From: Armatimonadota bacterium
GTDB lineage: Bacteria; Armatimonadota; HRBIN16
Assembly (NCBI GenBank): GCA_963677485.1
Contig: OY781964.1
Coordinates: forward strand, 608,001 to 672,000
DNA length: 64,000 bases
Reading direction: 5' to 3'
This document shows positions 1 to 64,000 of this stretch, piece after piece. The translations under genes were made by a program, and so were the position numbers. Positions within the stretch are counted from its first letter, which is position 1. Every line of letters begins with the position of its first letter. The notes under the pieces are model-generated. The model saw only the letters and a program-made list of their open reading frames with translations, was not told the origin of the DNA and did no database searches.

Positions 1-2244
1 ACTGGATTCGAGATACTCCCGGCGCCACAGGGTACGAACGCGCAATACTACGGGTTCAACATCACCAACTGCGCCACCGCACTCTCCGTCGTGGATGCGC
101 TCTACCTGGGGATCATGTTCACCGAGAGCACTTTACATGGTGACGACTATGGTGTACTTACCGATCCAAGTTTCACATCAAAGCTCATGTTTCATTCGTG
201 CAGCATCAAAGGCGCGATGAGCTCAGTGTTGTTTAATGGCAGGTCAGGATCGGCCACGCTCTTCCAGGGCTGCACTTTCGAAGGCACCTATACGCAGAGC
301 ATTGGCGACCTCTCCCTTCTGGGATGCACATTCAAATCGCAGGCTGAGCATATCGTGCTGGGAGCCGGTGTCAATGCGGCCACGATCGCTGGCTCCAGCT
401 TCACGGCTGCCCCACAAATCGTGATCCACAGCACCTCCAAGGCGGTCAAAATCAGCGACCAGCCAGTGAAGAAGTCTGCCATTCCGAAATACTCGCTGCC
501 TGAGGGCCGGGGATTCAAGCCCGCCAGACGCACTCTGTTGGTGGTCACCGACAAACCATATGGGGCCCAAAGGAACAAACTGCATGACGACACGCAGGCC
601 ATCCAAAAGGCACTCAACGATGCCGCAAAAGGCGGCGGTATCGTGTTCTGCCCTGGCGGGGAGTATGCCATCCGAGGCCAACTGACCATCCCCTCCGGTG
701 TAGAGCTGCGTGGCATATATGATGTGCCGCATCATACTATTGGCAAAGGCAGCACGTTCCGCCTCTATACCGGACGGAATGATGCCTCAGCGGCACCCGC
801 GATCATCATGAAGCGGCAAAGCAGCCTGCGTGGGATGACGTTCATCTATCCTGAGCAAAAACACGAATCGCTTGTGCCCTACTCTCCCATGGTGCAAGGT
901 CAGGGTGACGGCATCTCCATCGTGAACACCACCGCCATGAACCCCTGGTATATGCTCGACTTCAAAAGCTACAAATGCGACCGGCATTTCATCGATTACC
1001 CTGCCGGTGCCCCGTTGAGAGTTGGTATTGCTGTCGGTGCAGGATGTGTTGGCGGTGAGATACTGAACACGCAATTTAACCCGCACTACTGGAACAGGGC
1101 ACCATTCCCAGATTGCCCTGGCGGTCCGATTGAGCTGTCGATCAATGATGTCTGGATATATTCCAAAGAGAATCTGGAGGCGTTCGTTCTTGGTTACGCG
1201 GTGGGCGAGAAGATGTTCCAGAACTTCGTATTTGGATCCAAAAACGGGCTGCATTGCATCTCGGAGAACGGCCGTGGTGCCTCTGGCGTGGTATTCGGGC
1301 ATGGTGTTGATGGCTCCAAAGTGGGGGCCGCCTTTGACGGTCTCAGCCCGGCCGGAATCGACCTGATCAACCCTGAGTTCGCCTGCTTCATGACCACCGA
1401 ATCGGCCTATGTATCATGCGGAGAACAGCTCCACTCACAAGCCAGGCTGTATAACTCGATGCTTTGGGGCAGTCCTGACCACTCCGCCATGGTCAAAGCT
1501 GGGGCGCTGTTGTTTGAGCTGGCCCATTTCTGGAACTACTCTGGTTTTGTAGCGGACAAGGGCACACTGGCGCTCACTAACACATATCTCAGCAACAACG
1601 CCATCGGTGAAGATGAACTGGCGGTCCGCAACGGTGGTCACGTGGCATTAACTGGCAACAACACCGCTTTCGGAATGGCGTATAACCCGGATGCCCCCGC
1701 CACGTCCGTGACCGAACAGTTCGAAGTCCAGCGAAACCAGCCCATTCCCAGAAACGCCAGGGAGATATCTGTCACGCTCACCAACCCCCAACTGAAGTCT
1801 GGTCTGTCACTGCGTGAATCGGACGCCGAAACGACCACCAAAGCGGTCATGAAGGACGGTCGACCGGCCTGGGCCAGCACGATGATTCCCGCCCACGCCA
1901 AGGGGGCATACATGATGTACATCTCAGTGGAGTATCCTGGCTTCAAATCGGGCAAGGTGCCCGCCGTGAAGCTCACCGTGGACTACTTCGATGAGGGCAC
2001 TGGCGATTTCCGCATCGTCTATGACTCCAGTGATGAATCGGTGCTGGTAGTGAAGCAGTCTCCTGGGGCTTGGAAGCAAGCGACCACCTTCCCTCTGACA
2101 AACAGCGGCAAATGGAAAAGCATCGAGTGCATCATCCGTGATGCGAAGTTCGCAGGCCGATGCAACGGCGGCGACTTGCGGTTCGAGATCACCTCGGGGG
2201 ATGTCCAACCCGCCATCGGGCTGGTGAAGCTGACAAAGCTGTGA
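1..2244 (+). CDS. Beta-helix glycoside hydrolase-like protein (Pectate_lyase_3/GH55-like) with C-terminal CBM-like domain; 5'-truncated by window
   Basis: Frame is open from base 1; motif YGAxxxxxxDDTQAIQKALNDAAKGGGIVFCPGGEY is typical of Pectate_lyase_3-type domains. Confidence 0.75.
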   Translation, partial: TGFEILPAPQGTNAQYYGFNITNCATALSVVDALYLGIMFTESTLHGDDYGVLTDPSFTSKLMFHSCSIKGAMSSVLFNGRSGSATLFQGCTFEGTYTQSIGDLSLLGCTFKSQAEHIVLGAGVNAATIAGSSFTAAPQIVIHSTSKAVKISDQPVKKSAIPKYSLPEGRGFKPARRTLLVVTDKPYGAQRNKLHDDTQAIQKALNDAAKGGGIVFCPGGEYAIRGQLTIPSGVELRGIYDVPHHTIGKGSTFRLYTGRNDASAAPAIIMKRQSSLRGMTFIYPEQKHESLVPYSPMVQGQGDGISIVNTTAMNPWYMLDFKSYKCDRHFIDYPAGAPLRVGIAVGAGCVGGEILNTQFNPHYWNRAPFPDCPGGPIELSINDVWIYSKENLEAFVLGYAVGEKMFQNFVFGSKNGLHCISENGRGASGVVFGHGVDGSKVGAAFDGLSPAGIDLINPEFACFMTTESAYVSCGEQLHSQARLYNSMLWGSPDHSAMVKAGALLFELAHFWNYSGFVADKGTLALTNTYLSNNAIGEDELAVRNGGHVALTGNNTAFGMAYNPDAPATSVTEQFEVQRNQPIPRNAREISVTLTNPQLKSGLSLRESDAETTTKAVMKDGRPAWASTMIPAHAKGAYMMYISVEYPGFKSGKVPAVKLTVDYFDEGTGDFRIVYDSSDESVLVVKQSPGAWKQATTFPLTNSGKWKSIECIIRDAKFAGRCNGGDLRFEITSGDVQPAIGLVKLTKL

Positions 2245-2245
2245 G

Positions 2246-2330
2246 GGCGGTAGGGGCATGGCGTGCCGTGCCCGCATTTCCGTATCATGTCTGGCTGGGA
2301 TTGGGCACGGCACGCCATGCCCCTACCGCC
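2246..2330. repeat. GTAG-type REP/REPIN-like inverted repeat
   Basis: Perfect 28-bp inverted repeat GGCGGTAGGGGCATGGCGTGCCGTGCCC (2246-2273 / 2303-2330). Confidence 0.85.
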
Positions 2331-2422
2331 TCCTCCGCCTCCCCCGTTTGACAGCATCGCCCCCTGCCAGTTATAATACTTTGAGAGGGCTACTCGCCCG
2401 GCCCCTTTCTACGGAGGTCGCT

Positions 2423-3994
2423 ATGGGGGAATCCCAAAAATCCATCATCGTCATCGGTTCTGGTCCCATCCGAATAGGACAAGGAATCGAGTTTGACTAC
2501 TGCACCGTTCACTGTGTATGGGCTATTCAAGAGGCCGGTTATAAGGCCATCGTTATAAATAACAACCCCGAAACTGTTTCTACCGACTTTGATACCTCTG
2601 ACACCCTCTATTTTGATCCCTTGACCTTCGAAGATGTGATGAACATCATCGAGCAGGAGAACGCTGAGGGCGTCATGGTGCAGTTTGGTGGACAGACTGC
2701 CATCAACCTGGCTGCGCAGCTAGATGAAGCCGGCGTAAAGATATTCGGCACCCCGTCAAGTGCCATTGATAACGCAGAAGACCGTGATCTGTTCGAGCGC
2801 ATTCTCAACGAGCTTGAGATTCCTAAACCACCAGGCCGAGGCGTCATATCCGCTGACCAGGCGGTCGTGGTTGCCGAAGAGATCGGATATCCCGTGCTGG
2901 TTCGCCCCTCATTCGTGCTGGGCGGCCGGGCCATGGAGATCATCTACAACGAAGCGGAGCTGCACCACTACATGCGTTATGTGGTGGAGGTTTCGCCGAA
3001 AGCACCGATCCTGGTTGACAAATATATCACAGGCGGCGAATCGGAAGTGGATGTCATCTGTGACGGCGAAGTCTGCGTGCTTCCTGGCATCATGGAGCAC
3101 ATTGAGCGCGCTGGTGTACACTCGGGTGACAGCATGGCGGTCTACCCGCCCCAAACGCTGTCTCAAAATCTGCAAAACCAGATCGTGGATATTGCCACAC
3201 GACTGTCGCTCAGACTAGGCATCCGCGGCATCATGAACATCCAATATGTCACCGCGGACGACACCGCTTTTGTTCTGGAAGCCAACCCACGCGCCAGCCG
3301 CACCGTGCCTTACCTCAGCAAGATCACCAACATCCCGATGGTCAAGCTGGCTACTCAGGCGGCTATGGGCGTCAAACTGCGTGATCTGGGCTACGAAGGC
3401 GGATTGGCCAAGCCGACCCCGCTGATCGCCGTGAAGGCACCTGTGTTCTCGTTCCTGAAACTCACCAAGGTTGACCCCACACTCGGGCCCGAGATGAAGT
3501 CCACCGGTGAGATCATGGGCATCGACACAGACTACGGCCGCGCGCTCTATAAAGCGATGGTGGCTGCTGGTATCAACTGTCCGTCTAAGGGCAGCGTGTT
3601 GTTCACCGTAGCCGACAACGACAAGGAAGAAGCGCTTCCCATCGTGGCCGGGTTCGTGAAGCGCGGCTTTAAGGTCTACGCCACCGGCGGCACCTGGGCT
3701 TATCTACACGAGCGCGGTATCGAAGCCACAAAGGTGGCCAAACTACACGAAGGTTCACCCAACCCGGTGGAGCTGATCGAGAGCAAGCAGGTTGATCTGC
3801 TGATCAACACACTCACCCGCGACCGTCAGATCGAGCTGGAAGCCCGCCAAATCCGCCGTGCCAGTATTGAGATGGGTATCCCCTGCCTCACCAGCCTGGA
3901 CACAGCCAAGGCGCTCTTGACCGGTCTTGAGGCGTTTGACTGCGACCATGTCATCGGCGTTCATACCGTTGAAGAGTATGTGGCCGGCGTATAA
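2423..3994 (+). CDS. carB: Carbamoyl-phosphate synthase large subunit, C-terminal half only (second ATP-grasp + MGS domain)
   Basis: Starts at IIVIGSGPIRIGQGIEFDYC; also RPSFVLGGRAM, EHIERAGVHSGDS, LGPEMKSTGE and MGS domain; RBS GGAGG before ATG 2423. Confidence 0.92.
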   Translation: MGESQKSIIVIGSGPIRIGQGIEFDYCTVHCVWAIQEAGYKAIVINNNPETVSTDFDTSDTLYFDPLTFEDVMNIIEQENAEGVMVQFGGQTAINLAAQLDEAGVKIFGTPSSAIDNAEDRDLFERILNELEIPKPPGRGVISADQAVVVAEEIGYPVLVRPSFVLGGRAMEIIYNEAELHHYMRYVVEVSPKAPILVDKYITGGESEVDVICDGEVCVLPGIMEHIERAGVHSGDSMAVYPPQTLSQNLQNQIVDIATRLSLRLGIRGIMNIQYVTADDTAFVLEANPRASRTVPYLSKITNIPMVKLATQAAMGVKLRDLGYEGGLAKPTPLIAVKAPVFSFLKLTKVDPTLGPEMKSTGEIMGIDTDYGRALYKAMVAAGINCPSKGSVLFTVADNDKEEALPIVAGFVKRGFKVYATGGTWAYLHERGIEATKVAKLHEGSPNPVELIESKQVDLLINTLTRDRQIELEARQIRRASIEMGIPCLTSLDTAKALLTGLEAFDCDHVIGVHTVEEYVAGV

Positions 3995-4013
3995 CAGCGC
4001 AGTGTGCTTAGCC

Positions 4014-4050
4014 GAAATCACCGCGGTGGCCTCCACCGCGGTGATTTTTT
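4014..4050 (+). terminator. Intrinsic terminator
   Basis: AAATCACCGCGGTGG-cct-CCACCGCGGTGATTTTTT. Confidence 0.85.
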
Positions 4051-4160
4051 GTAACCATCCAGCCATTGGCGACGGGTTCCATTTGTTACTGCTCAGCCAT
4101 CAGTAGATATTGCCAAGTAACTGTTCTGCCGTAGGTGCACCGCTTTCAGGCATCCCTACG

Positions 4161-4389
4161 GGCACCCACGAAGTGGGTAGCAGTTCTTATAGCCAGGGGT
4201 GAGCGAAGCGATACCCCTGGAAAGCGACGCATCGTTCCTACCCCGAAGTGGGTCGCACCTATTCTTGGCAGCCGATTCACCAGGGAATCGAAGCCGACCC
4301 ACTTCGGGGTAGATGCTTATGGCCATCTTCCACGGGTTGCGCTGGCGCTTACCCGTGGCTATAAGAATCCTACCCACTTCGTGGGTGCC
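4161..4389. repeat. Nested palindromic intergenic element (REPIN / IS200-IS605-associated type)
   Basis: 20-bp terminal IR GGCACCCACGAAGTGGGTAG; inner IRs TTCTTATAGCCA and CTACCCCGAAGTGGGTCG. Confidence 0.8.
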
Positions 4390-4500
4390 GGAAGCTACAT
4401 CCACATGACCGTGAATTAATGCCTACACATCGCCAGTGGCTGAGTAGTTACTACTATTTTACTATGGGTTCAGGTCCAGGGCAGGCACGGGGGCCTGCCC

Positions 4501-7446
4501 CTACCGCACGGTCATCAAACGCGTTTGGCCTGCGCGGAACGGGATGGTGACTAGCTTGCCGGAGCCAGCCCAATCCGAATACAGGTCTTGCAGGCTTGCG
4601 GAGGCCGGCATCTGCACGGCTAAATCGCCGCTCACCGGTGAGGTGATGCTCAGCAACTGCTTCACTCGGCGCACCTGACAGCCGACCGGCGCATATATAT
4701 GAACGCCAGCCTCGGACATCCATCCCCGCAGCAGCTCCGCATCGATCGGTGGCACGCCGACCCAAGTCAGTCGACCGCCGCCAGGGAGCCGTCGCGCGCA
4801 GCTAGCCGATACGCCGTCGGCATAAACCAGCGAACCCTCGCCTTGGCACTCCATCCGTGGACGCACCATCGGCACCGAGGCCACGGCTTTGCCATCGGCA
4901 CGCAGCCGAAGGCCCACGGTTCGGGCCACATCGGCCCCCACGCTGACCGGCAGCCCAAGAATCCCCGCCATCCGCTGAGGTACCCAGTGTCCAGTGCGGG
5001 CATCGACCAGCCCGATCGGCCCCACCGCAAGCACATGCATGCCAGGTCGTTTGAGCAGAGTCATGACGCCCTTCAAACTCGCATCGTCGGCACACACCGC
5101 ACTCGCCAACACAACCAGTTTGGTTCGCCTGGGCAGCCGTGCCGCGTCTGACAGCAGCCACACGTCCACAGGCGCACCGCAGCGTTGGATCTCTATCAAC
5201 AGCCTCTTGTGGCACGCCCCCCACCACCCCGTGTCGATCACGCTCTGGCTAAAGCTGCGGTCATCCACCACGAACGCCACTTCCGCCATCGGTGTGCGGT
5301 CCAACTCACGGCAGTGCCGATTCACCGCGGCTAGTTTGCCGAACTCATCCAGCAGGATGCTGTCGTGGTGCCAACTGCTCATCAGGCTGAACTTGTGCTC
5401 TGCAAACGCCTGGATGGCGGTCATCGCACCTACCCGCTGATGCATATCGATCGCCCCCTGCCGGGGGTTCGACGCATCATATGGCTGATGCCACAGCCCC
5501 GGGTGCAGCCAGCTAAACAGGTCGTTCTCCATCAACATCAGCTTGCCAGAGGCGGCCACACTGGCGTCGGCGGTGCCAGTGGTGATGGCCCCGTCCAGAT
5601 ACCCACGGCCATCCAATAAGGGCACACCGGCGATGATGTCGATATCCTCACTCTTCAACAGCTTCTGCAAACCGAAATGGCCAGAGGTGCTCTGCCGGCT
5701 CTCGCCGGTCAACTGGATGACATAGCCCTCAAACGCACCTGTCAGCGAACGCCCTTTACTAAACTTCTTGACCGCTTTCGCGAACTTCAGCACCACATCG
5801 GAGGTCAGGTCGCTGATAAACTGCGAGGTGGCGGCCACCCAGCGGCCATCAGTGCTGTCGGGCTGGAAGTCCATGCCGGTGGTGCGCCTGAGCTCCGGCG
5901 TGGCGATCTGATCGGGCAGCTCGTTCAGGCCGCGCTCTCGCTTCCATTCATACCAGGCGGTTTGGAAGGGCTGGCTGTAATCCGCCAAGCCGTTGTCGTT
6001 GCTGCCCCAGGCGAACCACTCTTCGGTCACCTCGGCGCACAGGAAGAAGCCCACCACTCGGTCAGCCCAGGGCATGCGGTCGCAGCTCTCGATGAACTGC
6101 TTGAACCACTCCATCTGGTCATGCAGCCAACTCTGGCTGGCGATGGAGACCGCCGATGTGCTGGTCTCCTCCCAGTTCACTATCTCGCCGTTGATCTCCA
6201 CTATCGCCCGCTGGTCCAGATGCTGCTGCACCCACCAGGCGGGAGGTGTCAGCGAGCATCGGAACAGGATGTGAGCCTGTGGGTTGCTCTGCAGCGAATA
6301 GCCGACCCGCTCATGAACCTGCGCGAAATCCATCTGACCAGGTGCCGGCACGGTGGGATTGGCCACGTGATGCAGGTGCGCCCCCACGCTCACTGGTATG
6401 AAGAACAGCCCATGACCGCGTTCACCGAACTGGCGCACCGGCCCCGGTTGGTAGTCGTATGACGAGTAGGCCTGCCAGTGAATCGGCTGACCATTGGCAT
6501 ACACCCAGGGACGTCCGCCCAACTGCTTCCGCTGGCATTTGGCCAGACCCGGTTTGCGGTTGTTCTCGATCTGCACCATCATTGTCAAGCCTGGCAGCCA
6601 GTATCCACCCTTCGTGAGTGTGACCTCGGCGGTTCCCTCAGGGAGCCAGGCGGGCGGAGTGAGCGTGATCTGCTCACCGTGATGAAGCTGCATCACCTGC
6701 TCAGCAGACAGGGTTTGTCTCCAATAGACACACCCGACGTGGCACCACTCCATCTCCATCGGCTCGGACACCGGTACTGTGGCGAACTCCACCCCGAACA
6801 GCCACGGCTGCCCGGCCTTCACCCTTGGTGCGGCTCGCCAGGTCTTGACGGCAGGAGCGGAGGCAGACGGTGAGACCACCTGCAGGTCACTGCAATCTAT
6901 CTTGTAGTCATCACCCACATCGCTGCCGGGTATCAGCAAAGTCATCCCTGACAGCGGACAGACCACATCCACCGGTTGCAAGTTACTCGCCAGGCGCAGC
7001 TTGTCCCAGTCGAACTGCACCATCGTGCTCTGGCCTGGGTCGACGCTGTAGCTTTGATCGAACCGCAGGTTCTTGCCCGTAAACACGGGCTTGTTCTCCC
7101 AAGCCATCTCGTTCAGTTCCATCATCAAGTGGATGGGCTTCGCACTGCGGTTGGTTACGCGGAAAGTGATGTGTGAGAAAGCGTGGCGTATGAACGGACC
7201 CCGGAGTGAAAGCGACGGCAGCACCAGGCTCGATAGTGTGAACTGCAGCCGGGTGTAGGACAGCAACCCCTTGTGATCCGTGGTGATGCTGAGATTTGAA
7301 TACTGTTTGGACCGCAAAGCCAGCGGAGTGCCGAAGGTACAGCCGATTCCCGTCTCGAAGCACTGCCACTTCTGCACCGGGGCATTGGCAAACGCCTCAT
7401 CTGGATAGTGGGGATAGGTGAGGGTGAAGGGCTGTGGGTCGCTCAT
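4501..7446 (-). CDS. Large glycoside hydrolase, GH42/beta-galactosidase-like (paralogue 1)
   Basis: 981-aa ORF; TIM-barrel-like core (AEVTEEWFAWG, SGHFG, MENDL) and trimerisation-like AEVAFVVDDRS; RBS AGGAG. Confidence 0.65.
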   Translation of the reverse strand: MSDPQPFTLTYPHYPDEAFANAPVQKWQCFETGIGCTFGTPLALRSKQYSNLSITTDHKGLLSYTRLQFTLSSLVLPSLSLRGPFIRHAFSHITFRVTNRSAKPIHLMMELNEMAWENKPVFTGKNLRFDQSYSVDPGQSTMVQFDWDKLRLASNLQPVDVVCPLSGMTLLIPGSDVGDDYKIDCSDLQVVSPSASAPAVKTWRAAPRVKAGQPWLFGVEFATVPVSEPMEMEWCHVGCVYWRQTLSAEQVMQLHHGEQITLTPPAWLPEGTAEVTLTKGGYWLPGLTMMVQIENNRKPGLAKCQRKQLGGRPWVYANGQPIHWQAYSSYDYQPGPVRQFGERGHGLFFIPVSVGAHLHHVANPTVPAPGQMDFAQVHERVGYSLQSNPQAHILFRCSLTPPAWWVQQHLDQRAIVEINGEIVNWEETSTSAVSIASQSWLHDQMEWFKQFIESCDRMPWADRVVGFFLCAEVTEEWFAWGSNDNGLADYSQPFQTAWYEWKRERGLNELPDQIATPELRRTTGMDFQPDSTDGRWVAATSQFISDLTSDVVLKFAKAVKKFSKGRSLTGAFEGYVIQLTGESRQSTSGHFGLQKLLKSEDIDIIAGVPLLDGRGYLDGAITTGTADASVAASGKLMLMENDLFSWLHPGLWHQPYDASNPRQGAIDMHQRVGAMTAIQAFAEHKFSLMSSWHHDSILLDEFGKLAAVNRHCRELDRTPMAEVAFVVDDRSFSQSVIDTGWWGACHKRLLIEIQRCGAPVDVWLLSDAARLPRRTKLVVLASAVCADDASLKGVMTLLKRPGMHVLAVGPIGLVDARTGHWVPQRMAGILGLPVSVGADVARTVGLRLRADGKAVASVPMVRPRMECQGEGSLVYADGVSASCARRLPGGGRLTWVGVPPIDAELLRGWMSEAGVHIYAPVGCQVRRVKQLLSITSPVSGDLAVQMPASASLQDLYSDWAGSGKLVTIPFRAGQTRLMTVR

Positions 7447-7598
7447 TTGGAACTCTCCTTGCTGAGGGCCTGTCGAAACAACAGCTTAACCGGCGCATCT
7501 ACTGCGCACTACGCTCATTTTGCGCTATATGCATGCGGGATATAATGATATTCGCTAATACTATGTCATACAGCATATGATGCCATAAAGGAAACAAC

Positions 7599-8108
7599 AT
7601 GCCCAACATCACCATCCGACCAGAAACGGTAGTCGATGTAACCGCAATCAGTCTGCTGTTGTTGGAAGCCTTCGCCACCCACCCGCACAGCAACCAGACG
7701 GAACATCGGCTGGTTGAGGAGCTGCGCCGGGTTAACGCACTCGACATTTCGCTGGTCGCGGTGTGCGGTGATCAGGTGGTCGGGCATATCGGGTTTTCGA
7801 AAGTCACTATCAACGGCTTGTGGTGCGGTTGGTATGGGCTGGCCCCTCTGGCGGTTCTGCCGCGGTATCATCGTCAAGGCATCGGAAGCCAGTTGATGCA
7901 TGAAGGGATACAGCAGCTTAAGACTCTGGATGCCATAGGCTGCGTGCTGGTCGGCGACCCGAACTACTACCAGCGGTTTGGCTTTGCACCCGACCCAGCA
8001 TTGACGCTCGATGGAGTGCCGCCTGAGGTTTTCCTGTCGCTGCCCCTCTGTTCAGAACCCGCCAAGGGTAAGGTGGAGTTCCATAAGGCGTTCGATGTGT
8101 GCGGATAA
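7599..8108 (+). CDS. GNAT N-acetyltransferase, YhbS-like
   Basis: LAPLAVLPRYHRQGIGSQLM and LVGDPNYYQRFGF motifs. Confidence 0.9.
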   Translation: MPNITIRPETVVDVTAISLLLLEAFATHPHSNQTEHRLVEELRRVNALDISLVAVCGDQVVGHIGFSKVTINGLWCGWYGLAPLAVLPRYHRQGIGSQLMHEGIQQLKTLDAIGCVLVGDPNYYQRFGFAPDPALTLDGVPPEVFLSLPLCSEPAKGKVEFHKAFDVCG

Positions 8109-8191
8109 AAAACAGCCACGGGTTGGAACGGCAGTTCAGACTGTAACTGATGATGTCGTAGAGGCATCCTGACCAGTTTCCGTCAAGCGTT

Positions 8192-8360
8192 GCCTATGTC
8201 CGGGGCGGTCTGTGCGCAGGTTAGCGGATGCAGAAGGCTCGAGACCGCGCCGGTCTGGCGGATAGCCACAAAAGATATGTGTCAGGATCAAGACCGGCGC
8301 GGTCTATAGACGGTGGCCTCCGAAGGCGTACTGACAGACCGCCCCGGACATAGCCAACCA
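8192..8360. repeat. ~169-bp palindromic element, copy 1
   Basis: Outer IR CTATGTCCGGGGCGGTCTGT / ACAGACCGCCCCGGACATAG; inner IR AGACCGCGCCGGTCT / AGACCGGCGCGGTCT; near-identical to 10521-10688. Confidence 0.9.
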
Positions 8361-8541
8361 AGTTACTGATACGTGAAGCCTGTCGTTCCAGGCTGGATAG
8401 TTCCGTTATGATCATAATATCTATTCACCGCATCACTGTTATCTATAACTAACCACTGAAATACAAAACAGCTTTGTCGGTCATCTGCCATAAGGCGCCT
8501 GTATACTAAGATCAGGTTCATACCCAAGGAGATACCAATTC

Positions 8542-10467
8542 ATGAATAAAACTGATAAAGCATTATCGCTGACGGTGTCAGCATTGATGGGACTAGCAGC
8601 ACCAGCATCTGCTGCGCAGGTCACCATATCGGGCACGGTGAGCCAGCCTGTGCGTATTATCTGCGCGAAATCACCAGATACGGTGGAGGTGGCGCAATAT
8701 CTGTGCGAGTTCCTCAAGACTCGGCATTGTGCGGTGACCTTGGCTGTGAACGGCCGGCTGGACATAGCAACACCATCAGCACAACTCGTTCTTGCCACCC
8801 CCGACAACTTGCGTGCCATGGCTCCTGGCGTATCAGCACCTGAGTTTGCGGCCAATGCCAGGGATGAAGCTTATCTGCTTGATGTAAAATCCGGGAATCC
8901 AGGACCCGTCATCGCGTTGGTAGGCAAGTCGGTAGCCGGTATCAGGTTTGCGTCATCTCGATTTATCTCCACTCTCGCCAACGACGGCAAGACGCTCAAG
9001 ATGTCTATCCGGCGTGAGCTAAACGACCCCTTTATCAACATTCGAGCGTTGATCATGGGCAACGCTGGTCGTCGACAGTGTCCTGAAGGCTCTCCCTTCA
9101 AAGATATCGACTTCGAGAGCTGGCCTGTTGAGAAGATAGAGGCTTACCCCGAGCTATTCAGGCAGTTTGGTTTCAACTGCATTCAAATCTCCGAAAACCG
9201 CGGATATGGCAGCCTTCGTGGTGAGACACTGAAGCGGACACAAAACGCCGTGGCGGCACTGGCGAGAGGCACTAAAGCACATAACATGCTGGTCTCATTC
9301 GACGCCTGGGGCGACTGTCCATTTAACGAAGGCGAGACCTACTCGTGGAACGATCCCGTGCAGCACCAGGTGCTGGTGGATTACATTGAAGAGATGGGCC
9401 GCAGGTACGGTTCATATGTGGATCACTACAATATCCACGTGGGCGACCCAGGTGGCTGCAGCCGAGATGGTTGTGACCCCTCCTACAAAACGCCTCAACA
9501 AATCGCAGCGGAATACCTGCGTGCGTTTCGAAAGCACAATCCCAAAGTCATGGGCGCACTCAGCACCTGGGCGAATGCCGGGTTCTGGATGCACAGCCCT
9601 CGGCCAGTTAGTTTTGCCAACTACCGTGAATACTTCGCCCTGACAAATCCGCCACACGCTGTGCCGATCGCAGACGGAGCAACCTTCCTGGATGAGGCTT
9701 TCATGCCTAAGGAGATCGGCATCACCCAACACCAACTCTATAATGACGATCAGGCTGATATGCTGGTTGAAGCCGGTCGTCCTGTTGATATCTGGTCATG
9801 GTATATCGGCGACATGGAGATGGTCAACAACCTCTACATCGCGATGCACCGCGTGGAGGAGTCCTACCGCAATATGCCCGATTCCGCACGCGACAAGATC
9901 CGCGTCCATACGGTTGAGATCACCTTCCACGGCTGGCCGCAGATCATCAACCAGTATTGTGCCGCCCAACTGATGTGGAATCCCAAACGCGATTTGATGG
10001 AGATCGAACGAGAGTTCTGTGCGGCCGCGTTTGGACCACAAAATGCGGAAGCCGTGTTGGAGCTATACCAGGTTTGCGAAAATGGTGTTCTCCACCCAAT
10101 TCCTCAACCGGCCGACTTCGCAACCTCTGAATACAACGCCAAGCTCAGGACGGTACTTGAACACTCCAAGTCGATCAAGTTCAGTAAGTCATGGGTCTCC
10201 AACTTCGCGTTCCCGGTGCCTCCGCAGAAGTTCGTAGATATGCTGGTCGCCAGACTGCAGCTGACCCTGGCGGTCTCAGAGGCCAAAGAGAAAGTGGATG
10301 CGGCCAAGAAGAACGGGCAGACTGTTGAACAGATCGCTCAGATAAAGAAGGACGCGCTCGAAACACTTCCGAAACTGCCGATTGATCCCATCTATGACCA
10401 AAGCGCAGCTACTATTGTCGATCCGTTCAAAGCACAGACTTTCGCTGAGATGATCGAGGCGTTGTAG
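8542..10467 (+). CDS. Secreted putative glycoside hydrolase (GH20/GH67-like N-terminal domain + TIM barrel)
   Basis: Signal peptide; DEAYLLDV...IALVGKSVAGIRFA...PFINIR pattern; RBS AGGAG. Confidence 0.55.
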   Translation: MNKTDKALSLTVSALMGLAAPASAAQVTISGTVSQPVRIICAKSPDTVEVAQYLCEFLKTRHCAVTLAVNGRLDIATPSAQLVLATPDNLRAMAPGVSAPEFAANARDEAYLLDVKSGNPGPVIALVGKSVAGIRFASSRFISTLANDGKTLKMSIRRELNDPFINIRALIMGNAGRRQCPEGSPFKDIDFESWPVEKIEAYPELFRQFGFNCIQISENRGYGSLRGETLKRTQNAVAALARGTKAHNMLVSFDAWGDCPFNEGETYSWNDPVQHQVLVDYIEEMGRRYGSYVDHYNIHVGDPGGCSRDGCDPSYKTPQQIAAEYLRAFRKHNPKVMGALSTWANAGFWMHSPRPVSFANYREYFALTNPPHAVPIADGATFLDEAFMPKEIGITQHQLYNDDQADMLVEAGRPVDIWSWYIGDMEMVNNLYIAMHRVEESYRNMPDSARDKIRVHTVEITFHGWPQIINQYCAAQLMWNPKRDLMEIEREFCAAAFGPQNAEAVLELYQVCENGVLHPIPQPADFATSEYNAKLRTVLEHSKSIKFSKSWVSNFAFPVPPQKFVDMLVARLQLTLAVSEAKEKVDAAKKNGQTVEQIAQIKKDALETLPKLPIDPIYDQSAATIVDPFKAQTFAEMIEAL

Positions 10468-10520
10468 ACGTAGAACCGCACCAGGCAGCTCAAGCCGTAA
10501 CTGATGCGGTCCCTTCAATC

Positions 10521-10688
10521 GCCTAAGTCCGGGGCGGTCTGTGCGTAGGATAGCGGATGCAGAAGGCTCGAGACCGCGCCGGTCTGGCGGATAGCCCTGA
10601 AAGATATGTGTCAGGAAAAAGACCGGCGCGGTCTATAGACAGTGGCCTCCGCGGCGTACTGACAGACCGCCCCGGACATAGCCAACCA
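10521..10688. repeat. ~168-bp palindromic element, copy 2
   Basis: Direct repeat of 8192-8360. Confidence 0.9.
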
Positions 10689-10731
10689 TGTTTTTTACAA
10701 GGGGCACGCCATGCCCCCGCCCAATACCGCC

Positions 10732-13665
10732 CTACAGCAGCTTAAGCAGCCGTGTCTGGCCGGCGCGGAAGGGTACCGTTAGCTTCTCGCCAGAGCCCTT
10801 CCAGTTGTTATACAAGTCCGTTACCTGCGCAGCACGCTTCAAGATGATCTCCGCGTCGCCCTCTATGGGTGATGTCACCGTCAGAAGCTGCCTGCTGGCG
10901 TGAACGGCATAACCCTCAGGTGCATACAGCGTCACACTGGCGGTTTTGAGCTGCGACCGCAGCCACTGACTGTCACAGGGAGGCGCACCGATCCATAACA
11001 GCTTCCCGCCATTCGGCAGCGGACGCACCGCACTGGCGAAAGGTCCATCCGAGTATTTCCACTCGCCAGGCTCTTTCACCTCACCCCGTGGCAGCAGGTT
11101 ACCGGAGCCTTTCAGCTCGCGGTCGTCGTTTGACATGGACCCGCTCAGACCCGGTGTTTCCAAAATGCAGATCGGCAGACCAAGCAGGTCGGCGGTGCGG
11201 TTTCGCATCCACTTTCCGCTGCGTGAATCTACCAGCCCGAGTGGGCCGATCGCCAGCACATGAACCCGTCCCCGCTTGAGCAGCTTGGAGAACGCCGCCA
11301 AAGACTCGTCGGTGGCTCCAATTCCGCTGGCGACCACCACATACTTGATGCGCTCCGGCAGCTTCGCCGCATCGGACAGCAGGTAGACCTCCAGCGGCGC
11401 TCCGGTGAGCCCCAACGCATGCACCATCATACGGTGCGCCTCCCACAGCCATGTGGTGCTGAGGGTGCTCAGGCTCATGCTGCGGTCATCCACCAGCATG
11501 GCCACTTCGCACTCACTGCTGCGGTCCAGACTCATCGCCTGTAGTGTGACCTTCGCATTGCGGCCAAGCGAATCCAGCAGCTCCTTGTCGTGGTGCCAAC
11601 TGCAGGCCAGGCTGAATTTGTGCTCCAGATACCCCTCAGTAGCTGCCGTAGCCGATACCCGCTGGTGCATATCGATGGCACCCAAACGCGGGTTTTCCGC
11701 ATTGTATTCCGTATGCCATAGCCCGGGATGCAGCCAGCTAAACAGGTCATTCTCCATCATGTGGATTTTCCCCGCCAGAGCATAACTGGCTTCCGCCTCG
11801 CCACTGGAGACCGATCCGCGCAGATAGGTTCGTGATGAGAGCAGCGGAATTCCGGCGATAGTGTCGATATCCGGGCTATCCAGCAACGCACGCACTCCGA
11901 AATGGCCAGAGGTGCTCTGACGTGCTTCACCAGCCAGTTGGATGAGGTAGCCGTATAACACCGCGACCAGCAGTTTCCGGTTACACATCCGCTTGGCCTG
12001 CTTGCAAAAATGCAGTATCACCTGGGCCGTGATATCCGACAAGAACTGGGCGGTGGCGACGCACCAGCGGCCATCCGCGCTGTCGGGTTGGATCAGCTCC
12101 TTGCCCGCTCTGCGCATCACAGGTGGTGCGATGGTATCTGGCAGGTCGGTACGCCGTTCACGTGCCTTCCACTGGTTCCAGGCCCGGTTGAATGGCTGGC
12201 TGTAGTCGGCTAGTGCGTCGTCGTTACAGCCCCAGGTGAACCACTCCTCAGTAACCTCGGCACTCAGAAACACGCCCACCAGCCTATCCGCCCATGGCGC
12301 CTTCTGGCATTCATCGATCAAGCGTTTCAGCATGTCGGTCTGATACTTGATCCACTCCTGGCTGGCCAGGCTGATCGCCTCAGTACCAGTCTCTTCCCAA
12401 GCCATCATGTCGCCGTTCTTGTTAGCGATGGCCCGTTCCGATACGTGCTGCTGGGTCCAGTATGGTGGTGGAGTCAGCGAAACCCGCAGCATCACCACCG
12501 TATCACGCGACGTTTGAAGACAGAAGTTCACACGCTCGTGCAACTGCCCGTAGTCATACTCACCCGGCAGCCGATTGGTCGCGGTGGCCACCTGGTGATG
12601 GATGTGCTGTCCGGCACTCACTGGCACGATAAACAGCTTGTGCCCGCGCCGGCCGAATTGACGCACTGGTCCGGGTTGGAAGTCATATGAGGTCCATCCC
12701 TGCCAGTGGATCGGCTGACCGTTGCGGAAGGGCACATTGCGTCCCAGGTACTGCCTGACTTCTAACTGAGCGAAGCCGGGTTGCCTCAAGTTTCGCAGCT
12801 CCACCGGCGTGCTTCCCCCCGACACATGGTAGCCACCTGCACACAACACCACATCATACCGCCCCTGCGGCATCGTGTTCGGCACGTTCAGGCTGATCTC
12901 GCCCGACGACTTCAACGCAGATATCTGCAGCCTATCAAGCACCACACGCCAGTTGGTATAGCCGCCCAGACGCCACTCCAGAGCCAGGTCCTCTGGCCAG
13001 AGGCCGTCTATCCGAAGCTTCATCTTCCATGGATCACTGGCCTTCGCTTTTCCGTCCGCCACGAAGGAGGTCGCCACCAGCCCAGCGGCTGGCGGGTAGT
13101 GAACCTGCAGGTCACGCAGCACCAGATGGTATGGCTTACCCACCACCGCACCCGCGGCCATGATGAGCATCCGACCGAGTGGATAGATAGGTGTCGAAGG
13201 CTTCCCCGTGTTGGGATCACCGGTGAGTCGCATGTCATATTCGCAGAGTCGGCTTTCGCCTGGAGCAATATCCACTGGTTTGGAGATGTGGTGCCGTTTA
13301 CCGGAAAAGTGATCCAGCGGCTCCCAGCTCATTTCATCAAAACCAAGGTGAAGGTGCATCGGTTCGGCACTCTGGTTGGTCGCCAGGAAGGTCACCCTGG
13401 AGGGTGCATGCCGAATCCAGCGTCCGTCTACATTCACTGCGGGCAAGACAGGCTTGTACAGCACGAAACGCCACTCGGTATGGGGATCCTTGGGAAGCCC
13501 CTCCAGCCGCATAGAAACCTCTTTATAATCATCCTTGCGCTGCCACACGTTACCGTCAATCGTGCATCCCACCAGAGTCTTGAAGTGCGGCCAATGCTCC
13601 ACGGCCGGACTGGCGAAAGCCTCATCAGGGTATCCGTTTTGTAGCGAAAGTATATCGGAATTCAT
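10732..13665 (-). CDS. Large glycoside hydrolase, GH42/beta-galactosidase-like (paralogue 2)
   Basis: Co-linear paralogue of 4501-7446 (YPDEAFA, QPGPVRQFG, AEVTEEWF, MENDLFSWLHPGLWH, PFRAGQTRL shared). Confidence 0.65.
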   Translation of the reverse strand: MNSDILSLQNGYPDEAFASPAVEHWPHFKTLVGCTIDGNVWQRKDDYKEVSMRLEGLPKDPHTEWRFVLYKPVLPAVNVDGRWIRHAPSRVTFLATNQSAEPMHLHLGFDEMSWEPLDHFSGKRHHISKPVDIAPGESRLCEYDMRLTGDPNTGKPSTPIYPLGRMLIMAAGAVVGKPYHLVLRDLQVHYPPAAGLVATSFVADGKAKASDPWKMKLRIDGLWPEDLALEWRLGGYTNWRVVLDRLQISALKSSGEISLNVPNTMPQGRYDVVLCAGGYHVSGGSTPVELRNLRQPGFAQLEVRQYLGRNVPFRNGQPIHWQGWTSYDFQPGPVRQFGRRGHKLFIVPVSAGQHIHHQVATATNRLPGEYDYGQLHERVNFCLQTSRDTVVMLRVSLTPPPYWTQQHVSERAIANKNGDMMAWEETGTEAISLASQEWIKYQTDMLKRLIDECQKAPWADRLVGVFLSAEVTEEWFTWGCNDDALADYSQPFNRAWNQWKARERRTDLPDTIAPPVMRRAGKELIQPDSADGRWCVATAQFLSDITAQVILHFCKQAKRMCNRKLLVAVLYGYLIQLAGEARQSTSGHFGVRALLDSPDIDTIAGIPLLSSRTYLRGSVSSGEAEASYALAGKIHMMENDLFSWLHPGLWHTEYNAENPRLGAIDMHQRVSATAATEGYLEHKFSLACSWHHDKELLDSLGRNAKVTLQAMSLDRSSECEVAMLVDDRSMSLSTLSTTWLWEAHRMMVHALGLTGAPLEVYLLSDAAKLPERIKYVVVASGIGATDESLAAFSKLLKRGRVHVLAIGPLGLVDSRSGKWMRNRTADLLGLPICILETPGLSGSMSNDDRELKGSGNLLPRGEVKEPGEWKYSDGPFASAVRPLPNGGKLLWIGAPPCDSQWLRSQLKTASVTLYAPEGYAVHASRQLLTVTSPIEGDAEIILKRAAQVTDLYNNWKGSGEKLTVPFRAGQTRLLKLL

Positions 13666-13872
13666 TTACTATCTCTCCAGTTTGAACAGACGTGTTTGAG
13701 CGGCTCGGAACGGCCCATCTTTGACCTGCCCTCTGCCCCGCCAATCGGAATACAGATCAGACATCGCCGCTGGCGGACGGAGCCGGGATATTATCGAGAC
13801 CAGGCCTCACGGCAAGATCATTTTACCGATATTCCGGGTAGACTTACATCATAAGCTACCAGGAGGATGCCC

Positions 13873-14709
13873 ATGTCATCAGTCATTACAGTATCTGGCG
13901 ACCACAAGCTCAAGCTTCAAGATGTGAACCCGTCTAACACCAACGGAATGGAGCGAGAGGACGCTGAAGCGAAAATAGCAGTGCTCGGTAAGCAGTTAAC
14001 CGATCTGAACGAGCTGCAGTATGAGGCGAACACACAAGGTCTTTTGATTGTCTTGCAGGGAATGGATACGAGTGGGAAAGACGGCACCATCCGTTGCCTG
14101 CTGGACTACGCGAACGCCCAAGGCACTCACGTGGTACCGTTCAAGGTGCCTACGGAAATCGAGAGCTCGCACGACTTCCTGTGGCGGGTGCATCTGCGTA
14201 CACCCGGTAAGGGGGAGATCACCATATTCAACCGCAGCCACTACGAAGATGTGTTGATCGCTCGGGTTCATGAGCTGGCGGATGAGCGCACCATTGAGCA
14301 AAGATATAAGCAGATCAACGCCTTCGAGCAACTGCTGTCTGACAGCGGAGTGATTATTTTGAAGTTCTTCCTGCACATAGATAAGGATGAGCAGAAGGAA
14401 CGATTACTGGCGCGTGAAGAGGATCCGGAGAAGAGCTGGAAGTTAAGTATGGCGGACTGGCAAGAACGCCAGTACTGGGATGATTACCAGAAAGCCTACG
14501 AGCTCGCAATTAACAACTGCAGCAGCTCGATAGCCCCATGGCATATTGTGCCTGCTAACCATAAATGGAGCCGGAACTACGCCATACTGCACACCATCGT
14601 GCATCATCTACAGCCATTTGGCGAGATATGGCAGGGACAGCTTGAGGAGCGCGGGAAACGGGCCCTGGCGGAGCTGAAGGCTTATCGGGCCAACAACGCG
14701 ACACCGTAG
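13873..14709 (+). CDS. ppk2: Polyphosphate kinase 2 family (polyP:nucleotide phosphotransferase)
   Basis: LQGMDTSGKDG Walker A, FKVPTEIE, FNRSHYEDVL, KFFLHIDKDEQ. Confidence 0.92.
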   Translation: MSSVITVSGDHKLKLQDVNPSNTNGMEREDAEAKIAVLGKQLTDLNELQYEANTQGLLIVLQGMDTSGKDGTIRCLLDYANAQGTHVVPFKVPTEIESSHDFLWRVHLRTPGKGEITIFNRSHYEDVLIARVHELADERTIEQRYKQINAFEQLLSDSGVIILKFFLHIDKDEQKERLLAREEDPEKSWKLSMADWQERQYWDDYQKAYELAINNCSSSIAPWHIVPANHKWSRNYAILHTIVHHLQPFGEIWQGQLEERGKRALAELKAYRANNATP

Positions 14710-14714
14710 ATCTC

Positions 14715-14847
14715 GGGCAACCGGCCGGTTGCCCCTGCCGATTTCAACTTTAACTGGGCGGCCTTACCACGTTCGGGGAGGTGGAAATCGGATGGATCGG
14801 ACGGATAGGACGGATAGCATCGTGGGCGACCGCCGGTCGCCCCTACG
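14715..14847. repeat. REP-like hairpins plus GGACGGAT-type short tandem repeats between convergent genes
   Basis: GGGCAACCGGCCGGTTGCCC, GGGCGACCGCCGGTCGCCCCTAC, ATCGGATGGATCGGACGGATAGGACGGAT. Confidence 0.65.
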
Positions 14848-15316
14848 CGTTCGACTTACCCGTGATGTGCTCTATCTCGATGCGCAGCACAGCCGTCTTT
14901 TGCTCTGAGTTTTGGGCGTATTTCTGGCCCATGGCGACTTCTTCAGGGCTGGTGGAGTATTTGGTGACTAATGCCATCAGACCCAACTGCTTCTCTTCGG
15001 TGTCGGTCACCTCGTAGATGCGTCCGAACGCCATCACGCTGTGATATCGCATCGTAAATTTGGCAGACAGAACCACCGCTTCACCCACTACACAGAAGGA
15101 GACGCGGTTGTCTTGACGGATCAGCTCCAGCTTCTTGCCTTCCAGCGCACAGTGCAGGTAGATGCTCTGACCCACCTGAGCGTAGTTCATCGGCACCGCG
15201 TAGCCGCATCCTTGCATGTTGTTCATCGCCAGAAACCCATAAATGCCGGACTTCAGCAACTCGACAGCCTGTTCGTCATCCAGTTGCCTGTCGTTGCGCC
15301 TCATTTCAGTAAACAT
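14843..15316 (-). CDS. Pyridoxamine 5'-phosphate oxidase-like / NimA-family flavin-binding protein
   Basis: MRRNDRQL, YAVPMNY, IYLHCALEGKK, YHSVMAFG, ITGK. Confidence 0.85.
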   Translation of the reverse strand: MFTEMRRNDRQLDDEQAVELLKSGIYGFLAMNNMQGCGYAVPMNYAQVGQSIYLHCALEGKKLELIRQDNRVSFCVVGEAVVLSAKFTMRYHSVMAFGRIYEVTDTEEKQLGLMALVTKYSTSPEEVAMGQKYAQNSEQKTAVLRIEIEHITGKSNA

Positions 15317-15607
15317 ATCTATACCTCCGTTTTGTATAGTGTATCGCTTGCGTCAAGCACATAGCTACACTGGCAGGTATTTATACTAGTTTTACGAGTC
15401 TTCGCTTGTAAACGAACCGTCTTGGTAACCCATGCCTGTCATAATACAGATATATCGATATTCTTTGCCGCAACTAAGCACGCAACAGCAAAGCGATGCC
15501 ACACATAGAGGTATACCCAATGACCCAGCGACTTGTCTTTATGCTCATCAAACCAAAAGTCATCAACGCAGTAACGGCCATGGTGGTACAAACCAGGTGG
15601 AACCTGT

Positions 15608-16132
15608 ATGTTGATTAGGATAATGACCGCCCTGTCCACAGTGTATGCGTCACTTCGCAAAGACATTACGGAAAATCGCCAGTTTGTGGCAACCTATGCG
15701 GTGATTTTACTGCTGACCGGGATCATATATGGCATGGCTATCTATGTAGCGGATATTGTGTTCGGTCAGATTAACAATCCACTCCTTCATATAACTAAGC
15801 ATTTCTATCAAACACGCCTGATAAACAGCGTCATTTTCCAAATGGCCTTTATTTCGATTGCCTGTCTATTCCGTAGATTCTGGCCGTGTTACGGTGTGTG
15901 GTATATTGTGCAAATCCTGGGTGCTATGGTGATAGTGACCATTTCGGGAATTCTATACCCAACCAATTTCGCCTGGATGCCATTGTTTCGGACTATGATG
16001 TCATACATGCCTCGCGCGATAATGGACTCAGGTGGCACAGCTCTTGTCTTCTTTGGTCTGTGCAGCATATCAGGTTTACCACGCCCCCAAAGCAGAGGGT
16101 GGAAGGCCAAATTGAATGAAATGGCGAGTTGA
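15608..16132 (+). CDS. Hypothetical membrane protein (about 4 TM)
   Basis: Several hydrophobic segments; lower GC. Confidence 0.55.
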   Translation: MLIRIMTALSTVYASLRKDITENRQFVATYAVILLLTGIIYGMAIYVADIVFGQINNPLLHITKHFYQTRLINSVIFQMAFISIACLFRRFWPCYGVWYIVQILGAMVIVTISGILYPTNFAWMPLFRTMMSYMPRAIMDSGGTALVFFGLCSISGLPRPQSRGWKAKLNEMAS

Positions 16133-16180
16133 GATGCCTGCAGTAATTGGCATTCCATGCCTGGAGAAGGAGTTAACAAA

Positions 16181-16867
16181 ATGAATCGTCGGTATGCATT
16201 TACACTAATCGAGCTGTTGGTAGTGATCGCCATCATCGGAATACTGGCAGCCGTATTGTATCCGGTTTTCTCTGGAGCACGCCAGAGGAGTAAGAAGACA
16301 ACATGTATTTCCAACCTGCGTCAATGCGGTGTGGCCTTAAGACTATACATGGATGACTATGCGACCAACATCCCGCCTGATTCCATCACCGCCAGTATGC
16401 TGCTGAAGAAAATGCCTACCTGCTGCCTTAATGATAGTGAATGGACCAAAGGCTGCACGCAGCCATTTGGTCCGCCAATGGTTGGATCGTATGCCTATGT
16501 CCGCTCGCTTCTTGACATTGATACACCAACCCACGAAGTGTTGGCCAAATATTACGATGCGGGCCATGACTACGTGTGGATGGTCGATATCTTCCATTCC
16601 ACCTACGGCATTCCCGCACCATATTATGCTGAAAAGGAAAACCTAAGACAATATACGTTAAGGATAGGCCAGACCGAGCCCCTGGATTCATGGAAACGCA
16701 CTGCTTTCCCGAACAATCTGCTCGGACTATCCGACGACGGCCACGTGCAGATTCTGAACCCAGAAGGCTTTGCACCTTCAACCCCACACGGTGGATTCAC
16801 ATTTTCATGGCAACTCATATTTCAAGTACCGAATGTGAACAGCGAATTGGCACCGGTGACTAGATAA
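16181..16867 (+). CDS. Prepilin-type N-terminal cleavage/methylation domain protein
   Basis: AFTLIELLVVIAIIGILAAVLYPVFSGAR...TCISNLRQ; C-terminal NLLGLSDDGHV. Confidence 0.88.
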   Translation: MNRRYAFTLIELLVVIAIIGILAAVLYPVFSGARQRSKKTTCISNLRQCGVALRLYMDDYATNIPPDSITASMLLKKMPTCCLNDSEWTKGCTQPFGPPMVGSYAYVRSLLDIDTPTHEVLAKYYDAGHDYVWMVDIFHSTYGIPAPYYAEKENLRQYTLRIGQTEPLDSWKRTAFPNNLLGLSDDGHVQILNPEGFAPSTPHGGFTFSWQLIFQVPNVNSELAPVTR

Positions 16868-16972
16868 AAATAGGCCTCCCCTACACAGGGAAGGCCCATG
16901 CTCGACAGGAACCACTACCCGAACCGAAATGTTGTCATCTGTCAGCTTCGGATGTTGCCATCGGTATCTGCT

Positions 16973-18250
16973 TTAGAGTTTGTACTGCAAGCGCAAGGTG
17001 GTGGTGTCGTAACGGCGCTCACCTGGGTTGTTCTTCTCGTTCAGGAAGGCCTCATAAGCAGCCATGAGACGGGCTCCGGGGTTCATATAGTAGATATAGC
17101 TCACACCCAGTCCGGTGATCGCGTTACCGACTGTGTCTGTGTTCGGGTCGAACTGCTCCCACTTCAGGCTCATCACATTGCGCTTATTCAGGTTATAGTT
17201 GGCCATCAGGTGATAACCCACCATATTTGTGGCGTAAGAACTTGTTTTGCCAGAGGCACTGGGAAGACGGTCCTTGCCCCACATTAGCTCGCTACGCAGT
17301 GTGAGCTGAGGAACAGCCAACCCAACATAAGACGCATCCAGCATATAGAGCTCACGGTCGACTGCTGGCGAGGTGACGGCATTCGCACCGGTAAAGCTGG
17401 GACGAGTGGCCCAGAAGCTGTTGATACCCACTTTGAAGCTCTTATCTGACCAGTTCAATCCTGCGGTAGTGCCCAACTGACTGGCTGGGGTGTGACCACT
17501 CTGCTCCGCATCGCCCACTGTAAGGGCATCCCATACGCCCAGCTCCGCGGAGAGGTTGTGACTCAGACCTTGTGTCAGCATCACGCCACGGCCATACTCA
17601 CCGCCGAACATTTTTTGGTTATAGAGGCTTCGCTCAGGCAGCTCGCGCACGCTGGAGCTGCGTGCGATCTCATATCCCAAAGGCATATTTTGCTGACCAA
17701 CGGTGAGGATAGTGCCAACCTTCTTTGTAGAAGGCACGATGTTGTAGCTGAGCGTGGCTTCCTTGAGCTGTGCGGAGGTGTTGTCGGAGCCCGTCGCCAC
17801 ATCGAAACTCAGCTTCATACTGGTTTTAGGGTCGATGGTGCTGGTCACACCAAACTCCGTGCGGCGCATCGCAAAGTTATTGGCCGTTTTACCTGCCTCG
17901 TCGGTGGATTTATACTGGAACTGCGCATAGTTGTTGAATTTGAGCTTCCTGAGGTCGGCGATGTCGTTGCTCATCACCGGCAGCTTTTTCTTCTGACCTT
18001 CAATCCATCCCTTGTTTTCGTCAACCTCATGTTGCAGCTTGTCGAGTTTCTCATTGATCTGCTTGAGCTGATCGATCAAGCTGGTCAGGTCGACTTTGTC
18101 CTTCGAGGACAGTGCCCCTGCGATTTGTTGGGTGACACCCGCCGCCTCGTCTCGGAGCTCAGACAGATCCTCAGCGGTCTGTGCAAAAAGGGGCATGGCG
18201 GTCAGTGTTAGTACCGCCGCTAGACTGCCCATCACTATCTTATATTTCAC
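16973..18250 (-). CDS. Outer-membrane porin, phosphate-selective OprO/OprP-like
   Basis: Signal peptide, coiled coil, FAMRRTEF, VGQQNMPLGYE, LPERSL, amphipathic strands ending LRLQYKL. Confidence 0.7.
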   Translation of the reverse strand: MKYKIVMGSLAAVLTLTAMPLFAQTAEDLSELRDEAAGVTQQIAGALSSKDKVDLTSLIDQLKQINEKLDKLQHEVDENKGWIEGQKKKLPVMSNDIADLRKLKFNNYAQFQYKSTDEAGKTANNFAMRRTEFGVTSTIDPKTSMKLSFDVATGSDNTSAQLKEATLSYNIVPSTKKVGTILTVGQQNMPLGYEIARSSSVRELPERSLYNQKMFGGEYGRGVMLTQGLSHNLSAELGVWDALTVGDAEQSGHTPASQLGTTAGLNWSDKSFKVGINSFWATRPSFTGANAVTSPAVDRELYMLDASYVGLAVPQLTLRSELMWGKDRLPSASGKTSSYATNMVGYHLMANYNLNKRNVMSLKWEQFDPNTDTVGNAITGLGVSYIYYMNPGARLMAAYEAFLNEKNNPGERRYDTTTLRLQYKL

Positions 18251-18309
18251 GAATATCTCTCCTGAATGGTGTTTGTGGTGACTAGTATTTCTATGTCTGT
18301 ATTTATTGT

Positions 18310-18358
18310 GTTATGAGCAGGTTAAGGCTTTGTTATGCGGGGATTAACACCATGTTAA
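18310..18358 (-). promoter_or_regulatory. Pho-box-like direct-repeat array (OmpR/PhoB family operator)
   Basis: + strand GTTAT/GTTAA/GTTAT/ATTAA/GTTAA at 18310, 18321, 18332, 18343, 18354 (exact 11-bp period) upstream of the porin. Confidence 0.65.
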
Positions 18359-18547
18359 AATTATTAAGACGGGCGAATATAGACATGGTCACCCACTGGA
18401 TATGCATAACCGCGCCACCAACTGGCATTTGTGTACAAACCAAGATATGCTGATATCAAGCGATACATGGTTTCTTCAGACAAAACATATGATCATCGAA
18501 AACATACACCCGTGCAGCAACCATGCTGCCAACAGGAGGACATCTGC

Positions 18548-20014
18548 GTGAACATCCGAACCTGCTTAACCGCACTGGCTGCGTTATGCGCTTTACCCGC
18601 ATTGGCGGGACCAACCACCTGGCTCGACTCCCCCATCAATGCACGCCCGATGCTTGCCAGCAGTGCCAATCCTGAGCTCGAAGAGAACGGCGATGCCCGA
18701 CCGATAGCCGCCGGTGAAACCCTCACCATCACCGACGTGAAGGGCCCGGGCCGCATCAACCATATCTGGTTCACCGTGGCCGCCAATGAGCGTGCCTATG
18801 GCCGGATGCTGGTGATTCGCATGTACTGGGACGGCGAGAAGACACCCAGTGTGGAATGCCCCATGAATGACTTCTTTGCCGAGGGGCATGGCATGGATAT
18901 GAATGTGAACTCCGCGGTGGTGACCGTCACCGCCGAAGGCCGTGCCCGAAACTGCTACTGGCCTATGCCGTTCCGCAAATCGGCCAAAATCACCGTCACC
19001 AACGAAGGGAAACTGCCGGTTCAGGCACTCTTCTGGCAGGTGGACTGGTTGAAACTCAAGTCGCTGCCCAAAGACACCATCTATTTCCACGCGCAATACC
19101 GGCAGAACCACCCTCGGCCGCGCACAGGCAACTACACGCTGTTCGACGCTGTTGGCAAGGGGCAGTTGGTCGGCACCGTAATCAATGTGCGGATGCATGA
19201 AGGAGGGTGGTTCGGCGAAGGTGACCAGCTCATCAGCATCGACGGCGAGTCGCGCCCTTCCATTCAAGGCACCGGAAGCGAAGACTACTGGTGCGATGCC
19301 TGGGGGCTGCGCCCTTCACAAAGCCTTTACTACGGCTTCCCCATCAGCGAGGGCTTCAGCGACGCGGGCAGTCTGCACACCGCCTATCGCTGGCACATCA
19401 ACGACCCGATTCCGTTCAGCAAGTCGATCAACTTCCAGATTGAGACCAGGGGTGCTCATCAGTTGGCTGATGGTTCCTGGGATGGATATGGCCGCCGTGC
19501 TGATGACTTCAGCAGCGTGGCCTACTGGTATCAGACCGAGCCTCACGCACCCTTCCCTGCCCTGCCCAAAGCGCAAGATCGTGTTTATGCAGTACAGGAT
19601 CTGATCGAAGCCGAGACGCTATTATCCGAGTCCAAGCACAGCTCCGATGCTATTTCGGTACAGGTGATTGAATCCCTCAGCGGAGGCAAGCAACTGTGGT
19701 ATACACCCAAAAACAGCAACGAGACGCTACAGGTGCCGGTGCGCGCCTCCAAACCAGGCCGATATCTGGTGAAGCTCACGTTCTTGAGCTCGTGGGATTA
19801 CGGAACCTGGAGCGTCAAGCTGGACGCATCTCAAGCCGCCAAGACCATTGATCTGTTCGCGAACCCTCCCACCCCAAAGTCGGTGAACCTCGGGATATTC
19901 GAGTTCGGCACAGAGCCTAAAGAGCTCAGCCTCAGTTGCACCGGCAAGAACAATGGCAGCCAGGGGTATTTGCTCGGCCTGGACAGCATCGAACTGCTGC
20001 CGTTGTCGAACTAG
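18548..20014 (+). CDS. DUF2961/GH172-family glycoside hydrolase, secreted (paralogue 1)
   Basis: GPGRINHIWFT, RMYWDGE, NCYWPMPF, WFGEGD, GTGSEDY, YRWH, SSVAYWYQ; GTG start after AGGAGG. Confidence 0.85.
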   Translation: MNIRTCLTALAALCALPALAGPTTWLDSPINARPMLASSANPELEENGDARPIAAGETLTITDVKGPGRINHIWFTVAANERAYGRMLVIRMYWDGEKTPSVECPMNDFFAEGHGMDMNVNSAVVTVTAEGRARNCYWPMPFRKSAKITVTNEGKLPVQALFWQVDWLKLKSLPKDTIYFHAQYRQNHPRPRTGNYTLFDAVGKGQLVGTVINVRMHEGGWFGEGDQLISIDGESRPSIQGTGSEDYWCDAWGLRPSQSLYYGFPISEGFSDAGSLHTAYRWHINDPIPFSKSINFQIETRGAHQLADGSWDGYGRRADDFSSVAYWYQTEPHAPFPALPKAQDRVYAVQDLIEAETLLSESKHSSDAISVQVIESLSGGKQLWYTPKNSNETLQVPVRASKPGRYLVKLTFLSSWDYGTWSVKLDASQAAKTIDLFANPPTPKSVNLGIFEFGTEPKELSLSCTGKNNGSQGYLLGLDSIELLPLSN

Positions 20015-20038
20015 AGCGTGGTACACGGGAGTATATAG

Positions 20039-21499
20039 ATGAATAGATGGATTGTCACAGCGCTATTGGCGTTGTTTTGCATCATGCCGCTGTTAGCTGG
20101 GCCGATGGATGGTCTCGACCGGTATGTCGACGCCAAGGCCATGCTGAGCAGCAGCACGGACCCCAACCTTGAGGGCAACGGCGATTGCCGCTCCATCCCG
20201 GCTGGGCAGACGCTCACCATCACCGATGTGAAGGGCCCAGGCCGAATCAACCACATCTGGTTCACCATCGCCGCCAGCGAGCGTGCTTACGGTAAACTGA
20301 TGATTTTGCGCATGTACTGGGATGGCGAAACCACGCCCAGTGTGGAGTGCCCCATCAACGACTTCTTCGCAGAAGGCCATGGCATGGACATGAACGTCAA
20401 CTCAGCGATGGTCACGGTCACTGCAGAGGGGCGTGCCCGCAACTGCTACTGGCCGATGCCGTTCCACAAGTCGGCGAAAATCACCGTCACCAATGAAGGC
20501 AAGCAGGCAGTTGGCGGGCTCTTCTGGCAGGTCGACTGGCTGAAGCTCCATAAGCTGCCAAAGGAAACCCCAACTTTCCATGCTCAATACCGTCAGGAGT
20601 TCCCGCGGGCACGCACTGGCAACTACACCATCCTGGAGGCCGTCGGTAAAGGCCACCTGGTGGGCACCTTCATCAGCGTGCGCATGCATGGCGAAGGCTG
20701 GTTTGGCGAGGGCGACCAACTCATTAACATCGATGGCGAAACCCGCCCCTCCGTGCAGGGCACCGGCAGCGAAGACTACTGGTGCGATGCCTGGGGCCTG
20801 CGCCCCTCGCAGAACCTCTACTACGGATTTCCGATCAGCGAGGACTACCAGCCGGGGTCACTACATGCGGCTTACCGATGGCACATCGCCGATCCAGTGC
20901 CGTTTGATAAGTCATTCAAGATGCAGATTGAGACCAAAGGTCAGCAGCGCCTGGCCGATGGCTCGTGGGATAACTACGCGCGGCTGGCGGATGACTACAG
21001 CAGCGTGGCTTACTGGTATCAGACCGAGCCGCACGCGCCGTTCCCTGCCCTGCCCAAGGCCGCAGACCGACTGTATGCCCCTCCCGTGGTGATTGAGGCC
21101 GAGTCGCTGATTGACAAGGTCACACCGGAGAAGCCATACCGAGTCGTGCAGAAGATCGAGCTACTAAGCGGCGGAGCGCAGATACTCTTCGAGCCCCCGA
21201 CAGAACAGGCGGAGATGCAGGTGCCCATCAAGGCTCCGAAACCAGGCCGGTATATCGTCAAGCTGAAGTTCCTATGCAGCTTCGACTTCGGCATTTACAA
21301 ATTCGAGATGGGCGATAAGCTGTCTGCTCCGGCGATCGACACGTTGTTTACCGGCGAGTCTACGAAGTCGCTTAAGCTTGGGATGATCAGCTTCGGTGAG
21401 GAGCCGATACCATTGAAAATGAAGTGCGTGGGCAAAAACCCCAGCAGTGCGGGTTATTTCCTCGGTTTTGACAGCATCGAGCTGCTTCCGGTGCCGTAG
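20039..21499 (+). CDS. DUF2961/GH172-family glycoside hydrolase, secreted (paralogue 2)
   Basis: Tandem duplicate with the same motifs. Confidence 0.85.
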   Translation: MNRWIVTALLALFCIMPLLAGPMDGLDRYVDAKAMLSSSTDPNLEGNGDCRSIPAGQTLTITDVKGPGRINHIWFTIAASERAYGKLMILRMYWDGETTPSVECPINDFFAEGHGMDMNVNSAMVTVTAEGRARNCYWPMPFHKSAKITVTNEGKQAVGGLFWQVDWLKLHKLPKETPTFHAQYRQEFPRARTGNYTILEAVGKGHLVGTFISVRMHGEGWFGEGDQLINIDGETRPSVQGTGSEDYWCDAWGLRPSQNLYYGFPISEDYQPGSLHAAYRWHIADPVPFDKSFKMQIETKGQQRLADGSWDNYARLADDYSSVAYWYQTEPHAPFPALPKAADRLYAPPVVIEAESLIDKVTPEKPYRVVQKIELLSGGAQILFEPPTEQAEMQVPIKAPKPGRYIVKLKFLCSFDFGIYKFEMGDKLSAPAIDTLFTGESTKSLKLGMISFGEEPIPLKMKCVGKNPSSAGYFLGFDSIELLPVP

Positions 21500-21503
21500 A
21501 AGT

Positions 21504-21731
21504 CAGTCTATTACCCACAAGTATCGCATAACCAGTAGGTCACCGATTCCGCGACATAAATATCTCGGCGATTGAACACCAAGACTGCTGAAGCAGTCTT
21601 CATTAACGTTATCTTTGTCGGTAAGGAGCTCCACAGCCCGGTTTAGCGGGCTTGTTGATCAGTAGCCGAGACATTTATGTCGCGGCATATGGTCAATACG
21701 ATCCCGATCTGGATTTGTGGGTAATCGGCTG
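21504..21731. mobile_element. 228-bp MITE with 17-bp terminal IRs and 10-bp target-site duplication
   Basis: CAGTCTATTACCCACAA...TTGTGGGTAATCGGCTG (15/17 match), flanked by CCGTAGAAGT at 21494-21503 and 21732-21741. Confidence 0.85.
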
Positions 21732-21752
21732 CCGTAGAAGTAGTGCCTTTCG

Positions 21753-21785
21753 AAAAAGGCCGTCCTTCACAGGACGGCCTTTTTG
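21753..21785. terminator. Bidirectional intrinsic terminator
   Basis: AAAAAGGCCGTCCT-tcac-AGGACGGCCTTTTT. Confidence 0.85.
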
Positions 21786-22717
21786 AGGTTACTCGATCGA
21801 CAGCACCATTTTGCCATGCGCCTTGGAGCCCATGATCCGGGTGTGAGCAAGCGCAGCATTCTGCAGCGGGATGCTGATACCCACCTCAGGTCTGATCATC
21901 TTGGTTTCAAGCAAAGAATGAACGGCATCTCGACACTGTTTATACGCATCTGGCGTCATGTTGAAAAGGGCCATACCCAGGATATCCGCCTCTTTGACCA
22001 TGGCTAACCGAGGATTGAAGTCCAGACTACCGCGGTTGCCGATGATGACGATACGTCCGAATTTCGCGATCATTCTGAGGTCGGTCTCCAGATTATCATT
22101 GGCCAGCATCTCGATGATGACATCAGGCCCCTTACCAACAGTGACGGACAGCACCTGATCGATCGTGTCCGCGGTGATGTGGTCAAACACATGTGATGCC
22201 CCAGCCGCTTGCACCAACGACTTTCCCTCAGGCGAACCAGCGGTGCCGATCACAATCGCACCCGTCGCTTTCGCGATCTGAACGGCCAGAAGACCCACAC
22301 CGCCGCTGGCTCCATGCACCAGTACCGTCTCACCTTTTTTCACGCAGCCCCGATGATATACTGCTCGGACGGCAGTCAAAGCTGGGACACCGAGCGACAC
22401 TCCCTGCTCAAAAGTAATATCGTCTGTCAAACGATAGATAGCCTCAGCATCGCAAACCACCTTTTGCGCATAGGTGCCTGTGCATCGCTTCGCGAACAAG
22501 GCGCAGACATACACGCGGTCGCCCACGCTGAACTGCTTTACATCCTCGCCAATGGCATCTACCACCCCGGCTCCATCGCTTCCTGGCGTGTAGGGCAGAT
22601 CGGGTCTGCTGAAAACATATGTGCCGGTCCGGGTGTAGACTTCACTCGGGTTAACCCCCGCCGCGAACAGGCGCACCCGGACTGTATCGCACCCGGTTAC
22701 ACAGACACGGGTTAGTG

Positions 22718-23632
22718 TTAAGCCGCAGTTGTAATGGAGTGCTCTTCTACAAAGCACTGGCGGGTTTCAAGCGGCGTTTTGAATCCCATCTTCTCCAATC
22801 GCCACGAACGATTGTACTCCTGTTTGAATTGTAGCACTGCTTCCCTCACTTCGTCGACATTCTGAAATACATGTGCGTAAATGACCTGTTCCTTTAGTGT
22901 CCGGTTGAATCGCTCAACCACACCATTTGTCTGGGGCTGTTGCACATAGCTGAAGCTGGGTGTGATCCCCAGCCGCTTGATTTCATACTGGAAGTGATCG
23001 GAGCAATTTGCGGATCCGTTGTCGAGTCTCAGAGTAAGCCCGTTGGCGACAGCACGCTCTACGCTGCCATATATAGCCTGAACCCCTTCAAGCACAGGTT
23101 GAACGGCGTTGAACCGGGTACCGAGTTTGCAGACATATATGCCTACGCACTCACCGTTCCAGTGTTCTACCGCACTGAATATCCAGATATTTCCATCATC
23201 AACCGTCCGCACCTGTGTGCCGTCAGTACCCCACATGATATTGGGAGCATCAGTAATGATCGTTCCATTGTGTTGATTAGTATCTGCCTTAGGTCTGCGA
23301 TAAGGCGATAGAAGCTCATTGTTACGCATTAGCCGAAGCACACGGTTCCTGCCCACTCGCAACTTCTGTGCTCCAAAGTGCAGTGACGCGTGGATTTTCT
23401 TATAGCCTTCACCTTGAAATGGAGAGCCATTGATTACAAGCTTGATCGCTTCCAATAGTTCATCATCGGAAACGGAGGTCTTGGGTCCACGCTTTAGCCT
23501 GGGTGTGCTTAAAGCAGGATGAACAACCTCTGTGATTTGCATATAGTAGGTAGAGCGAGGTTGTTCCCAAACTCGGCATACCCTTTCTACACCATAGTGA
23601 GCGCATGTGGCGGGGGAAATGGCAGTGCTCAT
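22718..23632 (-). CDS. IS OrfB DDE transposase (rve)
   Basis: WGTDGT, LRLDNGS, PQTNGVVERFNRTLKEQ; ATGA overlap with orfA stop. Confidence 0.9.
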   Translation of the reverse strand: MSTAISPATCAHYGVERVCRVWEQPRSTYYMQITEVVHPALSTPRLKRGPKTSVSDDELLEAIKLVINGSPFQGEGYKKIHASLHFGAQKLRVGRNRVLRLMRNNELLSPYRRPKADTNQHNGTIITDAPNIMWGTDGTQVRTVDDGNIWIFSAVEHWNGECVGIYVCKLGTRFNAVQPVLEGVQAIYGSVERAVANGLTLRLDNGSANCSDHFQYEIKRLGITPSFSYVQQPQTNGVVERFNRTLKEQVIYAHVFQNVDEVREAVLQFKQEYNRSWRLEKMGFKTPLETRQCFVEEHSITTAA

Positions 23633-24057
23633 TTCCGTAATTTCCCCCGCGTAAAAGGGGCTTCTCTCCGGTGACATCGCTCGTATAGGAGTTCAATCTC
23701 CATAGATTGCTCACCGATACGTCGCTGGGCCTCTTTGAGCTGATGCTCTAAGGGATCTTGAACACGTATCTTCAGAGCGGATTCCATGCCAGCCAGGGCT
23801 CTATCACGCCACTCCTCAATCTGATATATCGGTACACCTATTTGCCTTGATACGATCTCCAAGGATTCGCCGCCAATCAAGCGTTGAACCACCTCAAGTT
23901 TGCGTCGGCAGGACCACCGTCGGCTCTCCGGTAAAAAATTTACGTCCGGGGTGGAACTCGCCCCTTCAGTCGCGCTCCGCGCTCCTTCCGGGGCTCTTTC
24001 CACCCCGGACGTCGGAACAGACATCGGATCCGGATCATTCAAATGATGTGTCTTCAT
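23629..24057 (-). CDS. IS OrfA HTH protein
   Basis: RRWSCRRKLEVVQRLIGGESL...WRDRAL plus leucine-zipper-like tail. Confidence 0.85.
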   Translation of the reverse strand: MKTHHLNDPDPMSVPTSGVERAPEGARSATEGASSTPDVNFLPESRRWSCRRKLEVVQRLIGGESLEIVSRQIGVPIYQIEEWRDRALAGMESALKIRVQDPLEHQLKEAQRRIGEQSMEIELLYERCHRREAPFTRGKLRK

Positions 24058-24413
24058 GAACTCAGTTTACCTTAATATTCTGTCTGTAAAAATTCGGGTA
24101 CCGCTCAAGGCGCACCCGGACCTCGCCTGCGCCAGGCACTGGCTGCTCAACATCGACGTATTGTAATACCTCTGGCCCTCCGAATTCGGATACTCGAATA
24201 GCTTTCATATGGCGCCTCCTGTCCGATCAATAGGTGCGGGCCGATACTTTTCTTGAATATCTGTGCAGCACCATCAACTCAGAGTTTACCTGTAATATAA
24301 TGATCTGGTGTCGGTCTTGCCGATGACTACCCTAATATCTTTCCACGCCACACTTGCGTGATATGCGATGGCATGTTACAATACGATGGTCAACATGTCG
24401 GAGGTAACCGAAA

Positions 24414-24626
24414 ATGAACATTTGCGAAATATGCGGCAAAGGTGTCTTATACGGTCAGAATATTCGTCACCGCCATTCGGGTGCATGGGCACTTCGCGCT
24501 CCAAAAACCAAGCGCGTACAAAAGCCTAACTTGCAGACCGTGCGGGCGATCGTGAAGGGTTCCCCGTGTCACCTTAAGGTTTGCACCCGCTGCCTGAAGG
24601 CTGGTAAGGTGCAGCGCGCCAGCTAA
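24414..24626 (+). CDS. rpmB: 50S ribosomal protein L28 (zinc-ribbon type)
   Basis: CEICGKG...TKRVQKPNLQ...KVCTRCLKAGKV; RBS GGAGG. Confidence 0.93.
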   Translation: MNICEICGKGVLYGQNIRHRHSGAWALRAPKTKRVQKPNLQTVRAIVKGSPCHLKVCTRCLKAGKVQRAS

Positions 24627-24660
24627 GCCTTCGCGGTTGTAAAGCCGTTTCAACAGTTTC

Positions 24661-24698
24661 AGCCGTCTTGCGTAACGCAAGGCGGCTAATCTGTTTTT
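24661..24698 (+). terminator. Probable terminator after rpmB
   Basis: AGCCGTCTTGCG-taa-CGCAAGGCGGCT followed by a T-rich tract. Confidence 0.6.
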
Positions 24699-24708
24699 AG
24701 GGGGCTAT

Positions 24709-25160
24709 CCACAGATTACGCAGATTACACAGATGGGTGTGATTCCTCTGGATTGTTGTCTGAACCACGGATAACGCGGATTTGTGGGATTGCACGGATG
24801 GGAAGGAACGTCTGAACCACGGATGAACGCGAATGAACACGGATGGGGAGGAACGTCTGAACCACGAATTACGCGGATTGTTAGGATGACACAGATGGGA
24901 ACGGAGATGGCCAATCGGGAGATTGGCGTTCCCAGGCAACATCCCCCTCCGCGACCTCCGCGTCTCCGCGTGACACATCGCCGTCCCTATCTGCGTTCAT
25001 CCGCGTTCATCCGCGGTTTAGAAATGCACCTTCGCGCCTTCGCGTCTCCGCATGACACGTCTCCGTCCCTATCTGCGTTCATCCGCGTTCATCTGCGGTT
25101 TGGACAAAGATTCCGCGTGAGCAGTGCCGTTGAAAGTGGCCAATCGGGAGATTGGCGTTC
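24709..25160. repeat. Cluster of 9-10-bp-period repeat modules in both orientations plus GCCAATCGGGAGATTGGCGTTC hairpins
   Basis: TGAACCACG-led units at 24761, 24813, 24858; inverted ATCTGCGTTCATCCGCGTTCATC at 24989 and 25071; hairpin at about 24910 and 25139. Confidence 0.8.
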
Positions 25161-25171
25161 GCGGGGGGTAA

Positions 25172-25708
25172 CTACCGCTTGCGATGAACGCCTTTAATGC
25201 GCTTGTGGATCACCGCATCGGGCCGGTCGGGGTCATTCCGTATCACACTGATGCTGCCATCTACCTCAAGCATCGCCAACTCCACATCGCTGATGTTCAA
25301 AGCCTCATGCTGCCGTAACGCGGCCGCGAGTTCATCCAATGTGATCTGTTCATGCATCAGATTGCGGTGGACCGGCTCACCATGTGTTACCAGCACTACC
25401 GGAACGCCCTCCACCCAGCGTCGAAAATTGTCGCTGCGCATCCGGAACCGGCTGACCATCCAGTTGATACACAGAAGCGTCAACGCTGACAACAAGCCGC
25501 CAGTCAATGTGATATCGGCCCCTACCATGGCGGTCTGCACCGAATTGCTGATGAGCAGCAGTACCACCAGGTCAAACGGCGTCATCTGCCCGATTTCGCG
25601 CTTACCCGATATCCGTACGCCCGTCAGCAACCCAACGTACACCAGCGAGGTTCGAAGAATAATACCCCACGCCGCAGGAAATGTGATATCTAAAATACCA
25701 TGCATCAT
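25172..25708 (-). CDS. DUF421/YetF family membrane protein
   Basis: GKREIGQMTPFDLV, EGVPVVLV, LEVDGSISVI. Confidence 0.88.
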   Translation of the reverse strand: MMHGILDITFPAAWGIILRTSLVYVGLLTGVRISGKREIGQMTPFDLVVLLLISNSVQTAMVGADITLTGGLLSALTLLCINWMVSRFRMRSDNFRRWVEGVPVVLVTHGEPVHRNLMHEQITLDELAAALRQHEALNISDVELAMLEVDGSISVIRNDPDRPDAVIHKRIKGVHRKR

Positions 25709-25714
25709 CGGTGA

Positions 25715-26647
25715 TCATCTCTCCCTGGAGGTTCGCTTCACTTTAATCTGCACATCACCGGCTTTAGCTGGATCCCATGGGTCCATATGCACCACCACTT
25801 CACACGGTGCAAGCAGATCGCGAATCCGCCTTTCCATGCTTTCCGCAATCGCATGGGCCTCTTTCAAGCCCATTTCGGTAGGTAGCACCACATGGAAATC
25901 CACATGCCGTAAAGAACCGGTCTTGCGGGTACGCAGGTTATGCCAGTTCAATAGTGTGGTTTCACTATCCAGCAACCGTGTGATCTCTGAGACCTCGTCC
26001 GCAGGCAGGCTGCCGTCCATCAACTGTTGACCAGCCGTCCAGGTGAGTTTACTGCCGATATACCCTATCAAGGTCGCTACGCCAATGGCCACGATGGGGT
26101 CCAGAATATCAAGCTTGGTGATAGCCACCACGGCCAATCCTAACGCCACACCAAATGAGGTCATCACATCGGTAGACAGGTGATGCGCATCGGCTTCCAA
26201 CGCCATCGAATCCGTCGCCCGTGCCACACGGAATAAGAATCGCGACACCAGGATATTCACCACACCCGATACCAGCATCACCGCCACACCTAACCAGGCA
26301 AAGTCGATCTTCGCGTGGTCGGAGATGATCGCGTGTATCTTGTGGAACGCCTCATAGGCTATCCAGATGGCTGCAAACACAATCAGTGCCGCTTCAATGG
26401 CACCCGAGATGCTTTCGGCTTTTCCATGGCCGTACTGATGTTCTTTGTCAGCCGGCTGGTCGGATATCCGCACGCAGACCCATGCGATCACAGCAGCCAC
26501 CAGGTCAAGTCCGCTATGTATCGCCTCAGAAATAATACTGACCGAGCCACTGATGGTGCCCACAACCAGCTTCATCACGATTAACAGGCTATTGGACATT
26601 ACCGAAATGGTTGCTGCTCTTGTTTTTAGCGAACCTACACTACTCAC
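25715..26647 (-). CDS. Cation diffusion facilitator (FieF-like)
   Basis: EAIHSGLD, PADKEHQYGHGKAE, ADAHHLSTD, C-terminal ZT_dimer. Confidence 0.92.
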   Translation of the reverse strand: MSSVGSLKTRAATISVMSNSLLIVMKLVVGTISGSVSIISEAIHSGLDLVAAVIAWVCVRISDQPADKEHQYGHGKAESISGAIEAALIVFAAIWIAYEAFHKIHAIISDHAKIDFAWLGVAVMLVSGVVNILVSRFLFRVARATDSMALEADAHHLSTDVMTSFGVALGLAVVAITKLDILDPIVAIGVATLIGYIGSKLTWTAGQQLMDGSLPADEVSEITRLLDSETTLLNWHNLRTRKTGSLRHVDFHVVLPTEMGLKEAHAIAESMERRIRDLLAPCEVVVHMDPWDPAKAGDVQIKVKRTSRER

Positions 26648-27540
26648 GCCTTATCCCCTGACTGCTTACGATATGGTTCGATATGGATCAACACATCAGC
26701 GACGCGCTGCTGCTTCTGTTTGATCATCTCTCGGACATCGGAAGCTATTCGATGCCCTTCGCTAACACTAATGTCGCCGTTTACCCAAATGTGAAGGTCA
26801 ACATAATAATCAAATCCCATCTTGCGCAGCAGGCATTTTTCGACGGTCATCACCCCTGGAACCGCCTGTGCGATCATCTTGACCGCAGCCGTGAACTCAG
26901 GTGAAGGAGCGATGTCCATCACCTCCGCCACCGCTGGTCGAAGCATCCGGACCGCGTTAAACACGATGATTCCAGAAGCAAATAGTGCCGCCCAGTCGTC
27001 CGCGTCCTCATATCCCTTGCCCGCCCAAAGTGCCACGCTAATCCCCACGAAGGCGGCTGCTGAGGTGATGGCGTCGCTGCGATGGTGCCAGGCGTCAGTT
27101 TTGACTGCCGTGCTGCGAGTTTCCGTGCCCACGTCAAAAACATATCGGAACAGGGTCTCCTTCACCACTATCACGACCACCAGCACGAGAAGGGTAAACG
27201 GTGCGGGGGTGGTGTGTGGCGACCGGATCTCCCTGATCGACTGAACAGCTATTGTCACAGCCGCCATCATGAGCATGCAACTGACAATGATCGCGGCGAT
27301 GGGCTCCGCTTTGCCATGGCCATACGGGTGGTTTTCATCACGGGGGATGGTAGCGACCTTCAAACCGGCGGCTACGATAAGTGAGCTGAAGACATCCGAT
27401 CCCGATTCGATCGCATCGGCGATCAACGCGTAGCAGTTACCGAAATACCCGGCGGCACCTTTGAACAGTGCCAGGGATGCGTTGACCGCAACCCCCATTA
27501 AAGATGAGCGTATACCCCTACCCACCGCGCGCGTGTTCAT
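26644..27540 (-). CDS. Cation diffusion facilitator (FieF-like)
   Basis: ADAIESGSD, PRDENHPYGHGKAE, DAWHHRSDA, VLIHIEP. Confidence 0.92.
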   Translation of the reverse strand: MNTRAVGRGIRSSLMGVAVNASLALFKGAAGYFGNCYALIADAIESGSDVFSSLIVAAGLKVATIPRDENHPYGHGKAEPIAAIIVSCMLMMAAVTIAVQSIREIRSPHTTPAPFTLLVLVVVIVVKETLFRYVFDVGTETRSTAVKTDAWHHRSDAITSAAAFVGISVALWAGKGYEDADDWAALFASGIIVFNAVRMLRPAVAEVMDIAPSPEFTAAVKMIAQAVPGVMTVEKCLLRKMGFDYYVDLHIWVNGDISVSEGHRIASDVREMIKQKQQRVADVLIHIEPYRKQSGDKA

Positions 27541-27588
27541 ACCTGCTCCTGCATGACCGCTTAACAGAATGCTCCCACGCGGTTTGGT

Positions 27589-27603
27589 TATATTACATTA
27601 TAC
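27589..27603 (+). repeat. attL core
   Basis: TATATTACATTATAC, identical to 63441-63455. Confidence 0.88.
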
Positions 27604-27738
27604 GGGACTTCCGCACTATGCATCTACAAGCACACTATACATAGACAAAACACACTGTATCATCTTAAAAATGGTGTTATCGCACTGCGGCATTGACTCG
27701 TTACTTGACACGGCTTATCTATACGGTTGTGAACACTG

Positions 27739-28608
27739 ATGAACGAAATGCAATACAAATTCAGACCATATCATCCATTTACTGCACTCGATAACAGGTT
27801 CAGAAGCCATCGCTGGTTGGCTAAAATGGGGCCCGAAAACTGGTTCATGTATTCGGAGCTTGCCATGCGTTCCAATGCTGATTTCATCTCTTGGGCATCC
27901 ATCCGAACCATGGCAGACGAGCTTGGTATCAGCCCATCAACGGTGCAGAAATGCATCAAGGAGCTGAAGGAGCTTGGGCTGCTCAACGTGACCCAACGGT
28001 GGTCGTCCAAAGGTGACAAAACGAGTAACTTGTATCAGCTCATGGTACCTGATTTCGATAGTGAGGAGGCCGAGGGGGGTGTACCACCACACGGTACACC
28101 CTGTACCACGCCACGGTACACAGGTGTACCGCCACACGGTACAGAATTAAAAGAATCTGAAGAAGAAGAAGTTAAGGATAATTCCCTTACGGGTTCGGCT
28201 GACGCCGAAGCGGCTGAACACCCTCCCGTTCAACCTCCAAAACCCAAAGAGCCGAAGCCGGACCCCTACCGCTCCGTGATCGAGACCTACTCGCTGGCCG
28301 GGCTTCCGGAGCCGCCCAGCAGCGAGGTAACCCCACTGCTGCGGGCCATGAAACAAGCCCTCGCCTCCGGGTGGCCACCCACCAGGATCGCGGCTGCCTG
28401 GAGCAATGCCAGAGCCAGGTGTAACCCCCAGAGCTTGAGCGTGTGGAGCTTGGCATACACGCTCAGGCACTTGACCGATGCCGAAGCCATGCAGTCCAAA
28501 CCGCCGGGAAGTGGTAACAAACCTCCGAGGTTGTCTGATGATGAACTCGAGGCGCGGGCCAGAGCTAACGCCGCGAATGTGATGGGAGAACTCTACAATG
28601 ACCGATGA
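27739..28608 (+). CDS. Phage replication initiator (N-terminal HTH_36-like)
   Basis: WASIRTMADELGISPSTVQKCIKELKELGLL...TSNLYQL; internal iterons. Confidence 0.8.
   Translation: MNEMQYKFRPYHPFTALDNRFRSHRWLAKMGPENWFMYSELAMRSNADFISWASIRTMADELGISPSTVQKCIKELKELGLLNVTQRWSSKGDKTSNLYQLMVPDFDSEEAEGGVPPHGTPCTTPRYTGVPPHGTELKESEEEEVKDNSLTGSADAEAAEHPPVQPPKPKEPKPDPYRSVIETYSLAGLPEPPSSEVTPLLRAMKQALASGWPPTRIAAAWSNARARCNPQSLSVWSLAYTLRHLTDAEAMQSKPPGSGNKPPRLSDDELEARARANAANVMGELYNDR
28080..28143. repeat. Iterons of putative phage origin
   Basis: Three 19-bp TGTACC-N7-GGTACA units at 28080, 28102, 28125 followed by an A-rich tract. Confidence 0.8.
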
Positions 28609-29143
28609 AAGATTTGCCGACGCGATGGCCTTCTTTGCCATCACCTACGGTGCTGAATACAGCCAGAAGCAGCAGACCATGTGGAGGGTTCAGATCGAAC
28701 GCCACGACATCACTGACGATGAGTTTGACGCCGCTCTTGATAAGTTCCTGATGACCAAAGAGTCGAACTTCATGCCACGAACGCCAGGTGCAGTGCTGCA
28801 TTACGTGGTGGAGGCGCGTGAACACGCCCAGATCGAAGGCGTGCCGACTGTGGCGGATGCGTTGTGGGAGGTGCGTGAGACCCTCAACCGCTATCAAGGT
28901 CAACCGAAATACAGCCACCCCATCATCGCAAAAGCCGTGGCCACGATCGGATATTACCGGCTCTGCGAGATGACATCGGAGGATATTAGCCGGGAGTTCA
29001 GGGTGACATATGGGGAGTTACGCAAGCACGTCCTGGACAAACCCATCGAGGAACGGCCTATGGTTGAAGGGCGTCGGTCTGGAATGGGGTCCATCGGCGA
29101 CTCGCTGCGGTCACTTCCCGGTCTGCTGGGAGGGTGCAAGTGA
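28598..29143 (+). CDS. Helicase loader/inhibitor-like protein (G39P-like)
   Basis: Overlaps the initiator; W...F.P and ADALWEVR...F...Y pattern. Confidence 0.5.
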   Translation: MTDERFADAMAFFAITYGAEYSQKQQTMWRVQIERHDITDDEFDAALDKFLMTKESNFMPRTPGAVLHYVVEAREHAQIEGVPTVADALWEVRETLNRYQGQPKYSHPIIAKAVATIGYYRLCEMTSEDISREFRVTYGELRKHVLDKPIEERPMVEGRRSGMGSIGDSLRSLPGLLGGCK

Positions 29144-29427
29144 GGCAGGCACACGAGTTCATCGGGCAGCATGTCATGCGGGCCAACGGGCGTATATGGC
29201 GGCATAGGACATGCGACGCGCCGTATGTGGTTGTTGCGCAAACGAAAAGCATCAACCCACACGAGACTTACCTGCGTGGGCTGTGTGCAAAATGCCTCAT
29301 AGATGGCCATATCAAGTTCACCGATGGGATACGTCCCGTTGAAGCCAACTGGCATACCAAACTTAGGATGACACGACATGAACACTGGCCCGCATGGGCC
29401 TCAATAGGAGTTTTCGATATTGAGTAA
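29140..29427 (+). CDS. Hypothetical phage protein
   Basis: Overlapping start and stop with neighbours. Confidence 0.45.
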   Translation: MRQAHEFIGQHVMRANGRIWRHRTCDAPYVVVAQTKSINPHETYLRGLCAKCLIDGHIKFTDGIRPVEANWHTKLRMTRHEHWPAWASIGVFDIE

Positions 29428-29926
29428 CGAACCGAAGGGGTTTAACCCATCAGATCACCTGATCAAGGTGCAAGGGAACCGGACGTATCTGCCGGTGAGT
29501 GCAGCCATCGCCTGGTTTAGGACCGAACACCCAGACTGGGGCATCATCTGCGAAGTCACGGTCGACGGCGATAGCTGCTTGGCCGCCGCTACTGTGATGA
29601 GCGAGACCGGCACGGTGGTGGCCACAGCACACAAGCAGGAGACCCGCCAGAGCTTCCCCGACTACGTCGAAAAAGCCGAAAGTGGGGCTGTGGGTAGAGC
29701 CTTGCGCTTTGCCGGGTATGGGACCGCCGACGTGGATGTTGACAACCAACTGCTAGATAGTGCTAGAATATCTACAGATACAAGCACTATTACGACAAAT
29801 CGACCAATACCGACCGCCGAGACATGCGTCGTATGTGGCGTAGCACTGACATCCGGCCAGGCTGCGCTATCTGGCAAGCGATACGGGAAGGTGTTATGCT
29901 CCGAGCATCAAAAAGCGGCCAAGTAA
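29420..29926 (+). CDS. Putative ssDNA-annealing protein (Sak/Rad52-like) with C-terminal Zn finger
   Basis: YLPVSAAIAWFRTEHP, EKAESGAVGRAL, CxxC...CxxH. Confidence 0.55.
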   Translation: MSNEPKGFNPSDHLIKVQGNRTYLPVSAAIAWFRTEHPDWGIICEVTVDGDSCLAAATVMSETGTVVATAHKQETRQSFPDYVEKAESGAVGRALRFAGYGTADVDVDNQLLDSARISTDTSTITTNRPIPTAETCVVCGVALTSGQAALSGKRYGKVLCSEHQKAAK

Positions 29927-30198
29927 GCGAGAAGGAGTTCCAGGACACAGTGACCGACGCCCTAAGCCTGTTTGGATGGCTGTGGTATCACACCCACGAC
30001 AGCCGACGTAGCAACAAGGGGTTCCCTGATGTGGTGGCGGTCCGTGGCCAGCGTGTGTTGTTTATCGAACTCAAGAGAGAAGACGGTCGGGTGACCGTTG
30101 AGCAAAAAGACTGGCTGTTGAAGCTTCGAGATGCGGGGCGTGAGGCGTTTGTGCTGCGCCCCTCTCAGATGGACGCTTTCCTGGAGGGTATTCGTTAG
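29896..30198 (+). CDS. VRR-NUC domain nuclease
   Basis: SEKEFQ, GFPDVV, LFIELKREDGRVTVEQKDW. Confidence 0.85.
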   Translation: MLRASKSGQVSEKEFQDTVTDALSLFGWLWYHTHDSRRSNKGFPDVVAVRGQRVLFIELKREDGRVTVEQKDWLLKLRDAGREAFVLRPSQMDAFLEGIR

Positions 30199-30282
30199 TT
30201 GACCGCCGACTGGATAAACGTGTATATATTTCTACATAATGATGTGTGGTTACCGATAATCACATTTCTGGAAGTGTTATGT

Positions 30283-31122
30283 ATGCACAAGCTTACCGCG
30301 TTCAGCTACTTTGGTGGCAAGAACAGCCAGTTGGGCTTCATACTGCCCAATCTACCCGCCTCTGAATTCTATATCGAGCCGTTCGGTGGATCGGCTGCCG
30401 TGCTCCTTAACCGGGAGCCTGCCAAGAACGAAGTCTACAACGACTTGTATCTCAACTGCGTGAACTTCTTCAGGGTGCTGAGAGACCACCCGGACGAGCT
30501 CATTACCCGATTGAAACTCACCCCAAACAGCAAGCATGAATATGCGATGGCGATCGACATGAACAAGGGACTGAGCCAGGTCGACGATATGATCGAGCGG
30601 GCCAGGATGTGGTTCATGCTTCCGGTGCTTGGCTTCTACGGCCGTCATAAGGAGGCGTCCAACTGGGGCCGTGCTTACTCGTCTGCGAACGGCATGAATG
30701 GCATGTGTTCGAAGTGGATCACAGCAGTGGACCGCCTATACCCGGTGGCAGAGCGCCTGCGCCGGGTCGTGATCGAGTGCGCGGATGCACGTGAAGTGAT
30801 CGAGCGGTGGGACCGTCCGGAGGCGTTGTTCTACCTCGACCCGCCCTATGTGCTGGCGTCAAGATCGAGCAAAACGGCGCAGTATCAGAACGAGATGAAT
30901 GACCGTCAGCATACCGAGCTGCTTGAACTCTGCCAGAGGTGCAAAGGTCGGGTGGCGATCAGCGGATACGATAGCGAGCTGTATACGATGGCACTGTCTG
31001 GCTGGCGGGTGGTGAAAGCACCGCCCAAGGTGAAGCCGTCTAGCTGCGGGCGTAACGGCACTGGTGATACGGCTGTAGAGGTGCTGTGGATGAACTATGA
31101 TGCGGAGGGATGCCGTTTGTGA
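30283..31122 (+). CDS. DNA adenine methyltransferase (D12/Dam class)
   Basis: YFGGK, YIEPFGGSAAV, EVYND, FYLDPPY, EVLWMNY. Confidence 0.92.
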   Translation: MHKLTAFSYFGGKNSQLGFILPNLPASEFYIEPFGGSAAVLLNREPAKNEVYNDLYLNCVNFFRVLRDHPDELITRLKLTPNSKHEYAMAIDMNKGLSQVDDMIERARMWFMLPVLGFYGRHKEASNWGRAYSSANGMNGMCSKWITAVDRLYPVAERLRRVVIECADAREVIERWDRPEALFYLDPPYVLASRSSKTAQYQNEMNDRQHTELLELCQRCKGRVAISGYDSELYTMALSGWRVVKAPPKVKPSSCGRNGTGDTAVEVLWMNYDAEGCRL

Positions 31123-31475
31123 CTAAGAACCCGTGGCGTGACCTGGTAGTGCTTACCGATGTGGAGGTGCTCGCGGAACGGCTGACCACACCCAGCTATT
31201 GGCCGCCAGGCTCTGCTTGCTCTGAGTTAGTCAAGGAGGAGGTGACCGTTGCGCTCAGGGCTGAGGTGATCTCCCCCACCGAATGCATTGTGCTGGTGGC
31301 CAGGTTGTATGACGTGTCGGCTGCTGAGATAGCAGACTTCCTGCATATCTGCACCAGGGCGGTCAACCTGGCCTTTGAACGTGCATGTGGCAAGCTTAAC
31401 GCCTGGTCTGGCTGTGGGGTCACCACCGTGCTTGTAGAGGCCTTCGGACGCTGTGCACTGGACGTGATCGAATGA
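31119..31475 (+). CDS. Sigma-70 region-4-like HTH protein, possible late-gene activator
   Basis: SAAEIADFLHICTRAVNLAFERACGKL; lies just before the packaging genes. Confidence 0.55.
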   Translation: MTKNPWRDLVVLTDVEVLAERLTTPSYWPPGSACSELVKEEVTVALRAEVISPTECIVLVARLYDVSAAEIADFLHICTRAVNLAFERACGKLNAWSGCGVTTVLVEAFGRCALDVIE

Positions 31476-31819
31476 GCCAAGCACCTCTTAAGCCATGCGC
31501 TTTCATTGGATGCCGTGAGTTGGTCCGCGGCACCAGATACTGCGAGCATCACACCAAGCGAGCCTGGGATGACGACACGAGGTCGAGTGCTCATGATCGT
31601 GGCTACGATGCGAAGTGGAAGCGGACGCGTGCGTCCTATGTGAAGAAGCATCCACTCTGTGAGCTTTGCCAGGCGCGTGGTGTTGTTAGTCCGATGGAGA
31701 TCGTGCATCACATCGTGCCTTTGAGTGTTGGTGGTGACCAATACAAGCACAGCAACCTTCAAAGCTTGTGCCGCGTCTGCCATGGCCGTGTCCACGGGGG
31801 AGGGGGGTCAAAATGTTGA
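31472..31819 (+). CDS. HNH endonuclease (HK97 gp74-like)
   Basis: RGYDAKW, HPLCELC, VHHIVP, NLQSLCRVCH. Confidence 0.92.
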   Translation: MSQAPLKPCAFIGCRELVRGTRYCEHHTKRAWDDDTRSSAHDRGYDAKWKRTRASYVKKHPLCELCQARGVVSPMEIVHHIVPLSVGGDQYKHSNLQSLCRVCHGRVHGGGGSKC

Positions 31820-32079
31820 AATATCATCGACCAATCTACCGGGCGTGTAGTCGCGTGCGGGAGAGACCGAATTCCAGTTTTTTGGCGATGGGGTTTTTAG
31901 GGGCAAAAACAGGCGGTTTTGTGCTTAAAGATTGCAACTGTGGCGTTGTTTTGTCGTAAATCGATAATGGCTTTTGTGGGTGTGTTTCGACTGGTCACAC
32001 ACCCATAGAGACATGGCATAGAGACTCGGTATAGATACAGCGACGGTAGCGGTATAGACGGAAGTAAAGGGGTGGTGAG

Positions 32080-32529
32080 ATGAGTTCGAATAGGGGCAGA
32101 AAGCCAGCGGCTAGTGTTGAACTAAGCAGCAACGAGAGCCAACAGAAGCCCGCGGAGAACGCAGCAGGTGGCTCCCCTATCAGCCAGCGTTTACCACCCC
32201 CTTCCCATTTAGGGAAGTATGCCAAACAAGAGTGGAGACGCGTTCTGCCAAAACTGGCTGGTGTGGCCACTAATCTTGACTACGCTGCACTCGTTACCTA
32301 CTGCTCTGCTTATGACACGATGATCGAAGCAGACATCACTTTGCAGAGGGATGGGATCATTATAAAAACTCTGAATGGTATTGTAGCTCATCCGGCAACA
32401 CGCATCAAGGCTTCAGCCGCAGACCAAGTTCGGAGGTATCAGACAGAGTTCGGGCTCACACCGCTCGCGCGTTTGCGTGTGCAGCCCGCCCCACCAGAAG
32501 AAGATGACGACCTGGCGAAGATGTGTTGA
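32080..32529 (+). CDS. terS: Terminase small subunit, P27 family
   Basis: GRKP, PPPSHL...AKQEWRR, YCSAY, HPA, EFGLTPLAR. Confidence 0.88.
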   Translation: MSSNRGRKPAASVELSSNESQQKPAENAAGGSPISQRLPPPSHLGKYAKQEWRRVLPKLAGVATNLDYAALVTYCSAYDTMIEADITLQRDGIIIKTLNGIVAHPATRIKASAADQVRRYQTEFGLTPLARLRVQPAPPEEDDDLAKMC

Positions 32530-34271
32530 GGCCGTATCTAGAACTCAAGGAAACCAGCCGGTGGAAGTTCGACGAAGCGAAGGCCGACCGGATCTGCCGA
32601 TGGATGGAAGGGCTTCGGCTGTGGGAGGGCGAATGGGCAGGTCGAAAGCTGAAGTTGATGGACTGGCAACGGCGGACGGTACGGGACATCTTCGGCTGGG
32701 TAGACCGAAATACAGGGATGCGCCGATTCTGGTACGTGATCGTCGTTGTGCCACGCAAGAACGGCAAGACCACATTCAACGCCCCTATCGCCAGCTACAT
32801 GCTGATGGCAGATGATGAGCCTGGCGCGCAGGTGTTTTCGGCGGCTGGCGACAAGGAACAAGCGAGTATCGTGTTCAAGTCAACGGTGAATATGCTTGAA
32901 GCACAACCATCATTATGGAAAATGATCCGGCCAATTGAGAGTGACCGCACGTTGATCTACCCCAAGAAACACAGCAGCTTCATGGCATTGTCAAAGATTG
33001 CGGAGGCTAAGCTGGGTAAAAACCCGCACTTCGTGGTTTATGATGAACTGCTTGTTGCCAAGAACCGCGAGCTGTATACCGCACTGGAAACAGGCATGGC
33101 CGCCAGGCGTCAGCCCATGATGATGATGCTCACGACAGCAGGGTATGATCGGGCCACGCTGTGCTGGGAGCAGTATGACTATGGAAGGAAGGTACTGACT
33201 GGGGCGATCACGAACGAACGGTGGTATCCCGTGATCTACGAAGCGGAGGAGGATGCAGACTGGACATCTGAAGAGGTTTGGGCGGCGGCCAACCCGAGTT
33301 GGGGGGTGACGATTAACCGCGACTACATGGAACAGGCGTGTCAGAAGGCCATCGATACCCCCAGTAACCAGGCTGATTTCAAGAGATACCACCTCAATAT
33401 CTGGACGAACCAGGTGAACAGATGGCTGGACATGAGCCGTTGGAAGGCGTGCTGCAAAGAACCAATTGAGCCGCTTGATGGCCGGGTATGCTACGGCGGG
33501 CTCGACCTTTCGAGCACGATGGACTTGAGTTCGCTGTGCCTGGTATTTCCGAATACCGATGGTTCGTACGACGTGATCTGGCGGACCTGGACCCCGGAGG
33601 CCACGATGGTCGAACGCTCGCGGAGGGATGATGTGGACTATGCCGAGTGGGCGCGTGCGGGATGGCTTATTCCTACACCGGGCGAGCGTATAGACTACCG
33701 TTATATCCGTGAGGAGATCAAGGATATCGCTGCAAGATACAAGCTTGCGGAACTGGCATATGACCCGTGGGGAGCGCTGCATCTGGCGACGGAGCTTGAG
33801 GAGGAGGACAAGATCACGATGGTTCAGTGCAGGCAGGGATACATCACACTGTCGGCACCATCCAAGGAACTGGAAGCGGCGGTGGTTCTTGGGGCGGCCA
33901 CACCGGAGCAGGTTGAGGAATACCGCATGAAGTTCGAGGAAGATCAGGATCGCCGGGTGCTGGAAGCCCAGTTAGCTCTTGAGCAGATGAAGGAAGACGG
34001 GGTCAATACTAGTGCGATCAAGCCGTATGTGCGGCAGGAATGGAAATACAATGCGCTGCGTCACAACGGCGATCCTGTGGCGGGCTGGTGTGCAAACAAT
34101 GTGGCTGTCATCAAGGATGACGCGGACAACATCAAGCCGACGAAGTCGAAGTCGAACGGCAGGATAGACTGCATCGCCGCGTTGGTGACGGCACTCAGCA
34201 GGGCGATGCTTGGCGGAGGGCAACCGAGACGCAGCGTGTATGAAGACCGCGCGCCGTATGTTCCGGATTGA
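32523..34271 (+). CDS. terL: Terminase large subunit
   Basis: VPRKNGKT, YDELL, TTAG, ANPSWG, YGGLDLSST, YDPW, RIDCIAAL. Confidence 0.95.
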   Translation: MLRPYLELKETSRWKFDEAKADRICRWMEGLRLWEGEWAGRKLKLMDWQRRTVRDIFGWVDRNTGMRRFWYVIVVVPRKNGKTTFNAPIASYMLMADDEPGAQVFSAAGDKEQASIVFKSTVNMLEAQPSLWKMIRPIESDRTLIYPKKHSSFMALSKIAEAKLGKNPHFVVYDELLVAKNRELYTALETGMAARRQPMMMMLTTAGYDRATLCWEQYDYGRKVLTGAITNERWYPVIYEAEEDADWTSEEVWAAANPSWGVTINRDYMEQACQKAIDTPSNQADFKRYHLNIWTNQVNRWLDMSRWKACCKEPIEPLDGRVCYGGLDLSSTMDLSSLCLVFPNTDGSYDVIWRTWTPEATMVERSRRDDVDYAEWARAGWLIPTPGERIDYRYIREEIKDIAARYKLAELAYDPWGALHLATELEEEDKITMVQCRQGYITLSAPSKELEAAVVLGAATPEQVEEYRMKFEEDQDRRVLEAQLALEQMKEDGVNTSAIKPYVRQEWKYNALRHNGDPVAGWCANNVAVIKDDADNIKPTKSKSNGRIDCIAALVTALSRAMLGGGQPRRSVYEDRAPYVPD

Positions 34272-34307
34272 TCCGATTTGTTAGGAGTAGGTAGTAATAT
34301 TCCCGCA

Positions 34308-34336
34308 TTGACAGATATAGATATTGGAGGTAGATT
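34308..34336 (+). promoter_or_regulatory. Sigma-70 promoter of cargo gene
   Basis: TTGACA-17 bp-TAGATT. Confidence 0.7.
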
Positions 34337-34375
34337 ACTGATGTCACCACTATGATGCTCATGGAGGGCATACTA

Positions 34376-35314
34376 ATGCGGAATAAATTGTGTACCGTTG
34401 TATATGGGCTCTTGTTATGCAGTAGCTTAGCAATCGCAGACGATGTGTCGAAAACAACCATCGTTACCAAGGTGAACGCCAAGGATGGCGCTGAGATGGT
34501 ACTCATTCCAGCTGGTGAATTCCAGATGGGGATGTCCGAGGATGAAGTTGCAGCGTGGTTAAGAGACAATCCAGATTCAAACATCAAACGTACCGCGTTT
34601 GCACCTCAGATGCCAAAGCATAAAGTCAATGTAGATAGTTTTTATATGTATAGAACTGAGGTTACTGTCGCGCAGTATCGGAAGTTTTGTGAAGCCACGA
34701 ATCGGGCTATGCCGAAAGATCCGGATGATTGGAAATGGAAAGATGCCGGTCTGAATGTTCCTATCTCCAATGTTCGATGGGATGACGCGAAAGCCTATGC
34801 GGACTGGGCTGGTGTCATGCTTCCTACAGAGGCGCAATGGGAAAGAGCTGCACGTGGCGGGGATGATCGGCAATATTCATGGGGAAATACATGGCCACCA
34901 CCAGCCAAAGCGGGTAATCTGAGAGACCTTTCTCTACGCCACGTGATACCGAATTTAGAAGGTATTGTCACGGAAAAATATGATGATCGTTATGCGTATT
35001 TAGCACCTGTAGGGTCATTCAACGCGAACCCGTATGGCTTGTATGATATGACAGGCAATGTGTTGGAGTGGTGTGCAGACTGGTATAGTCCGAACTACTA
35101 CAGTAAGTCACCGACACGAAACCCGACTGGTCCCTCAAAACCCGATGACGATCGTAACTGCGTAATACGTGGAGGTAGCTATTACACAGTCCAATTCGGT
35201 ATCCGTGTATATGACAGAGACTTTGTTCCCAAAGATGGTGTAGGGTGGTCTCCAGCAGCACACGAAGATTTAGGATTCCGATGTGTGATGCCGGTGCCCC
35301 CCAAAAAGCTGTAA
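34376..35314 (+). CDS. Secreted FGE-sulfatase/SUMF1 (CLec-fold) domain protein
   Basis: Signal peptide; MVLIPAGEFQMG, TEVTVAQY, LPTEAQWERAARGG, GLYDMTGNVLEW, RGGS, LGFRC. Confidence 0.92.
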   Translation: MRNKLCTVVYGLLLCSSLAIADDVSKTTIVTKVNAKDGAEMVLIPAGEFQMGMSEDEVAAWLRDNPDSNIKRTAFAPQMPKHKVNVDSFYMYRTEVTVAQYRKFCEATNRAMPKDPDDWKWKDAGLNVPISNVRWDDAKAYADWAGVMLPTEAQWERAARGGDDRQYSWGNTWPPPAKAGNLRDLSLRHVIPNLEGIVTEKYDDRYAYLAPVGSFNANPYGLYDMTGNVLEWCADWYSPNYYSKSPTRNPTGPSKPDDDRNCVIRGGSYYTVQFGIRVYDRDFVPKDGVGWSPAAHEDLGFRCVMPVPPKKL

Positions 35315-35358
35315 CAGCCCTCGTACTCCGACTGACATCCTCGGTCCACTGGAACTGA

Positions 35359-35389
35359 ACACAGCCTACTCCCTGCGGGTAGGCTGTTC
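35359..35389 (+). terminator. Probable terminator of cargo gene
   Basis: ACAGCCTAC-tccctgcgg-GTAGGCTGTT. Confidence 0.55.
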
Positions 35390-35449
35390 ATCATTGGCTA
35401 GCGTTGAATTTACCAGGCTCATTCAAGTTACCAATCGAACCTTACGTCC

Positions 35450-35605
35450 GACCAGAACGACAACATCATGTATACGAAGGGCAAGAGCAACGGTCGCATC
35501 GACCTGATTTCGTCGCTTGTGATGGCGTTATGGCGGGCGATTGCGCACCGCGAGCCGAAGAAGCGCAGCGTGTATGAGACGCGTGCGCCGTATGTGCCGG
35601 ATTGA
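35450..35605 (+). pseudogene. Orphan diverged copy of terL 3' end
   Basis: Translates DQNDNIMYTKGKSNGRIDLISSLVMALWRAIAHREPKKRSVYETRAPYVPD* versus TerL DDADNIKPTKSKSNGRIDCIAALVTALSRAMLGGGQPRRSVYEDRAPYVPD*. Confidence 0.88.
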
Positions 35606-35608
35606 GGT

Positions 35609-35833
35609 CTACGGGTCGTAGCCCTTATTTATATGTTTCATGATGAAGGTGTAGAGGCCCTTTCCGGATACCGCAAGAGCTTTCATGAATGCAACATTAC
35701 TCTGCCCTACTGACTCGTTCGTATATGTAAACCGGTGGCCATCGACAAACAAAACCTCGATACAGTCGGGGGTTATACCATACCACTCCACACGCGAAGT
35801 GCCCCGGCGGTTCGCGTATTTTTTCATATCCAT
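35609..35833 (-). CDS. Small KTSC-like protein
   Basis: Y.N..G.S.V..Y...IEVLFVDGHRFTY...MKALAVSGKGL pattern; RBS GGAG. Confidence 0.6.
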   Translation of the reverse strand: MDMKKYANRRGTSRVEWYGITPDCIEVLFVDGHRFTYTNESVGQSNVAFMKALAVSGKGLYTFIMKHINKGYDP

Positions 35834-36144
35834 ATCTATCTCCGAAAAAGGAATATACTCTACTTGACTTATGGTTAATTACCTATGGTTGGGAATCCTT
35901 CTTTTCGCTAGTAATCAAGCGATAGACTATGGTGTGTTGATATCTGTGAGAAAAGAAGGTATAAATAGGACAGTCTGATTACAATTGTATGTAATCGCTC
36001 TATTTGCGACAAGGAATTAGCGATGGTTTCCGAACATCATCTGTATCGGGAACCCGAAGTAGTGACATAGTAGCTGGTGATCGCCATAGGGACAATATAC
36101 CCTACCAATCGCTCGGTCTAAAAGCTGTTATCGCAAGAAACGAG

Positions 36145-39060
36145 ATGTTACTGATGAACGAAAACCCGAGTTCCGGTATACCCTCACAGCAAGCAGCCAC
36201 CTATCAATTAGGCGATCTAGTTCCTGCAGTTTTAAGCATGTTGAAGGAGTTGTTGAAAACATCAGAAATACAGCAACTCTTTGATGCTTTCTACAATCTA
36301 GTTGATATCCCTATTGCAGTCCTCGATATACATGGTGATGTTTTACTCTCATCAAAATGGAACCGCATCTGCACACAGTTCCACCGTACCCATCCTGTCA
36401 CTTGTGCGCATTGCGTAGAAAGTGACACAATGCTCGCTCAGCAGATTGATATTGGGCAGCCATACAAAATCTACCAATGTCTAAACGGTATGACAGAATG
36501 CTCGGCTCCAATCATTCTAGAAGGCCAGCACATCGCAAATCTGTTCGCAGGTCAGTTTTTGGTTAACAAACCAGACGAAATCATGTTCCACGATCAAGCC
36601 CTGCAGTATGGTTTTGATGTTGACGACTATCTCACCGCACTTCGCGAAGTACCGATAGTCGATGAAACCAGGATGCCAAAAATCATCGATTTATTAATCA
36701 AGATGACCCATGTGATTGCCCGTCTCAGTGTTGACCGTATACGTACCATGGAGGACCATAACAGGCAGGCACTTATTCTTGAAACTTTACCACTATCAGT
36801 ATTCTGGAAAGATGCTGATGGCACATATCTTGGTTGTAACACCCGATTTGCTACTGCTGTGGGTTTATCAACGCCCGATGAGATTGCGGGTAAGTCCGAT
36901 TATGATTTTGTTTCTGTATCGAGGGCTGATGGATTTCGGAAAGAAGACCAAGACATCATTGCTTCACATCAGCCAAAGCGTACGGTCCAGTCAGTCACGA
37001 AAAAAGATGGCTCACACATCACGGTCCAGATTGTTAAGACACCCATAGTCGGTGCTTTTGGATCATCAACGGGTGTGCTTGGGATATATGAGGACATCAC
37101 TAAACGTAAGGAAGCTGAAGACGCGTTACGTCAGAGTTATTCGCATTACCAGGCTGTGTTCAATAACGCGATTGAAGGTATATATGAAGCCACTATACAA
37201 GGCCAAGCATTGTCTGCAAACCCAGCGTTCGTACAGATGCTGGGGTATGATTCGGTAGAGGATGCACTCAGCAAGCTAGATGATGTTGCTTTGACGCTGT
37301 GGGCGGACCCTAACGAACGCGCGGTTGTGCTAAAACTGGTAGACATGAATGGATGGGTACGTGGATATGAATGTCAGTATCGGCGTAAGGACGGACGGCT
37401 GATATATATAGCACTCAATGCTACCGTCGTCAGAGTATCAGATGGTGAGGACTATTACCTTGCTTCTATCCAGGACATCACCGAAAGGAAGGAAGCTGAA
37501 GCCAAGTTGCGTCACAGCTATGTTCATTACCGGACGGTGTTCGAAAACGCGATTGAGGGTATCTATGAAGCTACATTACATGGTAAGGCATTATCAGCCA
37601 ACCCGGCATTTGTCGAAATGCTTGGGTATGATTCAGAAGAGGAAGTAGTCAGCATCCTTACAGACATCCCCCATCAGCTATGGGCCGATCCTGACGAACG
37701 CAGCAATGTTCTACACATGATCGATTTAAACGGATGTGTTAGGGGATACGAATGTGAATTCAAGCGTAGAGATGGAAGTATCATCCATGTGATGCTCAAT
37801 GCTACAGTCGTCCGAAGACCCGACCACAATGACTATTATTTAGCCTCTGTCCAAGATATCAGTGAAAAAAAACAAGCCGAGGTTAAGCGGCTTCAACTTG
37901 AAGACCAACTGCGATCGTCTCAGAAGTTGGAAGCCATTGGTAGACTCGCTGGAGGTGTCGCACATGACTTCAACAACCTTCTGTCAGTAATCTTAGGATA
38001 TACAGGCCTTACGATCGCCATGGTGGATGATGACGATCCGCTTAAAGAGAATATACAGGAAATCCAAAACGCCGCACAACACGCTGCGGCACTAACCCGT
38101 CAGCTTCTGGCCTTCGGCCGTAAACAGGTGCTGCAACCGGTGGTATTCGATCTGAATCAAATCATACATGGCATAAAGACTATATTCGATCGAACCATAG
38201 GTGAAACCATCGACCAGAAACTATTGTTATCGCCTCAAATCGGGTTGATCAAAGCTGACCCAAGCCAAATCGAGCAGGTGTTGATGAACTTGGTAGTCAA
38301 TGCTCGTGACGCCATGCCAGATGGTGGACAGATCACCATAGAGACATCGAAAATGGCGGTTACAGGTGACGAGATTGTGGTTGACACGGTACTCAGTCCT
38401 GGTATGTATGTAAAACTAGCCGTCAGTGACACGGGTATGGGCATGGACGCAAATACCAAAGCGAGGATATTCGATCCGTTTTATACAACCAAGGAATTTG
38501 GCAAGGGAACTGGCCTTGGCCTGTCCACAGTCTACGGTATCGTTAAACAAAGTGGAGGTGATATCTGGGTGGATTCCGAACCCGGGTATGGCTCCACTTT
38601 TAACGTCATCTTTCCATGTTTCAATGCAGTGAAGCCCGCAAGCATGAACCAGCCTCAGATATCTTTGATGGATACTACTGGGACTGAGACCATCATGGTG
38701 GTTGACAACGAAGAGTCACTACGTTTAGTCGCTACTAAAGTTTTGACTGATGCAGGATACACCGTGCTTTGTGCTGTAGGTGGTAACGAGGCGATAGATA
38801 TGGCAAGAAAGCATTCTGGCGATATCGATCTGCTTCTAGCCGATGTCATAATGCCTGGAATGGACGGCAGAGCCACCGCCAATGAGCTCATTCGAATTTG
38901 CCCATCAATAAAGGTGGTATTTATGTCAGGCCACACCCGCGATGAGATTGAACACCATGGTGTCATTTATGGAGATACGAACTATTTGGCCAAGCCTTTT
39001 TCAGCTGATGAACTGAAGGTCAAAATCCGTGAGATACTATCATTCCGACATCCTAGTTAA
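36145..39060 (+). CDS. Hybrid sensor histidine kinase PocR-PAS-PAS-PAS-HisKA-HATPase-REC
   Basis: PocR cysteine pattern (ICTQFHR...C..SD, YQCLNGM...APII...GQF), PAS/PAC repeats, GGVAHDFNNLL, NLVVNARDAM, DTGMGM, GTGLGL, DVIMPGMDG. Confidence 0.92.
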   Translation: MLLMNENPSSGIPSQQAATYQLGDLVPAVLSMLKELLKTSEIQQLFDAFYNLVDIPIAVLDIHGDVLLSSKWNRICTQFHRTHPVTCAHCVESDTMLAQQIDIGQPYKIYQCLNGMTECSAPIILEGQHIANLFAGQFLVNKPDEIMFHDQALQYGFDVDDYLTALREVPIVDETRMPKIIDLLIKMTHVIARLSVDRIRTMEDHNRQALILETLPLSVFWKDADGTYLGCNTRFATAVGLSTPDEIAGKSDYDFVSVSRADGFRKEDQDIIASHQPKRTVQSVTKKDGSHITVQIVKTPIVGAFGSSTGVLGIYEDITKRKEAEDALRQSYSHYQAVFNNAIEGIYEATIQGQALSANPAFVQMLGYDSVEDALSKLDDVALTLWADPNERAVVLKLVDMNGWVRGYECQYRRKDGRLIYIALNATVVRVSDGEDYYLASIQDITERKEAEAKLRHSYVHYRTVFENAIEGIYEATLHGKALSANPAFVEMLGYDSEEEVVSILTDIPHQLWADPDERSNVLHMIDLNGCVRGYECEFKRRDGSIIHVMLNATVVRRPDHNDYYLASVQDISEKKQAEVKRLQLEDQLRSSQKLEAIGRLAGGVAHDFNNLLSVILGYTGLTIAMVDDDDPLKENIQEIQNAAQHAAALTRQLLAFGRKQVLQPVVFDLNQIIHGIKTIFDRTIGETIDQKLLLSPQIGLIKADPSQIEQVLMNLVVNARDAMPDGGQITIETSKMAVTGDEIVVDTVLSPGMYVKLAVSDTGMGMDANTKARIFDPFYTTKEFGKGTGLGLSTVYGIVKQSGGDIWVDSEPGYGSTFNVIFPCFNAVKPASMNQPQISLMDTTGTETIMVVDNEESLRLVATKVLTDAGYTVLCAVGGNEAIDMARKHSGDIDLLLADVIMPGMDGRATANELIRICPSIKVVFMSGHTRDEIEHHGVIYGDTNYLAKPFSADELKVKIREILSFRHPS

Positions 39061-39095
39061 CGCATTCTGACCTATATAGCCATCCTCGTTTGACG

Positions 39096-39142
39096 AAATG
39101 GGAAGTGGGGGCTGTCAACTGACAGCTCCCACTTCCCATTTT
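39096..39142 (+). terminator. Strong hairpin terminator before portal
   Basis: AAATGGGAAGTGGGGGCTGTCA-ac-TGACAGCTCCCACTTCCCATTTT. Confidence 0.8.
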
Positions 39143-39173
39143 AGATTGTTTGCCCCCTAGTATATGGAGGGCT

Positions 39174-40373
39174 GTGAATTTGAGATGGCCGTGGCAGCGC
39201 AAGGAAAAGAGAATTGCTGATCCGTGGGTGATCGGCGGGGTCGACAAGTATGGTCGGCCGACGAATGCGGCGATACAGATCGCTGCATTGCATCGGTGCG
39301 TGGCGGTGATCAGCGAGAGCATCGCGACGCTGCCGATCCATGTATACCAGATGACCAAAGATGGCAGAGTGCCGAAGCCAAGCCACCCCCTTCAATCCCT
39401 CCTGTATTCTACGCCGAACCGGCGGATGATCCCGTGCGTATTCTGGCAGTCGGTGGTCGAGAACACCGTGCTGCTGGGCAACGGGTATGTGGAGATCGCA
39501 CGCGATGAGAACACCCGGCCGGTGGAGTTGTGGCCGTTGTGCCCTGCCGAGGTTTACGCCGACGCCGAGTTGGACGGCACCCCGAACTACACCGTGACGC
39601 GGGCGGGCACGGCGCATAAACTGGCAGACAGCGATGTGATGCACATCCCCGGCCAGGGCTATGACGGTCTGCGCGGGAGCTCGCTGCTGGAGAGGTTCCG
39701 GACGGTGTTCGGGATCACCATCTCGGCGGACACACTGGCTGAGAGTTACTTTCGGCAGGGGGCCAAGCCGTCTGGGGTGTTGAGCACTCCCGACGAGATG
39801 AGTGAAGACGCCGAGAAGAACCTGATCGACGCGTGGCGACGGCTGTATGAGGGGGCCTCGAACGCTGGGCGGATCATGCTGCTTCAGCAGGGGGTGAAGT
39901 TCGATGCGCTGTCAATCAGCTTCGCGGACAGCGAGTTTCTGAAGAACCGGGAGTTTCAAGTGGCGGAGGTCTGCCGCGTGTTCGGTGTTCCGATGCATAT
40001 GGTCATGGCACCCGGAGGGACATATGCCAGCGACGAGGCGCGGGCTAGGGAGTTCTACTCGTTGACGTTGCAGCCCTGGATTGTGCGGCTGGAGCAATCG
40101 ATCAGCCGGAGCCTGTTGACGCCATGGGAGCGTGGGCGGATATTCGTGAAGTTTGAAGTCGACGGCCTTTTACGAGGCGACTTGGACAAGCGATATGCAT
40201 CATACGCCATCGCCAAGCAGAACGGCTGGCTATGTGTGAATGAGATACGACGGTATGAGGATTTGCCCCCGATAGAGGGTGGCGATGAATACTACGTGCC
40301 GCTCAATATGGTGCCGATCGGCCAGGCTGCGGATCAGGTGGGCAACGGCGAGCCGGGGAGTGTGAGGAAGTGA
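39174..40373 (+). CDS. Portal protein, HK97 family
   Basis: ISESIATLPIHVY, PN, LLGNGY, DVMHI, EVCRVFGVP, NEIRRYEDLPP. Confidence 0.95.
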   Translation: MNLRWPWQRKEKRIADPWVIGGVDKYGRPTNAAIQIAALHRCVAVISESIATLPIHVYQMTKDGRVPKPSHPLQSLLYSTPNRRMIPCVFWQSVVENTVLLGNGYVEIARDENTRPVELWPLCPAEVYADAELDGTPNYTVTRAGTAHKLADSDVMHIPGQGYDGLRGSSLLERFRTVFGITISADTLAESYFRQGAKPSGVLSTPDEMSEDAEKNLIDAWRRLYEGASNAGRIMLLQQGVKFDALSISFADSEFLKNREFQVAEVCRVFGVPMHMVMAPGGTYASDEARAREFYSLTLQPWIVRLEQSISRSLLTPWERGRIFVKFEVDGLLRGDLDKRYASYAIAKQNGWLCVNEIRRYEDLPPIEGGDEYYVPLNMVPIGQAADQVGNGEPGSVRK

Positions 40374-40978
40374 GCGACAACCTACAGTTTCGGTGGATGC
40401 AGCACAACGCGGAGCTGCGAATGTCTGGCGAGGAGAGCCGCACTATCAACGGGTATGCGGCGGTGTTCAACTCGGAGACGATGATTTTCAGAGACACCTA
40501 TGAGGTGATCCGTCCGGAGGCGTTCCGGACCACCAACATGGATAAAGTGGTGTGCCTGTTCAACCACAGCTATGACCAGATGGTGGCGAGTGTGGCGGGC
40601 GGCACGCTGCGGCTGTCGACAGATGACCACGGTCTGCGGTTTGAGGCCGATGTGGCCCGCACGATGATAGGCGACCAGGTGATTGAGCTGGTGCGACGGG
40701 GTGACCTGCAGGGCTGCAGCTTCGCGTTCTGGGTGACGAAGGATGCCTGGACGGACCGCGGGGACGGGGTGATGCTGCGGGAGCTGCTAGATATCCGGGA
40801 GATCGATGACGTTGGTCCGGTGGTGCGACCGGCGTATGTAGCCACAAGTGTGGCTATGAGGAGCTATTACGAAGCTCGGTGCAAGCGACCAGAGGGTAAA
40901 CCTGCTGAGGAAGTGAATGCGCAGCCTACCCTGAACAACGACTGGATGATGCTGAAGAAGCTAATGGAGGGACGATGA
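40370..40978 (+). CDS. Prohead protease, HK97 family
   Basis: GYAAVFN, LFNH, DDHGL, GCSFAF, PAY. Confidence 0.93.
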   Translation: MSDNLQFRWMQHNAELRMSGEESRTINGYAAVFNSETMIFRDTYEVIRPEAFRTTNMDKVVCLFNHSYDQMVASVAGGTLRLSTDDHGLRFEADVARTMIGDQVIELVRRGDLQGCSFAFWVTKDAWTDRGDGVMLRELLDIREIDDVGPVVRPAYVATSVAMRSYYEARCKRPEGKPAEEVNAQPTLNNDWMMLKKLMEGR

Positions 40979-42165
40979 ACCGAAAGAGATTGATTGACCA
41001 GCGCAACCAACTGTTGGCGGAGTTGGAGCAGATGCTGAACACCGCCGAGGGTGAGAACCGCGGGTTTACCGAAGAAGAGCGAAGCCGCCGTGACCAGATC
41101 ATGGCGCAGGCTAAGGCACTGGGTGACCAGATCGGGACGATCGACGAGATGAACGAGATGCGCGCCTCGGAGCACGTGAGCATCAGTCGGCTAGCCGTTG
41201 GGGCCGCACCGCCTGAGCATAGGGTGATGGTTCCGACCGAGCTGCACGCAAGCCAGGAGTACCGGGACGCGTTCGCGCAGTTCCTGGTGCGGGGAGATGA
41301 CCGTGAGCTGCGTGTTCTTGGTGCAGTGACCGGCACAGAGGGCGGTTACCTCATCCCGACGGTGACCTACAACGAGATCTGGGACCTAACCAAGTCGCTG
41401 GCCCCGGTGGTTGGCCGAGTGAAGCGAATGCCCTCGACCGACTGGGCGGTGAATGTGCCGACCATGACCAGCAAGGGCGGCTTCCAGTACGTGAAGCAGA
41501 ACGAGACCACGACTCCGAAGGACCCGGCGACTGGTCAGTTGCCGCTGGTCACACAGACCGCGCAGTGGCTTATCGGCGTGGATAAGAACATGAGCAGCTC
41601 TACCGTGAGCGTAGAAGGGTGGCTTCGCGGACTGTTTGCCGAGGGTCTAGCCGAGTTCCTGGAGGGTGAGATCATCAACGGTGCCGGTGGAGCCGATGCG
41701 CTGCAGGGCATTTTGAACGCCGGGGTTCTGAAGAAGACCACCGCCAGTGCGACCGCGATCACCCGCAAGGAGATCGAGGCGTTGTATTGGGGTATGCCGG
41801 AGTTCTACCTCGGCCGGGCTGAGTGGATCATGGGTGGATCGACCGCGCAGATGATTGCCGACGTGAGTAATGCGGTGACCGGTGACACACTGTGGGCGCC
41901 TTCCCTGGTGGACGGCTACCAGTGGCAGCTTATCGGTCGGCCCGTGAACCTGTCGAGTGGAGCGCCGGTGTGGACGGCGAACACGAAGGTGATGGCGTTT
42001 GTGAACCTGCTGAGCTACGTGCTGAAGGACGGCGGTCTGGAGATTGAGTTGAGCGACCACTTCCAGTTTGACAAGCGGCAGCGCACCTTCCGTGCGGTGT
42101 GGAGCGGTGACGGGAAGCTGATGAAGGACTCGCACGCCCAGGTTCTGAAGGTGAAAGCGGCCTAG
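40975..42165 (+). CDS. Major capsid protein, HK97 family
   Basis: Coiled-coil delta domain, GGYLIP, INGAG...GIL, LIGRPV. Confidence 0.92.
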   Translation: MNRKRLIDQRNQLLAELEQMLNTAEGENRGFTEEERSRRDQIMAQAKALGDQIGTIDEMNEMRASEHVSISRLAVGAAPPEHRVMVPTELHASQEYRDAFAQFLVRGDDRELRVLGAVTGTEGGYLIPTVTYNEIWDLTKSLAPVVGRVKRMPSTDWAVNVPTMTSKGGFQYVKQNETTTPKDPATGQLPLVTQTAQWLIGVDKNMSSSTVSVEGWLRGLFAEGLAEFLEGEIINGAGGADALQGILNAGVLKKTTASATAITRKEIEALYWGMPEFYLGRAEWIMGGSTAQMIADVSNAVTGDTLWAPSLVDGYQWQLIGRPVNLSSGAPVWTANTKVMAFVNLLSYVLKDGGLEIELSDHFQFDKRQRTFRAVWSGDGKLMKDSHAQVLKVKAA

Positions 42166-42204
42166 GAGGAGGCTCAGCCTCATTGAGGCTTAGCCTCGCT
42201 TTCG

Positions 42205-42227
42205 GGGGGCCAAAACGGCCCCCTTTT
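42205..42227 (+). terminator. Terminator after capsid gene
   Basis: GGGGGCC-aaaac-GGCCCCCTTTT. Confidence 0.7.
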
Positions 42228-42249
42228 CGACCGAGACAGATAAGGAGTA

Positions 42250-42684
42250 ATGATGGCAGACAACTATATCGGGCGGGTATCCATTGACAATGTGCCGGAC
42301 AATCCGGTGCTGGTGACGCAGGGCATACGGCTACCGAATGCGCTGTCTGCCATCATAGAAGCCGACACGAGCCAGAGCTCCGCTGTGCATATACCGGACG
42401 GCTGGCGTATCGATGAGCTGGGATTTAGCCTGGGTTGGACTGGTAAAATCTCTTTCCAGGACTCCATAGATGACGGGGTGACCTGGCGCGACATGCTTGA
42501 GAACGGCGAGAGCATCGCCGAGACCCCTGTGGGGCTGTGTGCACTCCCGCTCACCGCCGACATGAGCCTGCGTGTGTCGAAGCACCTGGTGCGGTTTCAG
42601 AGCGGCGTACGGGGCGACCTTGTGGCACAGACCACCGCACAGACCACCGCACAGACCATAGATATCTCGCTGGTAAGCATGTAG
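42250..42684 (+). CDS. Hypothetical virion protein
   Basis: RBS AAGGAG; beta-rich; 12-bp tandem repeat near the 3' end. Confidence 0.6.
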   Translation: MMADNYIGRVSIDNVPDNPVLVTQGIRLPNALSAIIEADTSQSSAVHIPDGWRIDELGFSLGWTGKISFQDSIDDGVTWRDMLENGESIAETPVGLCALPLTADMSLRVSKHLVRFQSGVRGDLVAQTTAQTTAQTIDISLVSM

Positions 42685-42686
42685 CC

Positions 42687-44768
42687 ATGGGCCTCATCAT
42701 ACTGTTCGCTGCGACCGCAAAACGCAGGATACCCGCCCCCAAAGGTCCCATTCACCGTAACGCGGTGGGTGTGGGCCACGCCATCACCGGTATCGACTGG
42801 CCCACACTGGCCCCGCGGCTGGTGGCCAACGAAGCCGGTGTGACGCATGACATCACAGGGCTGGAATGGACAGTATATACCCTTTCGCTGGACACATTCG
42901 ATGAAGCGAACGCGGCGGGCATTGGACACGCTATCACAGCCCTTCAGTGGATTCTGGAGGGCACTCTGGGAGACAATCAATTCATCAATCCTGGCTTCGA
43001 AGATGGCATCAACTGGTATTCCATCCATGATGCCACTAATGGGTTCTATGGACAAGTTACATCGACGGCTGTCGCTGGCGAGTTCCACTCTGGGTCAAAA
43101 GCAGCGAAGTTGGTATCTGGAACAACAGACCCGACCAACATAACCCGGCTATCACAGGACTGTGCGACCACACCCGGGAAGACCTACATGCTTTCGTTCT
43201 GGGCGAAGGGCGATGGTGTCAATACCCCACACTTCTTTATGTACGACCGGACGACAGACGCAAGCATCACTCCGGAGCCTGTGCCAATCACAGGGCTAAC
43301 GACCGATTGGCAGAAGGTGTCATATACCTTCGTTGCCCCTGCTGGAGCTACACTGGCCAGGAGTGTGTTATATGCGCCGTATGTGGTGGGTGGCACCGTG
43401 TGGTATGACGACCTATACTTCGGTGAGGTCACCGTGGCATCGCTTGACGTGACCGAGGAGCCTAACACCGCAGGACTGGCGCACGCGATCACTAACCTGG
43501 ACTGGGCCTTATACGTGGTGCCTGTGGACACCTATGAGCACTACGCAGGTGTGGCCATCGCCCATGTGGTCACTGGTGTTGACTGGGAAGTCATTCCGGT
43601 CAATGAGATGAGCAATGAGGGGTTTGAATCTGACCTGGACTGGTGGACCCCAACCGACAGCCGTAACGGCGCGAACGGCACGGTGGCTGTGGTCACTGCC
43701 GAGGGGCAGATCCATTCGGGAGCCAAAGCCGTCAAGCTCACCTCCGGCACAGTGGATATGACCACTGAGCCCAGGCTACAGCAGGACAATACGCTTGTGG
43801 CTGGCTCGCGTTATGCCCTCAAGTTCTGGTGCCGAGGTGATGGAACGAATGATGGCCGCTTCTTTATGTATGACAAAACAACGGATGTCGACATCACCCC
43901 AGGCGTCATGTCCACGGACAACACCAGCACCACATGGCAGCAGGTGGAGTTCGCCTTCGTTGTTCCCTCTGGTGGCTCGAATGTCAGGTTGCTACTATAC
44001 GGGGCCAGCGTAGGTCTTGGCGAGGTCTGGTTCGATGACTTCAGCATCACGCTAAGGCCGCTCACGCCGGTCTCTGCCAACCCGGTAGACGCATCGGCGG
44101 GCCTGGCTCATGGGGTGTCATCCGTAAACTGGATCGTGCCTGTTCCAACTTATGAGCATGGAGCACAAACCGGAGTTGCTCATCTCATCACCAATGTCGA
44201 TTGGGATGTGGCCTCTACGCCCATCACTACCTATGAGAACACCGGCCAGGTGGGCGTAGCCAGTGCTATCACCAACATTGACTGGGAGGTGGCCGCTCCG
44301 AACCTGTGGGACGGCTATAACCCGGCGTTTGAAAGCGACTTCGCGAACTGGGTCAAGAACGACGCTACCAATGGCAACCACGGTACAGCCTCCATCGCCA
44401 CCGCTGCAGGCGAGTTCTACTCGGGCACTAAAGCTGCACGCCTGGCGGCTGACGGCAGCACGTTCTACGACACAAACCCATGGTTGCACAGGGACACCAT
44501 ACTACAGCCGTCTACGAACTACCGCCTGTCGTTCTGGTGCCGAGGTGACGGCACGAATGCCGGGAAGTTCTTCATACATGACAGGACCACGAACACATAT
44601 ATCACACCGGCTGATGTGTCAACGGGAAACGCAACGACAACATGGCAAAAAGTGACATATGATTTCACGACTCCCGCGGGTGCGTCGAATGTCCGTATAT
44701 TCCTCGAAAACCCCGGCACGATAAACAGCGTGGTATGGTTCGACGAATGCTCGCTGAGCACGCGATAA
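42687..44768 (+). CDS. Protein with three CBM4/9-like carbohydrate-binding domains and eight GxxHxITxxDW-type repeats
   Basis: NxxFE...HSGxKA...YxLSFWxxG...WQKV...VWxDD three times. Confidence 0.75.
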   Translation: MGLIILFAATAKRRIPAPKGPIHRNAVGVGHAITGIDWPTLAPRLVANEAGVTHDITGLEWTVYTLSLDTFDEANAAGIGHAITALQWILEGTLGDNQFINPGFEDGINWYSIHDATNGFYGQVTSTAVAGEFHSGSKAAKLVSGTTDPTNITRLSQDCATTPGKTYMLSFWAKGDGVNTPHFFMYDRTTDASITPEPVPITGLTTDWQKVSYTFVAPAGATLARSVLYAPYVVGGTVWYDDLYFGEVTVASLDVTEEPNTAGLAHAITNLDWALYVVPVDTYEHYAGVAIAHVVTGVDWEVIPVNEMSNEGFESDLDWWTPTDSRNGANGTVAVVTAEGQIHSGAKAVKLTSGTVDMTTEPRLQQDNTLVAGSRYALKFWCRGDGTNDGRFFMYDKTTDVDITPGVMSTDNTSTTWQQVEFAFVVPSGGSNVRLLLYGASVGLGEVWFDDFSITLRPLTPVSANPVDASAGLAHGVSSVNWIVPVPTYEHGAQTGVAHLITNVDWDVASTPITTYENTGQVGVASAITNIDWEVAAPNLWDGYNPAFESDFANWVKNDATNGNHGTASIATAAGEFYSGTKAARLAADGSTFYDTNPWLHRDTILQPSTNYRLSFWCRGDGTNAGKFFIHDRTTNTYITPADVSTGNATTTWQKVTYDFTTPAGASNVRIFLENPGTINSVVWFDECSLSTR

Positions 44769-44788
44769 CAAGGAGAGAGAGTAAACAC

Positions 44789-45823
44789 ATGGTTGGGCAA
44801 ATCAAAACCGGCATCAAATGCGAGTGGTCGGTTGACCTTATCAACGCCAAGACCGGCATCATCGAGCGGCACATCCCGTTCCATAAAAACACCATACTCG
44901 ACACCGGTATGGACTTCTTCATGAACACCTCATTTACAGATCATGGAGGTCTGTTCAGGTGTGTGAATGGAACGCAGGATGGCTACTATAACGCCATTGC
45001 AGTGGGGAGCGGTACCGCCACTCCCGCGTTTACGGACACGGCTCTGGGCACGTTCGTGGCTGCTAAGGCGTATGACTACACCCTGGGTTCCAAGACCATC
45101 GACTTGACCAGCAACACATCGCCGATCACTTTCACGCTGGTGGCGGCATTTGGTGAAAATGAGGCCAACGGAAACATCTCTGAGATGGGGCTGTTGAATG
45201 GCCTGACAAACACCGCTGGGAAGTTCTTCTGTCGTAACCGGATCGTGGACGTGAACGGCGACCCGACCACCATCGTGAAAGACAGCTCGCACACGATGAA
45301 CATCACGGCGCGCATCACGGTGACCCGCGTCGGTGACCCGTTCGCCGCCACTGCGATCACAGAAGTTGGGGACCTAGGGACAAACAACAGCATCGTCTCG
45401 TTTGTGAACAACCAGTGGCTGGCCGACTGTTTCCTGCATGGGAGCGGTGCGTCCGCTGGAGGGCTGTATACGCAGGCTACCGCGAACATGTATGCCAGTG
45501 CTACCGCCCTGAGTTTCGCAAGCGGGATCGCCAACACCGATTATACGGCTTTAGCATCCCCTTCGAATGGCAGTGGGAATATCACAAAACCCAACACCGG
45601 CAAGAGTGGGGATAACTACTGGCTAGACTTGAAGCTAGAGATACCACAGGCTGTGCTGAACATGAATATCGCCTCACTGGTCACACGAGGATTCGCAAAA
45701 ACAGCCAGTGGGGTGACAGGGATTGGGGAACCGGGTCTTGTGTGCAAATTCGCGACACCACTACCCAAGACGAGTGCCAAGAAGGTCTATCTGACATTCC
45801 GGCACACATGGACGAGGAGCTAA
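44789..45823 (+). CDS. Putative tail-fibre/collar-associated structural protein
   Basis: NTILDTG, IAVGSGTATPAFTDTALG, NGNISEMGL motifs seen in phage fibre/baseplate proteins. Confidence 0.5.
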   Translation: MVGQIKTGIKCEWSVDLINAKTGIIERHIPFHKNTILDTGMDFFMNTSFTDHGGLFRCVNGTQDGYYNAIAVGSGTATPAFTDTALGTFVAAKAYDYTLGSKTIDLTSNTSPITFTLVAAFGENEANGNISEMGLLNGLTNTAGKFFCRNRIVDVNGDPTTIVKDSSHTMNITARITVTRVGDPFAATAITEVGDLGTNNSIVSFVNNQWLADCFLHGSGASAGGLYTQATANMYASATALSFASGIANTDYTALASPSNGSGNITKPNTGKSGDNYWLDLKLEIPQAVLNMNIASLVTRGFAKTASGVTGIGEPGLVCKFATPLPKTSAKKVYLTFRHTWTRS

Positions 45824-45835
45824 GGAGAGCGCACT

Positions 45836-46189
45836 ATGTTTAAGAAAATCTGGGTATGGCTGCGGGACCGTGTTTTTCATCTGCCGGAGGATGAGAACAG
45901 CGGCGGCGACGTGATCCGCAAGCACCCGGCGGAAATGGAGATCGCCGTGGCGTATGCCGTGCGAGCCACCTATGGCCAGGTTCGCAATGGCGGACCGGGA
46001 GCAATCGACCGGATGGCCGCCAAGCTGCTGGACAGCGTGCTTGAGCCGCTTCCGGACTGGGAGGAGGCGATACTGCGGGCCGCGGCTGTTACCAAGGTGA
46101 AGGGCTGGGTGCTGCAAGCCACGGCTGGTCTGCCAAGTGAGGCGATCGTTGTGGCGCGGATCATGGTGATACTGGTGGGGCTGCCGTAG
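45836..46189 (+). CDS. Hypothetical protein
   Basis: RBS AAGGAG; coupled to the holin. Confidence 0.55.
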   Translation: MFKKIWVWLRDRVFHLPEDENSGGDVIRKHPAEMEIAVAYAVRATYGQVRNGGPGAIDRMAAKLLDSVLEPLPDWEEAILRAAAVTKVKGWVLQATAGLPSEAIVVARIMVILVGLP

Positions 46190-46596
46190 TGGGAAACAAT
46201 GAGCGAGCCTTAACATACGGCTCTCTTGTCGCAGTCATGCTGGCAATCCCGAAGATTTTGTGGCTGCTCATTGCTGCCATCATCATCGATGTCATCACCG
46301 GTGTGGCCGCTGCTGCGATGGCTGGCACTGTAAGTTCATCGGCTAGCCGGGTGGGTATGACCAAGAAGAGCATTGTTCTGCTCATTGTGGGTTTCGGCTA
46401 CGGCATAGAACACGCCACCAATGGTGCGATCCCTGCCGGGGGCACCATCACCAGCTTCTATGTCGTTGCCGAGGGCATATCCATCCTGGAGAACATGGGC
46501 AAACTTGGTATACCTATCGCCCCAGCGTTGAGGCGGAGTCTGGCAGTGCTCAACCAGTCTCAGGAGGTCAGAGATGATAACTCGGATAAGCAGTGA
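46189..46596 (+). CDS. Holin (phage holin family 4-like)
   Basis: IDVITG...SS...GMTKK...EGISILENMGKLGIPI. Confidence 0.88.
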   Translation: MGNNERALTYGSLVAVMLAIPKILWLLIAAIIIDVITGVAAAAMAGTVSSSASRVGMTKKSIVLLIVGFGYGIEHATNGAIPAGGTITSFYVVAEGISILENMGKLGIPIAPALRRSLAVLNQSQEVRDDNSDKQ

Positions 46597-47134
46597 CACC
46601 CCACTGACCCCAGTGGCCACAGTGGACGAAGCCATTGTGCACATGCGGCTGTTGGAAGCCGACGAGGCAGAACGGGAGTTCATCGCTGGGCTTGTTGAGG
46701 CAGCCACAGACTACATCGAGGGAGCGACCAACCAGACTTTTTGTGTGCGGGTACGCCGGTTCGAGGTCGTCAATGAGGGAAATAACGAGGGTCTGTATAA
46801 CCTGCCCATCTACACCGGCAGCCTCGATGTGGACACACCAACGCTGGTGCGTGTGGCGGATGACGGTACGCAAACCGCGGTCGACCTCAACACGGAGGCC
46901 CTGCGCCGCGGGTATGTGGGAATGAATGACCTTGGTGAGTGTGGCGATCACTCCATCCTCACGGTAACCATGGGCAGAGACAAGATCGAGCCGCTTGCCA
47001 GAGCGGCGATCCTGATGTGTACGGCGCACTGGTATGAGCACAGGGAGGCGGTCGATGATGGCCGCAGCCTGGGAGAGGTGCCGATGAGCGTGAAGTCGAT
47101 CATTGGCTTGTTAAGGAGGCATGTGTATGCCTGA
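46574..47134 (+). CDS. Head-tail connector (gp6-like)
   Basis: EAIVHMR, AATDYIE, AILMCTAHWYEHRE, VPMSV. Confidence 0.88.
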   Translation: MITRISSDTPLTPVATVDEAIVHMRLLEADEAEREFIAGLVEAATDYIEGATNQTFCVRVRRFEVVNEGNNEGLYNLPIYTGSLDVDTPTLVRVADDGTQTAVDLNTEALRRGYVGMNDLGECGDHSILTVTMGRDKIEPLARAAILMCTAHWYEHREAVDDGRSLGEVPMSVKSIIGLLRRHVYA

Positions 47135-47585
47135 GCAGACGTGTAATGACAAGATGATATCCCAGCCCGGGGTCAACAAAGTGGCGGCGCGGAAGTTCCG
47201 TGCGGTGTTGGCCGACGTGCGTGGCCATGGGCTGGAGCTCATGGTCACCCAGGTTCTACGGCCCGTGGCGGTGCAAAGGAAGCTGTATTGTGCGGGACGG
47301 TCTGACACTTACCTGCGGGCAGCGGGGTTGAGTTATGAAGAGATCTCCGCGGCCCGGAAGGCTGGATATCTAGCGAAAGATGACGTCCTGACCGGCACAC
47401 TAAACTCGATGCACTGCAAGGGGCTAGCCATGGATGTGGTACCACTGGTGAACGGTGTAGTCACCTGGGACGCAGCGTGCACCACTTGGGTGGTCTACGG
47501 GAGTGCGGTGAAGGCGCACGGCCTGACCTGGGGCGGGGCGTGGAGGTCGCTGCGGGATTTACCGCATTGCGAGTGGAGGGGTTAA
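47127..47585 (+). CDS. Endolysin, M15 family L-Ala-D-Glu peptidase
   Basis: R...Q..LY..GR, SMHCKGLAMD, WGGAW...DLPHCE. Confidence 0.88.
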   Translation: MPEQTCNDKMISQPGVNKVAARKFRAVLADVRGHGLELMVTQVLRPVAVQRKLYCAGRSDTYLRAAGLSYEEISAARKAGYLAKDDVLTGTLNSMHCKGLAMDVVPLVNGVVTWDAACTTWVVYGSAVKAHGLTWGGAWRSLRDLPHCEWRG

Positions 47586-47911
47586 TGGAAGCCGGGAGGC
47601 TGCGGTATAAAGCCGAGGTTCAGGGGCGTCCTGATGTTCCGGACGGGCGCGGTGGATTCAAGAAGGGCGACTGGACAAAGCTCGCTGTGGTGCCGGTGGC
47701 TATGACCGGACTAACACAAAAGGACCGGTTGGCCAGCGGGGTAAACATCCCGGAGGATGTGGTGAAGATCACCTGCCGGTTCTGCCAGTATATCCGGCAG
47801 CAGCGTCGCCTGGTCATTCTGGGCGAGACCTATGAAGTGCAGAGCACGGACACCGACAGCCGTCGGCTGGTGCTCAACGTAATCGCAAGGAGGGTGCCAT
47901 CCAATGGGTGA
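47585..47911 (+). CDS. Head-closure / head-tail adaptor (gp7-like)
   Basis: MEAGRLR, D..GG...W, ITCR, YEV. Confidence 0.8.
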   Translation: MEAGRLRYKAEVQGRPDVPDGRGGFKKGDWTKLAVVPVAMTGLTQKDRLASGVNIPEDVVKITCRFCQYIRQQRRLVILGETYEVQSTDTDSRRLVLNVIARRVPSNG

Positions 47912-48383
47912 GCTTCGAGGCAACGTGAGTGTAGATATCAGCATGAAGTATACCGCCACCGGGCTCGGATCGCAGACATGGCAGGGCAACTTCAACCATG
48001 CGCGGTCGTTAACGCCTGGCAGCGGTCTTGGCAAGGTCAACCAGGGCTGTGAGTTCAGCGCTTCCGCTGGGCTGCTGCCAACGGTGATCAACCTTAAGAC
48101 GCTGTGTGCATTAGCGGCTGAACCGGATAAGGCGGTGCAGAGTGATGGCGACATCGCCATGCTGAACTTCATCCTTATCAAGAACCTGAGCCCAACTGCC
48201 AACCTGACCATAGGGCCAGCCAATGTCAACGGTGCTGAGGGCATTGCCGGAGCTTTTGGACCAGAAGGGGTGCTGTTCCTTGACTTCGGTAAGGGAGGCC
48301 GCATGCTAGGAACGAATACCGACATCCAACTGACATCGACAGGCGCGGGAACGCCCGTGCTTATCACCGTGGCTGGCTGTTAA
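47904..48383 (+). CDS. Hypothetical virion protein
   Basis: Coupled ORF in the neck cluster. Confidence 0.55.
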   Translation: MGELRGNVSVDISMKYTATGLGSQTWQGNFNHARSLTPGSGLGKVNQGCEFSASAGLLPTVINLKTLCALAAEPDKAVQSDGDIAMLNFILIKNLSPTANLTIGPANVNGAEGIAGAFGPEGVLFLDFGKGGRMLGTNTDIQLTSTGAGTPVLITVAGC

Positions 48384-48757
48384 TGATCAACGCAGCAGAC
48401 AGCGCACAACTGGCGGTATACCAGATGCTCACCGTGGCCGGACTAACAGTATATGACGAGGCTCCGGAGGAACCAGAACTACCTTGCGTGGTTCTGCACG
48501 GCGGAGCTCCGAACATGATCAGCGTCTGCCCGCAGACTTGGAAGGTCGATATTGACCTGAACATACTCAGTGATGCACCTGGCTGCGCAGAAGCATCAAC
48601 GGTATACACCAAAATCTGTGAGGCATTGGGTGACGACATTCGGCCGACCAGCCAGCATACTGGCGGGTTCTGCCGGGTTGGTGAGATGGACCAAGACAGG
48701 GATGAGAACCTGCGTAACCCATCTGCGGTGGTTGAGGTATGGCTGGAATGCGGGTAG
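48383..48757 (+). CDS. Tail completion/terminator-like protein
   Basis: Q.AVYQML...VYDEAPE...P.VV. Confidence 0.6.
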   Translation: MINAADSAQLAVYQMLTVAGLTVYDEAPEEPELPCVVLHGGAPNMISVCPQTWKVDIDLNILSDAPGCAEASTVYTKICEALGDDIRPTSQHTGGFCRVGEMDQDRDENLRNPSAVVEVWLECG

Positions 48758-49074
48758 ATATCAACACTCAACGCATCATGGAGGACATGCGCCATGAACT
48801 GAATATAGCCCTGGTGGACGCGGCTCATCAGATTGTGGAAGCAGCCGGGTCATCTGTTCCGAGGCGGACTGGTAGGCTGAGTAGATCAGCCAGGGTCGTG
48901 GAGAGGGGGGCCAACAATGTGGTGATCATCTACGACACCGGATACGCGGGCCGTGTCTACTGGGATAAGAGCTTGAAGCATCGCAGGGGTAAGGCACAGT
49001 GGATACGCGCCATTCTTAAGGGAAAAGGCAAGAAGATAATCAGGCAGTGCCTGATCAAACAATTGGGAGGTTAG
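48739..49074 (+). CDS. HK97 gp10-like / minor neck protein
   Basis: VPRRTGRLSRS...YDTGYA. Confidence 0.7.
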   Translation: MAGMRVDINTQRIMEDMRHELNIALVDAAHQIVEAAGSSVPRRTGRLSRSARVVERGANNVVIIYDTGYAGRVYWDKSLKHRRGKAQWIRAILKGKGKKIIRQCLIKQLGG

Positions 49075-49077
49075 CGA

Positions 49078-49512
49078 GTGAGTAGTACGCTTATCAAATA
49101 TGGCAAGATGGCCCTGAAGCTTGGTACTTCGCCAGGCTCGCCAGTTCTCGGACTGACATCGGTGACCATGAAAGTGAATGCGTCCCTGATTGAAGTGGCA
49201 GATACGAGCCATGTCAACGCCGAGACAGACATGATAGAACCTGAAAACATCCCGTCGAAGGTCACTCATGAATTGAGCTGGGACGGTAATGCCTACGCAT
49301 CCAGCATGGGCGCGTTCGACATGGCCAAAAAATGCGAGACGGGTACCAGACTCCCCTTCGAGTTCGTGGCAGACAGTGATACCACGGAGAAGATGGTGGG
49401 TGTCATTGCGATCGAGAGCATAGAGATCGGCGCAACGTTGGACAAAACCGGTACCAGTAAGGGTAGTGGAAAGTCCAGCGGGCATGTGACCACCACGTCG
49501 GTGAGTGCTTAA
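49078..49512 (+). CDS. Major tail (tube) protein
   Basis: Size, beta-rich composition, position before the chaperone and tape measure. Confidence 0.6.
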   Translation: MSSTLIKYGKMALKLGTSPGSPVLGLTSVTMKVNASLIEVADTSHVNAETDMIEPENIPSKVTHELSWDGNAYASSMGAFDMAKKCETGTRLPFEFVADSDTTEKMVGVIAIESIEIGATLDKTGTSKGSGKSSGHVTTTSVSA

Positions 49513-49814
49513 TGAAGGTCACCATCAACGGCAAGACCTGGAATGAGCCGGTGCGAAACCGGCACCGTCGGACTGCGGAGCAGTTCTCCGGCATCAGTGT
49601 CACCAAGATCAAAGATGCTCCAGACGAAGCGACCTGTGCCTATGTCATCGGCACTGTGGCGGCGATCACCGGGTTATCGACCGACGAGGTCGATGATGCA
49701 CTCGACACCGCCCAGGAGCGTTCACGGCTGCTTATCGAGATCGTAGATGACACGATCGGCGACATCCCAATGGAAAGCACCGACGAGGGAAACGTCCACA
49801 GCGCAACACCCTAA
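49512..49814 (+). CDS. Tail assembly chaperone (gpG-like)
   Basis: Lies between tail tube and tape measure; slippery site near the 3' end. Confidence 0.75.
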   Translation: MKVTINGKTWNEPVRNRHRRTAEQFSGISVTKIKDAPDEATCAYVIGTVAAITGLSTDEVDDALDTAQERSRLLIEIVDDTIGDIPMESTDEGNVHSATP

Positions 49815-50026
49815 CCGACTGGGGTGAGGCGAAACGCCTCGCCTACGGGTTGTTGCGCTGGACACCCGACACCTTCTGGAATGCGACATGGGCTGACTTT
49901 GTCGATTCGGTTCATGCTGTGTACTGGTATGAGAAGCTCAAATACGGTGTTGTCGACAAGCCAAAACCGAACGAAGATGAAGAGCGTGAGATGAGGATAA
50001 TCATGGAGAGAATGAGTAATGCCTAG
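49787..50026 (+). CDS. -1 frameshift extension of tail chaperone (gpGT-like)
   Basis: G GGA AAC at 49787-49793; the -1 frame is open to TAG at 50024-50026 and encodes LLRWTPDTFWNATWADF. Confidence 0.85.
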   Translation, partial: GKRPQRNTLTDWGEAKRLAYGLLRWTPDTFWNATWADFVDSVHAVYWYEKLKYGVVDKPKPNEDEEREMRIIMERMSNA

Positions 50027-51578
50027 TGTAGGTGCCTATGAACTGGCGATCACTGCTAGTCTGCAGAGCTTCCAGAAGTCTATGAACGAGATGAAGAAGC
50101 AAGCTGAAGCCAACGGGCGGCTTGCAGAACGCTTGACGTCTATTCGTCCTGACACAAGAAGCATCAGCGAGGCTACCAGGAAGCTGCAGCAGATGCAGAA
50201 CGAGCAGGTTGAGCTTAAAAAGAAGATAGAACTGGCTCTGCAGTCCGGCGAGAAGGAGACCCTCAACGCACTGCGGAGCCAGTCGGCCAGCCTGCGAAAA
50301 GAGATATCCAATCAGGAGAAGGACCTGGCCATCGCCAAGGCTCAGAAGAACCAGAAGCTCGATAAGCTATCAAGTGTCTCCTCAAGCGTGCAAGCCCCTC
50401 TGGCTGCGGCAGTCGGTGCTGGACTATATGAGGCCAGCAAGATGGCTGACCAGGCTGAGAAGCTGATGAACCTTAAGGCGGCCACCGGGTTGACCACACA
50501 GACCCTCCAGGAGCTGCAGTTCGTGGCCTCTCAGAGTGGGTTGGAGTTCGAGCCCCTCATGAAGTCGGTCGAAAAGCTACAGAAGAACCTCGGCAACGGG
50601 GCTATCCAACAGCAGCTCAAAGGTATCGGCGTTTCGGTGCTAGACAGTAACGGCAAGTTCCGGGATATGAACAGTATATTCTCGGAGACCATCGGAGCGC
50701 TTGGTCAGATGCCGGAGGGTATCGAGCGCAACAACCTGGCCACAAAGCTGTTTGGTAAGTCGTCTGCCGAGATGGCCCCTATCATCGCCATGGGTGCCCA
50801 GGGGTTTACCAACCTGGCAACTGAAGCTCACAAAAGCGGGGCGGTGATGAATGACGAAGTGTTGGTCGCGGCTGCTAAGATGGACGAGAAGTTCGATGCG
50901 ATGAACGCGAAGCTGGCTGGTGTGAAGATGAAGTTCGGTGAGCTCGCTTTGTCGATCGCCGATGCCGTGATGCCTGCCCTTGATATGCTCATCGATATCG
51001 CCAAACCCATCATTGGTGTGCTTAGTTCCATGCCCAAACCGATCGCGGCGGGGGTGATCGGGTTCCTGGGTCTGGTGGCCGTCGCCGGGCCGGTGGCGAA
51101 GGGGATCATGGCCATCCGGAGTGCCTTTGACATGATGAGAAACAGTGCGATCATCGCCTGGGCTGCGGCCAACCCCGCTGCGGCTGGTGTGGCGTTGGCT
51201 GCCGTAGGTATCGCGGCTGCCGGGGTGGCCATATATAACAGCACTCACAAGAAAGAGAACTCGGATGTAGATAAGCAGTTGGCTGGTATAGGTGTTAAAT
51301 CCAACCTCGACAAGGTCAGAAAGTCAGCCGAAGCCACCATGAGTATGCCGGATATCCAACCAACAGCCCTGCCGAACTACAATATGCCGGACACATCAAA
51401 ACTATCTACCGCAGCAGCCAGTATCGCCGGAGCTCCACAGAGCATGAAGGCCCTGCAGGCATCCGGATCTCTACCAGGCAGCACTGAGCTTGTGGCTCAC
51501 GTACGTGACATAAAGGAAGCGGTGCTGCGTATCATGCGGGTGGTAGAGGCGAACCGTCTACCGGTGGTGACTGCCTAG
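50019..51578 (+). CDS. Tape measure protein (short, 519 aa)
   Basis: Ala-rich helical; TGLTTQTLQEL, LATKLFGKS; hydrophobic segments. Confidence 0.85.
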   Translation: MPSVGAYELAITASLQSFQKSMNEMKKQAEANGRLAERLTSIRPDTRSISEATRKLQQMQNEQVELKKKIELALQSGEKETLNALRSQSASLRKEISNQEKDLAIAKAQKNQKLDKLSSVSSSVQAPLAAAVGAGLYEASKMADQAEKLMNLKAATGLTTQTLQELQFVASQSGLEFEPLMKSVEKLQKNLGNGAIQQQLKGIGVSVLDSNGKFRDMNSIFSETIGALGQMPEGIERNNLATKLFGKSSAEMAPIIAMGAQGFTNLATEAHKSGAVMNDEVLVAAAKMDEKFDAMNAKLAGVKMKFGELALSIADAVMPALDMLIDIAKPIIGVLSSMPKPIAAGVIGFLGLVAVAGPVAKGIMAIRSAFDMMRNSAIIAWAAANPAAAGVALAAVGIAAAGVAIYNSTHKKENSDVDKQLAGIGVKSNLDKVRKSAEATMSMPDIQPTALPNYNMPDTSKLSTAAASIAGAPQSMKALQASGSLPGSTELVAHVRDIKEAVLRIMRVVEANRLPVVTA

Positions 51579-52450
51579 TGTTTGCCGAGGATATTGCCAG
51601 CCGTAATGTGGAAGTCAGCGGTGACGGTCTCACCGCGCTGCGCAGTTGGACGGTGCTATGGGATGAGATAGAGCCCGATTATGACCCGTATATGCGCGGC
51701 TTTCCGGTCAAGGGTGACGGGTGGCCGGACATGCCTATCTTGCGGATCGTCAACTTGTCACACAGGCAGATCGCGCAAACCGCCGAGGGCATGATAGCCC
51801 GCATCACTGCCCAGTATAGCACCAGCCAGGACCTTAAAGAGAATGCCGAAGAGTGGGTTGAGGAGAACCTGCGAGGCCGTCTTGAGAGCGGCCAGAAGCT
51901 CATTGGCTGGACGTGGGAGACCGCCAGCACCAAGGTGACGCAGGATGTTTCCATGCCAGAATTTAGCGGTGACCTGCAGTTAACCATGCGTCAGGTAGTG
52001 GACCGGTCTGCGATGCTCATGGCCTGTATCGGCTGTATCAATGACCGTGTATTCCGGGGGGTGAATGTCGGTCGGCTGCTGCTTCAGGACGTCTCGCAGG
52101 ACACCAAGTATGACCCGTTCACAGGCGCATTCGAATACAGCAAAGTGATCTTCACCTTCGGGATGCGAAAACGCAACTGGAATGAGGAGTGGCGTGAACC
52201 ACTGCAAGCCAGAACCGCCGCTGGACGCGAGCGGTTCTGGCAAGACAAGGACGCGGGTAAGGATGACTACACCACCGACCAGACATTGATCGGCACGCCA
52301 GTCTACGTGGCTGGCCCTGCTGGTGAGGGGGCGTGGGACACACCGATCGGTCCGGAGACCGTGAAGAAGTACGCAGCGGTGGACATGGCCACGCTGCTTG
52401 GTATACCGGTCAAGGCGGGAGATGATCCGCCTGGCGAGTTGCCAGAATGA
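51578..52450 (+). CDS. Distal-tail-position hypothetical protein
   Basis: Coupled to the tape measure gene. Confidence 0.55.
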   Translation: MFAEDIASRNVEVSGDGLTALRSWTVLWDEIEPDYDPYMRGFPVKGDGWPDMPILRIVNLSHRQIAQTAEGMIARITAQYSTSQDLKENAEEWVEENLRGRLESGQKLIGWTWETASTKVTQDVSMPEFSGDLQLTMRQVVDRSAMLMACIGCINDRVFRGVNVGRLLLQDVSQDTKYDPFTGAFEYSKVIFTFGMRKRNWNEEWREPLQARTAAGRERFWQDKDAGKDDYTTDQTLIGTPVYVAGPAGEGAWDTPIGPETVKKYAAVDMATLLGIPVKAGDDPPGELPE

Positions 52451-52896
52451 TAGCCAGCCGTAAACGCCCAGGGGAGCAAGTGACCTGGGCGGACTATAAT
52501 GCGCTGCTCGACATGCTGGAGAGCCTGCTTGTGGTGCCGGGTAACGGCATTCAGGTGAGCCGCAGCCCTCGCGGTCAGATGGTCAGTGCCACCGCCCCAT
52601 CGAGGGGTGGCTCCGGGGTGAGTGTCCCAGAGGCGGACGGACCGATCGTAGAGCTCGGTCATGTTCAGGGAACCAGGGACACCGACACATGGACCGCCAA
52701 CCAGGGGCACGGCGTGCGAGTATTCCTGGCCACCGACATTCAGTATTCCGAGGAGACTGGTAAGTTCGAGTTCAGACCGCGTCCGGCGGAGATTACCGAA
52801 TCAGGACGTTTCCGGTTTATCGGTGCTGAAGATGACCCGGCAGTGTTGATCACCACCACTGAGGAGTGTAAGTCGCAGCCTGAGACGCCAGCATGA
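52447..52896 (+). CDS. Hypothetical tail protein
   Basis: ATGA coupling on both sides. Confidence 0.55.
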   Translation: MIASRKRPGEQVTWADYNALLDMLESLLVVPGNGIQVSRSPRGQMVSATAPSRGGSGVSVPEADGPIVELGHVQGTRDTDTWTANQGHGVRVFLATDIQYSEETGKFEFRPRPAEITESGRFRFIGAEDDPAVLITTTEECKSQPETPA

Positions 52897-55721
52897 TAAA
52901 GATCGATGAACAGACCGTCACCTGGACCATTCAGTTCTACCACGCGGCGAAGATCGAGGTCTACAGGGATAACTTCATGCCGTTCCTGCACTCCCGCATC
53001 ACCGCCAATGGGTCGCTGTCGGCCACCATTCCGCTTTCTGTGGGTGCTTTTTCGGTTGGTGCTATCACGGCGGGAGCATACCCGGATGTGAGCTGGCCAC
53101 ATACTGACCAGTTGCCATTCGACTACACCCTGACCTACCCGAGCGGACAACCAGCACCGGCGGAGTGGGCCACGATGAGCATCCGGTTCGGGCTCCCGGA
53201 GGGTGTCCATACCCAGCCCCACGCAGGCTCGCTGACGTTCAGGGCGCCCTGTGATGTAATGGCGGACATGCTGACCATGGGCGAGGGTGACGGTGCGGGT
53301 TTTGTGGGCTTCCATCACCGGGGCTTTCAGAGGGACACCCCAGACCGCACCAAGTGCAGGCTGTGGCTTCGTCTGCGGGAACTGGCCACCTGGACGCTTG
53401 TCACCAACATCGGCACCTATACCGGCACCTGCGGATCGGTGGGAGCGGATCTACCCAACGAGCTGCACGCCAGTGCGACGGTGACCGCGATCGCAGGCAC
53501 ACAGACCGCCGAGGGGCGGGTGAATATCATCTGCTCGAACGGCAGTTACCGCTGCGACGGTGCATCACCTACCTGGAGTTATAGCGGCGGAACCTGCAGT
53601 GGGGAGCTGGGTGACGGCCACCTTGTGGGCAGAGCCACACCGACCAGCGGTGGCGCAAGTATGACCACAGCCATGGCGGGCGGGTGGCACCTGAGCCGTG
53701 AGGCGTCCATCACCTGTGCGGTGCTCAACCCGTCCGGAGGCGGGATACCTTCGGAGCTTGCGGTCAGTAGACACGGCAACGACACCGCCCTACCCATCGT
53801 CACAGCCACTGACGGCTACTATGAGGAGGGCATCACGCAGCGGATGTGGTTCTGGAGTTTCAACGCTAGCAGCGGGACGGGTAGTTTTTCGGACGGCGGC
53901 ACCTGGTCGAACTGGGGAGATCTGTCGGTCGGGCTGAACCCGGTATGGAGCCTGGCTAACGAATACCACGATCTACCGGAGGATTGGAGCGACTACCTAC
54001 CTTACCGCACCTGGCAGGATAACCGGATGCTGATGCACCTGTGGGCGGTCGATGGCCCGACGCTTTCGCACGCCGCCATGAGCTCGCTTGGCTTAGGCTG
54101 GGCGGAGGGCGGCTATACTCTGGCATCTGGTGCCTGGGTCTCTGGGGGTGCGCTCACCTGCGGGCGCTGGACGGTCATACATGGCAGCCTTGATCCGGAC
54201 GGGTTGGTGGCTCGCATCACGCCGGACACCGGGACGGTGGCCATGACCTTGCGCCGCACGCTGGAGTGGGACACCGAGCAGCTTGGCGAGAACCCAAGCC
54301 GTCCCCCACGGCCCACATTCGCAGGATACCGCTATCTGCGGATATGCTTAAGGCGTGACCGCACACCCCAGCCGCTCGATACAGTAACGGTGCGGATCAA
54401 GCAGGATAACCTGGCCGCACTCTACCCGGACCCCACCACGATGACATGGGAGAACCCGAGCCTGGCGGTGAAGACATGGACCACGAAGGTGAAGGCGGAT
54501 GGCACGATAGAGATAGACCTGGCCAGGCCGGACATCACCGGGCTTGTGTCAGAAGGAGGGAACCCGCCACCGACCGGCAACCATGGCGAGCTCGCGCGGC
54601 CAAACACCCTGAGCCGGTGGCCACAGCCGGTTTTGGACGGCACGCTCAGCGGTGTAACCCTTCCGGAGTGGTTGGAGGTTGAGGTACCGACCACCGACGG
54701 TGACGACTGGATACTGGGCAGCGTGGAGCTGTTTCGAAAGTCGGAGCCGCTAGTGTGGCTGCTCCCCCCACTCAACCAGTGGATTCGCGAGGAGCGGTAT
54801 GACCTGCTCAACGAAGAGGACACCACCCAGCGTAAGCACTGGCGAAGGCGTCTGCTGCTTGGTGTGTGCGATGGTCTGCCGAACTTGGAGGGGTTTGATA
54901 TAGTCCGCACCTCGTCGCACCTGGTCAGCGAGGAGCTCGGCGAATTTGATATCTTCGCCTGGGAGCTTAAAAGCGTGGCCGGTGTGGCGGTGCAGGTGGT
55001 CGAGGAGCATGAGTTTAACCTCTGGCAGTTTGGTGTTCCGGACGTTCCAGTGGGGGTTCTGCGACGCTGGCCAGGTTGGAGCGTGAGCATCCCGACCCCA
55101 GCGGCGGGCAGCGTATATGAGTGGGTGTTGGCTGGCTCCGGCTGCCGGTGGGGTGGCCACGGCGTGATCTGGACCGCCAGCCCACAGGTGCAGTCATGTT
55201 TGGGCCTTGGCGGTACGAAGGTGCAGTCACTGGTGGACGCGATAGACTGGTTCGCAGGGGTGCATGACCCGTTCAACCTGGGTGATGACGACCTGGTGCT
55301 GCGTGTGGCCACGGTGCTGCATGGCAGTGCTATCGGGGCAGGGCTTGCGAATGACACGGTGGAGTTGAAGGCGGGTGAGACGCTGGTGCAGAGTGTGGCC
55401 ACCGGCACCAACGGCGCCCTGCTGGCCATGAACCCGGGCGGTAAGCACTACCTGGACCACTCGCTGTTACGTGACGGCCAGGAGCTGGTGAGTTGGACCG
55501 GTGAGGGCTGTAGTTGGGATTTCCGGCCGTCGCTTACAGCTTCGCAGGTCTACCCGTGTCTTGAGGCTCCGCTCTGGTGGCACAGCCGCGGGCTGCATGT
55601 GGCGCACTGGGCGAAGTGGTTCGGTCCGCTGGTGCTGCGGCGCAACAAGCAGGGTAAGCTGCTCTGCCAGAAGCGCAGCCTACCCGGCGGGGGTAGGTGC
55701 GTCAGGTGCCGTCAGGGGTAG
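52893..55721 (+). CDS. Large tail-tip/minor tail protein, no recognised family
   Basis: 942 aa, Trp/Gly/Thr-rich, last gene of the late operon. Confidence 0.55.
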   Translation: MIKIDEQTVTWTIQFYHAAKIEVYRDNFMPFLHSRITANGSLSATIPLSVGAFSVGAITAGAYPDVSWPHTDQLPFDYTLTYPSGQPAPAEWATMSIRFGLPEGVHTQPHAGSLTFRAPCDVMADMLTMGEGDGAGFVGFHHRGFQRDTPDRTKCRLWLRLRELATWTLVTNIGTYTGTCGSVGADLPNELHASATVTAIAGTQTAEGRVNIICSNGSYRCDGASPTWSYSGGTCSGELGDGHLVGRATPTSGGASMTTAMAGGWHLSREASITCAVLNPSGGGIPSELAVSRHGNDTALPIVTATDGYYEEGITQRMWFWSFNASSGTGSFSDGGTWSNWGDLSVGLNPVWSLANEYHDLPEDWSDYLPYRTWQDNRMLMHLWAVDGPTLSHAAMSSLGLGWAEGGYTLASGAWVSGGALTCGRWTVIHGSLDPDGLVARITPDTGTVAMTLRRTLEWDTEQLGENPSRPPRPTFAGYRYLRICLRRDRTPQPLDTVTVRIKQDNLAALYPDPTTMTWENPSLAVKTWTTKVKADGTIEIDLARPDITGLVSEGGNPPPTGNHGELARPNTLSRWPQPVLDGTLSGVTLPEWLEVEVPTTDGDDWILGSVELFRKSEPLVWLLPPLNQWIREERYDLLNEEDTTQRKHWRRRLLLGVCDGLPNLEGFDIVRTSSHLVSEELGEFDIFAWELKSVAGVAVQVVEEHEFNLWQFGVPDVPVGVLRRWPGWSVSIPTPAAGSVYEWVLAGSGCRWGGHGVIWTASPQVQSCLGLGGTKVQSLVDAIDWFAGVHDPFNLGDDDLVLRVATVLHGSAIGAGLANDTVELKAGETLVQSVATGTNGALLAMNPGGKHYLDHSLLRDGQELVSWTGEGCSWDFRPSLTASQVYPCLEAPLWWHSRGLHVAHWAKWFGPLVLRRNKQGKLLCQKRSLPGGGRCVRCRQG

Positions 55722-55750
55722 TTGACAAGTAGAACTATATAGGCTATAGT
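55722..55750 (+). promoter_or_regulatory. Near-consensus sigma-70 promoter with no downstream ORF
   Basis: TTGACA-17 bp-TATAGT. Confidence 0.7.
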
Positions 55751-55756
55751 TTATTC

Positions 55757-55829
55757 AGTGTGCAAGCGTGATACTCCAATCACACGCGTGCTACAGAGGC
55801 CGGTAACTGATATGTCAGTCACCGGCCTC
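55757..55829 (+). ncRNA. Candidate two-hairpin small RNA
   Basis: Imperfect stem with ACTCCA loop, then GAGGCCGGTAACTGA-tatg-TCAGTCACCGGCCTC, directly after the promoter. Confidence 0.4.
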
Positions 55830-55850
55830 GAGTTGATTTCAGGGGCGGTG

Positions 55851-56372
55851 CTAGGCGAATGAGCGTGATGCACTATTTCCAGTAAGGTTAGATATCATCT
55901 TAGTCAGGGTGGCTATTTCACTTACTATTATTCGCTGTTTAAGTGTCTGCCTTCTTTCTTCTGATGGGTTTTCAATCTTGAATGAAATCCAGACTTTCAC
56001 AAACTCCGTAATGATGTATATTGACCCAAGCGCAGTGACAAGTAATAATGCCCTGGTCATTAGGTCCCCTTTGAGAATCAACCTAGTCAATCTATCCTTG
56101 CCAAGTTTTTCAGTGATGGTAGTGAGAAGCAAGAATGTAAATTGTTTGCTGTTTTTGCATTTTAACATAACGGAGCTGAACTGTTTCATGGCTAAGTCAA
56201 ACTCGCGTTCATCTTTTCCTGTGCTTGCATGACCAAGACCCAGCATACCGACGAACGCCCATTTTTGTAAAATCAACCATAAAGCCACTACTAATTTGAT
56301 CGCCAAAATAGGGATACCTATGATCAATACGAGAGTAGCAATAACTATCATGAACGTAGTGGTTCCTATCAT
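55851..56372 (-). CDS. Low-GC hypothetical membrane protein (moron)
   Basis: Hydrophobic segments; RBS GGAGG; overlaps the upstream gene. Confidence 0.6.
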   Translation of the reverse strand: MIGTTTFMIVIATLVLIIGIPILAIKLVVALWLILQKWAFVGMLGLGHASTGKDEREFDLAMKQFSSVMLKCKNSKQFTFLLLTTITEKLGKDRLTRLILKGDLMTRALLLVTALGSIYIITEFVKVWISFKIENPSEERRQTLKQRIIVSEIATLTKMISNLTGNSASRSFA

Positions 56373-56770
56373 TTCTGACCTCCCTTGTTCATGGATACAT
56401 TGTTATCCGCTTTTGTTATGATCGCCTTGTTGACTACTGATGAAGCAATATAGATTGCTCCCAGTAATATTATGACTACTATAGTCGAGTAAATACAAAA
56501 CGCGGCCGCTTGTAACGGGGTTAACCTTTTAGCTATAGAGGTCTCTAGTTCAAAGAATTTATCAACAATATGAATAGGAACCTTCATATCATTGGCTAAT
56601 GCTAATGTAATGATGACTGCAGCAGCAACCACTTTGGAAAGGAAATAGAACCCCTGCTTGTATATTTTGACCGTGTTATCTGATTTTACTTTTTCGAGCT
56701 CTGTTTTCGTTAATGGAGTATTTATCGGATGGTATTTGTTTCGCCACTGATCTTCTGTATGCTTAGCCAA
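56369..56770 (-). CDS. Low-GC 2-TM hypothetical protein (moron)
   Basis: TTG start after GGTGA; two hydrophobic segments. Confidence 0.55.
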   Translation of the reverse strand: MAKHTEDQWRNKYHPINTPLTKTELEKVKSDNTVKIYKQGFYFLSKVVAAAVIITLALANDMKVPIHIVDKFFELETSIAKRLTPLQAAAFCIYSTIVVIILLGAIYIASSVVNKAIITKADNNVSMNKGGQK

Positions 56771-56870
56771 TGTGTATCACCATAGCGTTAATGGCCATAT
56801 CTGTTATACAATCTCCAATCATGATAGTTAGTTACTTGCTATCTGGGGCATCTAGGCACGGCGCACCTGT

Positions 56871-57451
56871 CTATTGCCCACTTCCCCAGCTGCTAGATGG
56901 TTGAGGTTGGGCCGGTTGCTCTACAGGTGCGGGCTGCGGCTGGGCTTGTTGCTGCTGCGCTTCAAGCAGGCGTTGCGCATTCGCGGCCTCTGCTTCGGCT
57001 TCACGTTGGGCTTGTTCGGCATCGGCCAATCCTTTGTTCGTTTGTTCGTCAATCTGCTTTAACGAGTTGGTGATCTGATCCGTCACCTGCCGTATAACTT
57101 TGGCGTCCTCAGTATCCCATGACACCATCTTCCACTTGTTGGCACCCTCACACTTGATGACCATCTCAAAGCGGGTGCGGACAGGCACTCCCATGCCATT
57201 CATCGAATCAACATAACCCTTTACGTAGTAGGTGGTATCTTTGCGGTTTTCAATTTCGACGCCACGTTCGCCCAGTTGGGATATATAGCTGTGGTAGGGC
57301 TGAGCAGCACATCGTTGACCATTACCTGGGTTTGCTTCCAGATGTCTTTGTTTGACACGTTTTTGGTGTTGAACGCGGTGAGACCATTGTAAGTGACGAC
57401 CATGAATACGACCACGATAACGAGGCCGATGATGGGCATGATGAATCTCAT
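56871..57451 (-). pseudogene. Membrane-anchored phage protein split by a 1-nt frameshift
   Basis: MRFIMPIIG...LLSPTTAIYPNW continues in another frame as GERGV...VKGYVDSMNGMGVPVRTRF; one extra G at 57271-57273 would fuse them. Confidence 0.7.
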
Positions 57452-57593
57452 ATTCTCGCTCCGTTAAAGGTGTAGATCGTATCGCCGTTACCTTCGCCAC
57501 GCTGCAGAGGGAATTCTTCTTTTACAACCCGTCATTACCGACGCTAGTCGAAACGCCCACGCCGATCACCGAGTTGCCGTCGGCCATAGTAGC

Positions 57594-58151
57594 TTATGGT
57601 TCAAGTATCTTCTTTTTTGCTATCTCGAACTCATCACGAGTCAAGAAGCCTTGTTGCACCATGTCTACCAGACGTTGAAGCTCATCACCGATATTTGGTT
57701 GGAGAACCGGCTCGGTATCCTGCTGACCGGACACTATACGGCTGGTATTTATTCGTTCGCGAATCATGCTGGCAACTACTGGCATAACTGCTTTATGTGG
57801 TGTTGAAAATGTCAATGCGTTTTCTGATTGTGCCATCTGAATTGATTCGGTACTACTCAATTCCCTACTACCAGGTACTGTTATCTGGATATGACCACCG
57901 AGTAACGATACCCTCAGGTCAACTGATGTTATGTGTTCGAACTGGAATGATTTCAGGGATGCCCCAAATGCACCTCCAGTGGAACCAAAACCGGACTTAA
58001 TGATGATGACCCGTTTATCTGTGACGACCAATGCTTGGCCTGGTAGAGGTTGTAACATCACATCGATTCTCTCATCACCTGGCACATTATCATTGAATGC
58101 CTGTAAAATCTTTCCTGTTAACTTTTCATGGAGTTTTACTTCATTTGCCAT
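57594..58151 (-). CDS. Bacterial PH-domain protein with C-terminal SHOCT
   Basis: LVVTDKRVIIIK...ITSVD; ELQRLVDMVQQGFLTRDEFEIAKKKIL. Confidence 0.8.
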   Translation of the reverse strand: MANEVKLHEKLTGKILQAFNDNVPGDERIDVMLQPLPGQALVVTDKRVIIIKSGFGSTGGAFGASLKSFQFEHITSVDLRVSLLGGHIQITVPGSRELSSTESIQMAQSENALTFSTPHKAVMPVVASMIRERINTSRIVSGQQDTEPVLQPNIGDELQRLVDMVQQGFLTRDEFEIAKKKILEP

Positions 58152-58188
58152 GATCCATACATCCTTTCGTATTGCATATATACTACCT

Positions 58189-58449
58189 CTACGGGCTGCA
58201 AATGCTGCACGCACAATACCCGTTCTTGATGGCCGATGCTTTGCTGATGACAATTTGGCTCTGTCTTAAGTAACGACCCCCATCCTTGTGGTGGAACACT
58301 CCTGTGCGAGTGATATACACCGTCACCGTCTGCTTCTTCAGCAAGGCTGTTGGTGTATTCATGCTCGTCTGGGCATTGGGACATGGAGTGAACTGAGCAA
58401 TGCTCAGCACCATCACAAGAACGGCGACTAGACGGGTAACGTGTTTCAT
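58189..58449 (-). CDS. Small secreted protein with metal-binding (Ada-like/ComEC-tail) domain
   Basis: Signal peptide; VYITRTG..HH...L..S...A...GY.AC..C.P. Confidence 0.65.
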   Translation of the reverse strand: MKHVTRLVAVLVMVLSIAQFTPCPNAQTSMNTPTALLKKQTVTVYITRTGVFHHKDGGRYLRQSQIVISKASAIKNGYCACSICSP

Positions 58450-58592
58450 GACAGCACTCCTCGGAAAAAGATTGTCGGTGAACTACCCAGTGACTTGGAT
58501 TTCACCATTGGACAAGCGGATTCCTTCTATATAATGAACGAAGCGGAATATCCACAATAAATCAGGTTCACATACAGACTGGCGATGAAAAG

Positions 58593-59108
58593 TCAATGGA
58601 AAGCATCTCTACTGATACGATAAAATACGTCCGTACGTCCGTGAAATTCATGTAAGCCAATGCAAGTCATCCCAATATTCTCAAGGGCTTTCATAGAAGC
58701 CTTGTTATCGGGGTTTGCCATACCGTAGATGCAAGTTATGTCAGTAGCTTCAAAAGCTCCACGGATAGCAGCCCTTCCGACTTCAGTTGCGTAGCCATTT
58801 CCCCAAAAAGGTACGCCGAACTGCCACTCCAACTCTGGTTGCTTGGGTAGATATCGGTTAAGGCCTGTAATGCCAACCAATTGCTTAGTTTCTTTAAGAA
58901 TACAGGCTCCATGAAACCAATCAAGCGTTTGGAAGTTACTGTCCAGCATGAATTGTATATATTTTTCTACATGCTCTAGAGACCAAGGATTGTTTCCTGT
59001 GTATGTATGGACTCTACTGTCAGACATTATGTCTAAAAGTGCTGGAATGTCATCTCGAACCCACTGCCTCACAATCAGTCTATCAGTTTCAAAATATCGA
59101 TGCGGCAT
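58593..59108 (-). CDS. GNAT acetyltransferase, RimJ/RimL-like
   Basis: ETDRLIVR, FWGNGYATE, PDNKASMKALENIGM. Confidence 0.88.
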   Translation of the reverse strand: MPHRYFETDRLIVRQWVRDDIPALLDIMSDSRVHTYTGNNPWSLEHVEKYIQFMLDSNFQTLDWFHGACILKETKQLVGITGLNRYLPKQPELEWQFGVPFWGNGYATEVGRAAIRGAFEATDITCIYGMANPDNKASMKALENIGMTCIGLHEFHGRTDVFYRISRDAFH

Positions 59109-59209
59109 GGCAGTAACCTTCTCTCTGTCTAAAGACGATCTTCTAAGGTTCGGCTTCAAAACAGGCATTCCTCATGTCCGAAACTACTCAGTACCAGCCC
59201 ACCGCCACC

Positions 59210-59866
59210 CTACAACCCGCCCTTACCGCGGGTAAGCCCGCACGCTACACCTAGCACTCTGCAGCCTTCTGCAGGGAAGTCGGGGTAACCAGATTCTGGG
59301 TTGTCTGGCGCGAAGTAACGGCGACCGCGGTTCATCACCGAGCGTTTGATCATGCGTTCTCCAGTCTCTAATACCTCTATTAGCGCAACTTCGCCCGTAC
59401 CACAAAACGGCTGCCGCTTTATGCCAACATAGTCATCGAAACAAACACGCGGTTCCATACAGTTACCCACTATATGCACAACGAAATCAGCATTCAGTTG
59501 CTTGGGAAACAACACATAGCCATCGGGATCGTCAGAGTCGGCAAAGCGTCCTTTGGATGGATCAGCCGGTACATCCCAGTATGGAAGCTTTACCAGGTGT
59601 GGGTTGCCGAGGGCATATAGCTCATTTCTACTCTCGAAGGCTTCGCATGCCTGCTCGAGAGTAATGTCGCCAGCAAAGTAACCGAGGTCAACCCCTATGG
59701 TTTTGGCAAATATTGCTAATAGGTCAACAGTTGGGATACTTCGACCACTAACCCAATTGTTGATAGTGCCATAGTTGATGCCACTGGCTTGAGATGCTGC
59801 CCTTATCGACCTAAAGCCTCGATACACCGTGGCTTTACGTATTTTATCTGCTAAATTTTCACTCAT
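59210..59866 (-). CDS. CI-like repressor (XRE HTH + S24-like domain)
   Basis: GINYGTINNWVSGRSIPT; IVGNCMEP; MIKR; VLGV. Confidence 0.85.
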   Translation of the reverse strand: MSENLADKIRKATVYRGFRSIRAASQASGINYGTINNWVSGRSIPTVDLLAIFAKTIGVDLGYFAGDITLEQACEAFESRNELYALGNPHLVKLPYWDVPADPSKGRFADSDDPDGYVLFPKQLNADFVVHIVGNCMEPRVCFDDYVGIKRQPFCGTGEVALIEVLETGERMIKRSVMNRGRRYFAPDNPESGYPDFPAEGCRVLGVACGLTRGKGGL

Positions 59867-59961
59867 AATACAAATATACTGGCTTATTGGTAATATTAGT
59901 ATTGAATTTATATACTCAATAGAATAAACTTTATATTAATAGGCTGAATTCCAGAAATGAG
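59867..59961. promoter_or_regulatory. cI/cro divergent promoter-operator region
   Basis: Very AT-rich; palindrome TATTGA-N10-TCAATA at 59900-59921. Confidence 0.7.
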
Positions 59962-60174
59962 GTGAGTATGAGGAATCTCAAGCAGCTTCGTAAACAGAAG
60001 CATCTTAGTCAAATTGACCTTAGTCAACTAGCTGGGTGTAGTCCATCAACCCTGTTACGTATCGAACGGTACGGTCACCGACCACCAGATGAATGCTGCC
60101 AGCGAATCGCAGCGGCACTAGGTGTAACCGAGGCCGAAATATGGCCAACACAAACACAGGAGGCAACACAGTGA
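59962..60174 (+). CDS. Cro-like XRE HTH protein
   Basis: LKQLRKQKHLSQIDLSQLAGCSPSTLLRIER; divergent from cI. Confidence 0.85.
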   Translation: MSMRNLKQLRKQKHLSQIDLSQLAGCSPSTLLRIERYGHRPPDECCQRIAAALGVTEAEIWPTQTQEATQ

Positions 60175-60347
60175 TCAGTTACGGATGGTTAGCGTTCCTC
60201 ATGCTGATAGCATGGTTTTTCGGTGTCGCAATGGGGGTCGATTCTAACGAACGGCGTCGTGCGGAAATCCGGGAAGCACTAGAAGGAGTGATCCTTGAGC
60301 TTCGAAATTCACTTACGCAGTTTCAAAATCGGAGGGGAGATCGATGA
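60171..60347 (+). CDS. Small TM early protein
   Basis: GTGA coupling, RBS AGGAGG. Confidence 0.55.
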   Translation: MISYGWLAFLMLIAWFFGVAMGVDSNERRRAEIREALEGVILELRNSLTQFQNRRGDR

Positions 60348-60805
60348 GCGTTTGGGTCTACGACCATAAAGCACAACGTCACACGAAGGTCGAAGCGGAG
60401 AGCGTGGAAGGCTATATCGAGCACCTGCGGACCAAATATGCCGAAGTAGTCAAGATGCCTATCATGTGCGAGCAGTTTGGCCAAAACCAGAGCAACCTGT
60501 GGGTATTTGCCACACGAAGCCATTTGGCATTCAATGCAGCCAGGATGGTTATCTCGGTCTACGAAAAGGCTGAACCAGAGGTGAAAGCCGGTAGCGTGAT
60601 AGAGGTGCTCCCGGACAATGTGATCAACGTTGAACAAATGTATGGAGGACCGTCTGACGATGGTTCCTTCGGTTTGTTCATCAATGATCAGGTGTTCCGG
60701 GTCCAGATGCCAGTGATACTGAGGCTGGCGGCCCACGTAATCGCCCTGGCCCCCATTATGAACTTCATCAATGCCATGAAAAAGGGGGAGACGAAATGCG
60801 CCTGA
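60344..60805 (+). CDS. Hypothetical early protein
   Basis: ATGA coupling, RBS GGAG. Confidence 0.6.
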   Translation: MSVWVYDHKAQRHTKVEAESVEGYIEHLRTKYAEVVKMPIMCEQFGQNQSNLWVFATRSHLAFNAARMVISVYEKAEPEVKAGSVIEVLPDNVINVEQMYGGPSDDGSFGLFINDQVFRVQMPVILRLAAHVIALAPIMNFINAMKKGETKCA

Positions 60806-60957
60806 GACAGAAGCAGTATCCAGGCAGGCCGCTGCTAGAACACATACTCGACTGGATGGTGACCGGCATCATCATAATGGTTCCCGTCATCATATGGAAC
60901 ATTGCATATCTGTGTGGGAAGATGTCCGCGACTGCCCAGATAGTGGCCGCACGATGA
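60796..60957 (+). CDS. Small TM early protein (53 aa, absent from ORF track)
   Basis: MRLRQKQYPGRPLLEHILDWMVTGIIIMVPVIIW...; RBS GGGAG; ATGA overlap with next ORF. Confidence 0.5.
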   Translation: MRLRQKQYPGRPLLEHILDWMVTGIIIMVPVIIWNIAYLCGKMSATAQIVAAR

Positions 60958-61271
60958 GCAAGCAAGAACCAATCCCCTCTGCCGACGATGATCTCAAGTA
61001 TCTATCGTGGCACCCGGAAGGTGGGTATATCGTCAGAGCGGGTAGCAACCTGGCCATTGTAGTGGACCGGTATCCGATGCTGCGTGGAGACCAGCAGGAA
61101 CGTTGGGGCGTTTGGTTATACGACACGAAGATCAATGAGCATCTGTTAGCCATTCAGTTGTTCAGCGAGCCGCGGTCGTTCACCAGCCGTGAACTGGCGC
61201 AAAAGGCACTGGATGAATACTCACAGGCAGGCGACCTGCTGCCATATGTATGGAATGAACACAACGCCTGA
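60954..61271 (+). CDS. Hypothetical early protein
   Basis: ATGA coupling. Confidence 0.55.
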   Translation: MSKQEPIPSADDDLKYLSWHPEGGYIVRAGSNLAIVVDRYPMLRGDQQERWGVWLYDTKINEHLLAIQLFSEPRSFTSRELAQKALDEYSQAGDLLPYVWNEHNA

Positions 61272-61340
61272 GAACAGCGATTCTCAGGCGTCATGAGGTG
61301 GACGATTAGGAGCATCCACCTCCATTATACAGGAGGAACC

Positions 61341-61556
61341 ATGGAATCAAGAGTGACCAGAGAAGAGATGCTGCGCTGCTTGAACCGCGAGTTGAAGATG
61401 CGCAACGGCGTATACAGCAAGCGTGTGCAGCGTGGTGAAATGCGCCCGGAGGATGCCCAGCGGGAGCTGGCCATCATGACCGCGGTCCGGGACCACATCG
61501 CCAACTGCCAACACATAGAAGGACAGATGGTGCTTGAGCTGGAGGCGGTCCGATGA
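61341..61556 (+). CDS. Conserved small phage protein
   Basis: RBS AGGAGG; C..RE..MR..VY...V..G.M....A.RE pattern. Confidence 0.6.
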   Translation: MESRVTREEMLRCLNRELKMRNGVYSKRVQRGEMRPEDAQRELAIMTAVRDHIANCQHIEGQMVLELEAVR

Positions 61557-61765
61557 TATCGAAGGAGACATTGGCCGTGGAGTTGATGGAGATGTGGGCA
61601 CGCAAGAAGGCCGAGATCGCCCGGTTGACCGAGGAGCTGAAGACCGCCAGGCGCGAATATGACGAAATCGTGTCAGAGATGGAGAGCCGGGTGAACCGGC
61701 CTCTACCTGGCACTATTGAACCTGAGCTAGAGACCGCCACGGTGGGTAAGAGGCGATCGCGATGA
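61553..61765 (+). CDS. Small coiled-coil early protein
   Basis: ATGA coupling, RBS GGAGG. Confidence 0.55.
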   Translation: MISKETLAVELMEMWARKKAEIARLTEELKTARREYDEIVSEMESRVNRPLPGTIEPELETATVGKRRSR

Positions 61766-61856
61766 TCGATAAGCTGATCATGGCCATGGCGGTGGTCGGA
61801 GTGGTCTGCTTCTACATCGGCCTGGGTGTGGGGTATGCGTTGTTTCGTGGTGACCG

Positions 61857-62066
61857 GTGATGGTTACCCATAACACCAGGTGCGGCCGCTGCGGGCGTGT
61901 GTCGCCCTTCGTGCATCTGATGCCGGACGGGAGCGGTATATGCGGCATGTGCGGCAATGAGTTATCGTGGCGTGCGCTCCAGATGGAGCGGCGAGAAGGT
62001 GGCCCCGTTCAACCCGCCGGTTTGAACACAAGCCGGGGCCACCGGCAAGAACCAAGGAGGAGATAA
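61857..62066 (+). CDS. Small Zn-finger protein
   Basis: CGRC...CGMC. Confidence 0.45.
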   Translation: MMVTHNTRCGRCGRVSPFVHLMPDGSGICGMCGNELSWRALQMERREGGPVQPAGLNTSRGHRQEPRRR

Positions 62067-62068
62067 GA

Positions 62069-62314
62069 ATGGGTAGAAATCCATATCCAATTGTTGGGCT
62101 GGAGCCAATCGTCGAAAAAGATGATCCCTCTGAGCTTCCTGACCTGCTAACGCTGGCGGAAGCTGCCGAGCAACTACGGTGCAGCGCAAAACACCTGCGT
62201 GATCATGTGGTCATCGGTGATCTCCCCCATTACAAAGTTGGACGCGGCTATAAAGTGGCAAAGTGTGACCTGGTGCGTTGGGCACGCTCACGGCGGGTGG
62301 CAAACCATGCGTAG
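62069..62314 (+). CDS. xis: Excisionase (HTH_17/MerR-like)
   Basis: LLTLAEAAEQLRCS...LPHYKVGRGYKV...L..W; RBS AGGAGG; overlaps int. Confidence 0.82.
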   Translation: MGRNPYPIVGLEPIVEKDDPSELPDLLTLAEAAEQLRCSAKHLRDHVVIGDLPHYKVGRGYKVAKCDLVRWARSRRVANHA

Positions 62315-63374
62315 AGATAAGCATGATGGTTCTATCAGCCGGATGGCCAATGGACGTCTTCGGATGCGCGTGATGTTCTCAGGACGTATATATAGTCATG
62401 TGGCCGATACCAAAGTAGAACTGAACAAATGGCGGCGTGAGCTGCTGATCCAGATCGAGAGCGGTATCAAGCCAAGTGCCACCAAAATGACGATCACAGA
62501 AGCGTTTAACGAGTGGTTCACGGACTATGCTCACACGGTCCGTCAATCTTCTCAGCATAATATCAAATCTGCAATCAAGATGTGGGATAGATTGTTGCCA
62601 AACTTGAAGATCACCCACACCAACAAGGGAGTGATCCAGTCAGCAGTTGATACTGCCATACAGAGCGGATATGCACCTAAGACCATGTCAGTCAGGGTGA
62701 CCATCCTTGGCATGATGTGTTCCTGGGCTGTGGACAAGGGTTATATTTTACGAAGCCCGACTGACGGGGTTAAGGTGCCGACACATAGGTCAAAAGTCGA
62801 TCGCAACGTAGTGGACTATGCAGAGAGGATCATCGCGTATTTCGATGAGCACGATGATTTGATGGCCGCGCGATGCAGGATGCTCTATTACACTGGACTG
62901 AGAATCGGAGAGGCTTGCGGGTTAAAGTGGTCTGATGTCGATATGGAGGCGCAGAGTATTTCCATCAGCAGACAAAACTACAAAGGCAGCATAGTAGTTC
63001 CGAAGACGAACAGTTCATACCGCACTATTACTCTACCGAACAGTGCAATGGAAGTTCTTGAGTATTTTGCGTCAAGAAGCAAGGGGCCATATCTCATGTC
63101 CATAACGGATCATGCTGCAGGAACGACTAATATTTCGAACGCTATAATGCGGGCTGCTCGATCGTTGGGATTTATCTTTAAGTGCCACTGGTTCCGACAT
63201 GCTCACGCGTCCTACTGTTTGCACCACGGAATGAATATCGCAGCTATCAGTGCCCGTCTTGGACACGCGTCGATATCGACAACACTGAATATCTATTCAC
63301 ACATGCTGCCAGGTGCTGATGAGGCCGTCAGGGAGCTGTGGAATGTTAAAAAAGTGGTCCGCAAAGCTGATTAG
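62307..63374 (+). CDS. int: Tyrosine integrase
   Basis: TGLRIGEACGLKWSD, PKT, HWFRHAHAS, RLGHASISTTLNIYSH. Confidence 0.95.
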   Translation: MRRDKHDGSISRMANGRLRMRVMFSGRIYSHVADTKVELNKWRRELLIQIESGIKPSATKMTITEAFNEWFTDYAHTVRQSSQHNIKSAIKMWDRLLPNLKITHTNKGVIQSAVDTAIQSGYAPKTMSVRVTILGMMCSWAVDKGYILRSPTDGVKVPTHRSKVDRNVVDYAERIIAYFDEHDDLMAARCRMLYYTGLRIGEACGLKWSDVDMEAQSISISRQNYKGSIVVPKTNSSYRTITLPNSAMEVLEYFASRSKGPYLMSITDHAAGTTNISNAIMRAARSLGFIFKCHWFRHAHASYCLHHGMNIAAISARLGHASISTTLNIYSHMLPGADEAVRELWNVKKVVRKAD

Positions 63375-63440
63375 ACTCAAATATGGACTCATGGAGACGA
63401 ATCCGATGAAAATCAAGCACATAAGTTCGGCAGGAAATCA

Positions 63441-63455
63441 TATATTACATTATAC
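63441..63455 (+). repeat. attR core
   Basis: TATATTACATTATAC, 66 bp after the int stop; GACTCA repeats between int and core may be arm sites. Confidence 0.88.
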
Positions 63456-63569
63456 ATAAAGGGCGTAAGGCGCCGTTTGCTATCAGTGGCTATAGGGCTA
63501 ATCTGATGGCATATACACAGAAATCTAGCAGCGCCAAATCAACCTATAGGTATGTTACGATTTCTTGCT

Positions 63570-64000
63570 TTACGCGAATCGACCAAGTGCTTCGAGAGAA
63601 GAAATCCATTGATCGAAATGCGGGCATTCATGCCTGATGCAAGCAAGACCTATCTCTTCCGCGATGATGGGTCCAAACTCATCTTTACTATAGATACCCT
63701 CACCGAATACCTGCATAATGCGTTTTGAAGGGGCAGTATCTTTACTATTGTTTATATCCTCCGGCGAATCGAACCGATCTCGAATGGCCTGAAGCTTGTT
63801 CCTTACAGCCTCATTCCACCCATCAAGAACCCACACAAACTGATTCACATCGGCGAATAACAGGGCTTCGAATTCATACTGCTGAACGTAGGGGATCACT
63901 TTAGTTTTGTCGAAATTCGTGATCTGTCTAGTCAGTGTATCCACGATTCCGAATTCGAGTTGTTGTTTGGAGTTCATTTTAGCTCCTTGAAAACCATACA
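63570..64000 (-). CDS. DUF4276 family protein, 5'-truncated by window
   Basis: IPYVQQYEFEALLF, PEDINN...TAPSKRI, IRHECPHFDQW; frame open to the window end. Confidence 0.8.
   Translation of the reverse strand, partial: YGFQGAKMNSKQQLEFGIVDTLTRQITNFDKTKVIPYVQQYEFEALLFADVNQFVWVLDGWNEAVRNKLQAIRDRFDSPEDINNSKDTAPSKRIMQVFGEGIYSKDEFGPIIAEEIGLACIRHECPHFDQWISSLEALGRFA

Follow-up and report, generated by a model that had tools for sequence, protein, structure and literature searches.

Juhala, Hendrix and colleagues reportedly introduced the moron concept for lambdoid and HK97-type phages in 2000, and a terminator-bearing cassette inside the late region is the classical moron arrangement. Morons are covered in the review 'The moron comes of age' (PMC3594210). 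Hypervariable defence hotspots are described for P2-like phages and P4 satellites (PMC9122126), and the old/tin hotspot of phage P2 is placed between gpA and portal (bioRxiv 10.1101/2024.10.15.618418). The Clostridioides difficile phage phiCDHM1 carries an agr3 locus of lower GC content that encodes the AgrC histidine kinase, with no response regulator encoded by the phage (PMC3901668). According to PMC13602510, the PocR domain, found in the AraC-type PocR and in MtaR, binds small hydrocarbon derivatives.

Here, we analysed the terL-portal region of a prophage (P1) that lies in a 64-kb window, i.e. the whole stretch of DNA under study. Pfam matches and open reading frames bore out the preliminary description in that terL and portal are split by a 4.9-kb block comprising an FGE-fold gene, an antisense 74-aa gene and a 971-aa kinase gene (Table 1). 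The block is indeed AT-richer than its flanks: its GC content of 46.7% (55.9% in terS-terL and 60.7% in portal-capsid) is among the lowest 1.2% of values in 10,431 equal-sized genome windows, and GC along 34.1–39.2 kb runs at 42–49%, compared with 54–62% in the neighbouring sequence. Three points had been overlooked, namely a relic of a terL 3′ end that divides the block into two slots, two sibling prophages, P2 (L014) and P3, in the same genome, and the close spacing of terL and portal in most distant relatives. The cargo genes are compositionally foreign to the phage, GC3 being 0.44 for the FGE-fold gene and 0.46 for the kinase gene versus 0.69–0.80 for terL, portal and capsid; when sibling P2 is included, the four cargo genes range from 0.43 to 0.50 and the phage genes from 0.65 to 0.80. 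We consider it probable that the block represents two independently acquired moron cassettes at a lineage-specific hypervariable terL-portal site of a temperate HK97-type prophage.

Table 1. Features of the terL-portal region of prophage P1, in positions of the window.
Feature	Position	Strand	Basis or remark
terS (small terminase)	32080..32529	+	Pfam Terminase_4, E 1.1e-21
terL (large terminase), intact, 582 aa	32523..34271	+	Pfam TerL_ATPase, TerL_nuclease
Slot 1	34272-35443		FGE-fold cargo gene; bounded 3′ by terL relic
Sigma-70-like promoter match, TTGACA-17 nt-TAGATT	34308..34336	+	10/12, best of the region; upstream of slot-1 gene
FGE-sulfatase/SUMF1-fold cargo protein, predicted secreted	34376..35314	+	PF03781, E 9.5e-52; ORF opens 34352
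Hairpin 3′ of FGE-fold gene, weak terminator candidate	35356..35390	+	-18.7 kcal/mol, z -2.6
Relic of another terL 3′ end, 162 nt, last ~53 codons and stop	35444..35605	+	Direct repeat D2, alignments, translation
74-aa gene, putative KTSC-like fold	35609..35833	-	Single-sequence model
Slot 2	35834-39128		Hybrid kinase cargo and terminator
Promoter-like TTGATA-17 nt-TATAAA upstream of kinase gene	35937..35965	+	Read by eye
Soluble hybrid histidine kinase, slot-2 cargo	36145..39060	+	Pfam; ORF 36004-39060, 1018 codons
Kinase domain PocR	~36247-36729		
Kinase domains PAS (three)	~36778-37860		
Kinase domain HisKA	~37939-38127		
Kinase domain HATPase_c	~38257-38616		
Kinase domain receiver	~38692-39027		
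Terminator-like hairpin, 22-bp stem then T-rich tail (inverted repeat I1)	39095..39142	+	-41.2 kcal/mol, z -7.4
Portal	39180..40373	+	Pfam Phage_portal, E 1.8e-94; ORF opens 39150
Prohead protease and major capsid protein, intact	40370..42165	+	Pfam Peptidase_S78, Phage_capsid

The hotspot proposed in the preliminary description was upheld by comparison with the siblings, to whose large terminases that of P1 is 90% and 79% identical. In sibling P2, terL is followed by a 322-aa TIR-like gene, a terL relic, a 74-aa gene, a pentapeptide/ion-channel gene and portal, so that the same two slots are filled with different cargo in P1 and P2. Identity between the two prophages is 99.3% upstream and 96.4% from portal onward, but only 85% in terS-terL and 79% in the relic plus small gene; both slots are unrelated. 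Near-adjacent terL and portal were found in P3, where the gap of ~145 nt holds a REP-like hairpin only, and in 17 of 21 distant relatives (gap < 120 nt; 266–276 nt in three others and 795 nt in one), five of the initial 26 loci having been dropped for want of a portal match. The P1 cargo recurs in a digester metagenome, in which the FGE-fold gene, the small gene and the kinase gene are found at ~92–96% identity. The hotspot reading rests on few, related genomes, i.e. the three siblings and one metagenomic relative; beyond these, TerL identity does not exceed 42%.

The sibling cargo bears on whether the site is an anti-phage or superinfection-exclusion island comparable to the P2/P4 hotspots, in which the kinase and/or the FGE-fold protein would act in a defence system not yet described. 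The slot-1 protein of sibling P2 matched a TIR effector in PADLOC (E 1.4e-9) and, weakly, the CAP12/Pycsar TIR family of Pfam (0.067), while its slot-2 pentapeptide/ion-channel protein could be a membrane effector. Moreover, variable cargo amid conserved core genes is given as a signature of known defence hotspots (PMC9122126). In P1, however, PADLOC left the FGE-fold protein and the small gene unmatched and matched the kinase only marginally (receiver region, PD-T4-6, E 6.5e-4), and no nuclease, NTPase or other effector adjoins the kinase gene. We also know of no defence system with a PocR-PAS hybrid kinase, and regard the defence-island reading as unlikely. The TIR-like gene in slot 1 of the sibling hints that the site may gather defence genes instead of host-benefit genes.

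The two-slot organization of the hotspot appears to have arisen by illegitimate recombination, the joint of which would be marked by the terL relic. The relic lacks a start codon, is preceded by stops, and its translation is 60% identical to TerL residues 530–582 (E 5.7e-11); over its last 48 nt it shares 97.9% identity with the terL end of the sibling. An incoming terS-terL and passenger module from a related phage may have replaced most of the resident terL. The corresponding relic in sibling P2 is 93% identical to the end of P1's own terL, consistent with replacement of a P1-like terL there.

Of the three genes that had been called non-phage, the FGE-fold and kinase genes proved foreign by composition, whereas the 74-aa gene is best assigned to the phage scaffold because the sibling carries an 81% identical copy in the same place (dN/dS 0.31) and because it matches phrog_17428 (E 1.5e-14). 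The gene has 434 representative relatives. Its product gave no Pfam match even at E 10, the KTSC profile PF13619 being likewise unmatched; one of 50 aligned relatives matched KTSC (E 3.2e-4), and the profile compared with the KTSC chain 7x8c gave E 0.61. Among 48,161 chains, 7x8c was the top fold match of the single-sequence model (pLDDT 77.6), with a Z score of 5.5, which is below the safe level of the tool, and an rmsd of 2.7 over 60 residues; the next match had Z 4.3, and Foldseek returned TM 0.55–0.57 at E 0.43.

The FGE-fold gene probably starts at the ATG given in Table 1, which is preceded by GGAGGG. The translated N-terminus resembles a signal peptide (positive charge, hydrophobic core, AIA|DD). 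The solved formylglycine-generating enzymes (FGEs) 6muj, 2q17 and 1y1e share the FGE-sulfatase/SUMF1 fold domain with this protein (match E 5e-29). Unlike FGEs, however, the P1 protein carries a predicted secretion signal and has no cysteines where alignment with the 6muj, 2q17 and 5nxl chains places two after the RGGS motif; we take these two to be the catalytic pair of true FGEs. It is akin to many non-FGE family members, PvdO, PorK/GldK and kinase-linked domains ranking lower in the structure-match list, and has ~10 host paralogues with 45–58% identity across parts. The promoter match upstream is suggestive only, as the region contains 10 promoter-like sites versus 9.0 in shuffled sequences. 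The hairpin downstream lacks a clear T-run and went unflagged in the scan.

The kinase had been described as a protein of ~970 aa with PocR, PAS3, kinase and receiver domains, which agrees with the 971 aa obtained from the likely ATG and with the Pfam matches to PocR (E 3.3e-45), three PAS domains, HisKA (1.7e-7), HATPase_c (9.5e-23) and Response_reg (3.1e-18). The H-box His, the N, G1, F and G2 boxes and the receiver Asp can all be read in the translation, and the kinase is intact. Only one match, P0014 (41% identity), spans nearly its full length; partial matches go up to 53%, and paralogues in the same genome share 41–45% identity in the C-terminal half. The protein has no close homologue, identity being ≤ 45% over most of its length. 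The promoter-like sequence upstream of the gene was unflagged because the scan rule demands a T at the end of the second hexamer.

It was suggested that the block is a prophage sensing module, i.e. that the kinase serves the phage as a sensor through which a host metabolic or redox signal biases maintenance versus induction. The kinase also accompanies the phage in another environment (the digester metagenome), and both its integrity and its distance from cellular homologues fit such a role, as does its match to phrog_5982, a family of phage-borne hybrid kinases (E 4.5e-127). Listening in on host signals is known in phages, for example in phiCDHM1 with its agr genes (PMC3901668). Against this stands the finding that, of 68 genomic matches, none gives the 64-kb window a further kinase, receiver, Hpt protein or response regulator. 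The S24 repressor suggests that control is of the ordinary SOS type, and a similar kinase was absent from viral contigs and from 50,697 phage records (best match < 33% identity, partial). Sibling P2, which is 96–99% identical in the flanks, has an unrelated gene in place of the kinase gene, and the phage can therefore do without the kinase. The sensing-module claim was not sustained, also in view of the AgrC precedent (PMC3901668), and we consider a phage-serving sensor quite improbable. The kinase rather seems to be interchangeable cargo that has no phage-encoded partner. Under the moron reading, the lysogen would transcribe both cargo genes from their own promoters; the kinase may sense a small intracellular ligand and pass phosphate to host phosphorelay proteins, a role in lysogenic conversion rather than in phage control.

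Finally, the antisense gene and strong terminator that part terL from portal might denote a one-off disruptive insertion in a decaying, non-functional prophage, all the more since the prophage contains a relic pseudogene, and three similar prophages in a single genome invite assembly errors. However, short-read Logan contigs of three runs, which come from two studies, span all junctions (terL/slot 1, relic/small gene, small gene/kinase and kinase/portal) with zero differences. The same architecture recurs in sibling P2 and the same cargo in the digester metagenome. In addition, all 11 shared genes compared, namely terL and those from portal onward (portal, protease, capsid and seven others), are free of stop codons, with dN/dS values between P1 and P2 of 0.03–0.30 (terL 0.085, portal 0.089, protease 0.30, capsid 0.043), although the purifying selection between the two could predate the insertions. 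Insertion or misassembly is thereby largely refuted, and we give it very little credence. As these genes are open and under such constraint, and as the prophage has integrase, excisionase-like, S24 repressor and replication genes, the phage appears to tolerate the block.

How portal is expressed in spite of the block is a related matter. The strong terminator noted after the kinase gene was confirmed, and the descending arm of its hairpin overlaps the start of sibling homology at 39129. The TTG at 39180 is the likely portal start; it lies 8 nt downstream of GGAGGG at 39166–39171, an arrangement kept in all three siblings in the upstream alignment. Because the -41 kcal/mol hairpin sits 38 nt ahead of this start, it can fairly be inferred that portal transcription would need read-through or re-initiation. 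No antiterminator gene was recognised; late transcription may reach portal by terminator read-through.

Compared with the described systems, the block resembles morons in that extra genes of deviant base composition, with their own candidate promoter and terminator signals and presumed expression from the repressed prophage, stand between late genes that relatives have side by side. It differs from them in its terL-portal site inside the packaging/head operon, in having two slots with a terL relic and the conserved antisense gene between them, and in the unusual size of its cargo (a 2.9-kb kinase gene). Like the P2/P4 hotspots, the site has conserved core flanks, cargo that differs among close relatives (P1, P2 and P3) and a TIR-like protein in a sibling; unlike them, it lies between terL and portal, its P1 cargo has no match to known defence beyond the marginal PD-T4-6, and three siblings stand here against hundreds of P2 genomes. 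The PocR domain is shared with the PocR and MtaR sensors, whereas the output is a histidine kinase/receiver rather than a DNA-binding domain. In phiCDHM1, too, a temperate phage carries a histidine kinase in cargo of lower GC than the phage modules, with no response regulator in the phage genome. A phage-borne histidine kinase that lacks a phage response regulator and has a GC content below that of its phage is thus already described (PMC3901668). According to the same source, AgrC is accompanied by the signal-production genes AgrB and AgrD and has close host homologues; in contrast, the soluble PocR-PAS hybrid kinase of P1 includes a receiver of its own and stands alone, without close homologue, in a packaging operon. 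Since a sibling prophage bears other passengers at this position, the terL-portal site is best read as a place where genes are exchanged, not as a viral device dedicated to sensing.

The prophage in the window (G000:C1:608001-672000), P1, resides in a genome assembled as one 5.22-Mb contig of 54.4% GC. Its terL and portal genes are separated by a block in the order terL, FGE-fold gene (slot 1), terL relic, small antisense gene, kinase gene (slot 2), portal. The preliminary description had noted this block as a single stretch of cargo; the observation was confirmed, but the terL relic had been overlooked. This relic consists of the last 53 codons and the stop of a terL, matches the intact TerL over residues 530-582 at 60% identity, has no start codon and is preceded by stops; the block is therefore not a single insertion. 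As also described, the block is AT-richer than the flanking head genes, with 46.7% GC compared with 55.9% in terS-terL and 60.7% in portal-capsid. GC drops to 42-49% over 34.1-39.2 kb, and the block ranks in the bottom 1.2% among 10,431 stretches of its size across the genome. GC3 is 0.44 in the FGE-fold gene and 0.46 in the kinase gene, versus 0.69-0.80 in terL, portal and capsid; that of the small gene (0.60) lies between the cargo and phage values. Transposon- or integrase-mediated insertion was rejected, because the block contains neither a transposase or integrase gene nor relevant terminal inverted repeats.

Features of P1 and of the DNA to its left, in window coordinates
Feature	Position	Strand	Basis or remark
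Short dispersed repeats	4159-4392, 8184-8367, 10521-10701, 21504-21731		about 180-230 nt
Putative insertion sequence	22682-24107		1.43 kb
121-aa ORF	31110-31475		no match
Putative left edge of swapped module	31883-32382		500 nt, P1/P2 unalike
terS	32080-32529		Pfam
terL	32523-34271		Pfam
Slot 1	34272-35443
TTGACA-17-TAGATT	34308-34336		promoter-like
FGE-sulfatase-domain protein	34352-35314		Pfam
terL relic	35444-35605		terL 3' end
Small gene, 74-aa ORF	35609-35833	minus	no Pfam match
Slot 2	35834-39128
TTGATA-17-TATAAA	35937-35965		spotted by eye
Long kinase ORF	36004-39060		Pfam: PocR, PAS (three stretches), HisKA, HATPase_c, Response_reg
Direct repeat in kinase gene	37091-37273, 37472-37654		183 nt
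Hairpin	39095-39142		T-rich tail next
Portal ORF	39150-40373		Pfam
Prohead protease	40370-40978		Pfam
Capsid	40975-42165		Pfam
Second P1/P2 dissimilar stretch	55720-60580		beyond tail genes
Integrase	62199-63374

Misassembly, the weak point foreseen at the outset, is contradicted by Logan contigs from runs X1, X3 and X4, which represent two studies and may include the source strain. These contigs cover 34125-35595/35652 and 35631-39173 at 0 differences, and X4 alone extends this over 38685-42220, so that no junction of the block is left unbridged. Contig joints 34225->35560 and 35834->39129 are those expected from P2 sequence (a sibling prophage) placed on P1. One X1 contig over portal-protease (39144-41174) has 37 differences from the window, compared with 0 in the X1 cargo contigs; it could derive from a same-cargo strain with a recombined head region or be mixed with a sibling prophage. 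An anaerobic-digester metagenome, X6, carries the same cargo as P1 at about 92-96% identity, on contigs with 28 differences over the FGE-fold gene (34303-35020), 81 over the small gene and the initial half of the kinase (35572-37576) and 84 over the kinase middle (37568-38559). The 2,005-nt X6 contig encodes the small protein at 99% identity (P0124).

Two sibling prophages of the same genome, P2 and P3, have TerL proteins 90% and 79% identical to that of P1 respectively. P2 has the same scaffold with different cargo: terL is followed by a slot-1 gene whose 322-aa product has a TIR-like region (PADLOC TIR effector, 1.4e-9; weak Pfam matches), a 194-nt terL relic, a 74-aa small gene 81% identical to the P1 copy, a 365-aa pentapeptide-repeat and ion-channel protein encoded on the opposite strand in slot 2, and portal. 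This slot cargo lies in L014:11096-13857, and both proteins are possible anti-phage factors. P1 and P2 are 99.3% identical upstream of the module, 85% over terS-terL, 79% over the relic plus small gene and 96.4% from 39129 (portal) onward, while both slots are unrelated. In P3, terL and portal are about 145 nt apart, and the spacer (L015:5662-5805) is a long imperfect hairpin (-69.7 kcal/mol, z -4.9). Since its 34-nt core recurs more than 80 times across the genome (85 blast rows, its own counted), the spacer is best read as a host REP-like repeat that settled within the packaging operon. With the cargo of P1 and P2 and this repeat in P3, foreign DNA therefore occupies the terL-portal junction in all three siblings.

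The P2 relic is 93% identical to the end of P1 terL. P2 is most simply explained by an incoming terS-terL-plus-TIR module that overwrote a P1-like terL and whose right-hand joint fell 194 nt short of where the resident gene ends. The left edge of the swapped module would be the 500-nt stretch from the HNH endonuclease gene to the terS body in which P1 and P2 are unalike; the preceding sequence is 99% identical. The P1 relic is far more diverged than that of P2, which points to an older or more distant event, and its final 48 nt share 97.9% identity with the P2 terL end, which hints at a later exchange between terL-end repeats. Beyond the tail genes, the second stretch of P1/P2 dissimilarity holds three unknown minus-strand genes and genes for a bPH/SHOCT protein, a GNAT acetyltransferase and an S24/HTH repressor, and is probably another variable region. 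Collectively, the cargo differences between siblings, the recombination relics and the foreign composition support the moron hotspot proposed in the preliminary description; the additional label of a prophage sensing module did not find support. A bolder reading holds that the terL 3'-end repeats and the antisense 74-aa gene form a dedicated packaging-operon platform at whose repeats co-resident prophages swap slot cargo by recombination, the kinase being a phage-borne metabolite sensor that alters lysogen or prophage behaviour. Hints at such exchange are the reciprocal likeness of relics and terL ends (93% between P2 relic and P1 terL, 98% between P1 relic end and P2 terL) and the FGE cassette of the metagenomic relative, which seems to sit behind a terL end of the other type; we nevertheless consider this reading improbable, and prefer a moron hotspot shaped by terL overwriting.

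TerL searches yielded no match outside the own genome at E 1e-30 in the own order (18 genomes), no close relative in a phylum sample of 401 genomes (two other matches, neither above 42% identity), 26 pattern matches with 0 relatives in an alignment scan of genome contigs, and six loci in metagenome contigs, none of them close (≤ 43% identity over a short segment, 34-38% over long matches). TerL proteins in 18 viral contigs were 27-31% identical. Close comparison is therefore confined to P1, P2, P3 and a single metagenomic relative. Comparing terL-portal content in related prophages, as had been suggested, bore out the hotspot: siblings hold different cargo, and among the 21 of 26 distant loci that hold both genes (several are near-duplicates, so that independent cases are fewer) the gap from terL stop to estimated portal start was < 120 nt in 17, 266-276 nt in three and 795 nt in one. 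The 795-nt gap (L039:11701-12497, a distant locus) contains two small ORFs for membrane-like proteins. Adjacency of terL and portal is the rule, and the hotspot is specific to the phage lineage of P1.

The FGE-fold protein probably starts at ATG 34376, preceded by GGAGGG, and has a signal-peptide-like N-terminus. We do not class it as a formylglycine-generating enzyme, because alignments show that the two cysteines after the RGGS motif of solved FGEs are missing. About ten host paralogues are 45-58% identical over parts, and the secreted protein may act on host physiology.

For the small gene, Pfam gave no match even at E 10. Its family of about 75-aa proteins is wide (434 representatives at E 0.001 or better), falls only in unnamed 75-aa clusters of the Protein Atlas and matches parts of two PHROGs. 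When its single-sequence model (pLDDT 77.6) was compared with 48,161 chains, the top structural match was the KTSC protein 7x8c (Z 5.5, rmsd 2.7, 60 residues; next match Z 4.3). The earlier term 'KTSC-like' is thus a reasonable label for the predicted fold but not a family assignment, as only one of 50 relatives matches Pfam KTSC and the profile scores E 0.61 against 7x8c.

The most probable start of the kinase is ATG 36145, for a length of 971 aa; P0002, a public copy, begins three codons downstream (968 aa). Its translation contains what we take to be the H-box histidine, ATP-binding boxes and receiver aspartate, and it looks like a soluble cytoplasmic sensor because the N-terminus has no hydrophobic segment. 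The direct repeat within the gene (77% identity) marks tandem duplication of a PAS unit. In 5.8 billion proteins no close homologue was found: the sole near-full-length match, P0014, is 41% identical, and the best partial match, P0278, has 53% identity across one third of the query; a search with shorter fragments did not recover the digester-metagenome copy. None of the 68 matches in the genome is another gene in the window, and the best own-genome paralogues are 41-45% identical across the C-terminal half. The kinase matches phrog_5982 (E 4.5e-127), which has no assigned function. Among 50,697 phage records no comparable kinase was found (107 partial matches, all < 60% identity, and < 33% among those listed, with several records resembling bacterial contigs), nor was a relative found in viral contigs. 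A PocR domain is reported to bind small hydrocarbon derivatives (PMC13602510). The kinase would pass phosphate to host phosphorelay proteins and in this way act on host physiology.

Of 10 promoter-like sites in 32-41 kb, no excess over the shuffle mean of 9.0, TTGACA-17-TAGATT is the best; TTGATA-17-TATAAA lies upstream of the kinase gene. The hairpin after the kinase is very stable (-41.2 kcal/mol, z -7.4), that 3' of the FGE-fold gene modest (-18.7 kcal/mol, z -2.6). No conserved promoter was evident immediately 5' of portal, where all three siblings have only the ribosome-binding region in common, and no antiterminator was recognised among the P1 early genes scanned; the 121-aa ORF gave no match. 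Each cassette may be transcribed independently in the lysogen, and late transcription would get past the terminator through antitermination or leakage.

All 11 shared P1/P2 genes compared from terL and portal onward are open. Their dN/dS values are 0.089 for portal, 0.043 for capsid, 0.085 for terL, 0.30 for protease (6 changes only) and 0.03-0.17 for seven further genes; that of the small gene is 0.31. The flanking phage genes are intact and under purifying selection; some of the divergence could be older than the insertions. Besides its integrase, P1 has an excisionase-like gene, an S24/HTH repressor, replication O/P-like genes, a Dam methylase and an HNH endonuclease. Gene content and open genes argue against a dead prophage without thereby proving inducibility. 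About 4 kb from the left end lies a probably active insertion sequence with at least five further genome copies at 99.6-100% identity plus two partial ones; the short dispersed repeats occur dozens of times across the genome, at 80-96% identity.

Enterobacterial phages offer well-known examples of moron and defence hotspots, usually described near tail-fibre, lysis, cos or replication genes. The present hotspot lies inside the terL-portal junction, in prophages of a poorly studied lineage, with a readable record of how cargo may have arrived: an incoming terL-plus-passenger module would overwrite the resident terL and leave its last 160-190 nt behind. In the full-text library searched, no paper describes a terL-portal accessory hotspot or a phage PocR hybrid kinase. 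We regard the finding as solid, if incremental, comparative genomics. The cargo, too, is unusual. Having no close homologue, the soluble 971-aa kinase is therefore a candidate phage-delivered addition to the host signalling network; if expression and function hold true, lysogenic conversion would extend to sensory rewiring. Its closest published analogue is phiCDHM1 AgrC, which is reported likewise to belong to a phage without a response regulator and to have a GC content below that of the rest of the phage (PMC3901668).
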